Shown here one piece after another: positions 1 through 64,000 of a stretch of 64,000 bases of DNA. The notes under the pieces are model-generated. The model searched no databases. It was not told where the DNA came from and was given only the letters and a program-made list of their open reading frames with translations. Every line of letters starts with the position of its first letter. Position 1 is the first letter of the stretch. The position numbers were made by a program, and so were the translations under genes. Source of the stretch: Mobula hypostoma (taxonomy: Eukaryota); contig NC_086120.1 of assembly GCF_963921235.1 (NCBI RefSeq), positions 9,114,001 through 9,178,000 on the forward strand, given 5' to 3'.

Positions 1-3000
1 TCCCATGATTGATGAAGGCCAATGCAACATATGCTTTCTTAACCACAGTGTCAATCTTCGCAGCAGCTTTGAACGTCCTATGGACTTGGACCCCAAGATC
101 CCTCTGATCCTCGACATTGCCAAGAGTCTTACCATTAATACTATACTTTGCCATCATATTTGACCTACCAAAATGAACCACCTCACACTTATCTTGGTTG
201 AACTCTATCTGCCACTTCTCAGCCCAGTTTTGCATCATATCAATGTCCCACAGTAACAGCTGTCAGCCCACCACACTATCCACAACAACGCAAATCTTTG
301 TGCCATCAGCAAATTTACTAACCCATCCCTCCACTTCTTCATCCAGATCATTCACAAAAATCAAAAGAGTAAGGGTCCCAGAACAGATCCCTGAGGCACA
401 CCACTGGTCACCAACCTACATGCAGAATATGACCCGTCTACAACCACTCTTTCCCTTCTGTGGGCAAGCCAGTTCTGGATCTAAAAGCAATGTCCCCTTG
501 GATCCCATATATCCTTACATTCTCAGTAAGCCTTGCATGGGGTACCTTGGCCTACAGGGACGAGGTCCAGCACCTGGCTGCATGGTGTGCCAACAACAAC
601 CTGGAACTTAACACCCAGAAGACCAAAGAGATCATTGTGCACTTCAGGCATTCTAGGAGCCACACTCATGTCGCCATTTACATCAACGGAGCTGTAGTGG
701 AGCGTATATCAAGCTTCAAATTCCTTGGTGTCCACATTTCTGAGGATCTCACCTGGTCCCTGAACTCCTCCACCCTGATCAAAAAGGCGCAACAGAGACC
801 TTAATTTCTTGCGGAGCATCAAGAAAGCTCACCCCTGTCCCAGGATACTGACAGACTTTTACCGCTGTACCATTGAGAACACACTAACCAACTGCATCTC
901 AGTGTGGTATTGCAATTGTCCTGTATCAGACTGCAAATCACTCCAGTGTGTGGTGAAAACTGCTCTGCGGATTATTGGAACCAAATTGCCCAACATTGAG
1001 AACATCTACCGTAAATGCTGCCTGGGCAGGGCGAAAAGCATTATCAAGGATGCATCTCACCCTAACCATGGACTTTTTACTCTCCTCCCATCCAGAAGGC
1101 GCTACAGGAGCCTCCGCTCCCGCACCAGCAGGCACAGGAAGAGCTTCTTCCCTGAGGCTTTGACCCTGCTGAACCTCACATCACAGCACTAAACAGTATT
1201 GCACTCGTATTGTACAGTTTCAGTGCTTTTGTATTTGTGTGATGTAGCACTTTTTATTCACAGTTATTTTGTGAATAACACTATTCTTTGCTTTTCTGGT
1301 TAGATGCTAAATGTAATTCATTGGCTTTGTATCTGTACTCAGCACAATGACAATAAATGTGAATCTAATCTAATCTAATCTAATCTAATCTAACCTTGTC
1401 AAATGCCTTGCTGAAATCCATATACACTACATCTACTGCTCTACCTTCATCAATGTGTTCGGTCACATGCTCAAAAAATTCAATCAGGCTCGTAAGGCAC
1501 GACCTGCCTTTCACAAAGCCATGCTGACTATTCCTAATCATATTATACCTCCCCAAATGTTCATAAATCCTGCCTCTCAGGATCTTCTCCATCAACTTAC
1601 CAACCACTGAAGTAAGACTTACTGGTCTACAATTTCCTGGGCTATCTCCACTCCCTTGCTTGAACAATTGAACTACATCCACATCCCTGCAATCCTCCGG
1701 AACCTTTCCCGTCCCCATTAATGATGCAAAGATCATCAGCAGAGGCTGAGCAATCTCCTCCCTCACCTTCCACAGTAGTTTGCGGTTCATGTTATCTGGT
1801 CCTGGTGGCTTATCCAACTTGATGCTTTCCAAAACCTCCAGCATAGCCTCTTTCTTAATATCTGCATGCTCAAACGTTTCAGTCCACTGTAAATCAGTCC
1901 TACATCACCAAGATCCTTTTCCATAGTGAATTCTGAAGCAAAGTACTCATTAAGTATCTCTGCTATCTCCTATGGTTCCATACACACTTTTCCACTTTCA
2001 CACTTGATTGGTCTTATTCTCTTACGTCTTATCCTCTTGCTCTTCACAAACTTGTAGAATGCCTTGGGGTTTTCCTTAATCTTGTCCGACAAGGCCTTCT
2101 CATGACCCCTTCTGGCTCTCCTAATTTCTTTCTTAAGCTCCTTCCTGCTAGCCTTATAATCTTCTAGATCTCTAGCATTACCAAGTTTTTTAAATCTTTC
2201 ATAAGCTCTTCTTTTCTTCTTGACCAGCTTTACTGCAGCTTTTGTACACCACAGTTCATGTACCCTACCAACCTTTCCCTGTCTCACTGGAACATACCTA
2301 TGCAGATCTCACGCAAATATCCCCTGAACATTTGCCACATTTCTTCCATACATTTCCCTGAGAACACCTGTTCCCAATTTATGTTTCCAAGTTCCTGCCT
2401 GGTAGACTCATATTTTCACTTTCTCCAATTAAACACTTTCCTAACTTGTCTGTTCCTATACCTCTCCAATGCTATGGTAAAGGAGATAGAATTGTGATTA
2501 CTATCTCCAAAATGCTCTCCCACCGAGAGATCTGACACCTGACCAGGTACATTTCCCAATACAAGTATAGCCTCTCCTCTTGTAGGCATATCTACATATT
2601 GTGTCAAGAAACCTTTCTGAAAACACCTAACAAACTCCACCCCATCTATACCCCTTGCTCTAGGGACATGCAATCGGTATTTGGGAAATTAAAGTCTCTC
2701 ACCACAACAACCCTGTTATTATTACACCTTTCCAGAATCTGTCTCCCTATCTGCTCCTCGATGTCCCTGTTACTATTGGGTGGTCTATAAAAAACAGCCA
2801 GTAGAGGTATTGACTCCTTCATGTTCCTAACTTCCACCCACAGAGATTCCATAAACAATCCCTCCATGTCTTCCTCCTTTTCTGCAGCTGTGACACCATC
2901 TCTGATCAACAGTGCCACATCTCCACCTCTTTTGCCTCCCTCCCTGTCCTTTCTGAAACAGCTACAGCTGGCACTTGAAGTAACCGTTCCTGCCCCTGAG

Positions 3001-3130
3001 CTGTCCAAGTCTCTGTAACTGCTACAACATCATAGCTCCAAGTACCAATCCACGCTCTAAGCTCATCCACTTTATTCATAATGCTCCTTGCATTAAAATA
3101 GACACCTCTCAAACCATCGGCCTGTAATCT
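1..3130 (-). mobile_element. Degenerate CR1-type LINE ORF2 (APE endonuclease + RT), split by a Rex1 insertion
   Basis: Minus-strand fragments read FNARSIMNKVDELRAWIGTWSYDVVAVTETW (endonuclease), PVSLTSVVGKLMEK..QHGFVKGRSCLTSLI..VDVVYMDFSKAFDKV, then GVPQGSVLGP and KFADGTK near 290-410. Multiple frameshifts. Confidence 0.9.
550..1392 (+). mobile_element. 5'-truncated Rex1/Babar-like LINE with (AATCT)n tail and 6-bp TSD
   Basis: YRDEVQHLAAWCANNNLELNTQKTKEIIVHF..FKFLGVHISEDLTW and FYRCTIEN..LPSRRRYRS. Tail (AATCT)n at ~1362-1392. ACCTTG at 544-549 and 1393-1398; removing the insert restores CR1 AFDKVPH. Confidence 0.88.
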
Positions 3131-3299
3131 ACACAGATAACCGACCTCGCCTAAACCTATTATCATTGAAGCCCCATTGAGCCAAAACCTTCCTGTTCTG
3201 TCCCCCTCTCCTCCGACACCCTCTCAAAAAAGCTGTCTCCTTTTAAACGCTTCACACTGTTATCAATGGCTGATATCAACGTGCTTGGGCAGTCATGCC

Positions 3300-3830
3300 C
3301 CGATCGCTACATCACGCCTTTCTTCTTCCAGAAATATGGTTGTCAATTCTCATGGCCATGTCCATAAATTCCTCCATATACACTACCTGATCCCTGGTGG
3401 CAAGGACAGCTTAATGCTGGTCATTTAATCCCTGTTTGAATAGAGCAATCAAATTCTCATTGTCCAAACCACTCTCTGCCACCAGGATACGGAAATCAAT
3501 GGAATAGTCAGCCATGGATCACACACCCTGATGCAGCTGGAGGAGTCTGTTGGGTCACTCTGAGCCCCCGGCAGGTTGGAAAATGCCCCCTCTCACTCTT
3601 AGAAAGAACGTTATATCAGATCACACAGGAGTATCTTTCTGCCATAAAGCTATTGCCCATGAAAGAGCGTGGCAGAGAGGAGGGAAATTATCTAGGCCAC
3701 CTTACTCCTGTCCGAGAGGATCTTGCAGTTTGTAATTCAAATACAAGGGAGCGTTGATTTAAGAACCCATGGTAAGAATCAGGGTCTCTGTTGCTCCTGA
3801 GCCAGCAGGTTCACTGACTCTCCATGGAAT
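3300..3830 (-). mobile_element. Ty3/Gypsy (sushi-like) gag remnant
   Basis: Manual minus-strand reading gives LLQLHQG..ADYSIDFRILVAESG..ALFKQGLND..MAMRIDN and SDRSKVA*IISLL, typical retrotransposon gag, with stops. Boundaries approximate. Confidence 0.7.
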
Positions 3831-5419
3831 TTCTGGAAACATGTAGCAAGACATACAGGACACACATTTTCTGTTAAATAACAGTGTGCACAAAACCAGA
3901 GTCCTTCTGAAATGATGAAACACATATTTCCTGAAGAAGCTGCTCATGCAATCCAACTGCCGATTCTTGGCAGGCCAGTGCCATGCGAAGTTAATCAATC
4001 TCCGCTAGGTTCATCTCACACACACCTGTCTACAAAGTCTATTTATTTTTGTTTATTTAGACATACCACATGGAATTGGCCCTCCCAGACCTTCGCACCG
4101 CGCTGCCCAGCAACCACTGATTTAAACATAACCTGAATTAACCATGAAAAAATTCATCTGCAGCCACAGCAGGAAATGAGTTGTTATTTTAAGGTGAGGG
4201 GCTGGCCCGAACTTATCCAAGACGTTACGAACTGCCTTTTATATGACAATACCCAAATATCGTAGTTTCTATTCTACCCTTTTTTACTTTAAGAATCGAT
4301 CAGGCACTGGCTGTTTAAAGGGACATTATCTTTGATGCTATCCTTGAGTTGTGACATTCAGAACAAGAATTGCTTCAGAAATTCTGTCATGTTGGTTGTC
4401 TGAGTAACTTTACCTCTCAGGTTTATTCACTGAAGTTGGAAGGAAATGTTAATCAGAGCTGATGGGTTTAATTGGGTGGTGGTGAATTCACTCCCATTAC
4501 ATTTTCTGAGCCTGTTTCCCTTTCTATTGCAATGAAAAGAACAGATAAATGAAGCGATGCTGTGTTTTCTCCATGCCGAGACCTCATCAGTGTTGGGTTT
4601 GGCTGGTGCTGCTCCCAGAACCCCTGCTGTGCTCATCATTCAACTGGAGTAGATGCCCTGGCTTGACAGTGAAGGAGGTTCAGGGATATGCTGGGCTGTG
4701 AGGTTACAGCTTATGGTGGTGGACAATTCTGCTGATGCTGATAGTCCAGAGAGCCTCAGAGATGCCCCGTACTGAGCTGTCAGCTGTTCTGGATTTATTC
4801 TCTGTAACATGTCTGTTATGCCAGACAACATCATACAATAGAGAGAGTCCTCGATGTGGAAATGGGATTTGTCCCCATAAGGATGCTCCAAAAGGCCACT
4901 TCTACCCATGCAATCATAGACAGAGCCATCTGAGTAGGTGGATTGGTGAGACAGAGGTTAAATATGTTTCTCCCTGCTATTGTTCACTCTCTACCTGCCA
5001 CAGACTCATTCTGCAAGCTCTGTGTTTCAGAACTCTGCCAACTTTGCAGCAGAATGGCTAATTTCACTTTTAACCCTTCGGCTAATGCTGCAGACCCTCC
5101 CTGTCAGCCACCTAGTCCTTGACAACATTCAGTAATATGCTGATAAGTGACAAGAGATATTTGCAACCTATTGTGTCAGGCAATGACAATCTCCAGGAAC
5201 ACAGAATCTCATCACAGAGCCTTGACATTCAATGACAGTAACATTCCTGAATCCTCCACCATCAATATCCTGAGGGTTAACATTGTCCAAAAGCTCAAAT
5301 GTTCCAGCCAGATAAATAGCTTAGACCCAATATCAGGTCAAAGGTTGTTATATGGCGGTGGGTGGCTTGCATTCTCCTAACTCTCGGTCTTTCCACTATC
5401 CACACAGCACATCCAGACA

Positions 5420-6730
5420 TAATGCGATAAAATAGGCCATAGTGAGCACGGTTTCCTCAAAGGCAAATTTTGTCTGACAATTCTGCTGGAACTCTTTGAA
5501 GAAATAACAATCAGGATAGACAATGGAGAATCAGTGGATGTTGTGTATTTGGATTTTCAGAAGGCATTCAACAAGGTGCACGCGTGAGGCTGCTTAACAA
5601 GTTTGGAGTCCATGGTATTACAGGAATGATACTAGCATGGATAAAGCAGTGGTTGATTGGCAGCAGGCAAAAACTGGAAATAAAGGGAGCCATATCTGGT
5701 TGGCTGCCAGTGACGATGTGTGCTCTACAGGGAGTGTGTTGGTACTGCTTCTTTTCTGTTATATAACAGTAACTTGGATGACAGTATTCTTGGCTTTGTG
5801 GCAAGGTTTATGGACAATACAAAGATCGGGTGAGCGGCAGGTAGGTTTGAGGAAGTAGAGGGGCTACAGAAGGACTTGGACAGATTAGGGGAATGGCCAA
5901 AGAAGTGGCAGATGGGATACAGTTTTGGGAAGTGTATGATCATACACTTTGTCAGAGGAAATAAAAGGATAGACTATTTTGATAAATGGAGAGAAAATGC
6001 AAAAATATGAGATGCAAAGGGGCTTGGGACTTCTTGTACAAGATTCCCTGAAGGTTAATTTGCAGGTTGAGTTAATGGTGAAGGCTAATGCGATGTTAGC
6101 ATTCATTTCAAGAGGATGAGAATATAAAAGCAAGGATGTAATGTTGAGGCTTTATGAAACATTGGTAAGGCCTCACTTGGAGTATTGTAAGCAACTTGGG
6201 CCTGTTATCTAAGAAAGGATGTGCTGAAACTAGAGCAGGTTCAACGGAGGTTCATGAAAATGATTCTGGGATTGAAAAATGTGTCATATGAAGAGCGTTT
6301 GATGGCTCTGGGCCTGTACTCACAGGAATTCAAAAAAAATGAGGGTTGACCTCATTGAAGCCTATCAAGTATTGGAAGGGTTTAATAGAGTGGATGAGGA
6401 GAGGATGTTTCCCATGATGGAGGGCCTAAGACCAGGGGACACATCCTCAGAATAGAGGAACATTCTGTTAGAATGCACATGAGAAGAACTTGTAGCTAGA
6501 GAGCAGTGAATCGATAGAATTCGTTGACACAGGTGGCTGTGGAGGACAAGTCATTGGGTATATTTTAAGGCAGAGATTGGTAGATTCTTGTATAGTGACA
6601 GCATGACGGGATATGAGAAAAGGCAGGAGAATGGGGCTGAGAGGGATAATGCTTCATCCATGATGAAATGGCAGAGCAGACTTAATGGGCCGAATGGCCT
6701 AAATTAGTTCCTCTATCTATGGTCTTATTA
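5420..6730 (+). mobile_element. CR1/HER1-like LINE 3' portion (decayed RT + tail)
   Basis: HGFLKG..VDVVYLDFQKAFNKV-type sequence at ~5450-5580; typical CR1 3' end (aatgggccgaatggcc..ttcctctatctatggtctta) at ~6686-6730. Confidence 0.8.
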
Positions 6731-7399
6731 TACCTAATCATGGACTATTCTTCACTGACTACTTTGATAACAGTCCCAATAACTCAAAGGAAGCTCAGTG
6801 TAATCCTGGACACAGTAGCCCTCTTGATCACACCTCCCGGAATAACTCCTCGAGACATTCACTCATTCCACAACTGTCCACTGTGGCTGCAGGGCGGAAA
6901 ATTTCAAGTTATATACTCAGCTCCTCCGACTGTACCTCCCAAACAGTGGCCAAGGTCACCAGGAAGGACAACTGCAGGTGATGTAGAGGATTACCAGCTC
7001 CTCAGGCCCCCTCTCAAACTGGCATCCTGGCCTGAATGTATCGCCAGTTTTTCAACTGACCTGCTGGAACACCCTCCCCAGCGTCACTGTGAGAGCACCT
7101 TCCTCAGAAGGTTGGCAGCAAGTCCAGTCCATGGTTCACCACCACTCCATGAGGGATGGGTAATTGATATTGGCCTTGACAGAGATGCCCAAATCCCAGG
7201 AATGCATTTTAAATATTCAAGAAATTTGCATAGACCTAAGTTGATAATTTACTGAATCATATTTTCATTTGTTCACAGATTTTCTGTCCTAAAACTTTGA
7301 TCTTCTCATACTGAAGATTTGATGATTTTTTCTTGGAATATAAATATTGAGAATGGGAGGAGCTAAGAGAGAATTGATAGACCTGCTGATGGGGGTAGC

Positions 7400-8240
7400 T
7401 TTCAAGGTCAGACGTCTGGTTCCTGATGAGAAATACAAATGTAAAATCACATGCAAAGCTTCCAGCCTAGTTTATTCCATCTGTTTCTCCCAATGTGGCC
7501 ACTCCTATATTGGTGAGACAAGGACAAACTGGGTGACCACTTTGCTGAGCATCTGTGTTCTGTTTGCCATGACTATCTAGAGCACCCAGTTGTTATCCAT
7601 TTCATTTTCAAGCCTGTTCCTATACTGACATGTTTGTGCTCAGCCTTGTCCTCTTTCATGGCGAAGCTAAACACAAACTAAAGGATCATCACCTTCTATG
7701 CCACCTGGGTAGACTACAGCCTAATGGCATGAGAACTGAATTCTCTAATTTCCAGTCAACTGTTCCTCCTCTCTTCCTTTTTTCCCTCTCCTGGTCTACC
7801 CATTTTTCCTAAGCACTGCTCATCTTCTAACACTCAATTTCTCTCCTTACTCTACCTACAACATCTGCCCATGATCCATACACTTGTTCCACTACGTCTC
7901 CCCTCCCTCACCGTTCCCATCTGCCCTTTACATCTTCCTCGCTAGTTTCCATAACACAACTTCCCCAATCAGATTCCATCATCTTCAGCCCAAGTTTTCT
8001 CCATCTATCACCTCCAAGCTTTCTCATCATTTCCACCTTCCCTTTCTCCATCTATCTGTCACCCCCCACCCTTCAAATCGATCCATATCTCACTTGCCAC
8101 CTCTAGTTCCACCCCTTCCCTCCACCATTTTATACTGGATATCTGCCCTCTTGTCATTCAGTCTAGATAAAAGGACCCAGCCCAATACATCTACTGTCCA
8201 TTTCCCTACACAGATGCTGTCTAACCTGATGAATTCCCCC
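7400..8240 (+). mobile_element. Penelope-like element remnant (GIY-YIG endonuclease + 3' repeat)
   Basis: SSLVYSICFSQCGHSYIGETR matches the VY.I.C..C...YIGET GIY-YIG motif. Degenerate PLE-type terminal repeat at ~8160-8240. Confidence 0.7.
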
Positions 8241-10730
8241 AACATCTTGCTTTTTTAAAAATTTGTTTTTCTGCTCAGGACAAGACAATCCACTCATCCC
8301 AGAAATTTACCTCCAGCTTACTCCATGCTTGCCAATCCAGTGCCCCAAGCAGTGTCATTCCTTCCTTGTGTCGGACAGACTTTCCCTTCCAGATCTCCAG
8401 AAATCTTTTTGTAGTGGATCCAGCAAATATTTCACTCACTTTGCTTGACAACGGGCACAGGTCTCAATCAACCACCCAGATATAACGAGCAGGTATCTCA
8501 TAGGAGAACAGGCTCACCTCCAGAGCAACACTCACAATTGCTGGAGGAACTCACAGGTCGGGCAGTGTCTAAGGAAATGAATGAACAGTAAACATTTGTT
8601 ACAAACACTTTGGAACCTGTATCTAGTTTGAGTAAATCCTGTGAAAGATGGTCCAGCCACTTCATCACATCCACACTTATTATATAATCCTGTGGAGTAT
8701 CATTGTCCACGTGGGTTCTTGGCCTTGGTCGTGTATAATAGGACAAATTCCATTCTTTATTCCTCCATTTAGAACAAATACCACCAATTTGAATAAGGAA
8801 CTTTACTTGACTTTGTCTGACGACACGATACTGCAATCCTGATTGACAGTAACATCAGGAAGAAAGAACGTGTGGCAAACAGGCTGGGACTGCAGCATTA
8901 GCTGAGGGGTTACAAGTGGAACTGAACATTCTGCAAATGTCTGTGAACACCCCACTGCTGACTTTATGATGTGAGGAAGGTCACTGATGAAGCAGTTGGG
9001 ATGAGTATACTTCCCAGAGGAACTTCTGCAATGATGATCAACACAAGAGATGCTGCAGATGCTGGAAATCCATCATCCTGCAGATGTCCTGGTTCTGGGT
9101 TGTTTGACATTACATTGTGCAAAGTGTGGCTCCAGCAACAGACAGGAGCAGGAGAGACAAAATGGCAATTTCACCTTCACTATCCTCGGTGTGTATTTTC
9201 CTAAATGACCCTCTGCAGGTGGGGGCACAGTGGTGTACCAGCAGGGGAGAGGAGCCCTTGGTGTCTTGAGCATTGAATCCAGACACAGTGAAGTCTCATA
9301 CCATCAAGAGAAACATGGGCACGGAGACCTCCTCCTGATTACAATCTCCTGGCCTCCCTCCATGGATGAATCGATGTTCCCCATGTTGAGCAACACAGAG
9401 TAAGTACTAATAGAAGCAAGAACACAGAATGTTTACTGGGACTTCTATGGCCTTCACCAAGAGTAGTTGGGTTGTACCAACACAGACTGAGTTGGCCAAG
9501 TCCTGAAGGACAGAGCTTCGAGTGAGAGCCTGCAGCAGGCAATGAATGAACAACAGCAGAGAGAAACATACTGGAACTCAACCTCACCAATCCACATATG
9601 GAAGATTCTTCTGTCAATGATCGTACTGGTAGATGTGATCAATAGATTGTTGTAAAGCAGATAGCAGTGAACAGAAGCCATATTCTACAACTCTCTAATG
9701 GGGGTAAACTGACTGTCGCACAGATCAACCATCAGACCTCATTAAATTTTCTTCCCCTGGAATTCAGTGAATAAATTTGTGGGGTAAATTTGCTCTGACA
9801 GTCAACATAGCGCAATTTCTGAAGTAATTCTTGTTCTCACTGCCATAACTCAAGTGTAGCACCAGAAATAATGTCCCTTTAAAGGTCAAGTGCTTCACAG
9901 ATACTTAAAATAATATCAGGTAGAACAGAAACAGTGATATTTGGTAGAAATGGCAAATGTAAGCATTCTGGGCTGTCCCTCTCCTTAAAATAACAGCTCA
10001 TATCCTGCTGTGGCCACAGATGTTTGTTGTTTTCATACCCAGGCAGCAGCTGCTCTAAACTGAACCAAAGCTGTTTTTCATTGCGAGGCTATTTTTATTT
10101 GTAAAATTGATAATTAAAATGGGTTGTTTCTTCCACACTAACAATAATATCCAATTTCCCATGGAATACTTTCTCGCTATGTTACATTCCAGGCCTCCTC
10201 CATTCCCAGTGTGAACTGCTGCAGGACAAACTCACAGCAGCCTTGCCTCACCCAGTCAAACTTTTTACATTGAAATGAGAGCAGCTGGCTTTCAAAGTAG
10301 TATTGTCATTCCAAGGATCAGAAAATCTCAGTTAAGTTTTATCCATGACTAGAATTTTGGGTCTTAATATTCTACAGTTCATTGATAACAAGTTGGAATA
10401 TTATTGTCAGATTGTATTAGTGTATTTGTACTATTGAAATATCAGACTCTATAGAGTGAAACAGGATAATTTATGATTGAAATATTGGAAAGAAACAATA
10501 ATATTGTCTGAACAATAACTGAAGTGTCTACTTATATTTACAGTAAGTTTCCATGTTAAACATTTTGTGGCAGTATTTTCTTTAAGGGGAATGTTTCAGA
10601 ATCAGAATCATATTTAATATCACTGGCATACATTATAAAATTGGGTGTTTTGCAGCAACACTACGTTACATTCCATAATAATTTAATAAATGGCACATTC
10701 AATAAGGGGCACATGTTTTTCTCACCTGCT

Positions 10731-12230
10731 ATGGGTGGTGTGTATGTGTATTTCTCCCTCAATCTTGGGTTGTCTACCAGAGGCCTGGGGGCTTGAAGGT
10801 TCAGCGCAGTATCCTTGCCATCTCTAGTCGTGCACTCTTCTGGACAGACATATCAGATGTTGTTCTTGGGATTGGTTGGAGCCACTCTCCCAGTCCAGTG
10901 TCACAGCTCCAAGTGCACCTATCACCAGTGGAATTACTCTGGCTTTAACCTTCCATGTTCTCTGTATCTGTCTTTCAAACCCTGGTATTTCTCCAGCTTC
11001 TCATATTCTTTCTTCCTGATGTTACCGTCATTCAGGAGTGCCACATCTATTAGCATTGCTTTCTTCTGGTCCTTGTCCTGTCTTACTATGTCTGGTTGGT
11101 TGGCCAATTCTTGCTTATCAGTCTATATTTGGAAATCCCACAGGATCTCAGCTCTGTCATTCTCCACTATCTTCTCAGGTGTTCCTCATTTGATCTTGCG
11201 GGTGTCCAATCTATTCTCAGTGTAGATGTTCCTGTGCACAATTCCTGCAACTTGACTGTGTATGCTGTCCCTGTCTGCATCTTACACTCTGCTACTATAT
11301 GCTGGATGGTTTCAGTAGATTCCTTCCACAGTCTGCACCTTGAGTCTTGTTTGGTTCAATCGACCCTGCTTCTATTGCTCTTGTGCTCAGTGTCTGTTCT
11401 TGTGTAGACATGAGCAGCACCTCTGTGCTGTTCCTCAGCCCTGCCATTTCCAGCCATTGGTAGGACTTTTTTATGTCAGCCACCTCTGATATCTGTGGAT
11501 GGTATGTCCTGTGCAGCAACTTGTCCTGCCATGGCCTCTGGTCCTCCGGTTCTGCTTCACCCATGTCCCCAGCCTGCTGTCTGAGGTATTCTTTAAGCAG
11601 GTCATCCTTAAGGGCCATCTTCCTGACATACTCACAGAAGTTTCAAATTTCCTCCAGTACTGTGGCCTTGACACTTCCAAGACCTCATCCCCGTTTATTC
11701 CAGTAGGTGTGCAGTTGCTCAGTGTTAGACATTGAGAGAAAGCCTCCATGAATTGTTGGCTGTTTCTGGGTCTTGGTGTCACTGGCTTCCAGCTCGTTCC
11801 TTGTCCAGCACATTATTGCAGCTGAATATCTGATGACTGGCAGGGTGAATGTGTTGATGACTCTGACCATGTTCTTCCCAATCAGCTGGCTCTTAAGGAC
11901 CTGTTTCATTCTTTGGAGGTACTTGGATGTTGCAGCCTTCCTTCTGTCCTCATTGTGGCTTCCATGTGTCTGCAGGATATCCAGGTATTTGTAGATGTCC
12001 TGAAAATCTGGTATGTCACCTTCAGGTAACTCAATTCCTTCAGTATTGATGAGTTTCCCTCTTTCCACCACCTTCCCGCTGCACTTTTCCAGTTCAACTG
12101 ACATCCCAATGTCTCTGCCGTACACCCTTGTCAGGTGGATTAGTAAGTCAACGTCTCTTTCAATTCTGGCCTACAGCTTGAGGTCATCCATATGCAGGTG
12201 GTTGCTGATACACTCTTCCACCTGTTCCCA
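10731..12230 (-). mobile_element. 5'-truncated R4/Dong(Rex6)-like non-LTR element (RT C-terminus + restriction-like endonuclease)
   Basis: Minus strand: NHLHMDDLKL, IGMSVELEKC, YKYLDILQ, VINTFTLPVIRYSA, then KILWDFQI..NQPDIV..IDVAL..NIRKKEYEKLEKYQ (PD-(D/E)xK). Frameshifted. Confidence 0.8.
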
Positions 12231-12369
12231 TATCTACGCGGAACCCTCAAACTCCCAGCCCTCAAGATTGAGGGAAATGTACACAAATACAGCACCCATT
12301 AGGGGACAGAAAGAATTATTAAGATTAAATTAAACAAGTAATGAAAAAGAGAAGGAAAAATACTGCCGC

Positions 12370-12790
12370 AGTATTCGTGAATTCATTGTCCATTCAAAAA
12401 TATGATGGCAGAGGGGAAGAAGCTGATCCTGAAACATTGGGTGTGTGTCTTCAGGCTCCTGTACCTCCTCCTTGATGGCAGCATTAGGTAGAGGGCATGT
12501 CCTGAATGATGGGACCTGAATGTTGGATACTGTCTGTTTGAGTCATCGCCTTTTGAATGAAACTGCACACACTTTCCAATGCTGATCCCTCAATGAGGAC
12601 TGGTGTGTGTTCCTTCAACTTTCTCTTCCTGAAGTCCACAACCAGTTCATTGTTCCTACTGATGTTAAGTGCAAGGTTGTTGTTTCAATACAATTCAACC
12701 AGCTGATCTATCTCACTCCTGTACACCTCCTCATCACCATCATTTGTTTTGTCACCATCAATGTTTTCGACAGTTTACCTCATGAAGAAC
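12370..12790 (-). mobile_element. Decayed Rex1/Babar-like 3' fragment
   Basis: HSGHALYLMLPSRRRYRSLKTHTQCFRISFFPSAI, similar to the 550-1392 element. Confidence 0.65.
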
Positions 12791-13009
12791 TACTAATAAT
12801 GTCCTACCTTGCATGTTATTGTCCTCAGATTTTAAATGATTTTATTTTACAAAAGAGAGAGTCACAAGGGAAGGGTATTGGATCTGTCAGTGATAATAAA
12901 CCTGATTCTGATTCTGACTGAGCTGTGTTAATTGGAGCCCAAATTATTGCTTTTATTGTCTTTTTCTAGTGTTAGTTTTGCTTACACTTGCTTTCATGTT
13001 TGTATAATC

Positions 13010-14420
13010 ATAAGGACTCTGAAGGGAGTCAAACCCCATAAGGCAGCCGGGCCAGACAACATCCCAGGCTGAGCACTCAGGAAATGTACACACCAGCTCA
13101 CTGACCTCCTCACGGACATCTACAACACTTCACTCATCCAGGCTGCTGCCCCATATGCTTCAGATCAGCCACTATCATTCCTGTACGAAAGTACTCGACA
13201 CTCTCAGAACTAAACGACCATCGACTGGTGTCACTGACACCAATTATCATGAAGTGCTTTGAACAGCTGGTAATGGCACACATTAAAATCTCATTCCTGC
13301 CACACTGGACACTCACAAATATGTTTACCAAATGACGAATGCAATAGCATCTGTCATGCACCTGGCCCTGGTACACCGAGAAAACAGGAGCACTTGTGTC
13401 AGAACAAGAGAAAATCTGCAGATGCTGGAAATCCAGGCAACACACATAAAATGCTGGAGCAACTCAGCATGCCAGGCAGCACCTATCGAAAAGAGTACAG
13501 TCGACGTTTCAGGCCAAGACCCTCCAGCAGGACTGTCAGAATGCTGTTTCTGGATTTCAGTTCAGTGTTCAACACAATTGTCCCACGGACCTTGGTGAAC
13601 AAGCTCCTACTCCACAGTCTAAATGCACCACCGTGCAACTGGTTGTTGGACTTCTCAACAAACAGACCTCAGATAGTCAGGATGCACAACTGCTCCTCCC
13701 TCTCCATGATCCTTAACACGGGTGTCCCCACCCCCAGGGCTCTGCGCTCACCCCATTGTTAAACACTCTGCTCTCACATCACTGCACAGCCAAACATTAA
13801 GTAATCACATTGTCAGGTTTCCCAATGACACAACAGTGGTGGGGCTCATCACCAACAATGATAATACAGCCTTCAGAGAGGAGGTGCAAGAGTTTGATGC
13901 CTGGTTCCAGGCAATTAACTTATTCCTCAATGTTAACAAGACAAAGAAGATTTTTATTGATGTCAGGAGAACTCACACCACACACATCACATCGGCTGCA
14001 CATCATGCATCACCTCTCATCATCCCAGAAGACATCCTGCACAATTGGGAAAGCTCACCAACAACCTTACTTTCTGAGGAGGTTGAAGTGAGCTGGACTG
14101 TGCACATCTTTACTCATGTCCTTCTGCAGATGTGCAATACAGAGCATCCTAACAAGCTTTCTCATTGCATGGTTAGGAAACTGCTCTGTGCTGGACAGGA
14201 AGTTCTATACAATGGATATGGCCAATGCATCAGCGGCACAAGTTGACCCACCATTAAGGATGTAAAAGCAGAATGGTGCCAGTAATGTCATGAAGGATCC
14301 CACCAACCCTGCACATTGACTGTCCCACTCCCAGCTGGGAGGATGCTGCATAGCATCCACACCAGGACCACTAGATTCAAAAACAGTTAATTTCCCCAAG
14401 TACGAAGGATGTCTAACTCC
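13010..14420 (+). mobile_element. Rex1/Babar-like LINE RT region, degenerate
   Basis: KAAGPDNIPG, VRMLFLDFSSVFNTIVP, NWLLDFSTNRPQIVR, RFPNDTTVVGLITNND..FREEV, LNVNKTKKI. Confidence 0.8.
13405..13533 (-). mobile_element. 129-bp Penelope-terminal-repeat-like insert with 8-bp TSD
   Basis: TGTCAGAA at 13397-13404 and 13534-13541 flanks the insert; removal restores the Rex1 reading. Related copies (ctgcagatgctggaaatcc..gacgtttc.ggcc) occur at ~21600-21715, ~46585-46700, ~19845-19990 and ~9050. Confidence 0.75.
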
Positions 14421-17400
14421 TCCAACTTTAAATGCACACCTCCACCATCTCTACTTCATCATTTCCTGTCAGAGTCACCTTATGTACAGACACTCCTGTG
14501 CCTAGTGTCAGTTTATGGACATACAATCAATCTGTGTATGTAAGCTATCTCATGTATTTGAGAAGGCCGGGAACTGGGGTTGAGGAGGAGGAGAAAAAAG
14601 GATCAGCCATGATTGATTGGCAGAGCAGACTCGATGGGCCAGATGAGCTAATTCTGCTCTTATGTCTTATGTCCTTATGGTATTTATATTTAGCATGCTT
14701 TTTTTTCAGTATTGTATTCTTATCTTCTGGCTTTTTGTGCTACATCAGATCTGGAGTAACAATCACTTCATTTTTCTTTGCCCTTGCATAGTGGCTGGAA
14801 ATGACATTAACAATCTCGAATCTTGAATCTATTTATCTGTAGATTTTTAGCAACCAGGAGTATATCTGTTTCCACTGTATATTTGCCAAACTGATGTGTG
14901 AATCAGTCACTGCTCTTGGGTTTCTTATCAGGGAGCAGTCCGACTGGTTTTCCAATCTGGAAGTGAAGCATTTACTCATATTCCTTTGTGATTTTCCTGC
15001 TTTGTTTGCTGATACAGGCTGGACTTATCTGACCTCTACCATGATGAACATCTGATGAAACAGCTGTAACCATAAATTTGGAAACTCCTTTTGACTCTCG
15101 AAGAACTTTCTGGACAATATCACCTCCAGATCTAACCAGAGTTACAAAGGGAGTTGTACTATATTGGAGACTAATGCTGTCATTTAATCTCAGTGACTAG
15201 ACAGTACAGAAACAAGTGAAGAAACTGGGAAACATCAGTCAATTATCAACTTCATGAACTGCAAAAAATAAGAAGGTTTTACTTTGGAGGTGCCAGAACT
15301 AAATTCACCGCCTCACACTCACAGGCCTTCATAAGAGGGTAAATAATGGCGAATCAGAATGGTTCCCTCAGAAAGTGAGGCCATTTGGCCTGTTCACTGC
15401 AGACCAGCTCGATATTAAAAACATTACATGTCCCAGCCAGTCCAGCAGTTTCAGATACTTAACTGACTCCAGCTTCAATATAACAGTTGAATCTCCCTGC
15501 ACTGATATCTTGGCTGTAAGATAGAGATCGATAAAACTCAAGTGAACTCACAGGTGGCCACACATCACACAACATTTTTCAAACTCAAAACATTCATGTT
15601 TTAGTTACTTTCTCCCAAAGGCTAAAGATTCAGGAAACTCCCTAACACAGTACATTTATAGAAATCTTTCTAAGGTCCAAGAATAGGTATTTTTTTTATC
15701 TGCTTAGTAGATATTTCCAAGTCTACTAAGTTAGTAACTTCGCAGTGAACTTGCAGTGGACACCTCCTGCTTATTCTGAACTTGTGTACTTGCAGTTGAG
15801 CTGAAAGGTTTGGAAGGAGTTGTTAGATTAACATGGGGAAGTAACAGCAGGACATTTTATAAGTGGACCACACTAAGTTCATTGTACACCTTTGGGGGAT
15901 AGAACAAATGTTGATGTTTGTTTGTTTAAGCCTATCACCCTCCTGGAGCATCGGCCACAGGTCAGAGTCCTCTGTCCTGGCCCCTTCTTTCAAGTTGTTC
16001 ACAGGTGTAGCCCATCTTCAAAGACCCATCCTCTCTCAGGGAGGAGCTCTTTGAAGCTTCTCTTAGCATTTCTGTAGCTCTTGGTTTCTACAGGATGTAT
16101 TGCTTGACCCATGTCCAACACTCCACCTCTTTCAACTGGGCTTGGGACCATCCATGGTGGAGTAAATGAATGTCGATGGCCATGGAAATTGGGTGGTGGA
16201 AATTGGGCTGCCTTCTCCTCGATAGTTTTGACCTTCTGAAATGTTTTTGGAGCTGTACTCTTCTACAAAATTGGAAAATATTCCTTTATGTCCTTGTCTT
16301 AGATGTTATAAATAGTGGCAAAGTATCATGGTGGTTTGACGCTGAATGCCACGGGTAGGTAGCTTGACAGACTCTTCTTGAACATGACACCAGTCCCGCA
16401 TAGCTATCATATGAATATTACTTAACCCTTATGAGCCCATACCTGAATGTTGTCCAGGTCCTGCTGGATGTAGTTATGAACTGGCATTTGACCTGTAATC
16501 TTCTCTGCAATTCAAGTGTTTGTCAACACTACCTGCATCTACCAAATCCTCACGAATGGTGTTCAAATTTCACACCATTCTCTTCATGGAATGTTTCCCT
16601 TCAGGATTCCTCTAAATATCCAAACTCACCAGTTTAAGGCTATCCCTCCACCAGAAAAATATCCTTTATGTCTACCCTCTATCTTCCTCATAATCTCATA
16701 TATCTCTATCAGCTCACACATTGGCTTCTTCAAGTTCCCAAGATACAAAAAATCAGTTGATCCAATCTCTATTTATACCTGAAAATTCAATCAATTATTG
16801 AGGAAGGTTTTCCCACAAGTATAGTCATGCTGACTATGCCCAGATTAATCTCAGCCTTTCCAAGCATAAATATATCCTATCCTTGGGATTTTTACTATAA
16901 TTCCCTTCCACTGATTTAAAACTCATGGCCCATCATTGCTTGGTTTATACCTGCTGCCCTTTTGAATAATGGGACCACCTTTGCTATTCTCTAGTCATCT
17001 GCTATCTCATCTGCAGCAAATAAAGTTCAGAAGTCTCCATCTATGAGATGTGAAAGGAAATTGCTGCAGCCAAAGTAATATAGCAGAGATACAGACCTTG
17101 TGGACACAGATTGGTTCAGTTTCATTTGACTTAATTATTGGCACATGGGCCAACTGGCCAATTCCTTTGATGAAAAGTTTGATATTCTGCTCCACAATTC
17201 AAGAATCATTCCTCTTCCTGTTCCTCTGCCTGCTCAATGAACCCACCTGTCTGGCCATGCCTCTGTCCCTAGAGGGAGACTATCCCCAATCAGTACTCTG
17301 AATATCATACAGTTAGAGAGCAGGGAGTCCTCACGGCTCTGCTGACCTATCTCCCTGCACCAGTCTGCCTGGTGATCTCCTCGTCTCCCTGATACATGCA

Positions 17401-18499
17401 CTCACTTTAGCTGCAAGATGACCACGTCCGGAAGCCAACTGCACATGAACCATTCAGCCTTGTGGATGGACTGTTACTGCCCAAGCTCCAAACCCAGAGG
17501 CTGTGCTCCTTTAGCTGAAAACACTTCCTGTACCTATCATTGTCCAGAAAACAGGAAGCCTCCTGAGATCCCACATTGTCCAGCGTGTCCATTCCCATTG
17601 CTCTAAGATTCCCTGCCAGAGCTGTTTCTATCAGACTGCCTCTATTAACAAAGAAAATCTACACTTGAAACACCATCACTATAATATGACTTTGTAAAGA
17701 GCTCTTTGGACTTGTCTGGCAAGCTGGAGAGAATTGGGCTCTGAGATTTTTAAGAACACCATAGTTGGTTAATTTTTGTTAATTGTTTTCCTTGTTTGTT
17801 TTTGAGTTACTCACACTTTGTCATGCAGACTCTGGGTGTTTTATGTTTAAACTTGTTAAACTTAACTTTGTTAGCCACGGGGATTCCGTGTAACTTATAA
17901 TATTTAAGTGGCGACACAATTAGTGCTAATAGCAGGATCCTAGTTTTGGGAACGTTACATCTCGCAGTGTTGCTCGTCCAAGTCACCGATGTTCTGTTGG
18001 AATGCTTAATAATAAACTCTGGTTGTCATCTCTACATTGGACTCTGTCTTTCCTCTGCACTTGGGTTCCAACATTGCCAGCACACATTCTGACTGACTTA
18101 TGACCTGACTTACTCAACAGACATTTAATTTCCTGGGTGTTTGAAGAAGATAAATGCATGTATAAACTCACTGGTACAGTGTCATCTGGGCTCCCTTTCC
18201 TCCAAGAGCTTTGTTCCAGATCCTGGGAATCTGGTCAACCTCAGATATTCCACATTCTTGGAATGTGGCTGTCACTGGCAAAGCTGATAATTGTTGCCCA
18301 TCTAGAGGTACCAAGTGAAGACAATGGGCAAAAGCCTCCTAAACAATGGGCTATGCTGCTAGGCCACTTCAAACGACATGGTGTGTGACTCGAGATGGGC
18401 ATGGTCAGTGAAGATATTACCCAAAATGTTTTTGTTCCAAAATAAACTTCATTTATCATAAAATATTTACAAGAATAAATGGTGCAATGCCCTTTTATG

Positions 18500-19300
18500 C
18501 TTTAAAAAGGCATTAAGTTGTGTTCAGTTAAATTCCTTAAAGCCACTAACTCTATTGTTACTTACGTAGTCTCTGCTGGGTGCTACACTTAGGGCAATAA
18601 CTCAGGAGCTTCCTCACCAAACCCAGCCACTCCCTGTCCCGTAACAAAAGAACCTTCCATGTGGTCCTTCCTCACTGAGCCCTTACAAGTGGCTGCACAA
18701 GTGTCCAGTTGACTGGGACAATCAACAGCCAGACCCATCCTTCTCAACACCCGGGACGGATATAACCTCCATAATGATACTTGGTGCTCACGTGCTTCGG
18801 TTCCACACATAGTCTGAAGCAGCAACAGACGAATGTGCTCATCACGGTTTTGGGGACATTTTGAACGTTTTTGACCAAGGGCCTGTGCATTCGACAATGC
18901 ACAAGTCTTATTTGCTCCATCTTAGATTCCCGGATGAAGCAGAGAACAGCCTGGGTCATTTCCAAACTAGAGGACAGAGCGGGGGGATGTGCCACATCTG
19001 CACCAAGTGTAGCAGCCCTGAGAATGCCTCACAGTGGATGGCTTGTTCTCCTCACTTAATGATAGGAGCATCTTCCCCACAGTCCCGCTCTACCCTCCCA
19101 ATCTGCTCCAGTCAATTCCTGTTGCACCCCTCGGCCCCTCAGTACACGATCCCCAGCACCCTCACATAAGCAAACCTGATGATGAAGGAGACATTGGATC
19201 AGTTGGGCCAGTTGCCAAAGAAGATGGCCTGGCTCTTTGGCAACTGGCAACCGACTCCGTGAGTAGTTCGAGTTGGCAGCCTGACTGCTTAGCCATGCTG
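18500..19300 (-). mobile_element. Tx1-like (L1 clade) RT C-terminal remnant
   Basis: Manual reading KSQAIFFGNWPN..VRVLGI..GAEGCNRN*LEQIG resembles the Tx1 motif KSEAMFFGNW..LKVLGIWF. Heavily decayed; left boundary uncertain. Confidence 0.55.
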
Positions 19301-19780
19301 ATTAATTTGTGAACTTACTTCACATCCAAGTGGAAGATGGTAAATCTGTCCATGCACAGGAAACGTTTCACTTGGGTCCCTCCATTGTCTGTAGAAATCG
19401 CACATTCTATGCTCTCGTCGTTCTGCTGATGACTTCGGCAAAGGTCTTATACAGCACACAAACAAGAAAAGGGAATAAATTCTAATGTTTAATGTTTCTT
19501 CCACGTTCTCAGATGTATCATTTATTCATCTTTTGACAGTGTTGTCGCTGAGTGGCAATACTTTTATTATTTGCTCTGGTGACTTATGCAAAATTGTACT
19601 CAGAATCTTCCTTATGGCTGGCAAAATCAATTCTTCTCCAATTGTATGGTGCTTTCCAGATTTATCAATGACCAATGAAGTTTTGTACAAAGCACACAAA
19701 TCAACACTATTGCAAAGTGCTGACAAACATGGTTTGAGGTGTTTTTCATTTCTGGAAGTTTTCATGAAGTGACTGAAAGA
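19300..19780 (-). mobile_element. hAT (Buster/Charlie-like) transposase remnant
   Basis: IDKSGKHHTIGEELILPAIRKILSTIL..VLPLSDNTVKR matches the Buster-type AGKPHTIGEELILPA..PLSNNTV motif. Confidence 0.8.
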
Positions 19781-20399
19781 AAAGTAAGCAATCCTTCAAA
19801 AGACCCACACAAAAACAGCCTTTACAGCAAGATAAACACAAAATAATCTGCAGATGATGTGATCAAAGCAACACTTTCAGTACGCAGGAAGAACTCAGCA
19901 GGTCGAACCCTTCCGGCCCAAAATGTTGACTCATCGTTTCTAACTGATGCTGCCCGACCTGCTGAGTTCATCCAGCGCACTGAAAGTGTTCCTTAACAGC
20001 AAGATGTTGTGAATTCATTCATCAGAAAGTTCTGTTTAGAAATCAATTCCCATTGGGTAGATATGTACACCATAACTACGTCATTTCACATAGCCAAACC
20101 GATATGGTAACTACAATTCCAACAGAACAATTAAATATAAAACAAGATATCATTGTCTCTGGTTTAAATCAGATATGTTAACCCTGTTTCTTTCTCCAGT
20201 GGGCACCGTCAGAATTGCTGAGTGTCTCTGCTTTAATTTCAATTTGACAACAGAAGCAGTATTTTGCTTCTGGGCAAACTTTAAAAGTAGAAAGTTTGAA
20301 AGTAAAATCGTCTAGCTGTTAGGCTGTCGAGTTCTAGATGCCCTTCCTCGTGGAGTCAGACAAATGACAACTAGAAGCATTGCATTGGGCACTTCCCAC

Positions 20400-21370
20400 A
20401 TTGTGATGCCGGGAAGATGGCGGCTTGCTCTAACGCAGCGGTCAAACAAAGGTGGGCTTTTCTTTTTAAAATGTGTGATTTTTTAATGATCCTATGAATA
20501 TACTGCGCTCCAAGAACTACGGGCACAGAAGGTCTACCGCGTTGTTCGTAGCCGCTGGATGGGGTGACAAAGGAGCCAGTGCCCAGCTCGGCTCAGAGGA
20601 GAGGCCGGCAGATGGGCTGGAGAATGTTCGGAGGAGCTGACCTGAGTGCAGACCGAGTTGCTGCCCGCACTCGAAGTTGTGGGAGTTGGTGCGCAAAAGC
20701 AGAGTGCCGTGTCACCGTGAGTGACTGTCTTGGACGTTTCTCTTGCGATCGCAAGACCCAGTTGGACATCGATAATGTGAGATGCAACAATCCTGTTTCA
20801 CTTGCTTGGTGTATAACGGGTGACGAGACAGCAGCGTGGCCTCGGTTGTCGGCACGGACTTGGTCTCCAGCGAGTTTGCAGATGAGACGACGCTGGAGAC
20901 GATGTAGCATGGAGTCCGTGCTCAGTTGAGATTTGGCCTTTTCGGTCAGTGCTGCCCTCCAGTGTTCAATCTGTGGAATGACAGGCTGTATTGCCGGGAG
21001 CTGTATCACCAAAGTGAATGTCGCTCAGGGACCGAGACTCTACGTCTGTTTTCCTACANNNNNNNNNNNNNNNNNNNNNNNNNNNNNNNNNNNNNNNNNN
21101 NNNNNNNNNNNNNNNNNNNNNNNNNNNNNNNNNNNNNNNNNNNNNNNNNNNNNNNNNNNNNNNNNNNNNNNNNNNNNNNNNNNNNNNNNNNNNNNNNNNN
21201 NNNNNNNNNNNNNNNNNNNNNNNNNNNNNNNNNNNNNNNNNNNNNNNNNNNNNNNNNNNNNNNNNNNNNNNNNNNNNNNNNNNNNNNNACCTTGGCCCCA
21301 GAAGAACGCTCTCTTTGGACTGTCTCCGAGTATCGTTGGAATCATAATTAAACTTGATTCCATTCGATTT
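20400..21370 (+). repeat. Unclassified GC-rich interspersed repeat, probably one element spanning gap 1
   Basis: Starts with gggaagatggcggc. The post-gap sequence accttggcccc..ataattaaacttga looks like a LINE-type 3' tail. No credible ORF; family assignment is an inference. Confidence 0.35.
21059..21288. other. Assembly gap 1 (230 N)
   Basis: Run of N. Confidence 1.
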
Positions 21371-21959
21371 GACTTCACCTGAAAAGGTGCATCAGAGCTG
21401 AGACTGTAAGCTGTCAATTCTAGGAGTTTTGTTAGATTCGAAGGAATCGATGGAGCCAGTCAGCTCCTCAAGCGTCATTGTTTGGTCCCCACATTTAGAA
21501 CGAATTCAACCCTCAAATTGCCAAAATGGGTTTGAACTTCAGGACTGAATGACTGATGTGGGAACAGGAAGCCTGCACTGCGCTATCACAGACCAGGTTA
21601 GTTCTGCAGATGCTGGAAATCCAAGCAACACACACGAAATGCTGGAGGAACTCAGCAGGCCTGGCAACATCTATGAAAAACAGTACATTCGACGTTTCGG
21701 GCCGCGACCATTCAACAGCCCGCACTGTCCTGCCCTGTTGTCACTGGAGGTGTGAGGGGCATCTGTGGAACGAAGGAAGGAATCAGCGAAATAAAGGCAG
21801 AGTTTGGGAAATGTCGGACAATGAATGACTTTTTCATTCGTAATTTGTTTTTAACAGATCAGTCAGTTGCTAACAATGTCGCCACCTCAACCCGATGGTA
21901 CGTGACAGCATATGGGAGGGTTTCCGATCCCCGCTCTGACTGGTCAGTGTCAGTCACCC

Positions 21960-22001
21960 TGATTTGCGTGGATTCCCTCCCGGGTGTGAATGGCTCTATA
22001 A
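21960..22001 (+). promoter_or_regulatory. Ig light-chain promoter: variant decamer/octamer and TATA-like box (copy 1)
   Basis: TGATTTGCGT at 21960-21969 (consensus TNATTTGCAT, one mismatch); TATAA at 21997-22001; ATG at 22082. Confidence 0.6.
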
Positions 22002-22081
22002 CCGGGTTCCACTGGCAGCGGCGGTCAGTCAGTCACAGATCCATCGACAGGCAGGAGGCAGGAAGCTGACGGGCAGCAACG

Positions 22082-22126
22082 ATGCGGACGCTGTGTTTTT
22101 CTGGTCTCTGGCAGTGTGTCTGGGCT
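22082..22126 (+). pseudogene. IgL: Ig light-chain leader exon (copy 1), 45 nt, one base short of frame
   Basis: ATG 22082 to the GTAAGT donor at 22127. Adding one T to the T5 run (22096-22100) gives 46 nt and the signal peptide MRTLCFFWSLAVCLG-SGES, matching the phase-1 acceptor at 22229. Confidence 0.8.
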
Positions 22127-22229
22127 GTAAGTACAGGCGGCAAGACTGCACCACCAGTGGTGGCTGAGGTGGGTCTTGGGGGGTCAGATTAAAGAGTCAA
22201 TGTTAAAATTGAATTCCTGTCTTTCATAG

Positions 22230-22580
22230 CTGGAGAGTCCCAGACTCTGGCTCAGACTCCGACCGTGTCGATGAGACCAGGAGCCACGGCCAGGCTGAAT
22301 TGTGACATCGGATCAAAGGATGACAATCGTGAGAACTGGTACATGCAGACTCCGGGAACAATTCCACAATGGATCCTAAATGACCATGATTCCTGGAATA
22401 GCCTAAACTACGCCCCTGGGATTAGCAGTGACCGTTTCACGTCGACAGTCAACAGCGCCGGCACCGAGTATCAGTTAATCCTAAACAGGGTGGAGATGAA
22501 TGACGCTGCCGTCTATTACTGCGGAAAGTGGGCTACACGAACCAGTACTTTCGGCCGTGGGACAAAGCTCTTTGTTACAG
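22230..22580 (+). CDS. IgL: Sigma-type Ig light-chain pre-joined V-J exon (copy 1)
   Basis: Acceptor ctttcatag; reads GESQTLAQTPTVSMRPGATARLNC..WYMQTPG..ILNDHDSWNSLNYAPGISSDRFTST..DAAVYYCGKWATRTSTFGRGTKLFVT; donor G|GTAGGT. Both Cys, the Trp and FGxG are intact. The long CDR2 and RFTST are characteristic of sigma (recognised by similarity, not by a search). Confidence 0.93.
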
Positions 22581-23518
22581 GTAGGTGTCTAGGAAATATC
22601 TCCTGCAATAACCACGGCATAAATACGGCCACCCGGCAATTAATAATTTATACGTTATAATTTCCTAGCGAGTATTAAAGTGAAAGTATTGATTTACAAT
22701 TTAATCGTGTTTCGAGTTCAACGTCAGTTTTACGGGACGGAGTTGTGTTTGGTGAATTGTTACCTTCTCTTAATGAAACATTTCTCTTTTCGATTGGGTT
22801 TTCCGACAAACTATGATTTAACATTTTATGATCATTAGTGCTATTTCTGTTCTAGTGTTAGTTTGTCAGTTTTTATGTTGTTTTGATAGGAACGAAAGAG
22901 AAGGGACACAGTGGGGCAGGCCTTTGCCGACTGAAGACAGTCCATGACAATACATCAGAACGACAGGTTTCAAGTTATTGTTCAGCACATTCCCGCGAAA
23001 CATCCCTCGGACAGTTACTGGACTTGCTGTCCTCCCAGTGAGGGTGGAACTCTCCTCCAGCACCCATCAATTAAAATATCCTCTCCCAGTGCCCAGCCCT
23101 CGCCTCCTGGCGCTTTGATGCCAGTGTGTCTCTCAATTCCGGGAATGACTCAGTGCCAAAAAGCTTCACCCGTTGGAGTAGATTTCCAGTATTCCATTTT
23201 AAGCAATACGCACTGTCCTCCATGGGCACTGCACTGTCTTTCAGTGAGACTCGCAGCCCCACTCAATGAACCTGAAACCTTTCATTTGCACTCTGTCAAA
23301 TTGTGGAGGACCCGGAAGCGATTAACTCCACGGGGTATGTACTGTTTTATAGACGGTAGTAACTATATTTTACTCTGAGTATACTTACTATCTTTTAAAT
23401 ATTGAAAGTCTGCACTTTGTGTATATATGATGTCAATAAACTTTTATAGTTTTGTAAAGAAAAATGACGAGAGATCGTTCGCGTTGTGAAACACGCCTTT
23501 TTTTTTGTTCTCGTTCAG

Positions 23519-23841
23519 CTCGGCAACTCCCGGACCCGTCAGTGAAACTGCTTGGGCCATCAGCCGAGGAGATCTCCGCTAAAGGAGCGGGCACCTTAGT
23601 TTGCCTGGTCAGTAAATTGTCGATCGGCTTCCCTGTCGTCAGCTGGACAGTGAACGACAGTCCGACGAGCAGTGAGGTGCAAACCAGCGGGGTGACTCAG
23701 AACGCGGACAAAACCTTCAGTCTCAGCAGCTACCTGACGGTGCCCGGCGCAGACTGGAGCAGTGGGAAGAGGTACTCCTGCTCAGTTCAACAAGGAGCAG
23801 CCTCGACAATATCCGCAACAGTCACACAATCCAGCTGTTAA
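23519..23841 (+). CDS. IgL: Ig light-chain constant exon (copy 1)
   Basis: Polypyrimidine tract + CAG acceptor, phase 1. ARQLPDPSVKLLGPSAEE..TLVCLVSK..VSW..FSLSSYL..W..YSCSV..TQSSC*: C1-set Ig domain with terminal Cys. J-C intron 22581-23518 (938 bp). Confidence 0.95.
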
Positions 23842-24122
23842 ACAGAGCGCGGCTTCGGCCTTGTTTGTTCCCGATTAACGGGAGATCATGCCTTGTATCT
23901 TTCACCACTACCACTCTTACTCGCTCTTCACTGTACTTCCCTTCTGTTCCGCTCTCTGTAGTTTCCACTGTGGTGTTGGAATATTTGTACTCTGATTTGA
24001 GGCGGATTTTGTTCTTTTTCCTACTGAGAGGCTACACGGTGGTAACGCGGGCAGTTACTTCTTGAAATTTCAGGCTGTGAATGGTTTTCTCTGAAATTGG
24101 GGTTGGTTTAATTAGAATAATT

Positions 24123-24128
24123 AATAAA
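24123..24128 (+). terminator. Candidate polyadenylation signal (copy 1)
   Basis: First AATAAA after the stop (~280 bp downstream), followed by a GT-rich stretch. A second AATAAA lies at 24186. Confidence 0.6.
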
Positions 24129-25504
24129 CGTTTTGTGATACATTATCAGTATCAGACTGACAACCGGTAATGGTGACTAACTACCAATAAAGATGATCAG
24201 TGCAGGAATGATTTCTGTGTGCTCCTTTCGTCTTCTTTCGTGTTTTCCCTATTCTGATACCGAGTGGGAGGAGGGAAGAGAGAGGAGACTCGTCTCTCTC
24301 TGGTTCGTGAAGTTCAGGAAATCTCTCCGGGAGCCTTGGACACCGAATATCAGCAACGAAAGACGGGAAGTTCCATTGCGGAGATACTGGAAAGAATCGG
24401 GTCAGGGTGGTGGGTTGACTGTGAGGCTGCGATGTAAAATGAGAACAAAGCAGTTGGTTTTGGGAAGGTTAGTAAAGGAAATGAACATAAACGTGGCTGG
24501 AAATATTCAGTTTCTGTAGCAACACTGGTGGAGAGAGGAATAAATTGTAATTGCATTCCGGGCTAATGAAGTTTTGCCAGAAATGACCAATACTGACACA
24601 AACTGGACAGTCTGGTTATCTGAGACAGTTGAAATAAAGACCGGGTCACAAGGTTGATGTTTAAGTTCTGTTCCTCAATTATCTATTGAGCGATGGCGTG
24701 TCGTGCGGGAGTCCGGAGACAAAGTAGTTCGGGATTTGGTTCGGCGGATTAGTTCCGGATCACTTTTCCACTTCCCTCTCAACTGTACTCTCGGCCTCCC
24801 TCCCATCTCCTTCGCAACCCCACCCACTCCGCCAATGCTTCCTAGACTGAAACCTTATCTTCTCCCCATTTGCAGCGCCACTGCAATCATTTCCCAACCC
24901 TGTTCCGAATTTAATCCTTCCTCTCCCTCCCCACCAACTCGCTCAGAGCCCTCCACCGCTGACCCCGCCTCATCCCCTTGCCGTTACTTCGATGGACGGG
25001 GTAGTCGCCATTGGGCGATTCAGTCCGGGATTTCAAACAATGACTGTTTCCCTCGGCTTAGCATGATAATGGTGGCAGAGGGAGGAAGAGTGTGTGTGTC
25101 AGAGAAAGAGAGATATACACAGAGGGAAGGAGAGATGGGATGGATAGAGAGAGGGGGTGACAGAGAAACAGCCGATAGCGAAGGTGAGATCAGAGAATGA
25201 AACGCCCAGGAGACAGAAAGGCGAGAAGGGAACCGGTTGGGAGAGTTGCGGGATGGGTAACAGAGGGGAGGTAAAGAGAGAACCAGCAATCCTGGTACAA
25301 CTGGAAGTGTATTCAGTGCTGTTTGTACTTGCATGGAAAGGTCGAGTGGAGGGGAAATCCAAGGTTCGACTTCGCCCTGCACAGAGTTCCTGAGAAAGAA
25401 AACGCACTCACAAAAACACCACCCCCGATGGGCAAGTCCCACCATTCCAATCAAACAAAGAAACCTCACACCGACCTGTTCCCAAGTTGCTCTCTGAGTT
25501 CCTA

Positions 25505-25810
25505 TTAGTCAAGGATCAGAGGGAAGAGTCTGAGAAGACAAGGACATTCCCTTCGAACAGCGATGAGGAGGAATTTCTCTCGCGAGAGGGTGGTGAATCG
25601 ATGGAATTCATTGCGACAGACGGCTGTGTCGGCCAAGTCATTAAGTATACTTAAAGTGGAGGGTGACAGGTACTTGAAAAGTAAACGCGTCGACGCGGAT
25701 GCGGACAAGGCAGAAGCAGGGGAATGAGAGGGATAATAAATCAGCCATGATGGAATGGTGGAGTAGATGAGCTGAATGACGTGTTTCTGCTCCTACGTGT
25801 TGTGATCTTA
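25505..25810 (+). mobile_element. CR1/HER1 3'-end fragment (copy 1)
   Basis: gatgaggaggaatttc..gggtggtgaatc.atggaattcattgc..ggccaagtcatt..atcagccatgatggaatgg, homologous to ~6480-6700. Confidence 0.7.
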
Positions 25811-25917
25811 TGGTGGAATTTATCAAAACACATAATGAGGCCATTCAGCCCATTGGGTCCATGTAGAGCAACCCCATTGGTGCCTGTTCGATTTTCCTCA
25901 AACATGCATCAAGTACT

Positions 25918-28532
25918 TGTTACCAGGTTTGGATATGGCCCAATTGCGGAGTGAGAGACACTGAAGCAGGTCGATAGTTCACAAACTTTACTGCGAACAG
26001 TGTTTGAGGGAAAATAAACAATAAACGCTTGGCCAAATAGAGCAGTTAACTAAAAATCTCAAATGAGAACCGAAGTCTACACTGCGGCTGAAAAGAAAAT
26101 CTAAACATTAAACGAATACTGCAAAGTCTTCAGAGTCAGTTAACTCGACCAATTTCTCAGCGAAAGGCCGAAAGCAAAACAGACAGCGAAGCGTTAATGT
26201 TCTCTGTCCAAGTCTCGACAAGCACTACGACGACAGGTATGGAGTTCAATACTGTCACGATTAAATAATTAGCTGACACGTGCAAATTCACAAGCACAAT
26301 TGCTGTATCTACCTCGCTGCCGCATCCGTGGTTGTGACAGGGCCCTCTTCTCCAAGCGCAGCGCCTGAGGCGCACAGACCTGTGTCCGCTGGAAGTCCCG
26401 TATCAGCGATTGGTCCAAGATGTCCTTCGCCGGTATCCAAGTACGCTATTCTGGGCCATACCCTTCTCAGTCCACAAGGTACTGGACCTTAACACGTACC
26501 CAGCGAGATGCCAGGAGGCGCCACATAGTATAGACAAGGGAACCATCTACCAGGCGGGGAGGAGGGGGATGTGGGGTGAGTGGGGCCAGGGGAGAGGTAG
26601 TAAAAGGCTTCAGCTGGGAAACATGGAATACTGGTGGATCTTCAGTGATGCTGGTAGACGCAGTCTATAGGCACCTTGCTGACAGCCCTTTCCACTACAA
26701 ACGGTCCCACGTAGCGCGGTGCCAGTTTCCGGTTCTCGACTTTCAGAAGAAGATCCGTTGATACCAACCAGACCTCCTCTCCTGGCTTGAATGGCCTGAC
26801 CTGTCGACGGAGCCGATCAGCCTGCCGGGAATGCTGTTTCTTGGCGCGCAGCAGAGAAGCCCTGGCTTGTCTCCTGGTGCGCTTGTAGCGCTGAATCAGC
26901 TGTTCAGCAGCAGGAACTCCCACGTCGGCGCTGGGATCCTTCCTGGCATTCAAAGGGAGACATACCAGTTGGGAGGTCCAGAATGTGGGGCTGGAAGAGG
27001 AAAGACAGCGCAGGGTTGTCTCCAACTCCTGGTTCATTCTCTCCGTCCGGCCAGTAGATTGGGGGTGGAAGCCAGACGAGAGGCTGGCCGTGACTCCAAA
27101 AAGAGAGCAGAAACGCTTCCAAAAGCGGGAAGTGAACCGTGGTCCACGATCAGACAATATGTCTTGAGGGAAGCCATGGAGCCTGAACACGTGTTGAACC
27201 ATGAGTGTGGCAGTCTCCCGAGCCGATGGGAGCCTGGGGAGGGCAATGAAGTGGGCAGCCTTGGAAAATCGATCTACAACGACCAAAATGGTGGTGTTTC
27301 CATTAGACGAGGGCAGACCAGTGATGAAATGTACTGAGAGGTGGGACCAGGGGCGATGGGGCACAGGCAATGGACATAACAGACCCGCAGGACTCTGACG
27401 TAATGTCTTGTTTCGAGCGCAGGTGGGACAGGCAGATACAAAGTCGTGGACATCCTGGGACATAGATGGCCACCAACACTGTCTCTTTATAAACTCCTGA
27501 GTCCGTTGAATTCCCGGATGTCCAGTCAAACGGGAGGAGTGACCCCATTCCAACAATTTGGAACGCACCGCAGCAGGGACAAACAGCCGGTTGGGAGGTC
27601 CCCATCCACGCCTGGATCTGATTGTTGGGCGGCCCTCACCTCTGCCTCTGTTCCCCAGATCACCGGAGCAGCGATACACGAGCGAGGAAGTATGGGCTCT
27701 GGATCGGCATTGTCCTCAGATCCGTCAAACTGCCGGGAGAAAGCGTCGGCCTTTGTATTCTTGCTGCCGGGACAATAAGTGAGGATGAAATTAAACCGTG
27801 TGTACAGAGAGCCCACCGGACTTGACCAGAGAGTATCTTAGCATCTGAATATAGGAGAGATTCTTGTGATCTGTTCAGACCAAGAATGGATGCTCTGCCC
27901 CCTCCAGCCTGTGTCGCCGTTCCTCTCGGGCCTCCTTGACAGCTAGAAGCTCCCAGTTCCCAACGTCGTAATTCCTTTCGGCCAGAGTTAAGCGACGGGA
28001 AAGAAAGGCACAAGGGTGCAGCCGGCTATCCACAGACGAGCGCTGAGAGAGGACAGCTCCAATGCCTACATCGGATGCATCCACCTCGATAATGAATGGC
28101 CGAGATGGGTCTGGGTGTTGCAGCAGCGGGGCTGTGTGAAACATCGCTTTAGCTCTGAAAATGTTTGGTCGGCATCGTCCGTCCAATAGAATCCTGCCGA
28201 GGTTTTCTTGGTGAGTGCATTCATTGGAGCCGCGATAGAGTCGGAATTCCGAATGAAGCGGCGATAAAAGTTCGCAAACCCCATGAAACGCCGTACCTGT
28301 TTGACTGTAGACGGTTTGGGCCACCCTGTAACTGCTTGAACTTTACTGGGGTCCATTTGAACACTGGATGGGGTAAGTATATAGCCCAAAAATGGCACCT
28401 GGTCTTTATGGAATTCACATTTTTCAGGCTTGGCGTACAGGTTGTTTTCAAGAAGGCGTCTGAGTCCTCTCCGAGCATGCTGTACGTGCTCTTGATGAGA
28501 GCGGGAAAAGGTAAGGATGTCACCTAAATACA
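25918..28532 (-). mobile_element. Element A: chromovirus (sushi-like) Ty3/Gypsy 3' half: RT end, RNaseH, integrase, chromodomain, 3' LTR
   Basis: YLGDILTFS..YAKPEKCEFH..FLGY; [27 protein letters not shown]; GHPG..CPTC..VVDRFSK..SDRGPRFTS..GRTERMNQ; chromodomain VQYLVD*EGYGPE*RTWIPAKDILD. LTR 25918-26339 with TG..CA ends, next to a purine tract. Confidence 0.9.
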
Positions 28533-31500
28533 TGTAATTCTCGCTTCGGCAAGCGGCTTAATATAGGGGTGATAGACCCCTGCCCGGCCAAATTTAAGAA
28601 ATCTCGTTTGAGTGGATGCTGCGGGATGTGTCCACTGTTACAAATCAGTACCCCGAAATAACAAACAGTATACAATATGCGATTAAACAATTAAGCTTCA
28701 TAATTCCTACTTTGACAAGAGGGTTAGGAAATAAAACGAAAAAAAGAAACGTGCCCATTCTTATGAAACAGTCTATTGCGCAATGTTGGAGCTCACTGAT
28801 AAGCCGGTCGTCTACCATCGACCTCCTCCGATCGTCGCTGCCCTTCAGACCCTCGCTCCAAGTCCACTCCGTCCGGTGGTCCACCAACTCCATCCATTCG
28901 GGTCTACTCTCCTCATCTCTCCCCGGCAAAAGACCGCCAAAATCTCTCTTCCAGACTCACAAGAACAAACAGCATGCCAAACACCGTTATCTCCAGTCAT
29001 AACCCAAACATTGCTTCTACAGAAAAATCATTACATTATCAGTGAAACCTTACAGCATGTTACACAGCAGTGAAACCCTACAGCATGTCACACTCTCCCC
29101 GCCAAATTTAGTCATGTCCTCGTGACGTTGATATAATTCGCCAACCCTTCTTGCAAAACACAAAGCCCAATCCAGGTGTAAAAGGCAGTGATAAAGCTCC
29201 CCAAAACAGTAGGGGTCACACTCTGTTCTCCTGGTGCTGCGTAGGCCAACTTATCCGGTGGTCTCCTAATTCTCTGAGACCTCCGCGCCCCATCATCTAA
29301 CTCCTCAGGTTCTGACACTACTGGGGATGCTTCCAGTCTACCTGGCGAGGCCTCCCCGGGTCTATCACTCCAGCCCACCTGCAACTCGGAGCCCTCTGTC
29401 CCGTGATCAAACCCTGCTTCCTCCCCTGCAGAGTCCCGCTGCAACATCGGCTGTCCACAGATCGCCCTTCCCCATTCCCTCCTTCCCCGAACACGTCACC
29501 TGTCTCAGTGGGAGAAGTGTTGGGAGTCTCTTCCTCAATCAATGGGGAGTTAGCGAAAGGCAGCATATGCCACACATCCAGGTCCTCATCCTCCGAATTG
29601 GTATCCCTGTCAGGGGTGGGAGTCCGGCCTAACCTCGCCTGTTGAGGGCCCGGTAGTCACCCCGCGTTTCCGCAGAGTCCTCGTACTAGGTGTAGGCTCC
29701 AAGTCGGGCTCTTGGTCTACCTGCACCTCTTGACCCAGGGACAACAGGTGGTTCTGGTGGAGAATCTTGATAGGCCCATTCCCATCCTTTGGTTTCACCC
29801 GAAAAACTGGTAGGTTTGGCTTCTGACTCTCCACCACATGGGGCGTAGCCGCCCAGCGGTCAGCCAACTTATGCTTTCCAGGTAGCCCCAAATTCCTTAT
29901 GAGGACTCTGTCTCTCGACCGCGACCCCAGCTAATTCATAAGCCCTTTTCAACTCTCTTCTTATGTCAGACACATACTTCAGATAAGTCTTCGGTGGTAA
30001 GTCACCCTCGTCAGTCCCAAAACAAAGGTCGTTGGGCAACCTTGCCTCACGTCCGAACATCAGATTATATGGCGAGTACACAGTATCTTCATTTCGTGTA
30101 CAATTATAACTGTGAACCAGATGCCCAATATGTTGACTCCGCCTGTTTTTCTTGCAGATCTCCAGTGTCCCGAGCATGTCAAGCAAGGTCGGATTTAACC
30201 TCTCTGGCTGGGGATCACCCTGTTGGTGATTGGGCGTGGTCCTCGAACGCGACTCCAAGTATGCCCAGTAACTCACGGATTAGTCTGCTCTCGAAATCCC
30301 GTCCCTGATCACGATGCATTCGCCTGGGAAAGCTATAATAAACGAGATACTTCTCCCATAACATTTTTCCCACCGTAGACGCCCTCTAGTCCTTGGTAGG
30401 AAATGTCACAATGGGGTGCTGGGAACAGACCCAAATGCAAGACACAGACACTGAAATACAAGGAACAGGACATGACTAGAGTAGGGACGTGACAGGATTC
30501 AGACCAGGATCAGGGACAAGAGCACAGACTTGGGCTAGGGAAAGCGGGACCAGGACTAGAAACCATGGAATAGGAGACAAGGCTTCGACTCCGAGCCCGA
30601 GACTGGACAAGGACCCAGAACCTGGGCCTTGCCTCGGGCTCGGACCCCAGAACCAGGCAAGGACATGACATGGCTTCAGGACAGGACGTGGCTGGGGTCT
30701 GAAGGCCTGAGCTCGGAGACAGGCCGGGGCCCTTGCTCTTGAGCTTGGTTGCAGGCTGGGGTCTTGGGTCTTGAGCTTGGCTTGGGATCCTCGAGGTTTG
30801 GGTTCTTGGAGATTGGCTGCGGGATTGTCGAAGCTTGGGTTCTTGGAGTTCAGCGACAGACTGGGAACCGAACATCAACATAGAGCCGGGACTTATCCTT
30901 CGACAAGCCGGGACTCATCTGTAACACGACACTGACATGAGACAGGACAGAACATAGACATAGAGCGGGGACTTATCCTAACACAAGCCGGGACTCAACT
31001 TCATCTCCACACCAAGGTGGGAAAGGTCCCTCCTTCAGGTAACAGAACAACGGCCGGACTTACCCAACAGAGGCGAGGACAAGACAAGACAAGACAGGAC
31101 CCTGCGCAGGGCAACGGCAGAACGGCCTGACTTACCCCACGGATGCGAGGACAAGACAAGACAGATCCCCCCGCAAGGCAACGGAAAAACAGCCTGGCTT
31201 ACCCCACGGAAACGAGGACAAGAAGAGACTAAAGAACGACAGACAATTCCATCTCTGCTCCGGGGAAGCTCCGAGTCTCAGTTCAGCCAGGAACCTCAGC
31301 TGGCTAAGGAAACAGCTGGATCCCTACCTAGCTCGGAGTGGCTGGCAACCACTCAGCTGGCCCAGGAAACAACCGAATGCATACCGCAAACACTATTCCA
31401 ACGAGTGGCAACAAGGCTCCATGAAGCGGTGGTCCTCCAACTAGGTCTAGAGATCATGAAAGGTTTCACTAGTCTTCCATCAGCAGGTTGCTCGAAAGGG

Positions 31501-34500
31501 GACTGACAAGACAAACCAGAAGCCCACACTCAACCCCAAGGCTACTTATATTGAAAGCCCCAAGATGGGAATCAGATGTCTATGCTTAACTCAATCAAAC
31601 GAGGGACAGCTGGAAGACCCGGAGTCCTGAGTCCACGGACCGGACCGTGAACAGGAATGAGGACTTCACGGACCAGACCATGATAGGAAAAGCCAGAGTA
31701 TATCTGGTGTTGTGGTCCGTGATTACCAAGACATTCGCCGTGTTGCTGGCATCAGGTTTTATTGACAGGAAACCCATACACACCAGGTCCAGAGGCCCCG
31801 CATTCTGCAGGTGGGACAGGAGAGCTGCCCGCGTAGGCAGTGTATTCCGCCGTATGCATCGAATGCATGACTTGCAGTCTTCTTCGACCTCCGACTTCAT
31901 TCGGGGCCAGTAAAACCGGTCTCTGAGTGATCCATAGGTCTTTCCCACCCCCAAATGTCCAGAATCATCATGAAGTGACTTCACCGCCATCCTCCAATAC
32001 TTCTCGGGCAGAACCAGCTGGCAACGCCGGGGTCGGTCTGGGGGTGACGTGACCCGGTATAGGATCTGGATCTTCAACTCCAACCGAGGCCATTCTCGTA
32101 GTAATGGAGGCACCGACGCGTGTTTCGTCCTCTCCGCCTGAGCCATGTCTCTCTTTTCGACCGCCGCCTAATTGGTACCAATGCCCGGATCATCTCGCTG
32201 AGCAGCAGCCACTTCCCCAGAACTCAATTCCGGCCGCTGATCTGTCTTCAGAACAGTCAGGTTACAATAAACTTGGGGTGGCGTCATCAGAAGCCCCCAA
32301 TTGATCCACCGCTCGCTCTTGCCCCTCCTTTTCCTCTGCCTTCACGGTGATGGCAAAGTGCACAGGGCCTTCACCCCCAGGGCAGGGACGCTCTCTCACT
32401 CCTCGGTCCTGACCACTCCCTCGTCCGCCCGTCGGGACAAAGCATCATCATCGACGTTCCTGCTTCCCGGCCGGTACTTCAGGCTGAAATCATAGGCAGA
32501 CATCCTCGCCAACCACCGATGGGTGTGGCATCCAGTTTCGCCGAGGTCAGGATATAAGTTAGGGGGTTGTTGTCCGTCCTCACCTCAAACTTGGCCCCGT
32601 AGAGGTCGTCACTCAGCTTATCCACCACCGCCATTTCAACGCCAGAAATTCCAACTTGTGCGTGGGATAGTTTTTCTCGGAGGGCGACAGACTCCGTCTG
32701 ACAAACGTCACAGGCCACAACCCGGAGCCCTGACCCTGATACACGACGCCCCCAGACCCTCTCGTCTGGCAAAATTTCTAGTACATACGGTAATCGAGGG
32801 TCCGCAAAAGCCAGAACTGGCGCCTGGGTCAGCAGCTCCTTCAGCGACTGAAGGCCTCCTCACATTTTGCATCCCACCTCGGTCCAAAGGGCTCTGACGG
32901 GCTATGATAGTCTCCACCCTCTTGTCCATTTTTCCCCTCTTTTTCCTCCCCAAGGGAGGGTAACTGCACAGAAGCTGATTGAAAGGGTGTCTCACTTTCA
33001 CGTAGCCTTCCACAAACCCCTGATAGTAACCACAGAACCTGAGGAACGAGCGCAGAGTGCTGACAGTCTGGGGTTTCGCCAATTGGTAATCGCCTCGATC
33101 TTAGCTGGGTCTAAACTACCCCATTCCGTGAGACTATGTGCCCAACGTAGCTAAACAGACGTTTGGCAGAACTGGCACTTGCCAAGTGAAAGCTTTAATG
33201 CTTCAGCTTTCAGACGGCCCAGCACCTTCAGCAGCCTCGCTTAATGTTTTTCCAAGGTGGATTCAAATACTATGAGGTCATTCAGAGATACCACTACCTC
33301 AAGCAAGTTCATATCCCCCACCGTCTTCTCCATGACCCACTGGAAGGTTGCAGGAGCTCCCGAAATGCCCTGGGGCATCCTTCCGAACTGGCAAAATCCC
33401 GGAGGAAATATAAATGCCGTTTTTCCTTTGTCGGCCTCACTCATGGAGATCTGGAAATATCCACTCCTCAAGTCCAGCACAGTGAACCACTTCACACCAC
33501 TCAGGCAGACCAGCGCGTCTTCAATCCTCGGGACAGTATCCTGGTCAGGGATGGTGCGCCTGTTCAGAGTCCTATAGTTTACACACATCCGTACCTTCCC
33601 ATTCATCTTCTGGGGACGCATCGGGGCTTCGGGACTCGGTGGTGATCCCAGCTTCATTCAACTTACACAAATGCTGCCGAATGTCCTCCAGCTGTGCAGG
33701 GGCCAGCCGCCGCGACCTTTCTCTGAACGGGGTATCCTCAGTCACCTGGATAGTGTGACGCGTGCTCTTGGAACAACCCACATCAAACTCGTCAGTGGAA
33801 AATACACCTTCCAGCTTAAACGCCTTCTCTACCAACCTCCTCTTCCAATCCGCAGGAACCCGGGAGTTCCCGAAGTTGAATGACTCAGCCGTCAACGTTC
33901 CCCCCTTTTCCAATAGTTTCTCTGCGGCGTGACTCACAGGGGCACTAGACAATACCATCACTGCAAACAAATGCACCAGGGGCATCCCCCGCTTGAAGGT
34001 CACCTCCGTCTTCGTAGAGTTCCTGACAATCACTGCCATCCTGCTTGCCTGTACAACCGAGGGCTTCTGCGATTCGGGCCTCACTAGTACCCCAGCAGGA
34101 AATCCTGACTCCCGCTCGTGGTCTTCCGGTGTGTCCACTGAGAGGGCACTCCTGGAAATTTGGGGGTCCCCATCACTCTCGTCACTTCCCCGGGCCGTAC
34201 TACCATTGGCATCGACTGGGTGAACCACACAGTCCCTCGTCTAAATTCGATATCCGGCCTGATGCAGCAACGCACTTCCTCAAAAGCAGTTCGAAACACC
34301 GGGTGCACGGACAATGTTCCCAGAAAGCTCTCGCCAGCCTTCTCCTTGCAGGCCCTCATGAGCCTCTTCACAAGAGGGGTGTTGGTCCCCACCAGAATTG
34401 AAACGCCGCCCTTCTCAATGTGGTCCGGACAAACCAGCACCAATGTATCAAGGACCTCAGACACTCCCATATCGGCTTGCGAGAACTCCAACTTGACTGA

Positions 34501-34670
34501 CAAATTACCGTCGTATGGATAATCACTAGCACTAAGCCCACAGATCTCCAGTGCCCTGAATAGTGTCAATGGTAAATGCTTCAGGTACCGGTTGTAAAAC
34601 GAACGGTGCAATAGCGTGACCTGTGACCCGGTGTCGAGTATGGTTTTAGCATAAATACCCTCTATTCGTA
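28533..34670 (-). mobile_element. Element B: second Ty3/Gypsy, degenerate pol (PR-RT-RH-IN) + 3' LTR, inserted in the RT of element A
   Basis: LTR 28533-29092 (TG..CA) with PPT GGCGGGGAGAG at 29093-29103. Protease ILDTGSQVT (~34615-34645); RT LDLRSGY..KTAF..RMPQG..SLND; integrase HDDSGHLG..C..C and PERLNPTLLDML. No gag visible. Confidence 0.9.
30404..31685. mobile_element. Element C: 1282-bp solo LTR in the integrase of element B, with 5-bp TSD
   Basis: Starts TGTCACA, ends CATGATA (decayed GTGACA-type end). GGAAA at 30399-30403 and 31686-31690; removal restores integrase LAFPTKD. Confidence 0.88.
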
Positions 34671-37600
34671 GCTTGGCTGCGGGATCATCGAGGCTAGGGT
34701 ACGGAGCTTGGCTGCGGGATCATCGAGGCTGGGGTACGGAGCTTGGCTGCGGGATCATCAAAGCTAGGGTACGGAGCTTGGCTGCGGGATCATCGAGGCT
34801 GGGGTACGGAGCTTGGCTGCGGGATCATCGAGGCTGGGGTACGGAGCTTGGCTGCGGGATCATCGAGGCTGGGGTACGGAGCTTGGCTGCGGGATCATCG
34901 AGGCTGGGGTACGGAGCTTGGCTGCGGGATCATCGAGGTTGGGGTAATTGGAGCTTCGCTGCGGGATCATCGAGGCTGGGATACGGAGCTTGGCTGCGGG
35001 ATCATCGAGGCTGGCGTACGGAGCTTGGCTGCGGGATCATGGAGGCTGGGGTACGGAGCTTGGCTGCGGGATCATCGAGGCTGGGGTACGGAGCTTGGCT
35101 GCGGGATCATCGGGGCTGGGGTACGGAGCTTGGCTGCGGGATCATCGAGGCTGGTGTACGGAGCTTGGCTGCGGCATCACCGAGGCTGGGGTACGGAGCT
35201 TGGCTGCGGGATCATCGAGGCTGGGGTACGGAGCTTGGCTACGGAATCACCGAGGCTGGGGTACGGAGCTTGGCTGCGGGATCATCGAGGCTGGGGTACT
35301 TGGAGATTAGCTGCGGGATCATCGAGGCTGGGGTACGGAGCTTGGCTGCGGGATCATGGAGGCTGGGGTACGGAGCTTGGCTGCGGGATCATCGAGGCTG
35401 GGGTTCTTGGAGCTTGGCTGCGGAATCATCGAGGCTGGGGTACTTGGAGCTCGGCTGCGGGGTTTTCGAGGCTTGGAGCTTGGCTGCGGGATCTTCAAGC
35501 CTGGGTTCTTGGAGCTTGGCTGCGGGATCTTCAAGCTTGGGTTCTTGGAGCTCGGCTGCGGGGTCTTCGAGGCTTGGAGCTTGGCTGCGGGATCTTCAAG
35601 CTTGGGTTCTTGGAGCTTGGCTGCGGGATCATCGAGGCTGGGGTACGGAGCTTGGCTGCGGGATCATCGAGGCTGGGGTACGGAGCTTGGCTGCGGGATC
35701 ATCGAGGCTGGGGTACGGAGCTTGGCTGCGGGATCATCGAGGCTGGGGTACGGAGCTTGGCTGCGGGATCATCGAGGCTGGGGTACTGAGCTTGGCTGCG
35801 GGATCATCGAGGCTGGGGTACGGAGCTTGGCTGCGGGATCATCGAGGCTGGGGTACGGAGCTTGGCTGCGGGATCATCGAGGCTGGGGTACTTGGAGCTT
35901 GGCTGCGGGATCATCGAGGCTGGGGTACTTGGATCTTGGCTACGGGATCATCGAGGCTGGGGGACTTGGAGCTTCGCTGCGGGATCATCGAGGCTGGGGT
36001 ACGGAGCTTGGCTGCGGTATCATCGAGGCTGGGGTACTTGGAGCTTCGCTACGGGATCATCGAGGCTGGGGTACGGAGCTTCGCTGAGGGATCATCGAGG
36101 CTGGGGTACGGAGCTTGGCTGCGGGATCATCGAGGCTGGGGTACTGAGCTTGGCTGCGCGATCATCGAGGCTGGGGTACGGAGCTTGGCTGCGGGATCAT
36201 CGAGGCTGCGGTACTGAGCTTGGCTGCGGGATCATCGAGGCTAGGGTACAGAGCTTGACTGCGGGATCATCGAGGCTGGGGTACGGAGCTTGGCTGCGGG
36301 ATCATCGAGGCTGGGGTACGGAGCTTGGCTGCGGGATCATCGAGGCTGGGGTACGGAGCTTGGCTGCGGGTTCATCGAGGCTGGGGTACGGAGCTTGGCT
36401 GCGGGATCATCGAGGCTGGGGTAATTGGAGCTTCGCTGCGGGATCATCGAGGCTGGGGTACGGAGCTTGGCTGCGGGATCATCGAGGCTGGGGTACGGAG
36501 CTTGGCTGCGGGATCATCGAGGCTGGGGTACGGAGCTTGGCTGCGGGATCATCGAGGCTGGGGTACGGAGCTTGGCAGCGGGATCATCGAGGCTGGGGTA
36601 CTTGGATCTTCGCTGCGGGATCATCGAGGCTGGGGTACTTGGAGCTTGGCTGCGGGATCATCGAGGCTGGGGTACGGAGCTTGGCTGCAGGATCATCGAG
36701 GCTGCGGTACTGAGCTTGGCTGCGGGATCATCGAGGCTGGGGTACGGAGCTTGGCTGCGGGATCATCGAGGCTGGGGTACGGAGCTTGGCTGCGGGATCA
36801 TCGAGGCTGGGGTACGGAGCTTGGCTGCGGGATCATCGAGGCTGGGGTACGGAGCTTAGCTGCGGGATCATCGAGGCTGGGGTACGGAGCTTGGCTGCGG
36901 GATCATCGAGGCTGGGGTACTTGGAGCTTCGCTGCGGGATCATCGAGGCTGGGGTACGGAGCTTGGCTGCGGGATCATCGAGGCTGGGGTACTGAGCTTG
37001 GCTGCGGGATCATCGAGACTAGGGTACGGAGCTTGGCTGCGGGATCATCGAGGCTGGGGTACGGAGCTTGGCTGCGGAATCATCGAGGCTGGGGTACGGA
37101 GCTTGGCTGCGGGATCATCGAGGCTGGGGTACGGAGCTTGGCTGCGGGATCATCGAGGCTGGGGTACGGAGCTTGGCTGCGGGATCATCGAGGCTGCGGT
37201 ACGGAGCTTGGCTGCGGGATCATCGATGCTGGGGTACTCAGCTTGGCTGCGGGATCATCGAGGCTGGGGTACGGAGCTTAGCTACGGGATCATCGAGGCT
37301 GGGGTACGGAGCTTGGCTGCGGGATCATCGAGGCTGGGGTACGGAGCTTGGCTGCGGGATCATCGAGGCTGGAGTACGGAGCTTGGCTGCGGGATCATCG
37401 AGGCTGGGGTACTGAGCTTGGCTGCGGGATCATCGAGGCTGGGGTAATGAGCTTGGCTGCGGGATCATCGAGGCTGGGGTACGGAGCTTGGCTGCGGGAT
37501 CATCGAGGCTGGGGTACGGAGCTTGGCTGCGGGATCATCGCGGCTGGGGTACTTGGAGCTTGGCTGCGGGATCATCGAGGCTGGGGTACTTGGATCTTGG

Positions 37601-40600
37601 CTAAGGGATCATCGAGGCTGGGGTACTTGGAGCTTGGCTGCGGGATCATCGAGGCTGGGGTACTTGGATCTTGGCCACGGCATCATCGAGGCTGGGGTAC
37701 TTGGAGCTTCGCTGCGGGATCATCGAGGCTCGGGTACGGAGCTTGGCTGCGGGATCATCGAGGCTGGGGTACTTAGAGCTTCGCTACGGGATCATCGAGG
37801 CTGGGGTACGGAGCTTCGCTGAGGGATCATCGAGGCTGGGGTACGGAGCTTGGCTGCGGGATCATCGAGGCTGGGGTACTGAACTTGGCTGCGGGATCAT
37901 CGAGGCTGGGGTACGGAGCTTGGCTGCGGGATCATCGAGGCTGGGGTACGGAGCTTGGCTGCGGGATCATCGTGGCTGGGGTACGGAGCTTGGCTGCGGG
38001 ATCATCGAGGCTGGGGTACGGAGCTTGGCTGCGGAATCATCGAGGCTGGGGTACGGAGCTTGGCTGCGGGATCATCGAGGCTGGGGTACGGAGCTTGGCT
38101 GCGGGATCATCGAGGCTGGGGTACGGAGCTTGGCTGCGGGATCATCGAGGCTGGGGTACGGAGCTTGGCTGCGGGATCATCGAGGCTGGGGTACGGAGCT
38201 TGGCTGCGGGATCATCGAGGCTGGGGTACGGAGCTTGGCGCGGGATCATCGAGGCTGGGGTACTTGGAGCTTCGCTGCGGGATCATCGAGGCTGGGGTAC
38301 TTGGAGCTTGGCTGCGGGATCATCGTGGCTGGGGTACGGAGCTTGGCTGCGGGATCATCGAGGCTGGGGTACGGAGCTTGGCTGCGGAATCATCGAGGCT
38401 GGGGTACGGAGCTTGGCTGCGGGATCATCGAGGCTGGGGTACGGAGCTTGGCTGCGGGATCATCGAGGCTGGGGTACGGAGCTTGGCTGCGGGATCATCG
38501 AGGCTGGGGTACGGAGCTTGGCTGCGGGATCATCGAGGCTGGGGTACGGAGCTTGGCTGCGGGATCATCGAGGCTGGGGTACGGAGCTTGGCGCGGGATC
38601 ATCGAGGCTGGGGTACTTGGAGCTTCGCTGCGGGATCATCGAGGCTGGGGTACTTGGAGCTTGGCTGCGGGATCATCGAGGCTGGGGTACGGAGCTTGGC
38701 TGCGGAATCATCGAGGCTGGGGTACGGAGCTTGGCTGCGGGATCATCGAGGCTAGGGTACTTGGAGCTTCGCTGCGGGATCATCGAGGCTGGGGTACTTG
38801 GAGCTTGGCTGCGGGATCATCGAGGCTGGGGTACGGAGCTTGGCTGCGGGATCATCGAGGCTGGGGTACTCAGCTTGGCTGCGGGATCATCGAGGCTGGG
38901 GTACGGAGCTTGGCTGCGGGATCATCGAGGCTGGGGTACGGAGCTTGGCTGCCGTATCATCGAGGCTGGGGTACGGAGCTTGTCTGCGGGATCATCGAGG
39001 CTGGGGTACGGAGCTTGGCTGCGGGATCATCGAGGCTGGGGTACGGAGCTTGGCTGCGGGATCATCGAGGCTGGGGTACGGAGCTTGGCTGCGGGATCAT
39101 CGAGGCTGGGGTACTAAGCTTGGCTGCGGGATCATCGAGGCTGGGGTACGGAGCTTGGCTGCGGGATCATCGAGGCTGGGGTACGGAGCTTGGCTGCGGG
39201 ATCATCGAGGCTGGGATACGGAGCTTGGCTGCGGGATCATCGAGGCTGGGGTACTTGGATCTTGGCTGCGGGATCATCGAGGCTTTGGTACTTGGATCTT
39301 GGCTACGGGATCATCGAGGCTGGGGTACTTGGTGCTTCGCTGCGGGATCATCGAGGCTGGGGTACGGAGCTTGGCTGCGGGATCATCGAGGCTGGGGTAC
39401 TTGGAGCTTCGCTACGGGATCATCGAGGCTGGGGTACGGAGCTTCGCTGAGGGATCATCGAGGCTGGGGTACGGAGCTTGGCTGCGGAATCATCGAGGCT
39501 GGGGTACTGAGCTTGGCTGCGGGATCATCGAGGCTGGGGTACGGAACTTGGCTGCGGGATCATCGAGGCTGGGGTACGGAGCTTGGCTGCGGGATCGTCG
39601 AGGCTGGGGTACGGAGCTTGGCTGCGGGATCATCGAGGCTGGGGTGCAGAGCTTGGCTGCGGTATCATCGAGGCTGGGGTACGGAGCTTGGCTGCGGGAT
39701 CATCGAGGCTGGGGTACGGAGCTTGGCTGCGGGATCATCGAGGCTGGGGTACGGAGCTTGGCTGCGGGATCATCGAGGCTGGGGTACGGAGCTTGGCTGC
39801 GGGATCATCGAGGCTAGGGTACGGAGCTTGGCTGCGGGATCATCGAGGCTTGGGTACGGAGCTTAGCTGCGGGATCATCGAGGCTGGGGTACGGAGCTTG
39901 GCTGCGGTATCATCGAGGCTGGGATACGGAGCTTGGCTGCGGGATCATCGAGGCTGGGGTTCTTGGACCTTAGCTGCGGAATCATCGAGGCTGGGGTACT
40001 TGGAGCTCGGCTGCGGGGTTTTCGAGGCTTGGAGCTTGGCTGCGGGATCTTCAAGCCTGGGTTCTTGGAGCTTGGCTGCGGGATCTTCAAGCTTGGGTTC
40101 TTGGAGCTCGGCTGCGGGGTCTTCGAGGCTTGGAGCTTGGCTGCGGGATCTTCAAGCTTGGGTTCTTGGAGCTTGGCTGCGGGATCATGGAGGCTGGGGT
40201 ACGGAGCTTGGCTGTGGGATCATCGAGGCTGGGGAACGGAGCTTGGCTGCGGGATCATCGAGGCTGGGGTACGGAGCTTGGCTGCGGGATCATCGAGGCT
40301 GCGGTACTGAGCTTGGCTGCGGGATCATCGAGGCTGGGGTACGGAGCTTGGCTGCGGGATCATCGAGGCTGGGGTACGGAGCTTGGCTGCGGGATCATCT
40401 AGGCTGGGGTACGGAGCTTGGCTGCGGGATCATCGAGGCTGGGGTACGGAACTTGGCTGCCGGATCACCGAGGCTGGGGTACGGAGCTTGGCTGTGGGAT
40501 CATCGAGGCTGGGGTACTTGGAGTTTGGCTGCGGGATCATCGAGGCTGGGGTACGGGGCTTGGCTGCGGGATCATCGAGGCTGGGGTACGGAGCTTGGCT

Positions 40601-43600
40601 GCGGGATCATCGAGGCTGGGGTTCTTGGAGCTTGGCTGCGGAATCATCGAGGCTGGGATACGGAGCTTGGCTGCGGGATCATCGAGGCTGGGGTTCTTGG
40701 AGCTTGGCTGCGGAATCATCGAGGCTGGGGTACTTGGAGCTCGGCTGCGGGGTTTTCGAGGCTTGGAGCTTGGCTGCGGGATCTTCAAGCTTGGGTTCTT
40801 GGAGCTTGGCTGCGGGATCTTCAAGCTTGGGTTCTTGGAGCTCGGCTGCGGGGTCTTCGAGGCTTGGAGCTTGGCTGCGGGATCTTCAAGCTTGGGTTCT
40901 TGGAGCTTGGCTGCGGGATCATCGAGGCTGGGGTACGGAGCTTGGCTGCGGGATCATCGAGGCTGGGGTACGGAGCTTGGCTGCGGGATCATCGTGGCTG
41001 GGGTACGGAGCTTGGCTGCGGGATCATCGAGGCTGGGGTACTGAGCTTGGCTGCGGGATCATCGAGGCTGGGGTACGGAGCTTGGCTGCGTGATCATCGA
41101 GGCTGGGGTACGGAGCTTGGCTGCGGGATCATCGAGGCTGGGGTACGGAGCTTGGCTGCGGGATCATCGAGGCTGGGGTACTTGGAGCTTCGCTACGGGA
41201 TCATCGAGGCTGGGGTACGGAGCTTCGCTGAGGGATCATCGAGGCTGGGGTACTGAGCTTGGCTGCGGGATCATCGAGGCTGGGGTACGGAGCTTGGCTG
41301 CGGGATCATCGAGGCTGCGGTCCTGAGCTTGGTTGCGTGATCATCGAGGCTAGGGTACGGAGCTTGGCTGCGGGATCATCGAGGCTGGGGTACGGAGCTT
41401 GGCTGCGGGATCATCGAGGCTGGGGTACGGAGCTTGGCTGCGGGATCATCGAGGCTGGGGTACGGAGCTTGGCTGCGGGATCATCCAGGCTGGGGTACGG
41501 AGCTTGGCTGCGGGATCATCGAGGCTGGGGTACGGAGCTTGGCTGCGGGATCATCGAGGCTGGGGTACGGAGCTTGGCTGCGGAATCATCGAGGCTGGGG
41601 TACGGAGCTTGGCTGCGGGATCATCGAGGCTAGGGTACTTGGAGCTTCGCTGCGGGATCATCGAGGCTGGGGTACTTGGAGCTTGGCTGCGGGATCATCG
41701 AGGCTGGGGTACGGAGCTTGGCTGCGGGATCATCGAGGCTGGGGTACTCAGCTTGGCTGCGGGATCATCGAGGCTGGGGTACGGAGCTTGGCTGCGGGAT
41801 CATCGAGGCTGGGGTACGGAGCTTGGCTGCCGTATCATCGAGGCTGGGGTACGGAGCTTGGCTGCGGGATCATCGAGGCTGGGGTACGGAGCTTGGCTGC
41901 GGGATCATCGAGGCTGGGGTACGGAGCTTGGCTGCGGGATCATCGAGGCTGGGGTACGGAGCTTGGCTGCGGGATCATCGAGGCTGGGGTACTAAGCTTG
42001 GCTGCGGGATCATCGAGGCTGGGGTACGGAGCTTGGCTGCGGGATCATCGAGGCTGGGGTACGGAGCTTGGCTGCGGGATCATCGAGGCTGGGATACGGA
42101 GCTTGGCTGCGGGATCATCGAGGCTGGGGTACTTGGATCTTGGCTGCGGGATCATCGAGGCTTTGGTACTTGGATCTTGGCTACGGGATCATCGAGGCTG
42201 GGGTACTTGGAGCTTCGCTGCGGGAACATCGAGGCTGGGGTACGGAGCTTGGCTGCGGGATCATCGAGGCTGGGGTACTTGGAGCTTCGCTACGGGATCA
42301 TCGAGGCTGGGGTACGGAGCTTCGCTGAGGGATGATCGAGGCTGGGGTACGGAGCTTGGCTGCGGGATCATCGAGGCTGGGGTACTGAGCTTGGCTGCGG
42401 GATCATCGAGGCTGGGGTACGGAACTTGGCTGCGGGATCATCGAGGCTGGGGTACGGAGCTTGGCTGCGGGATCATCGAGGCTGGGGTACGGAGCTTGGC
42501 TGCGGGATCATCGAGGCTGGGGTGCAGAGCTTGGCTGCGGTATCATCGAGGCTGGGGTACGGAGCTTGGCTGCGGGATCATCGAGGCTGGGGTACGGAGC
42601 TTGGCTGCGGGATCATCGAGGCTGGGGTACGGAGCTTGGCTGCGGGATCATCGAGGCTGGGGTACGGAGCCTGGCTGCGGGATCATCGAGGCTAGGGTAC
42701 GGAGCTTGGCTGCGGGATCATCGAGGCTTGGGTACGGAGCTTAGCTGCGGGATCATCGAGGCTGGGGTACGGAGCTTGGCTGCGGTATCATCGAGGCTGG
42801 GATACGGAGCTTGGCTGCGGGATCATCGAGGCTGGGGTTCTTGGAGCTTAGCTGCGGAATCATCGAGGCTGGGGTACTTGGAGCTCGGCTGCGGTGTTTT
42901 CGAGGCTTGGAGCTTGGCTGCGGGATCTTCAAGCCTGGGTTCTTGGAGCTTGGCTGCGGGATCTTCAAGCTTGGGTTCTTGGAGCTCGGCTGCGGGGTCT
43001 TCGAGGCTTGGAGCTTGGCTGCGGGATCTTCAAGCTTGGGTTCTTGGAGCTTGGCTGCGGGATCATGGAGGCTGGGGTACGGAGCTTGGCTGTGGGATCA
43101 TCGAGGCTGGGGAACGTAGCTTGGCTGCGGGATCATCGAGGCTGGGGTACGGAGCTTGGCTGCGGGATCATCGAGGCTGCGGTACTGAGCTTGGCTGCGG
43201 GATCATCGAGGCTGGGGTACGGAGCTTGGCTGCGGGATCATCGAGTCTGGGGTACGGAGCTTGGCTGCGGGATCATCGAGGCTGGGGTACGGAGCTTGGC
43301 TGCGGGATCATCGAGGCTGGGGTACTTGGAGCTTGGCTACGGGATCATCGAGGCTGGGGGACTTGGAGCTTCGCTGCGGGATCATCGAGGCTGGGGTACG
43401 GAGCTTGGCTGCGGGATCATCGAGGCTTGGGTACTTGGAGCTTCGCTACTGGATCATCGAGGCTGGGGTACGGAGCTTCGCTGAGGGATCATCGAGGCTG
43501 GGGTACGGAGCTTGGCTGCGGGATCATCGAGGCTGGGGTACTGAGCTTGGCTGCGGGATCATCGAGGCTGGGTTACGGACCTTGGCTGCGGGATCATCGA

Positions 43601-45846
43601 GGCTGGGGTACTGAGCTTGGCTGCGGGATCATCGAGGCTAGGGTACGGAGCTTGGCTGCGGGATCATCGAGGCTGGGGTACGGAGCTTGGCTGCGGGATC
43701 ATCGAGGCTGGGGTACGGAGCTTGGCTGCGGGATCGTCGAGGCTGGGGTACTTGGAGCTTCGCTGCGGGATCATCGAGGCTGGGGTACGGAGCTTGGCTG
43801 CGGGATCATCGAGGCTGGGGTACGGAGCTTGGCTGCGGGATCATCGAGGCTGGGGTACGGAGCTTGGCTGCGGGATCATCGAGGCTGGGGTACGGAGCTT
43901 GGCTGCGGGATCATCGAGGCTGGGGTACGGAGCTTGGCTGCGGGATCATCGAGGCTGGGGTACTTGGAGCTTCGCTGCGGGATCATCGAGGCTGGGGTAC
44001 TTGGAGCTTGGCTGCGGGATCATCGAGGCTGGGGTACGGAGCTTGGCTGCGGGATCATCGAGGCTGGGGTACTGAGCTTGGCTGCGGGATCATCGAGGCT
44101 GGGGTACGGAGCTTGGCTGCGGGATCATCGAGGCTGGGGTACGGAGCTTGGCTGCGGGATCATCGAGGCTGGGGTGCAGAGCTTGGCTGCGGTATCATCG
44201 AGGCTGGGGTACGGAGCTTGGCTGCGGGATCATCGAGGCTGGGGTACGGAGCTTGGCTGCGGGATCATCGAGGCTGGGGTACGGAGCTTGGCTGCGGGAT
44301 CATCGAGGCTGGGGTACGGAGCTTGGCTGCGGGATCATCGAGGCTAGGGTACGGAGCTTGGCTGCGGGATCATCGAGGCTTGGGTACGGAGCTTGGCTGC
44401 GGGATCATCGAGGCTGGGGTACGGAGCTTGGCTGCGGTATCATCGAGGCTGGGATACGGAGCTTGGCTGCGGGATCATCGAGGCTGGGGTTCTTGGAGCT
44501 TAGCTGCGGAATCATCGAGGCTGGGGTACTTGGAGCTCGGCTGCGGGGTTTTCGAGGCTTGGAGCTTGGCTGCGGGATCTTCAAGCCTGGGTTCTTGGAG
44601 CTTGGCTGCGGGATCTTCAAGCTTGGGTTCTTGGAGCTCGGCTGCGGGGTCTTCGAGGCTTGGAGCTTGGCTGCGGGATCTTCAAGCTTGGGTTCTTGGA
44701 GCTTGGCTGCGGGATCATGGAGGCTGGGGTACGGAGCTTGGCTGTGGGATCATCGATGCTGGGGAACGGAGCTTGGCTGCGGGATCATCGAGGCTGGGGT
44801 ACGGAGCTTGGCTGCGGGATCATCGAGGCTGCGGTACTGAGCTTGGCTGCGGGATCATCGAGGCTGGGGTACGGAGCTTGGCTGCGGGATCATCGAGGCT
44901 GGGGTACGGAGCTTGGCTGCGGGATCATCTAGGCTGGGGTACGGAGCTTGGCTGCGGGATCATCGAGGCTGGGGTACGGAACTTGGCTGCCGGATCACCG
45001 AGGCTGGGGTACGGAGCTTGGCTGTGGGATCATCGAGGCTGGGGTACTTGGAGTTTGGCTGCGGGATCATCGAGGCTGGGGTACGGGGCTTGGCTGCGGG
45101 ATCATCGAGGCTGGGGTACGGAGCTTGGCTGCGGGATCATCGAGGCTGGGGTTCTTGGAGCTTGGCTGCGGAATCATCGAGGCTGGGATACGGAGCTTGG
45201 CTGCGGGATCATCGAGGCTGGGGTTCTTCGAGCTTGGCTGCGGAATCATCGAGGCTGGGGTACTTGGAGCTCGGCTGCGGGGTTTTCGAGGCTTGGAGCT
45301 TGGCTGCGGGATCTTCAAGCTTGGGTTCTTGGAGCTTGGCTGCGGGATCTTCAAGCTTGGGTTCTTGGAGCTCGGCTGCGGGGTCTTCGAGGCTTGGAGC
45401 TTGGCTGCGGGATCTTCAAGCTTGGGTTCTTGGAGCTTGGCTGCGGGATCATCGAGGCTGGGGTACGGAGCTTGGCTGCGGGATCATCGAGGCTGGGGTA
45501 CGGAGCTTGGCTGCGGGATCATCGTGGCTGGGGTACGGAGCTTGGCTGCGGGATCATCGAGGCTGGGGTACTGAGCTTGGCTGCGGGATCATCGAGGCTG
45601 GGGTACGGAGCTTGGCTGCGTGATCATCGAGGCTGGGGTACGGAGCTTGGCTGCGGGATCATCGAGGCTGGGGTACGGAGCTTGGCTGCGGGATCATCGA
45701 GGCTGGGGTACTTGGAGCTTCGCTACGGGATCATCGAGGCTGGGGTACGGAGCTTGGCTGCGGGATCATCGAGGCTGGGGTACTGAGCTTGGCTGCGGGA
45801 TCATCGAGGCTGGGGTACGGAGCTTGGCTGCGGGATCATCGAGGCT
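34671..45846 (+). repeat. Tandem array of a 35-bp unit GGAGCTTGGCTGCGGGATCATCGAGGCTGGGGTAC with 36/37-bp variants, ~315 units, ending at gap 2
   Basis: Read directly. The unit has 16 G, 7 C, 7 T, 5 A and 3 CpG. Measured length 11176 bp. Confidence 0.99.
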
Positions 45847-46269
45847 NNNNNNNNNNNNNNNNNNNNNNNNNNNNNNNNNNNNNNNNNNNNNNNNNNNNNN
45901 NNNNNNNNNNNNNNNNNNNNNNNNNNNNNNNNNNNNNNNNNNNNNNNNNNNNNNNNNNNNNNNNNNNNNNNNNNNNNNNNNNNNNNNNNNNNNNNNNNNN
46001 NNNNNNNNNNNNNNNNNNNNNNNNNNNNNNNNNNNNNNNNNNNNNNNNNNNNNNNNNNNNNNNNNNNNNNNNNNNNNNNNNNNNNNNNNNNNNNNNNNNN
46101 NNNNNNNNNNNNNNNNNNNNNNNNNNNNNNNNNNNNNNNNNNNNNNNNNNNNNNNNNNNNNNNNNNNNNNNNNNNNNNNNNNNNNNNNNNNNNNNNNNNN
46201 NNNNNNNNNNNNNNNNNNNNNNNNNNNNNNNNNNNNNNNNNNNNNNNNNNNNNNNNNNNNNNNNNNNNN
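45847..46269. other. Assembly gap 2 (423 N)
   Basis: Run of N. Confidence 1.
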
Positions 46270-46942
46270 GCACCTTGGCCCCAGAAGAACGCTCTCTTTG
46301 GACTGTCTCCGAGTATCGTTGGAATCATAATTAAACTTGATTCCATTCGATTTGACTTCACCTGAAAAGGTGCATCAGAGCTGAGACTGTAAGCTGTCAA
46401 TTCTAGGAGTTTTGTTAGATTCGAAGGAATCGATGGAGCCAGTCAGCTCCTCAAGCGTCATTGTTTGGTCCCCACATTTAGAACGAATTCAACCCTCAAA
46501 TTGCCAAAATGGGTTTGAACTTCAGGACTGAATGACTGATGTGGGAACAGGAAGCCTGCACTGCGCTATCACAGACCAGGTTAGTTCTGCAGATGCTGGA
46601 AATCCAAGCAACACACACGAAATGCTGGAGGAACTCAGCAGGCCTGGCAACATCTATGAAAAACAGTACATTCGACGTTTCGGGCCGCGACCATTCAACA
46701 GCCCGCACTGTCCTGCCCTGTTGTCACTGGAGGTGTGAGGGGCATCTGTGGAACGAAGGAAGGAATCAGCGAAATAAAGGCAGAGTTTGGGAAATGTCGG
46801 ACAATGAATGACTTTTTCATTCGTAATTTGTTTTTAACAGATCAGTCAGTTGCTAACAATGTCGCCACCTCAACCCGATGGTACGTGACAGCATATGGGA
46901 GGGTTTCCGATCCCCGCTCTGACTGGTCAGTGTCAGTCACCC

Positions 46943-46984
46943 TGATTTGCGTGGATTCCCTCCCGGGTGTGAATGGCTCTATAA
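46943..46984 (+). promoter_or_regulatory. Ig promoter, variant octamer + TATA-like box (copy 2)
   Basis: Same TGATTTGCGT and TATAA as copy 1, at +24983. Confidence 0.6.
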
Positions 46985-47064
46985 CCGGGTTCCACTGGCA
47001 GCGGCGGTCAGTCAGTCACAGATCCATCGACAGGCAGGAGGCAGGAAGCTGACGGGCAGCAACG

Positions 47065-47109
47065 ATGCGGACGCTGTGTTTTTCTGGTCTCTGGCAGTGT
47101 GTCTGGGCT
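47065..47109 (+). pseudogene. IgL: Ig light-chain leader exon (copy 2), same 45-nt frameshifted form
   Basis: Same T5 run (ctgtgtttttctgg) and GTAAGT donor. Confidence 0.8.
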
Positions 47110-47212
47110 GTAAGTACAGGCGGCAAGACTGCACCACCAGTGGTGGCTGAGGTGGGTCTTGGGGGGTCAGATTAAAGAGTCAATGTTAAAATTGAATTCC
47201 TGTCTTTCATAG

Positions 47213-47563
47213 CTGGAGAGTCCCAGACTCTGGCTCAGACTCCGACCGTGTCGATGAGACCAGGAGCCACGGCCAGGCTGAATTGTGACATCGGATCAAA
47301 GGATGACAATCGTGAGAACTGGTACATGCAGACTCCGGGAACAATTCCACAATGGATCCTAAATGACCATGATTCCTGGAATAGCCTAAACTACGCCCCT
47401 GGGATTAGCAGTGACCGTTTCACGTCGACAGTCAACAGCGCCGGCACCGAGTATCAGTTAATCCTAAACAGGGTGGAGATGAATGACGCTGCCGTCTATT
47501 ACTGCGGAAAGTGGGCTACACGAACCAGTACTTTCGGCCGTGGGACAAAGCTCTTTGTTACAG
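47213..47563 (+). CDS. IgL: Sigma-type pre-joined V-J exon (copy 2)
   Basis: Translation identical to copy 1, including CDR3 GKWATRTST. Confidence 0.93.
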
Positions 47564-48501
47564 GTAGGTGTCTAGGAAATATCTCCTGCAATAACCACGG
47601 CATAAATACGGCCACCCGGCAATTAATAATTTATACGTTATAATTTCCTAGCGAGTATTAAAGTGAAAGTATTGATTTACAATTTAATCGTGTTTCGAGT
47701 TCAACGTCAGTTTTACGGGACGGAGTTGTGTTTGGTGAATTGTTACCTTCTCTTAATGAAACATTTCTCTTTTCGATTGGGTTTTCCGACAAACTATGAT
47801 TTAACATTTTATGATCATTAGTGCTATTTCTGTTCTAGTGTTAGTTTGTCAGTTTTTATGTTGTTTTGATAGGAACGAAAGAGAAGGGACACAGTGGGGC
47901 AGGCCTTTGCCGACTGAAGACAGTCCATGACAATACATCAGAACGACAGGTTTCAAGTTATTGTTCAGCACATTCCCGCGAAACATCCCTCGGACAGTTA
48001 CTGGACTTGCTGTCCTCCCAGTGAGGGTGGAACTCTCCTCCAGCACCCATCAATTAAAATATCCTCTCCCAGTGCCCAGCCCTCGCCTCCTGGCGCTTTG
48101 ATGCCAGTGTGTCTCTCAATTCCGGGAATGACTCAGTGCCAAAAAGCTTCACCCGTTGGAGTAGATTTCCAGTATTCCATTTTAAGCAATACGCACTGTC
48201 CTCCATGGGCACTGCACTGTCTTTCAGTGAGACTCGCAGCCCCACTCAATGAACCTGAAACCTTTCATTTGCACTCTGTCAAATTGTGGAGGACCCGGAA
48301 GCGATTAACTCCACGGGGTATGTACTGTTTTATAGACGGTAGTAACTATATTTTACTCTGAGTATACTTACTATCTTTTAAATATTGAAAGTCTGCACTT
48401 TGTGTATATATGATGTCAATAAACTTTTATAGTTTTGTAAAGAAAAATGACGAGAGATCGTTCGCGTTGTGAAACACGCCTTTTTTTTTGTTCTCGTTCA
48501 G

Positions 48502-48824
48502 CTCGGCAACTCCCGGACCCGTCAGTGAAACTGCTTGGGCCATCAGCCGAGGAGATCTCCGCTAAAGGAGCGGGCACCTTAGTTTGCCTGGTCAGTAAAT
48601 TGTCGATCGGCTTCCCTGTCGTCAGCTGGACAGTGAACGACAGTCCGACGAGCAGTGAGGTGCAAACCAGCGGGGTGACTCAGAACGCGGACAAAACCTT
48701 CAGTCTCAGCAGCTACCTGACGGTGCCCGGCGCAGACTGGAGCAGTGGGAAGAGGTACTCCTGCTCAGTTCAACAAGGAGCAGCCTCGACAACATCCGCA
48801 ACAGTCACACAGTCCAGCTGTTAA
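48502..48824 (+). CDS. IgL: Ig light-chain constant exon (copy 2)
   Basis: As copy 1 except ATA>ACA (Ile>Thr, position 48793) and a silent CAA>CAG (48812). Confidence 0.95.
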
Positions 48825-49106
48825 ACAGAGCGCGGCTTCGGCCTTGTTTGTTCCCGATTAACGGGAGATCATAGCCTTGTATCTTTCACCTCTACCTCTC
48901 TCACTCGCTCTTCACTGTACTTCCCTTCTGTTCCGCTCTCTGTAGTTTCCACTGTGGTGTTGGAATATTTGTACTCTGATTTGAGGCGGATTTTGTTCTT
49001 TTTCCTACTGAGAGGCTACACGGTGGTAACGCGGGCAGTTACTTCTTGAAATTTCAGGCTGTGAATGGTTTTCTCTGAAATTGGGGTTGGTTTAATTAGA
49101 ATAATT

Positions 49107-49112
49107 AATAAA
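49107..49112 (+). terminator. Candidate polyadenylation signal (copy 2)
   Basis: AATAAA at the position equivalent to 24123. Confidence 0.6.
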
Positions 49113-50488
49113 CGTTTTGTGATACATTATCAGTATCAGACTGACAACCGGTAATGGTGACTAACTACCAATAAAGATGATCAGTGCAGGAATGATTTCT
49201 GTGTGCTCCTTTCGTCTTCTTTCGTGTTTTCCCTATTCTGATACCGAGTGGGAGGAGGGAAGAGAGAGGAGACTCGTCTCTCTCTGGTTCGTGAAGTTCA
49301 GGAAATCTCTCCGGGAGCCTTGGACACCGAATATCAGCAACGAAAGACGGGAAGTTCCATTGCGGAGATACTGGAAAGAATCGGGTCAGGGTGGTGGGTT
49401 GACTGTGAGGCTGCGATGTAAAATGAGAACAAAGCAGTTGGTTTTGGGAAGGTTAGTAAAGGAAATGAACATAAACGTGGCTGGAAATATTCAGTTTCTG
49501 TAGCAACACTGGTGGAGAGAGGAATAAATTGTAATTGCATTCCGGGCTAATGAAGTTTTGCCAGAAATGACCAATACTGACACAAACTGGACAGTCTGGT
49601 TATCTGAGACAGTTGAAATAAAGACCGGGTCACAAGGTTGATGTTTAAGTTCTGTTCCTCAATTATCTATTGAGCGATGGCGTGTCGTGCGGGAGTCCGG
49701 AGACAAAGTAGTTCGGGATTTGGTTCGGCGGATTAGTTCCGGATCACTTTTCCACTTCCCTCTCAACTGTACTCTCGGCCTCCCTCCCATCTCCTTCGCA
49801 ACCCCACCCACTCCGCCAATGCTTCCTAGACTGAAACCTTATCTTCTCCCCATTTGCAGCGCCACTGCAATCATTTCCCAACCCTGTTCCGAATTTAATC
49901 CTTCCTCTCCCTCCCCACCAACTCGCTCAGAGCCCTCCACCGCTGACCCCGCCTCATCCCCTTGCCGTTACTTCGATGGACGGGGTAGTCGCCATTGGGC
50001 GATTCAGTCCGGGATTTCAAACAATGACTGTTTCCCTCGGCTTAGCATGATAATGGTGGCAGAGGGAGGAAGAGTGTGTGTGTCAGAGAAAGAGAGATAT
50101 ACACAGAGGGAAGGAGAGATGGGATGGATAGAGAGAGGGGGTGACAGAGAAACAGCCGATAGCGAAGGTGAGATCAGAGAATGAAACGCCCAGGAGACAG
50201 AAAGGCGAGAAGGGAACCGGTTGGGAGAGTTGCGGGATGGGTAACAGAGGGGAGGTAAAGAGAGAACCAGCAATCCTGGTACAACTGGAAGTGTATTCAG
50301 TGCTGTTTGTACTTGCATGGAAAGGTCGAGTGGAGGGGAAATCCAAGGTTCGACTTCGCCCTGCACAGAGTTCCTGAGAAAGAAAACGCACTCACAAAAA
50401 CACCACCCCCGATGGGCAAGTCCCACCATTCCAATCAAACAAAGAAACCTCACACCGACCTGTTCCCAAGTTGCTCTCTGAGTTCCTA

Positions 50489-50794
50489 TTAGTCAAGGAT
50501 CAGAGGGAAGAGTCTGAGAAGACAAGGACATTCCCTTCGAACAGCGATGAGGAGGAATTTCTCTCGCGAGAGGGTGGTGAATCGATGGAATTCATTGCGA
50601 CAGACGGCTGTGTCGGCCAAGTCATTAAGTATACTTAAAGTGGAGGGTGACAGGTACTTGAAAAGTAAACGCGTCGACGCGGATGCGGACAAGGCAGAAG
50701 CAGGGGAATGAGAGGGATAATAAATCAGCCATGATGGAATGGTGGAGTAGATGAGCTGAATGACGTGTTTCTGCTCCTACGTGTTGTGATCTTA
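50489..50794 (+). mobile_element. CR1/HER1 3'-end fragment (copy 2)
   Basis: Duplicate of 25505-25810. Confidence 0.7.
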
Positions 50795-50901
50795 TGGTGG
50801 AATTTATCAAAACACATAATGAGGCCATTCAGCCCATTGGGTCCATGTAGAGCAACCCCATTGGTGCCTGTTCGATTTTCCTCAAACATGCATCAAGTAC
50901 T

Positions 50902-53516
50902 TGTTACCAGGTTTGGATATGGCCCAATTGCGGAGTGAGAGACACTGAAGCAGGTCGATAGTTCACAAACTTTACTGCGAACAGTGTTTGAGGGAAAATA
51001 AACAATAAACGCTTGGCCAAATAGAGCAGTTAACTAAAAATCTCAAATGAGAACCGAAGTCTACACTGCGGCTGAAAAGAAAATCTAAACATTAAACGAA
51101 TACTGCAAAGTCTTCAGAGTCAGTTAACTCGACCAATTTCTCAGCGAAAGGCCGAAAGCAAAACAGACAGCGAAGCGTTAATGTTCTCTGTCCAAGTCTC
51201 GACAAGCACTACGACGACAGGTATGGAGTTCAATACTGTCACGATTAAATAATTAGCTGACACGTGCAAATTCACAAGCACAATTGCTGTATCTACCTCG
51301 CTGCCGCATCCGTGGTTGTGACAGGGCCCTCTTCTCCAAGCGCAGCGCCTGAGGCGCACAGACCTGTGTCCGCTGGAAGTCCCGTATCAGCGATTGGTCC
51401 AAGATGTCCTTCGCCGGTATCCAAGTACGCTATTCTGGGCCATACCCTTCTCAGTCCACAAGGTACTGGACCTTAACACGTACCCAGCGAGATGCCAGGA
51501 GGCGCCACATAGTATAGACAAGGGAACCATCTACCAGGCGGGGAGGAGGGGGATGTGGGGTGAGTGGGGCCAGGGGAGAGGTAGTAAAAGGCTTCAGCTG
51601 GGAAACATGGAATACTGGTGGATCTTCAGTGATGCTGGTAGACGCAGTCTATAGGCACCTTGCTGACAGCCCTTTCCACTACAAACGGTCCCACGTAGCG
51701 CGGTGCCAGTTTCCGGTTCTCGACTTTCAGAAGAAGATCCGTTGATACCAACCAGACCTCCTCTCCTGGCTTGAATGGCCTGACCTGTCGACGGAGCCGA
51801 TCAGCCTGCCGGGAATGCTGTTTCTTGGCGCGCAGCAGAGAAGCCCTGGCTTGTCTCCTGGTGCGCTTGTAGCGCTGAATCAGCTGTTCAGCAGCAGGAA
51901 CTCCCACGTCGGCGCTGGGATCCTTCCTGGCATTCAAAGGGAGACATACCAGTTGGGAGGTCCAGAATGTGGGGCTGGAAGAGGAAAGACAGCGCAGGGT
52001 TGTCTCCAACTCCTGGTTCATTCTCTCCGTCCGGCCAGTAGATTGGGGGTGGAAGCCAGACGAGAGGCTGGCCGTGACTCCAAAAAGAGAGCAGAAACGC
52101 TTCCAAAAGCGGGAAGTGAACCGTGGTCCACGATCAGACAATATGTCTTGAGGGAAGCCATGGAGCCTGAACACGTGTTGAACCATGAGTGTGGCAGTCT
52201 CCCGAGCCGATGGGAGCCTGGGGAGGGCAATGAAGTGGGCAGCCTTGGAAAATCGATCTACAACGACCAAAATGGTGGTGTTTCCATTAGACGAGGGCAG
52301 ACCAGTGATGAAATGTACTGAGAGGTGGGACCAGGGGCGATGGGGCACAGGCAATGGACATAACAGACCCGCAGGACTCTGACGTAATGTCTTGTTTCGA
52401 GCGCAGGTGGGACAGGCAGATACAAAGTCGTGGACATCCTGGGACATAGATGGCCACCAACACTGTCTCTTTATAAACTCCTGAGTCCGTTGAATTCCCG
52501 GATGTCCAGTCAAACGGGAGGAGTGACCCCATTCCAACAATTTGGAACGCACCGCAGCAGGGACAAACAGCCGGTTGGGAGGTCCCCATCCACGCCTGGA
52601 TCTGATTGTTGGGCGGCCCTCACCTCTGCCTCTGTTCCCCAGATCACCGGAGCAGCGATACACGAGCGAGGAAGTATGGGCTCTGGATCGGCATTGTCCT
52701 CAGATCCGTCAAACTGCCGGGAGAAAGCGTCGGCCTTTGTATTCTTGCTGCCGGGACAATAAGTGAGGATGAAATTAAACCGTGTGTACAGAGAGCCCAC
52801 CGGACTTGACCAGAGAGTATCTTAGCATCTGAATATAGGAGAGATTCTTGTGATCTGTTCAGACCAAGAATGGATGCTCTGCCCCCTCCAGCCTGTGTCG
52901 CCGTTCCTCTCGGGCCTCCTTGACAGCTAGAAGCTCCCAGTTCCCAACGTCGTAATTCCTTTCGGCCAGAGTTAAGCGACGGGAAAGAAAGGCACAAGGG
53001 TGCAGCCGGCTATCCACAGACGAGCGCTGAGAGAGGACAGCTCCAATGCCTACATCGGATGCATCCACCTCGATAATGAATGGCCGAGATGGGTCTGGGT
53101 GTTGCAGCAGCGGGGCTGTGTGAAACATCGCTTTAGCTCTGAAAATGTTTGGTCGGCATCGTCCGTCCAATAGAATCCTGCCGAGGTTTTCTTGGTGAGT
53201 GCATTCATTGGAGCCGCGATAGAGTCGGAATTCCGAATGAAGCGGCGATAAAAGTTCGCAAACCCCATGAAACGCCGTACCTGTTTGACTGTAGACGGTT
53301 TGGGCCACCCTGTAACTGCTTGAACTTTACTGGGGTCCATTTGAACACTGGATGGGGTAAGTATATAGCCCAAAAATGGCACCTGGTCTTTATGGAATTC
53401 ACATTTTTCAGGCTTGGCGTACAGGTTGTTTTCAAGAAGGCGTCTGAGTCCTCTCCGAGCATGCTGTACGTGCTCTTGATGAGAGCGGGAAAAGGTAAGG
53501 ATGTCACCTAAATACA
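50902..53516 (-). mobile_element. Element A, chromovirus Gypsy (copy 2)
   Basis: Duplicate at +24984; LTR 50902-51323. Confidence 0.9.
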
Positions 53517-56500
53517 TGTAATTCTCGCTTCGGCAAGCGGCTTAATATAGGGGTGATAGACCCCTGCCCGGCCAAATTTAAGAAATCTCGTTTGAGTGGA
53601 TGCTGCGGGATGTGTCCACTGTTACAAATCAGTACCCCGAAATAACAAACAGTATACAATATGCGATTAAACAATTAAGCTTCATAATTCCTACTTTGAC
53701 AAGAGGGTTAGGAAATAAAACGAAAAAAAGAAACGTGCCCATTCTTATGAAACAGTCTATTGCGCAATGTTGGAGCTCACTGATAAGCCGGTCGTCTACC
53801 ATCGACCTCCTCCGATCGTCGCTGCCCTTCAGACCCTCGCTCCAAGTCCACTCCGTCCGGTGGTCCACCAACTCCATCCATTCGGGTCTACTCTCCTCAT
53901 CTCTCCCCGGCAAAAGACCGCCAAAATCTCTCTTCCAGACTCACAAGAACAAACAGCATGCCAAACACCGTTATCTCCAGTCATAACCCAAACATTGCTT
54001 CTACAGAAAAATCATTACATTATCAGTGAAACCTTACAGCATGTTACACAGCAGTGAAACCCTACAGCATGTCACACTCTCCCCGCCAAATTTAGTCATG
54101 TCCTCGTGACGTTGATATAATTCGCCAACCCTTCTTGCAAAACACAAAGCCCAATCCAGGTGTAAAAGGCAGTGATAAAGCTCCCCAAAACAGTAGGGGT
54201 CACACTCTGTTCTCCTGGTGCTGCGTAGGCCAACTTATCCGGTGGTCTCCTAATTCTCTGAGACCTCCGCGCCCCATCATCTAACTCCTCAGGTTCTGAC
54301 ACTACTGGGGATGCTTCCAGTCTACCTGGCGAGGCCTCCCCGGGTCTATCACTCCAGCCCACCTGCAACTCGGAGCCCTCTGTCCCGTGATCAAACCCTG
54401 CTTCCTCCCCTGCAGAGTCCCGCTGCAACATCGGCTGTCCACAGATCGCCCTTCCCCATTCCCTCCTTCCCCGAACACGTCACCTGTCTCAGTGGGAGAA
54501 GTGTTGGGAGTCTCTTCCTCAATCAATGGGGAGTTAGCGAAAGGCAGCATATGCCACACATCCAGGTCCTCATCCTCCGAATTGGTATCCCTGTCAGGGG
54601 TGGGAGTCCGGCCTAACCTCGCCTGTTGAGGGCCCGGTAGTCACCCCGCGTTTCCGCAGAGTCCTCGTACTAGGTGTAGGCTCCAAGTCGGGCTCTTGGT
54701 CTACCTGCACCTCTTGACCCAGGGACAACAGGTGGTTCTGGTGGAGAATCTTGATAGGCCCATTCCCATCCTTTGGTTTCACCCGAAAAACTGGTAGGTT
54801 TGGCTTCTGACTCTCCACCACATGGGGCGTAGCCGCCCAGCGGTCAGCCAACTTATGCTTTCCAGGTAGCCCCAAATTCCTTATGAGGACTCTGTCTCTC
54901 GACCGCGACCCCAGCTAATTCATAAGCCCTTTTCAACTCTCTTCTTATGTCAGACACATACTTCAGATAAGTCTTCGGTGGTAAGTCACCCTCGTCAGTC
55001 CCAAAACAAAGGTCGTTGGGCAACCTTGCCTCACGTCCGAACATCAGATTATATGGCGAGTACACAGTATCTTCATTTCGTGTACAATTATAACTGTGAA
55101 CCAGATGCCCAATATGTTGACTCCGCCTGTTTTTCTTGCAGATCTCCAGTGTCCCGAGCATGTCAAGCAAGGTCGGATTTAACCTCTCTGGCTGGGGATC
55201 ACCCTGTTGGTGATTGGGCGTGGTCCTCGAACGCGACTCCAAGTATGCCCAGTAACTCACGGATTAGTCTGCTCTCGAAATCCCGTCCCTGATCACGATG
55301 CATTCGCCTGGGAAAGCTATAATAAACGAGATACTTCTCCCATAACATTTTTCCCACCGTAGACGCCCTCTAGTCCTTGGTAGGAAATGTCACAATGGGG
55401 TGCTGGGAACAGACCCAAATGCAAGACACAGACACTGAAATACAAGGAACAGGACATGACTAGAGTAGGGACGTGACAGGATTCAGACCAGGATCAGGGA
55501 CAAGAGCACAGACTTGGGCTAGGGAAAGCGGGACCAGGACTAGAAACCATGGAATAGGAGACAAGGCTTCGACTCCGAGCCCGAGACTGGACAAGGACCC
55601 AGAACCTGGGCCTTGCCTCGGGCTCGGACCCCAGAACCAGGCAAGGACATGACATGGCTTCAGGACAGGACGTGGCTGGGGTCTGAAGGCCTGAGCTCGG
55701 AGACAGGCCGGGGCCCTTGCTCTTGAGCTTGGTTGCAGGCTGGGGTCTTGGGTCTTGAGCTTGGCTTGGGATCCTCGAGGTTTGGGTTCTTGGAGATTGG
55801 CTGCGGGATTGTCGAAGCTTGGGTTCTTGGAGTTCAGCGACAGACTGGGAACCGAACATCAACATAGAGCCGGGACTTATCCTTCGACAAGCCGGGACTC
55901 ATCTGTAACACGACACTGACATGAGACAGGACAGAACATAGACATAGAGCGGGGACTTATCCTAACACAAGCCGGGACTCAACTTCATCTCCACACCAAG
56001 GTGGGAAAGGTCCCTCCTTCAGGTAACAGAACAACGGCCGGACTTACCCAACAGAGGCGAGGACAAGACAAGACAAGACAGGACCCTGCGCAGGGCAACG
56101 GCAGAACGGCCTGACTTACCCCACGGATGCGAGGACAAGACAAGACAGATCCCCCCGCAAGGCAACGGAAAAACAGCCTGGCTTACCCCACGGAAACGAG
56201 GACAAGAAGAGACTAAAGAACGACAGACAATTCCATCTCTGCTCCGGGGAAGCTCCGAGTCTCAGTTCAGCCAGGAACCTCAGCTGGCTAAGGAAACAGC
56301 TGGATCCCTACCTAGCTCGGAGTGGCTGGCAACCACTCAGCTGGCCCAGGAAACAACCGAATGCATACCGCAAACACTATTCCAACGAGTGGCAACAAGG
56401 CTCCATGAAGCGGTGGTCCTCCAACTAGGTCTAGAGATCATGAAAGGTTTCACTAGTCTTCCATCAGCAGGTTGCTCGAAAGGGGACTGACAAGACAAAC

Positions 56501-59500
56501 CAGAAGCCCACACTCAACCCCAAGGCTACTTATATTGAAAGCCCCAAGATGGGAATCAGATGTCTATGCTTAACTCAATCAAACGAGGGACAGCTGGAAG
56601 ACCCGGAGTCCTGAGTCCACGGACCGGACCGTGAACAGGAATGAGGACTTCACGGACCAGACCATGATAGGAAAAGCCAGAGTATATCTGGTGTTGTGGT
56701 CCGTGATTACCAAGACATTCGCCGTGTTGCTGGCATCAGGTTTTATTGACAGGAAACCCATACACACCAGGTCCAGAGGCCCCGCATTCTGCAGGTGGGA
56801 CAGGAGAGCTGCCCGCGTAGGCAGTGTATTCCGCCGTATGCATCGAATGCATGACTTGCAGTCTTCTTCGACCTCCGACTTCATTCGGGGCCAGTAAAAC
56901 CGGTCTCTGAGTGATCCATAGGTCTTTCCCACCCCCAAATGTCCAGAATCATCATGAAGTGACTTCACCGCCATCCTCCAATACTTCTCGGGCAGAACCA
57001 GCTGGCAACGCCGGGGTCGGTCTGGGGGTGACGTGACCCGGTATAGGATCTGGATCTTCAACTCCAACCGAGGCCATTCTCGTAGTAATGGAGGCACCGA
57101 CGCGTGTTTCGTCCTCTCCGCCTGAGCCATGTCTCTCTTTTCGACCGCCGCCTAATTGGTACCAATGCCCGGATCATCTCGCTGAGCAGCAGCCACTTCC
57201 CCAGAACTCAATTCCGGCCGCTGATCTGTCTTCAGAACAGTCAGGTTACAATAAACTTGGGGTGGCGTCATCAGAAGCCCCCAATTGATCCACCGCTCGC
57301 TCTTGCCCCTCCTTTTCCTCTGCCTTCACGGTGATGGCAAAGTGCACAGGGCCTTCACCCCCAGGGCAGGGACGCTCTCTCACTCCTCGGTCCTGACCAC
57401 TCCCTCGTCCGCCCGTCGGGACAAAGCATCATCATCGACGTTCCTGCTTCCCGGCCGGTACTTCAGGCTGAAATCATAGGCAGACATCCTCGCCAACCAC
57501 CGATGGGTGTGGCATCCAGTTTCGCCGAGGTCAGGATATAAGTTAGGGGGTTGTTGTCCGTCCTCACCTCAAACTTGGCCCCGTAGAGGTCGTCACTCAG
57601 CTTATCCACCACCGCCATTTCAACGCCAGAAATTCCAACTTGTGCGTGGGATAGTTTTTCTCGGAGGGCGACAGACTCCGTCTGACAAACGTCACAGGCC
57701 ACAACCCGGAGCCCTGACCCTGATACACGACGCCCCCAGACCCTCTCGTCTGGCAAAATTTCTAGTACATACGGTAATCGAGGGTCCGCAAAAGCCAGAA
57801 CTGGCGCCTGGGTCAGCAGCTCCTTCAGCGACTGAAGGCCTCCTCACATTTTGCATCCCACCTCGGTCCAAAGGGCTCTGACGGGCTATGATAGTCTCCA
57901 CCCTCTTGTCCATTTTTCCCCTCTTTTTCCTCCCCAAGGGAGGGTAACTGCACAGAAGCTGATTGAAAGGGTGTCTCACTTTCACGTAGCCTTCCACAAA
58001 CCCCTGATAGTAACCACAGAACCTGAGGAACGAGCGCAGAGTGCTGACAGTCTGGGGTTTCGCCAATTGGTAATCGCCTCGATCTTAGCTGGGTCTAAAC
58101 TACCCCATTCCGTGAGACTATGTGCCCAACGTAGCTAAACAGACGTTTGGCAGAACTGGCACTTGCCAAGTGAAAGCTTTAATGCTTCAGCTTTCAGACG
58201 GCCCAGCACCTTCAGCAGCCTCGCTTAATGTTTTTCCAAGGTGGATTCAAATACTATGAGGTCATTCAGAGATACCACTACCTCAAGCAAGTTCATATCC
58301 CCCACCGTCTTCTCCATGACCCACTGGAAGGTTGCAGGAGCTCCCGAAATGCCCTGGGGCATCCTTCCGAACTGGCAAAATCCCGGAGGAAATATAAATG
58401 CCGTTTTTCCTTTGTCGGCCTCACTCATGGAGATCTGGAAATATCCACTCCTCAAGTCCAGCACAGTGAACCACTTCACACCACTCAGGCAGACCAGCGC
58501 GTCTTCAATCCTCGGGACAGTATCCTGGTCAGGGATGGTGCGCCTGTTCAGAGTCCTATAGTTTACACACATCCGTACCTTCCCATTCATCTTCTGGGGA
58601 CGCATCGGGGCTTCGGGACTCGGTGGTGATCCCAGCTTCATTCAACTTACACAAATGCTGCCGAATGTCCTCCAGCTGTGCAGGGGCCAGCCGCCGCGAC
58701 CTTTCTCTGAACGGGGTATCCTCAGTCACCTGGATAGTGTGACGCGTGCTCTTGGAACAACCCACATCAAACTCGTCAGTGGAAAATACACCTTCCAGCT
58801 TAAACGCCTTCTCTACCAACCTCCTCTTCCAATCCGCAGGAACCCGGGAGTTCCCGAAGTTGAATGACTCAGCCGTCAACGTTCCCCCCTTTTCCAATAG
58901 TTTCTCTGCGGCGTGACTCACAGGGGCACTAGACAATACCATCACTGCAAACAAATGCACCAGGGGCATCCCCCGCTTGAAGGTCACCTCCGTCTTCGTA
59001 GAGTTCCTGACAATCACTGCCATCCTGCTTGCCTGTACAACCGAGGGCTTCTGCGATTCGGGCCTCACTAGTACCCCAGCAGGAAATCCTGACTCCCGCT
59101 CGTGGTCTTCCGGTGTGTCCACTGAGAGGGCACTCCTGGAAATTTGGGGGTCCCCATCACTCTCGTCACTTCCCCGGGCCGTACTACCATTGGCATCGAC
59201 TGGGTGAACCACACAGTCCCTCGTCTAAATTCGATATCCGGCCTGATGCAGCAACGCACTTCCTCAAAAGCAGTTCGAAACACCGGGTGCACGGACAATG
59301 TTCCCAGAAAGCTCTCGCCAGCCTTCTCCTTGCAGGCCCTCATGAGCCTCTTCACAAGAGGGGTGTTGGTCCCCACCAGAATTGAAACGCCGCCCTTCTC
59401 AATGTGGTCCGGACAAACCAGCACCAATGTATCAAGGACCTCAGACACTCCCATATCGGCTTGCGAGAACTCCAACTTGACTGACAAATTACCGTCGTAT

Positions 59501-59654
59501 GGATAATCACTAGCACTAAGCCCACAGATCTCCAGTGCCCTGAATAGTGTCAATGGTAAATGCTTCAGGTACCGGTTGTAAAACGAACGGTGCAATAGCG
59601 TGACCTGTGACCCGGTGTCGAGTATGGTTTTAGCATAAATACCCTCTATTCGTA
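53517..59654 (-). mobile_element. Element B, Gypsy pol + 3' LTR (copy 2)
   Basis: Duplicate at +24984; LTR 53517-54076. Confidence 0.9.
55388..56669. mobile_element. Element C solo LTR (copy 2)
   Basis: Duplicate with the GGAAA TSD on both sides. Confidence 0.88.
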
Positions 59655-62600
59655 GCTTGGCTGCGGGATCATCGAGGCTAGGGTACGGAGCTTGGCTGCG
59701 GGATCATCGAGGCTGGGGTACGGAGCTTGGCTGCGGGATCATCGAGGCTAGGGTACGGAGCTTGGCTGCGGGATCATCGAGGCTGGGGTACGGAGCTTGG
59801 CTGCGGGATCATCGAGGCTGGGGTACCGGAGCTTGGCTGCGGGATCATCGAGGCTGGGGTACGGAGCTTGGCTGCGGGATCATCGAGGCTGGGGTACGGA
59901 GCTTGGCTGCGGGATCATCGAGGTTGGGGTAATTGGAGCTTCGCTGCGGGATCATCGAGGCTGGGATACGGAGCTTGGCTGCGGGATCATCGAGGCTGGC
60001 GTACGGAGCTTGGCTGCGGGATCATGGAGGCTGGGGTACGGAGCTTGGCTGCGGGATCATCGAGGCTGGGGTACGGAGCTTGGCTGCGGGATCATCGGGG
60101 CTGGGGTACGGAGCTTGGCTGCGGGATCATCGAGGCTGGTGTACGGAGCTTGGCTGCGGCATCACCGAGGCTGGGGTACGGAGCTTGGCTGCGGGATCAT
60201 CGAGGCTGGGGTACGGAGCTTGGCTACGGAATCACCGAGGCTGGGGTACGGAGCTTGGCTGCGGGATCATCGAGGCTGGGGTACTTGGAGATTAGCTGCG
60301 GGATCATCGAGGCTGGGGTACGGAGCTTGGCTGCGGGATCATCGAGGCTGGGGTACGGAACTTGGCTGCGGGATCATCGAGGCTGGGGTTCTTGTAGCTT
60401 GGCTGCGGAATCATCGAGGCTGGGGTACTTGGAGCTCGGCTGCGGGGTTTTCGAGGCTTGGAGCTTGGCTGCGGGATCTTCAAGCTTGGGTTCTTGGAGC
60501 TTGGCTGCGGGATCTTCAAGCTTGGGTTCTTGGAGCTCGGCTGCGGGGTCTTCGAGGCTTGGAGCTTGGCTGCGGGATCTTCAAGCTTGGGTTCTTGGAG
60601 CTTGGCTGCGGGATCATGGAGGCTGGGGTACGGAGCTTGGCTGCGGGATCATCGAGGCTGGGGTACGGAGCTTGGCTGCTGGATCATCGAGGCTGGGGTA
60701 CGGAGCTTGGCTGCGGGATCATCGAGGCTGGGGTACGGAGCCTGGCTGCGGGATCATCGAGGCTGGGGTACTGAGCTTGGCTGCGGGATCATCGAGGCTG
60801 GGGTACGGAGCTTGGCTGCGGGATCATCGAGGCTGGGGTACGGAGCTTGGCTGCGGGATCATCGAGGCTGGGGTACTTGGAGCTTGGCTACGGGATCATC
60901 GAGGCTGGGGTACTTGGAGCTTCGCTGCGGGATCATCGAGGCTGGGGTACGGAGCTTGGCTGCGGTATCATCGAGGCTGGGGTACTTGGAGCTTCGCTAC
61001 GGGATCATCGAGGCTGGGGTACGGAGCTTCGCTGAGGGATCATCGAGGCTGGGGTACGGAGCTTGGCTGCGGGATCATCGAGGCTGGGGTACTGAGCTTG
61101 GCTGCGCGATCATCGAGGCTGGGGTACGGAGCTTGGCTGCGGGATCATCGAGGCTGCGGTACTGAGCTTGGCTGCGGGATCATCGAGGCTGGGGTACGGA
61201 CCTTGGCTGCGGGATCATCGAGGCTGGGGTACGGAGCTTGGCTGCGGGATCATCGAGGCTGGGGTACGGAGCTTGGCTGCGGGATCATCGAGGCTGGGGT
61301 ACGGAGCTTCGCTGCGGGATCATCGAGGCTGGGGTACGGAGCTTGGCTGCGGGATCATCGAGGCTGGGGTACGGAGCTTGGCTGCGGGATCATCGAGGCT
61401 GGGGTACGGAGCTTGGCTGCGGGATCATCGAGGCTGGGGTACGGAGCTTGGCTGCGGGATCATCGAGGCTGGGGTACTTGGAGCTTCGCTGCGGGATCAT
61501 CGAGGCTGGGGTACTTGGAGCTTGGCTGCGGGATCATCGAGGCTGGGGTACGGAGCTTGGCTGCGGGATCATCGAGGCTGGGGTACTGAGCTTGGCTGCG
61601 GGATCATCGAGGCTGGGGTACGGAGCTTGGCTGCGGGATCATCGAGGCTGGGGTACGGAGCTTGGCTGCGGGATCATCGAGGCTGGGGTACGGAGCTTGG
61701 CTGCGGGATCATCGAGGCTGGGGTACGGAGCTTAGCTGCGGGATCATCGAGGCTGGGGTACGGAGCTTGGCTGCGGGATCATCGAGGCTGGGGTACTTGG
61801 AGCTTCGCTGCGGGATCATCGAGGCTGGGGTACGGAGCTTGGCTGCGGGATCATCGAGGCTGGGGTACTGAGCTTGGCTGCGGGATCATCGAGGCTAGGG
61901 TACGGAGCTTGGCTGCGGGATCATCGAGGCTGGGGTACGGAGCTTGGCTGCGGGATCATCGAGGCTGGGGTACGGAGCTTGGCTGCGGGATCATCGAGGC
62001 TGGGGTACGGAGCTTGGCTGCGGGATCATCGAGGCTGGGGTACGGAGCTTGGCTGCGGGATCATCGAGGCTGGGGTACGGAGCTTGGCTGCGGGATCATC
62101 GAGGCTGGGGTACTCAGCTTGGCTGCGGGATCATCGAGGCTGGGGTACGGAGCTTGGCTACGGGATCATCGAGGCTGGGGTACGGAGCTTGGCTGCGGGA
62201 TCATCGAGGCTGGGGTACGGAGCTTGGCTGCGGGATCATCGAGGCTGGAGTACGGAGCTTGGCTGCGGGATCATCGAGGCTGGGGTACTGAGCTTGGCTG
62301 CGGGATCATCGAGGCTGGGGTACGGAGCTTGGCTGCGGGATCATCGAGGCTGGGGTACGGAGCTTGGCTGCGGGATCATCGAGGCTGGGGTACGGAGCTT
62401 GGCTGCGGGATCATCGAGGCTGGGGTACTTGGAGCTTGGCTGCGGGATCATCGAGGCTGGGGTACTTGGAGCTTGGCTACGGGATCATCGAGGCTGGGGT
62501 ACTTGGAGCTTGGCTGCGGGATCATCGAGGCTGGGGTACTTGGATCTTGGCTACGGGATCATCGAGGCTGGGGTACTTGGAGCTTCGCTGCGGGATCATC

Positions 62601-64000
62601 GAGGCTCGGGTACGGAGCTTGGCTGCGGGATCATCGAGGCTGGGGTACTTAGAGCTTCGCTACGGGATCATCGAGGCTGGGGTACGGAGCTTCGCTGCGG
62701 GATCATCGAGGCTGGGGTACGGAGCTTGGCTGCGGGATCATCGAGGCTGGGGTACTGAACTTGGCTGCGGGATCATCGAGGCTGGGGTACGGAGCTTGGC
62801 TGCGGGATCATCGAGGCTGGGGTACGGAGCTTGGCTGCGGGATCATCGTGGCTGGGGTACGGAGCTTGGCTGCGGGATCATCGAGGCTGGGGTACGGAGC
62901 TTGGCTGCGGAATCATCGAGGCTGGGGTACGGAGCTTGGCTGCGGGATCATCGAGGCTGGGGTACGGAGCTTGGCTGCGGGATCATCGAGGCTGGGGTAC
63001 GGAGCTTGGCTGCGGGATCATCGAGGCTGGGGTACGGAGCTTGGCTGCGGGATCATCGAGGCTGGGGTACGGAGCTTGGCTGCGGGATCATCGAGGCTGG
63101 GGTACGGAGCTTGGCTGCGGGATCATCGAGGCTGGGGTACTTGGAGCTTCGCTGCGGGATCATCGAGGCTGGGGTACTTGGAGCTTGGCTGCGGGATCAT
63201 CGAGGCTGGGGTACGGAGCTTGGCTGCGGGATCATCGAGGCTGGGGTACGGAGCTTGGCTGCGGAATCATCGAGGCTGGGGTACGGAGCTTGGCTGCGGG
63301 ATCATCGAGGCTGGGGTACGGAGCTTGGCTGCGGGATCATCGAGGCTGGGGTACGGAGCTTGGCTGCGGGATCATCGAGGCTGGGGTACGGAGCTTGGCT
63401 GCGGGATCATCGAGGCTGGGGTACGGAGCTTGGCTGCGGGATCATCGAGGCTGGGGTACGGAGCTTGGCTGCGGGATCATCGAGGCTGGGGTACTTGGAG
63501 CTTCGCTGCGGGATCATCGAGGCTGGGGTACTTGGAGCTTGGCTGCGGGATCATCGAGGCTGGGGTACGGAGCTTGGCTGCGGAATCATCGAGGCTGGGG
63601 TACGGAGCTTGGCTGCGGGATCATCGAGGCTAGGGTACTTGGAGCTTCGCTGCGGGATCATCGAGGCTGGGGTACTTGGAGCTTGGCTGCGGGATCATCG
63701 AGGCTGGGGTACGGAGCTTGGCTGCGGGATCATCGAGGCTGGGGTACTCAGCTTGGCTGCGGGATCATCGAGGCTGGGGTACGGAGCTTGGCTGCGGGAT
63801 CATCGAGGCTGGGGTACGGAGCTTGGCTGCCGGATCATCGAGGCTGGGGTACGGAGCTTGGCTGCGGGATCATCGAGGCTGGGGTACGGAGCTTGGCTGC
63901 GGGATCATCGAGGCTGGGGTACGGAGCTTGGCTGCGGGATCATCGAGGCTGGGGTACGGAGCTTGGCTGCGGGATCATCGAGGCTGGGGTACTAAGCTTG
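59655..64000 (+). repeat. 35/37-bp tandem array (copy 2), open-ended at the window edge
   Basis: Same junction (tattcgta|gcttggctgc) and same unit. Confidence 0.99.

What the first reader, a model, noticed from the sequence alone, without database searches (positions are those of the whole stretch)
30740..45846. A >11-kb satellite apparently born from a short internal repeat of the neighbouring LTR family
Solo LTR C contains about two degenerate units at ~30770-30848. The unit at 30808-30844 (GGAGATTGGCTGCGGGATTGTCGAAGCTTGGGTTCTT) matches the 37-bp array variant GGAGCTTGGCTGCGGGATCATCGAGGCTGGGGTTCTT at 32/37, in the same orientation. Rare array variants share LTR-specific words: GGAGATT at ~35302, and AAGCTTGGGTTCTT in blocks near 35400-35620, 39950-40190, 40610-40910, 42830-43060, 44480-44710 and 45140-45440. 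These look like ancestral relics inside a homogenised 35-bp array. TE-derived satellites are known in general; here the seed, intermediates and product lie within a few kb, next to an Ig gene.
Basis: partly seen in the sequence, partly recalled or inferred. Interest (0 to 1): 0.8.

Follow-up and report, generated by a model that had tools for sequence, protein, structure and literature searches.

The report
Satellite grown from a mobile element's repeat
An 11-kb block of 35-letter repeats in a stingray genome is a recently amplified descendant of a short 36-37-letter repeat carried by a common LTR-like mobile element, a process already known from plants and other animals, but it did not grow out of the element copy that lies next to it.

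Summary
Every string and coordinate checks out, and the match between the LTR-like element's internal repeat (30708-30850) and the 35-bp array (34670-45846) is far beyond chance.

The origin reading holds for the element family but not for this locus.
- 'LTR C' (30404-31683, 7-bp target duplication) is a high-copy mobile insertion in two ray species. Its repeat varies in unit number between copies.
- The satellite's exact words occur only in one of those species, so the element's repeat is the older of the two.
- The units form a series TTCTTG > TACTTG > TAC--G (37 to 35 bp).

- The neighbouring copy is a self-contained insertion inside a degraded Ty3/Gypsy integrase. It is separated from the array by 3 kb of collinear pol, so it is a sibling and not the seed.
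- The array's left flank is the Gypsy protease.
- The six 'relic' blocks are one 240-bp module re-copied by kb-scale duplications inside the array.

LTR status itself is unproven. The scan found a cleaner in-place case elsewhere in this genome (s1-141961). This is an ordinary new member of a known kind.

The parts
30404..31683 (+). 'LTR C': a 1280-bp LTR-like high-copy mobile insertion, made largely of sub-repeats (32, 36-37, 80, 67-72 and 57 bp). Its strand is taken from the orientation shared with the array; the element's own polarity is not established.
   Evidence: Contig alignments break exactly at 30404 (186-204 contigs) and 31683 (238-259 contigs) with low-agreement flanks (0.33-0.37) in two species. 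An empty-site joint 30396>31684 is seen in all four runs. Termini are TG...GA; there is no AATAAA, tRNA or Rfam match at gathering score.
30397..30403 (.). Left copy of the 7-bp target-site duplication TAGGAAA. The right copy is at 31684-31690.
   Evidence: Direct read. The empty-site joint shows 7 shared letters in three runs and 4 in the fourth.
30690..30850 (+). Internal repeat of the element: 4-5 units of 32-37 bp, only 72-86% alike. The last two units (30773-30845) are closest to the satellite.
   Evidence: Between copies, contigs show 'goes back 36/42' and 'skips 75/79' joints.
31691..34669 (-). Degraded Ty3/Gypsy pol with frameshifts and stops: protease (DTGS motif) next to the array, then RT, RNase H, and the integrase zinc finger with the start of the catalytic core.
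   Evidence: Translations. Pfam RVT_1 at 2.8e-17 and Integrase_H2C2 at 1.1e-17; RT_RNaseH is weak, below Pfam's cut-off.
29613..30396 (-). Continuation of the same Gypsy integrase on the other side of the LTR C insertion.
   Evidence: The reading AFP | TKD*RASTVGKML... resumes across the insertion. Pfam found nothing in these two pieces, so this rests on motifs and collinearity.
34670..45846 (+). Satellite array A. Of 312 monomers, 228 are 35 bp, 50 are 37 bp, 18 are 36 bp and 11 are 29 bp. The modal monomer accounts for 105 of 312. The array is cut off by an N-run.
35378..35617 (+). 240-bp composite module of seven units (37, 37, 29, 36, 36, 29, 36 bp) that holds almost all the LTR-like character states. 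Further copies are at 39934-40173, 40668-40907, 42812-43051, 44464-44703 and 45198-45437.
39470..41316 (+). Internal segmental duplication, equal to 44000-45846 at 99.9% (offset 4530). Two others: 38646-40451 = 41524-43329 (99.6%, offset 2878) and 42347-43328 = 43999-44980 (99.3%, offset 1652).
   Evidence: Fixed-offset identity scan.
55388..56667 (+). Second copy of LTR C, identical in all 1280 bp and with the same target duplication. It belongs to the 25-kb duplicate.
59654..64000 (+). Array B, the duplicate of array A's first 4.3 kb. It runs off the window.

Best explanation
The 35-bp satellite is a young amplification product, specific to the source species, of the variable 36-37-bp tandem repeat carried by a high-copy, roughly 1.3-kb LTR-like mobile element ('LTR C').

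Likely course:
1. Shown: the element family carried a short, old, variable repeat.
2. Inferred: in some copy other than the one seen here, slippage or unequal exchange lengthened the repeat.
3. Inferred from the character series: a 37-bp unit changed TTCTTG to TACTTG and then lost two bases, giving the 35-mer, which then took over the array.
4. Shown: the array was then enlarged by kb-scale internal duplications, which also re-copied one heterogeneous LTR-like 240-bp module six times.
5. Shown: the array was finally duplicated together with about 13 kb of neighbouring DNA, including an Ig light-chain gene, as a 25-kb tandem unit.

The solo copy at 30404-31683 is a sibling of the progenitor, not the seed. 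How the array came to abut a truncated Gypsy protease is unresolved. Possibilities are loss of the progenitor's flanks by deletion, or arrival of an already homogenised array.
For: - Homology is in the same orientation and far beyond chance.
- LTR C is mobile and high-copy. Hundreds of contigs break at exactly 30404 and 31683 with unrelated flanks in organisms A and B, and Gypsy copies without the insertion exist in all four runs laid.
- The motif is a family feature and varies in number. The bin 30715-30877 is well covered in A and B, with joints adding 36 or 42 bp or removing 75-79 bp. Loose-end consensus sequences are further LTR-type units.
- The element's own units are only 72-86% alike, so the repeat is old. 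In the array, 105 of 312 monomers are identical, so the array is young.
- The LTR/Gypsy region is held about equally by runs of A (0.24-0.27) and B (0.21-0.25). The satellite's sampled 31-mers are held only by A runs (0.36-0.47), and no B run reaches a twentieth of them.
- At 34702 and 34737 the summed contig depth is 175,000-527,000 in A and 5,600-8,500 in B. The LTR bins are higher in B than in A.
- Graded series of units: LTR u4, then T37, y37 and c35, at 5, 6 and 8 differences by hand count in corrected phase. One search, computed one base out of phase, gives 6, 7 and 9.
- An earlier follow-up in the same genome describes a roughly 1-kb LTR-like element swollen in place by its own repeat (s1-141961, not checked here).
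Against: - The array is not embedded in LTR C. Its left flank is the Gypsy protease, its edge monomers are already consensus 35-mers, and its right flank is hidden.
- No other copy of the element could be fetched, so no array flanked on both sides by LTR C was seen here.
- The depth figures come from Logan contigs, which the tool says are not copy numbers.
- Organism B is one sample, and its library type is unknown.
- The LTR-to-satellite 'chimeric' joints are ambiguous, because all units cross-align.
- The F36 unit is a side branch rather than a strict intermediate. It is 4 events from both LTR u4 and T37, while u4 and T37 are 5 apart (my hand count on the alignment). Its LTR-like states could therefore come from gene conversion.
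Confidence: 0.7

Rival explanations
1. In-place birth: the array grew directly out of the neighbouring copy at 30404-31683. One route would be a tandem duplication joining Gypsy position 34669 to the element's repeat, followed by expansion.
For: The copy lies only 3.8 kb from the array, in the same orientation. With some hundreds of copies in a genome of several Gb, such closeness is unlikely by chance (my estimate from the contig counts). The array starts in nearly the same unit phase (AGCT...) as the element's repeat.
Against: The element is complete, with an intact 7-bp target duplication. The Gypsy pol between the two is collinear. No LTR C sequence outside the units occurs in or beside the array. 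At most 423 hidden bases remain on the right, while the element's part to the right of the repeat is about 830 bp.
Confidence: 0.07
2. Reverse polarity: an existing satellite was captured by the element family, and LTR C merely carries a sample of it.
For: Mobile elements do pick up tandem repeats. Relatives of the element in organisms C and E have almost no cover of the repeat region, so the module was acquired at some point in the element's history.
Against: The element's units are mutually diverged and of the rare 36-37-bp type, not the dominant 35-mer. Organism B has the element with the motif but not the satellite's words. Copies in two species share the motif.
Confidence: 0.08
3. Common third source: the element's repeat and the satellite both descend from a tandem repeat of another element or locus, without direct descent of one from the other.
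For: The array's flanks give no link to LTR C. The 29-bp and 36-bp units in the 240-bp module carry states (GATCTTC, GAGCTCGG) not present together in this copy's last two units.
Against: Those same states do occur in LTR-borne units. GAGCTCGG is in unit u1 of this copy, and GATCTTCGAGGCTTGG is in a loose-end consensus from organism B. No third sequence with the motif exists in the window.
Confidence: 0.12
4. Chance resemblance of two G-rich repeats.
For: Both are GC-rich with short periods.
Against: Score 28 against a shuffle mean of 8.3 (SD 1.0, maximum 12). There is an 18-base exact word shared with the F36 unit (my reading; one search counts its 14-base core AAGCTTGGGTTCTT). The period is matched and the orientation is the same.
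Confidence: 0.01

Closest known systems
Satellites derived from short tandem arrays inside LTR retrotransposons (Lathyrus sativus Ogre-type elements; Vondrak et al. 2019, PMC7004042)
   Same: A dispersed element carries a short, variable tandem array. Occasional expansion gives long satellite arrays with the same unit. Expansion happens at few loci while the element is spread across the genome.
   Different: In the plant cases the short arrays lie within the retrotransposons. Here the array has no element flank on its visible side, and LTR status of the carrier is unproven. The host is a cartilaginous fish and the unit is short (35-37 bp).
In-place swollen LTR-like element in the same stingray genome (scan note s1-141961, not checked here)
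   Same: Same genome. A roughly 1-kb LTR-like common element whose short internal repeat multiplied about 500-fold to 19.6 kb, which by my arithmetic implies a unit of similar size.
   Different: That array is reported to sit inside its element. This one does not. Whether it is the same element family could not be tested, because searches of the notes by sequence return nothing.
Satellite arrays with kb-scale nested segmental duplications
   Same: Blocks of 1-1.85 kb at 99.3-99.9% identity are repeated at offsets of 1652, 2878 and 4530 bp, and a recurring 240-bp composite module punctuates the array.
   Different: There is no regular higher-order period. The duplications are few, nested and recent rather than a uniform higher-order unit.

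Membership tests
Transposable-element-derived satellite (LTR-borne tandem repeat expanded) | Satellite monomer homologous to a short tandem array inside the element, with the same period and orientation | tested here: met
   Matches of 76-85.5% over 64-117 bp, plus/plus, periods 36-37 against 35-37 bp; score 28 against a shuffle maximum of 12.
Transposable-element-derived satellite (LTR-borne tandem repeat expanded) | Dispersed copies of the element carry the short array, with variable unit number | tested here: met
   Hundreds of contigs with unrelated flanks in two species. Joints add 36 or 42 bp or remove 75-79 bp in the repeat region.
Transposable-element-derived satellite (LTR-borne tandem repeat expanded) | The expanded array is embedded in, or flanked by, element sequence | tested here: not met
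   The left flank is the Gypsy protease. No LTR C sequence beyond the units occurs in or beside the array. The right flank is hidden by the N-run.
Transposable-element-derived satellite (LTR-borne tandem repeat expanded) | The element's repeat predates the satellite | tested here: met
   The element with its motif is present in organisms A and B. The satellite's 31-mers are only in A. Element units are 72-86% alike, whereas 105 of 312 array monomers are identical. This rests on contigs from one sample per species.
Solo LTR of an LTR retrotransposon or endogenous retrovirus | Termini 5'-TG...CA-3' | tested here: not met
   The termini are TGTCAC...CCATGA, that is TG...GA. The boundaries are fixed by contig breaks.
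Solo LTR of an LTR retrotransposon or endogenous retrovirus | Target-site duplication of 4-6 bp | tested here: inconclusive
   Seven identical bases flank the element. One of them could match by chance.
Solo LTR of an LTR retrotransposon or endogenous retrovirus | Paired copies flanking an internal region with a primer-binding site and polypurine tract | not testable with these tools
   There is no second copy in the window apart from the segmental duplicate. Flank consensus agreement of 0.33-0.37 suggests mostly solo copies or a non-LTR element. The host genome itself could not be searched.
Solo LTR of an LTR retrotransposon or endogenous retrovirus | Promoter and polyadenylation signals | tested here: inconclusive
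   One TATATT at 31547; no AATAAA or ATTAAA on either strand.

The most novel reading that the evidence does not exclude
One LTR-like family in this stingray acts as a repeated seeder of satellites. Its short repeat would have expanded independently at several loci: this array, the 55-kb array about 115 kb downstream, and the 19.6-kb and >23-kb arrays noted elsewhere in the genome. This would have happened within one species' lifetime, and the arrays that flank Ig light-chain miniloci would then serve as substrates for unequal exchange that multiplies the Ig clusters.
Probability: 0.12. Interest if true: 0.55.

Novelty: new member of a known kind. Interest (0 to 1): 0.3.

Why it matters
It adds a cartilaginous-fish case to the known route from mobile-element repeats to satellite DNA. 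It has three useful features:
- a polarity argument based on a sister species that has the element but not the satellite;
- a readable series of unit types from 37 bp to 35 bp;
- an internal clock, since two 25-kb copies differ by 0.045% in unique DNA but by 4% in the array.

It also shows that closeness of a 'seed' and an array does not prove in-place birth. None of this changes current understanding.

Tried and rejected
- Protein search with the 123-aa spurious ORF across the element's repeat, hoping to fetch other copies through gene calls. Nothing scored. I ran no further search on the satellite ORF.
- The search of earlier findings by sequence, with the satellite and with the element's right part. 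Both came back blank.
- Rfam and tRNA scans of the element for a SINE-like head or a primer-binding-site partner. Only sub-threshold microRNA-like noise appeared.
- A first BLAST for internal duplications of the array, with strict settings, printed nothing. It was replaced by a fixed-offset identity scan.
- I considered using the LTR-to-satellite joints as proof of intermediates. I rejected them as ambiguous, because all units cross-align at 80%.
- I considered microhomology at the Gypsy/array junction with the element's sequence before its repeat. There is no convincing match.
- I considered that the N-runs are assembly gaps and the 25-kb repeat an artefact. The runs end at positions 2 bp apart in the two copies. 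That fits deliberate masking better, but I cannot tell.
- Literature searches for a described satellite in rays or skates found nothing relevant.
Full report
**1. What is in the sequence**

TRF reports a 35-bp array at 34670-45846 with 317.7 copies and 91% matches. It also reports a 37-bp x2.4 repeat at 30763-30848.

- The string at 30808-30844 matches the 37-bp array variant at 32/37. That variant occurs 8 times.
- GGAGATT occurs once in the array, at 35302.
- AAGCTTGGGTTCTT occurs in the array only in the six listed blocks.

BLAST of the window against itself finds array-like sequence outside the arrays only at 30708-30851 and its duplicate at 55692-55835. The matches are always plus/plus, 76-85.5% identical over 64-117 bp.

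The resemblance is not chance. The best local score of the element against four consensus monomers is 28. For 500 dinucleotide-preserving shuffles the mean is 8.3, SD 1.0 and maximum 12. For 56 other chunks of the window the maximum is 10.

**2. The setting**

On the minus strand, 34669 down to 31691 encodes a degraded Ty3/Gypsy pol. It reads protease with DTGS, then RT, RNase H, and an integrase zinc finger with the start of the catalytic core. There are frameshifts and stops. Pfam gives RVT_1 at 2.8e-17 and Integrase_H2C2 at 1.1e-17.

The integrase reading breaks after ...TLAFP at about 31690. It resumes as TKD*RASTVGKML... at 30396 and below.

The 1280 bp in between (30404-31683) is 'LTR C'. 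It is flanked by TAGGAAA on both sides. So LTR C is a complete insertion nested in the Gypsy integrase.

The array starts at 34670, directly against the Gypsy protease coding sequence. Consensus-type 35-mers run right up to the edge. Nothing of LTR C beyond its repeat units occurs in or next to the array.

The stretch 21289-39017 recurs at 46272-64000. Element and array are therefore each present twice, as part of a roughly 25-kb tandem unit that also holds a germline-joined Ig light-chain V-J (notes s1-142800 and s1-144150).

**3. What LTR C is**

I laid Logan contigs of four runs on 29900-34780 at 80% likeness. The runs were X1 (organism A), X4 (organism B), X9 (organism C) and X14 (organism E).
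- Alignments break exactly at 30404 in 204 contigs of X1 and 186 of X4.
- Alignments break exactly at 31683 in 238 contigs of X1 and 259 of X4.
- The flank consensus agrees only 0.33-0.37, which means many different insertion sites.
- A joint 30396>31684 is present in all four runs. It shares 7 letters in three runs and 4 in X14. These are Gypsy copies without the insertion.

LTR C is therefore a real, high-copy mobile element with the boundaries inferred from the target duplication.

Whether it is an LTR is open:
- The termini are TG...GA, not TG...CA.
- The duplication is 7 bp.
- There is no AATAAA and only one TATATT.
- There is no tRNA and no Rfam match at gathering score.
- The diverse flanks suggest mostly solo copies or a non-LTR element.

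The element is a mosaic of sub-repeats. The satellite-like zone holds 4-5 units of 32-37 bp that are only 72-86% alike.

**4. Polarity**

(a) The motif is a family feature. The bin 30715-30877 is well covered in A and B. Joints 'goes back 36' and 'goes back 42' add a unit. Joints with 29-32 extra letters add about two units. 'Skips 75/79' removes two units. Loose-end consensus sequences at 30773 and 30818 are further LTR-type units.

(b) In organisms C and E the flanking parts of the element are covered, but this bin is nearly empty. Depth there is 225 and 28.5, against 19,519 and 3,059 in the bin to its left. These two runs also show no excess depth over the array's first monomers.

(c) Runs of A and B hold the LTR/Gypsy region about equally, with shares of 0.24-0.27 and 0.21-0.25. 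Only A runs hold the satellite's sampled 31-mers, at 0.36-0.47, and no B run reaches a twentieth. At 34702 and 34737 the summed contig depth is 175,000-527,000 in A against 5,600-8,500 in B, although the LTR bins are higher in B. Depths from contigs are not copy numbers, so I treat this as supporting evidence only.

(d) The element's units are mutually diverged, so the repeat is old. In the array, 105 of 312 monomers are identical, so the array is young.

(e) The units form a graded series. LTR u3 and u4 end ...GGGTTCTTG. The array type T37 ends ...GGGGTTCTTG. The type y37 ends ...GGGGTACTTG. The 35-mer ends ...GGGGTAC--G. Differences from LTR u4, counted by hand in corrected phase, rise from 4 (F36) through 5 (T37) and 6 (y37) to 8 (35-mer). 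One search, computed one base out of phase, gives 5, 6, 7 and 9. In organism B the 'TT put in' form makes up 22-30% of the small satellite-like depth. In A it is about 0.6-2%.

Together these make the element's repeat the ancestor and the 35-mer a derived, recently amplified form.

**5. The 'relics'**

Cutting the array into monomers gives 228 of 35 bp, 50 of 37 bp, 18 of 36 bp and 11 of 29 bp.

Almost all LTR-like states sit in one composite module of exactly 240 bp. Its seven units are 37, 37, 29, 36, 36, 29 and 36 bp long. It starts at 35378, 39934, 40668, 42812, 44464 and 45198.

A fixed-offset scan shows three internal duplications:

| Segment | Equals | Identity |
|---|---|---|
| 39470-41316 | 44000-45846 | 99.9% |
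| 38646-40451 | 41524-43329 | 99.6% |
| 42347-43328 | 43999-44980 | 99.3% |

Four of the six modules are therefore copies made by these events. The evidence from 'relics' is essentially one module, not six independent ones.

By my hand count on the alignment, the 36-bp unit F36 is 4 events from LTR u4 and 4 from T37, while u4 and T37 are 5 apart. F36 is thus a side branch that keeps two LTR states (AAGCTTGGG), not a strict intermediate. Gene conversion from an element copy cannot be excluded.

**6. What is not explained**

The array is not inside an LTR C copy, at least on its visible side, and its edge is already homogenised. So the junction with the Gypsy protease is secondary. Either the progenitor's flanks, together with the Gypsy gag and 5' LTR, were deleted, or a ready-made array arrived here.

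The closeness of a sibling copy 3.8 kb away is unexpected for an element with some hundreds of copies. It keeps an in-place scenario alive at low odds (about 0.07).

**7. Comparison with what is known**

The process is the one described for Lathyrus. There, nine of eleven satellites derive from short tandem arrays within LTR retrotransposons that occasionally expand (PMC7004042).

An earlier follow-up in this same stingray genome (s1-141961) reports a roughly 1-kb LTR-like element swollen in place to 19.6 kb by its own repeat. Other first-stage notes list more such arrays, including a 55-kb one about 115 kb downstream (s1-142801). I could not test whether they belong to the same family.

I found no paper describing this satellite in rays.

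**8. Verdict**

- Observation: confirmed.
- Interpretation: partly supported. The family-level origin is likely (about 0.7). In-place birth from the neighbouring copy is not supported, and 'LTR' is unproven.
- Novelty: a new member of a known kind.
- Interest: modest.

Noticed in passing
21289-34669 vs 46272-59653; 34670-39017 vs 59654-64000: The two copies of the 25-kb unit differ by only 5 mismatches and 1 gap in 13.4 kb of non-satellite DNA (99.955%). They are 96% alike in the array, with about 23 monomer-level replacements or indels in 4.3 kb. Either the array turns over far faster than its flanks, or the two copies are alleles or an assembly duplicate.
   Followed up: partly
21059-21288 and 45847-46269: The two N-runs differ in length (230 and 423 bases) and end 2 bp apart relative to the homologous sequence that follows. 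They look like deliberate masks rather than contig ends. If so, array A ends within 423 bp of 45846. Not filled.
   Followed up: no
30396/31684 (empty site): Gypsy copies without the LTR C insertion are seen in contigs of all four species laid. This Ty3/Gypsy family is therefore shared widely among these rays and is older than the LTR C insertion.
   Followed up: partly
30650-30880: Relatives of LTR C in organisms C and E are covered on both sides but almost not at all over the repeat zone. Loose ends at 30587 and 30648 lead into different sequence. The repeat module seems to be an acquisition of the element lineage shared by organisms A and B.
   Followed up: no
26645-28557 minus strand: A second, better preserved retroelement pol lies here. 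It includes a 357-aa stop-free stretch with an integrase zinc finger and catalytic core, preceded by the RT end and RNase H. It is part of the stack of mobile elements between the Ig gene and the Gypsy element.
   Followed up: no
22230-22580 plus strand: The translation reads as an Ig V domain running without a break into a J-like FGRGTKLFVTG. This agrees with the germline-joined light-chain note s1-142800.
   Followed up: partly
34673-36217 plus strand: The array carries stop-free ORFs of up to 514 aa. These follow from the repeat having no stop in that frame. They are not evidence of a gene, but they could be mis-called by gene finders.
   Followed up: no
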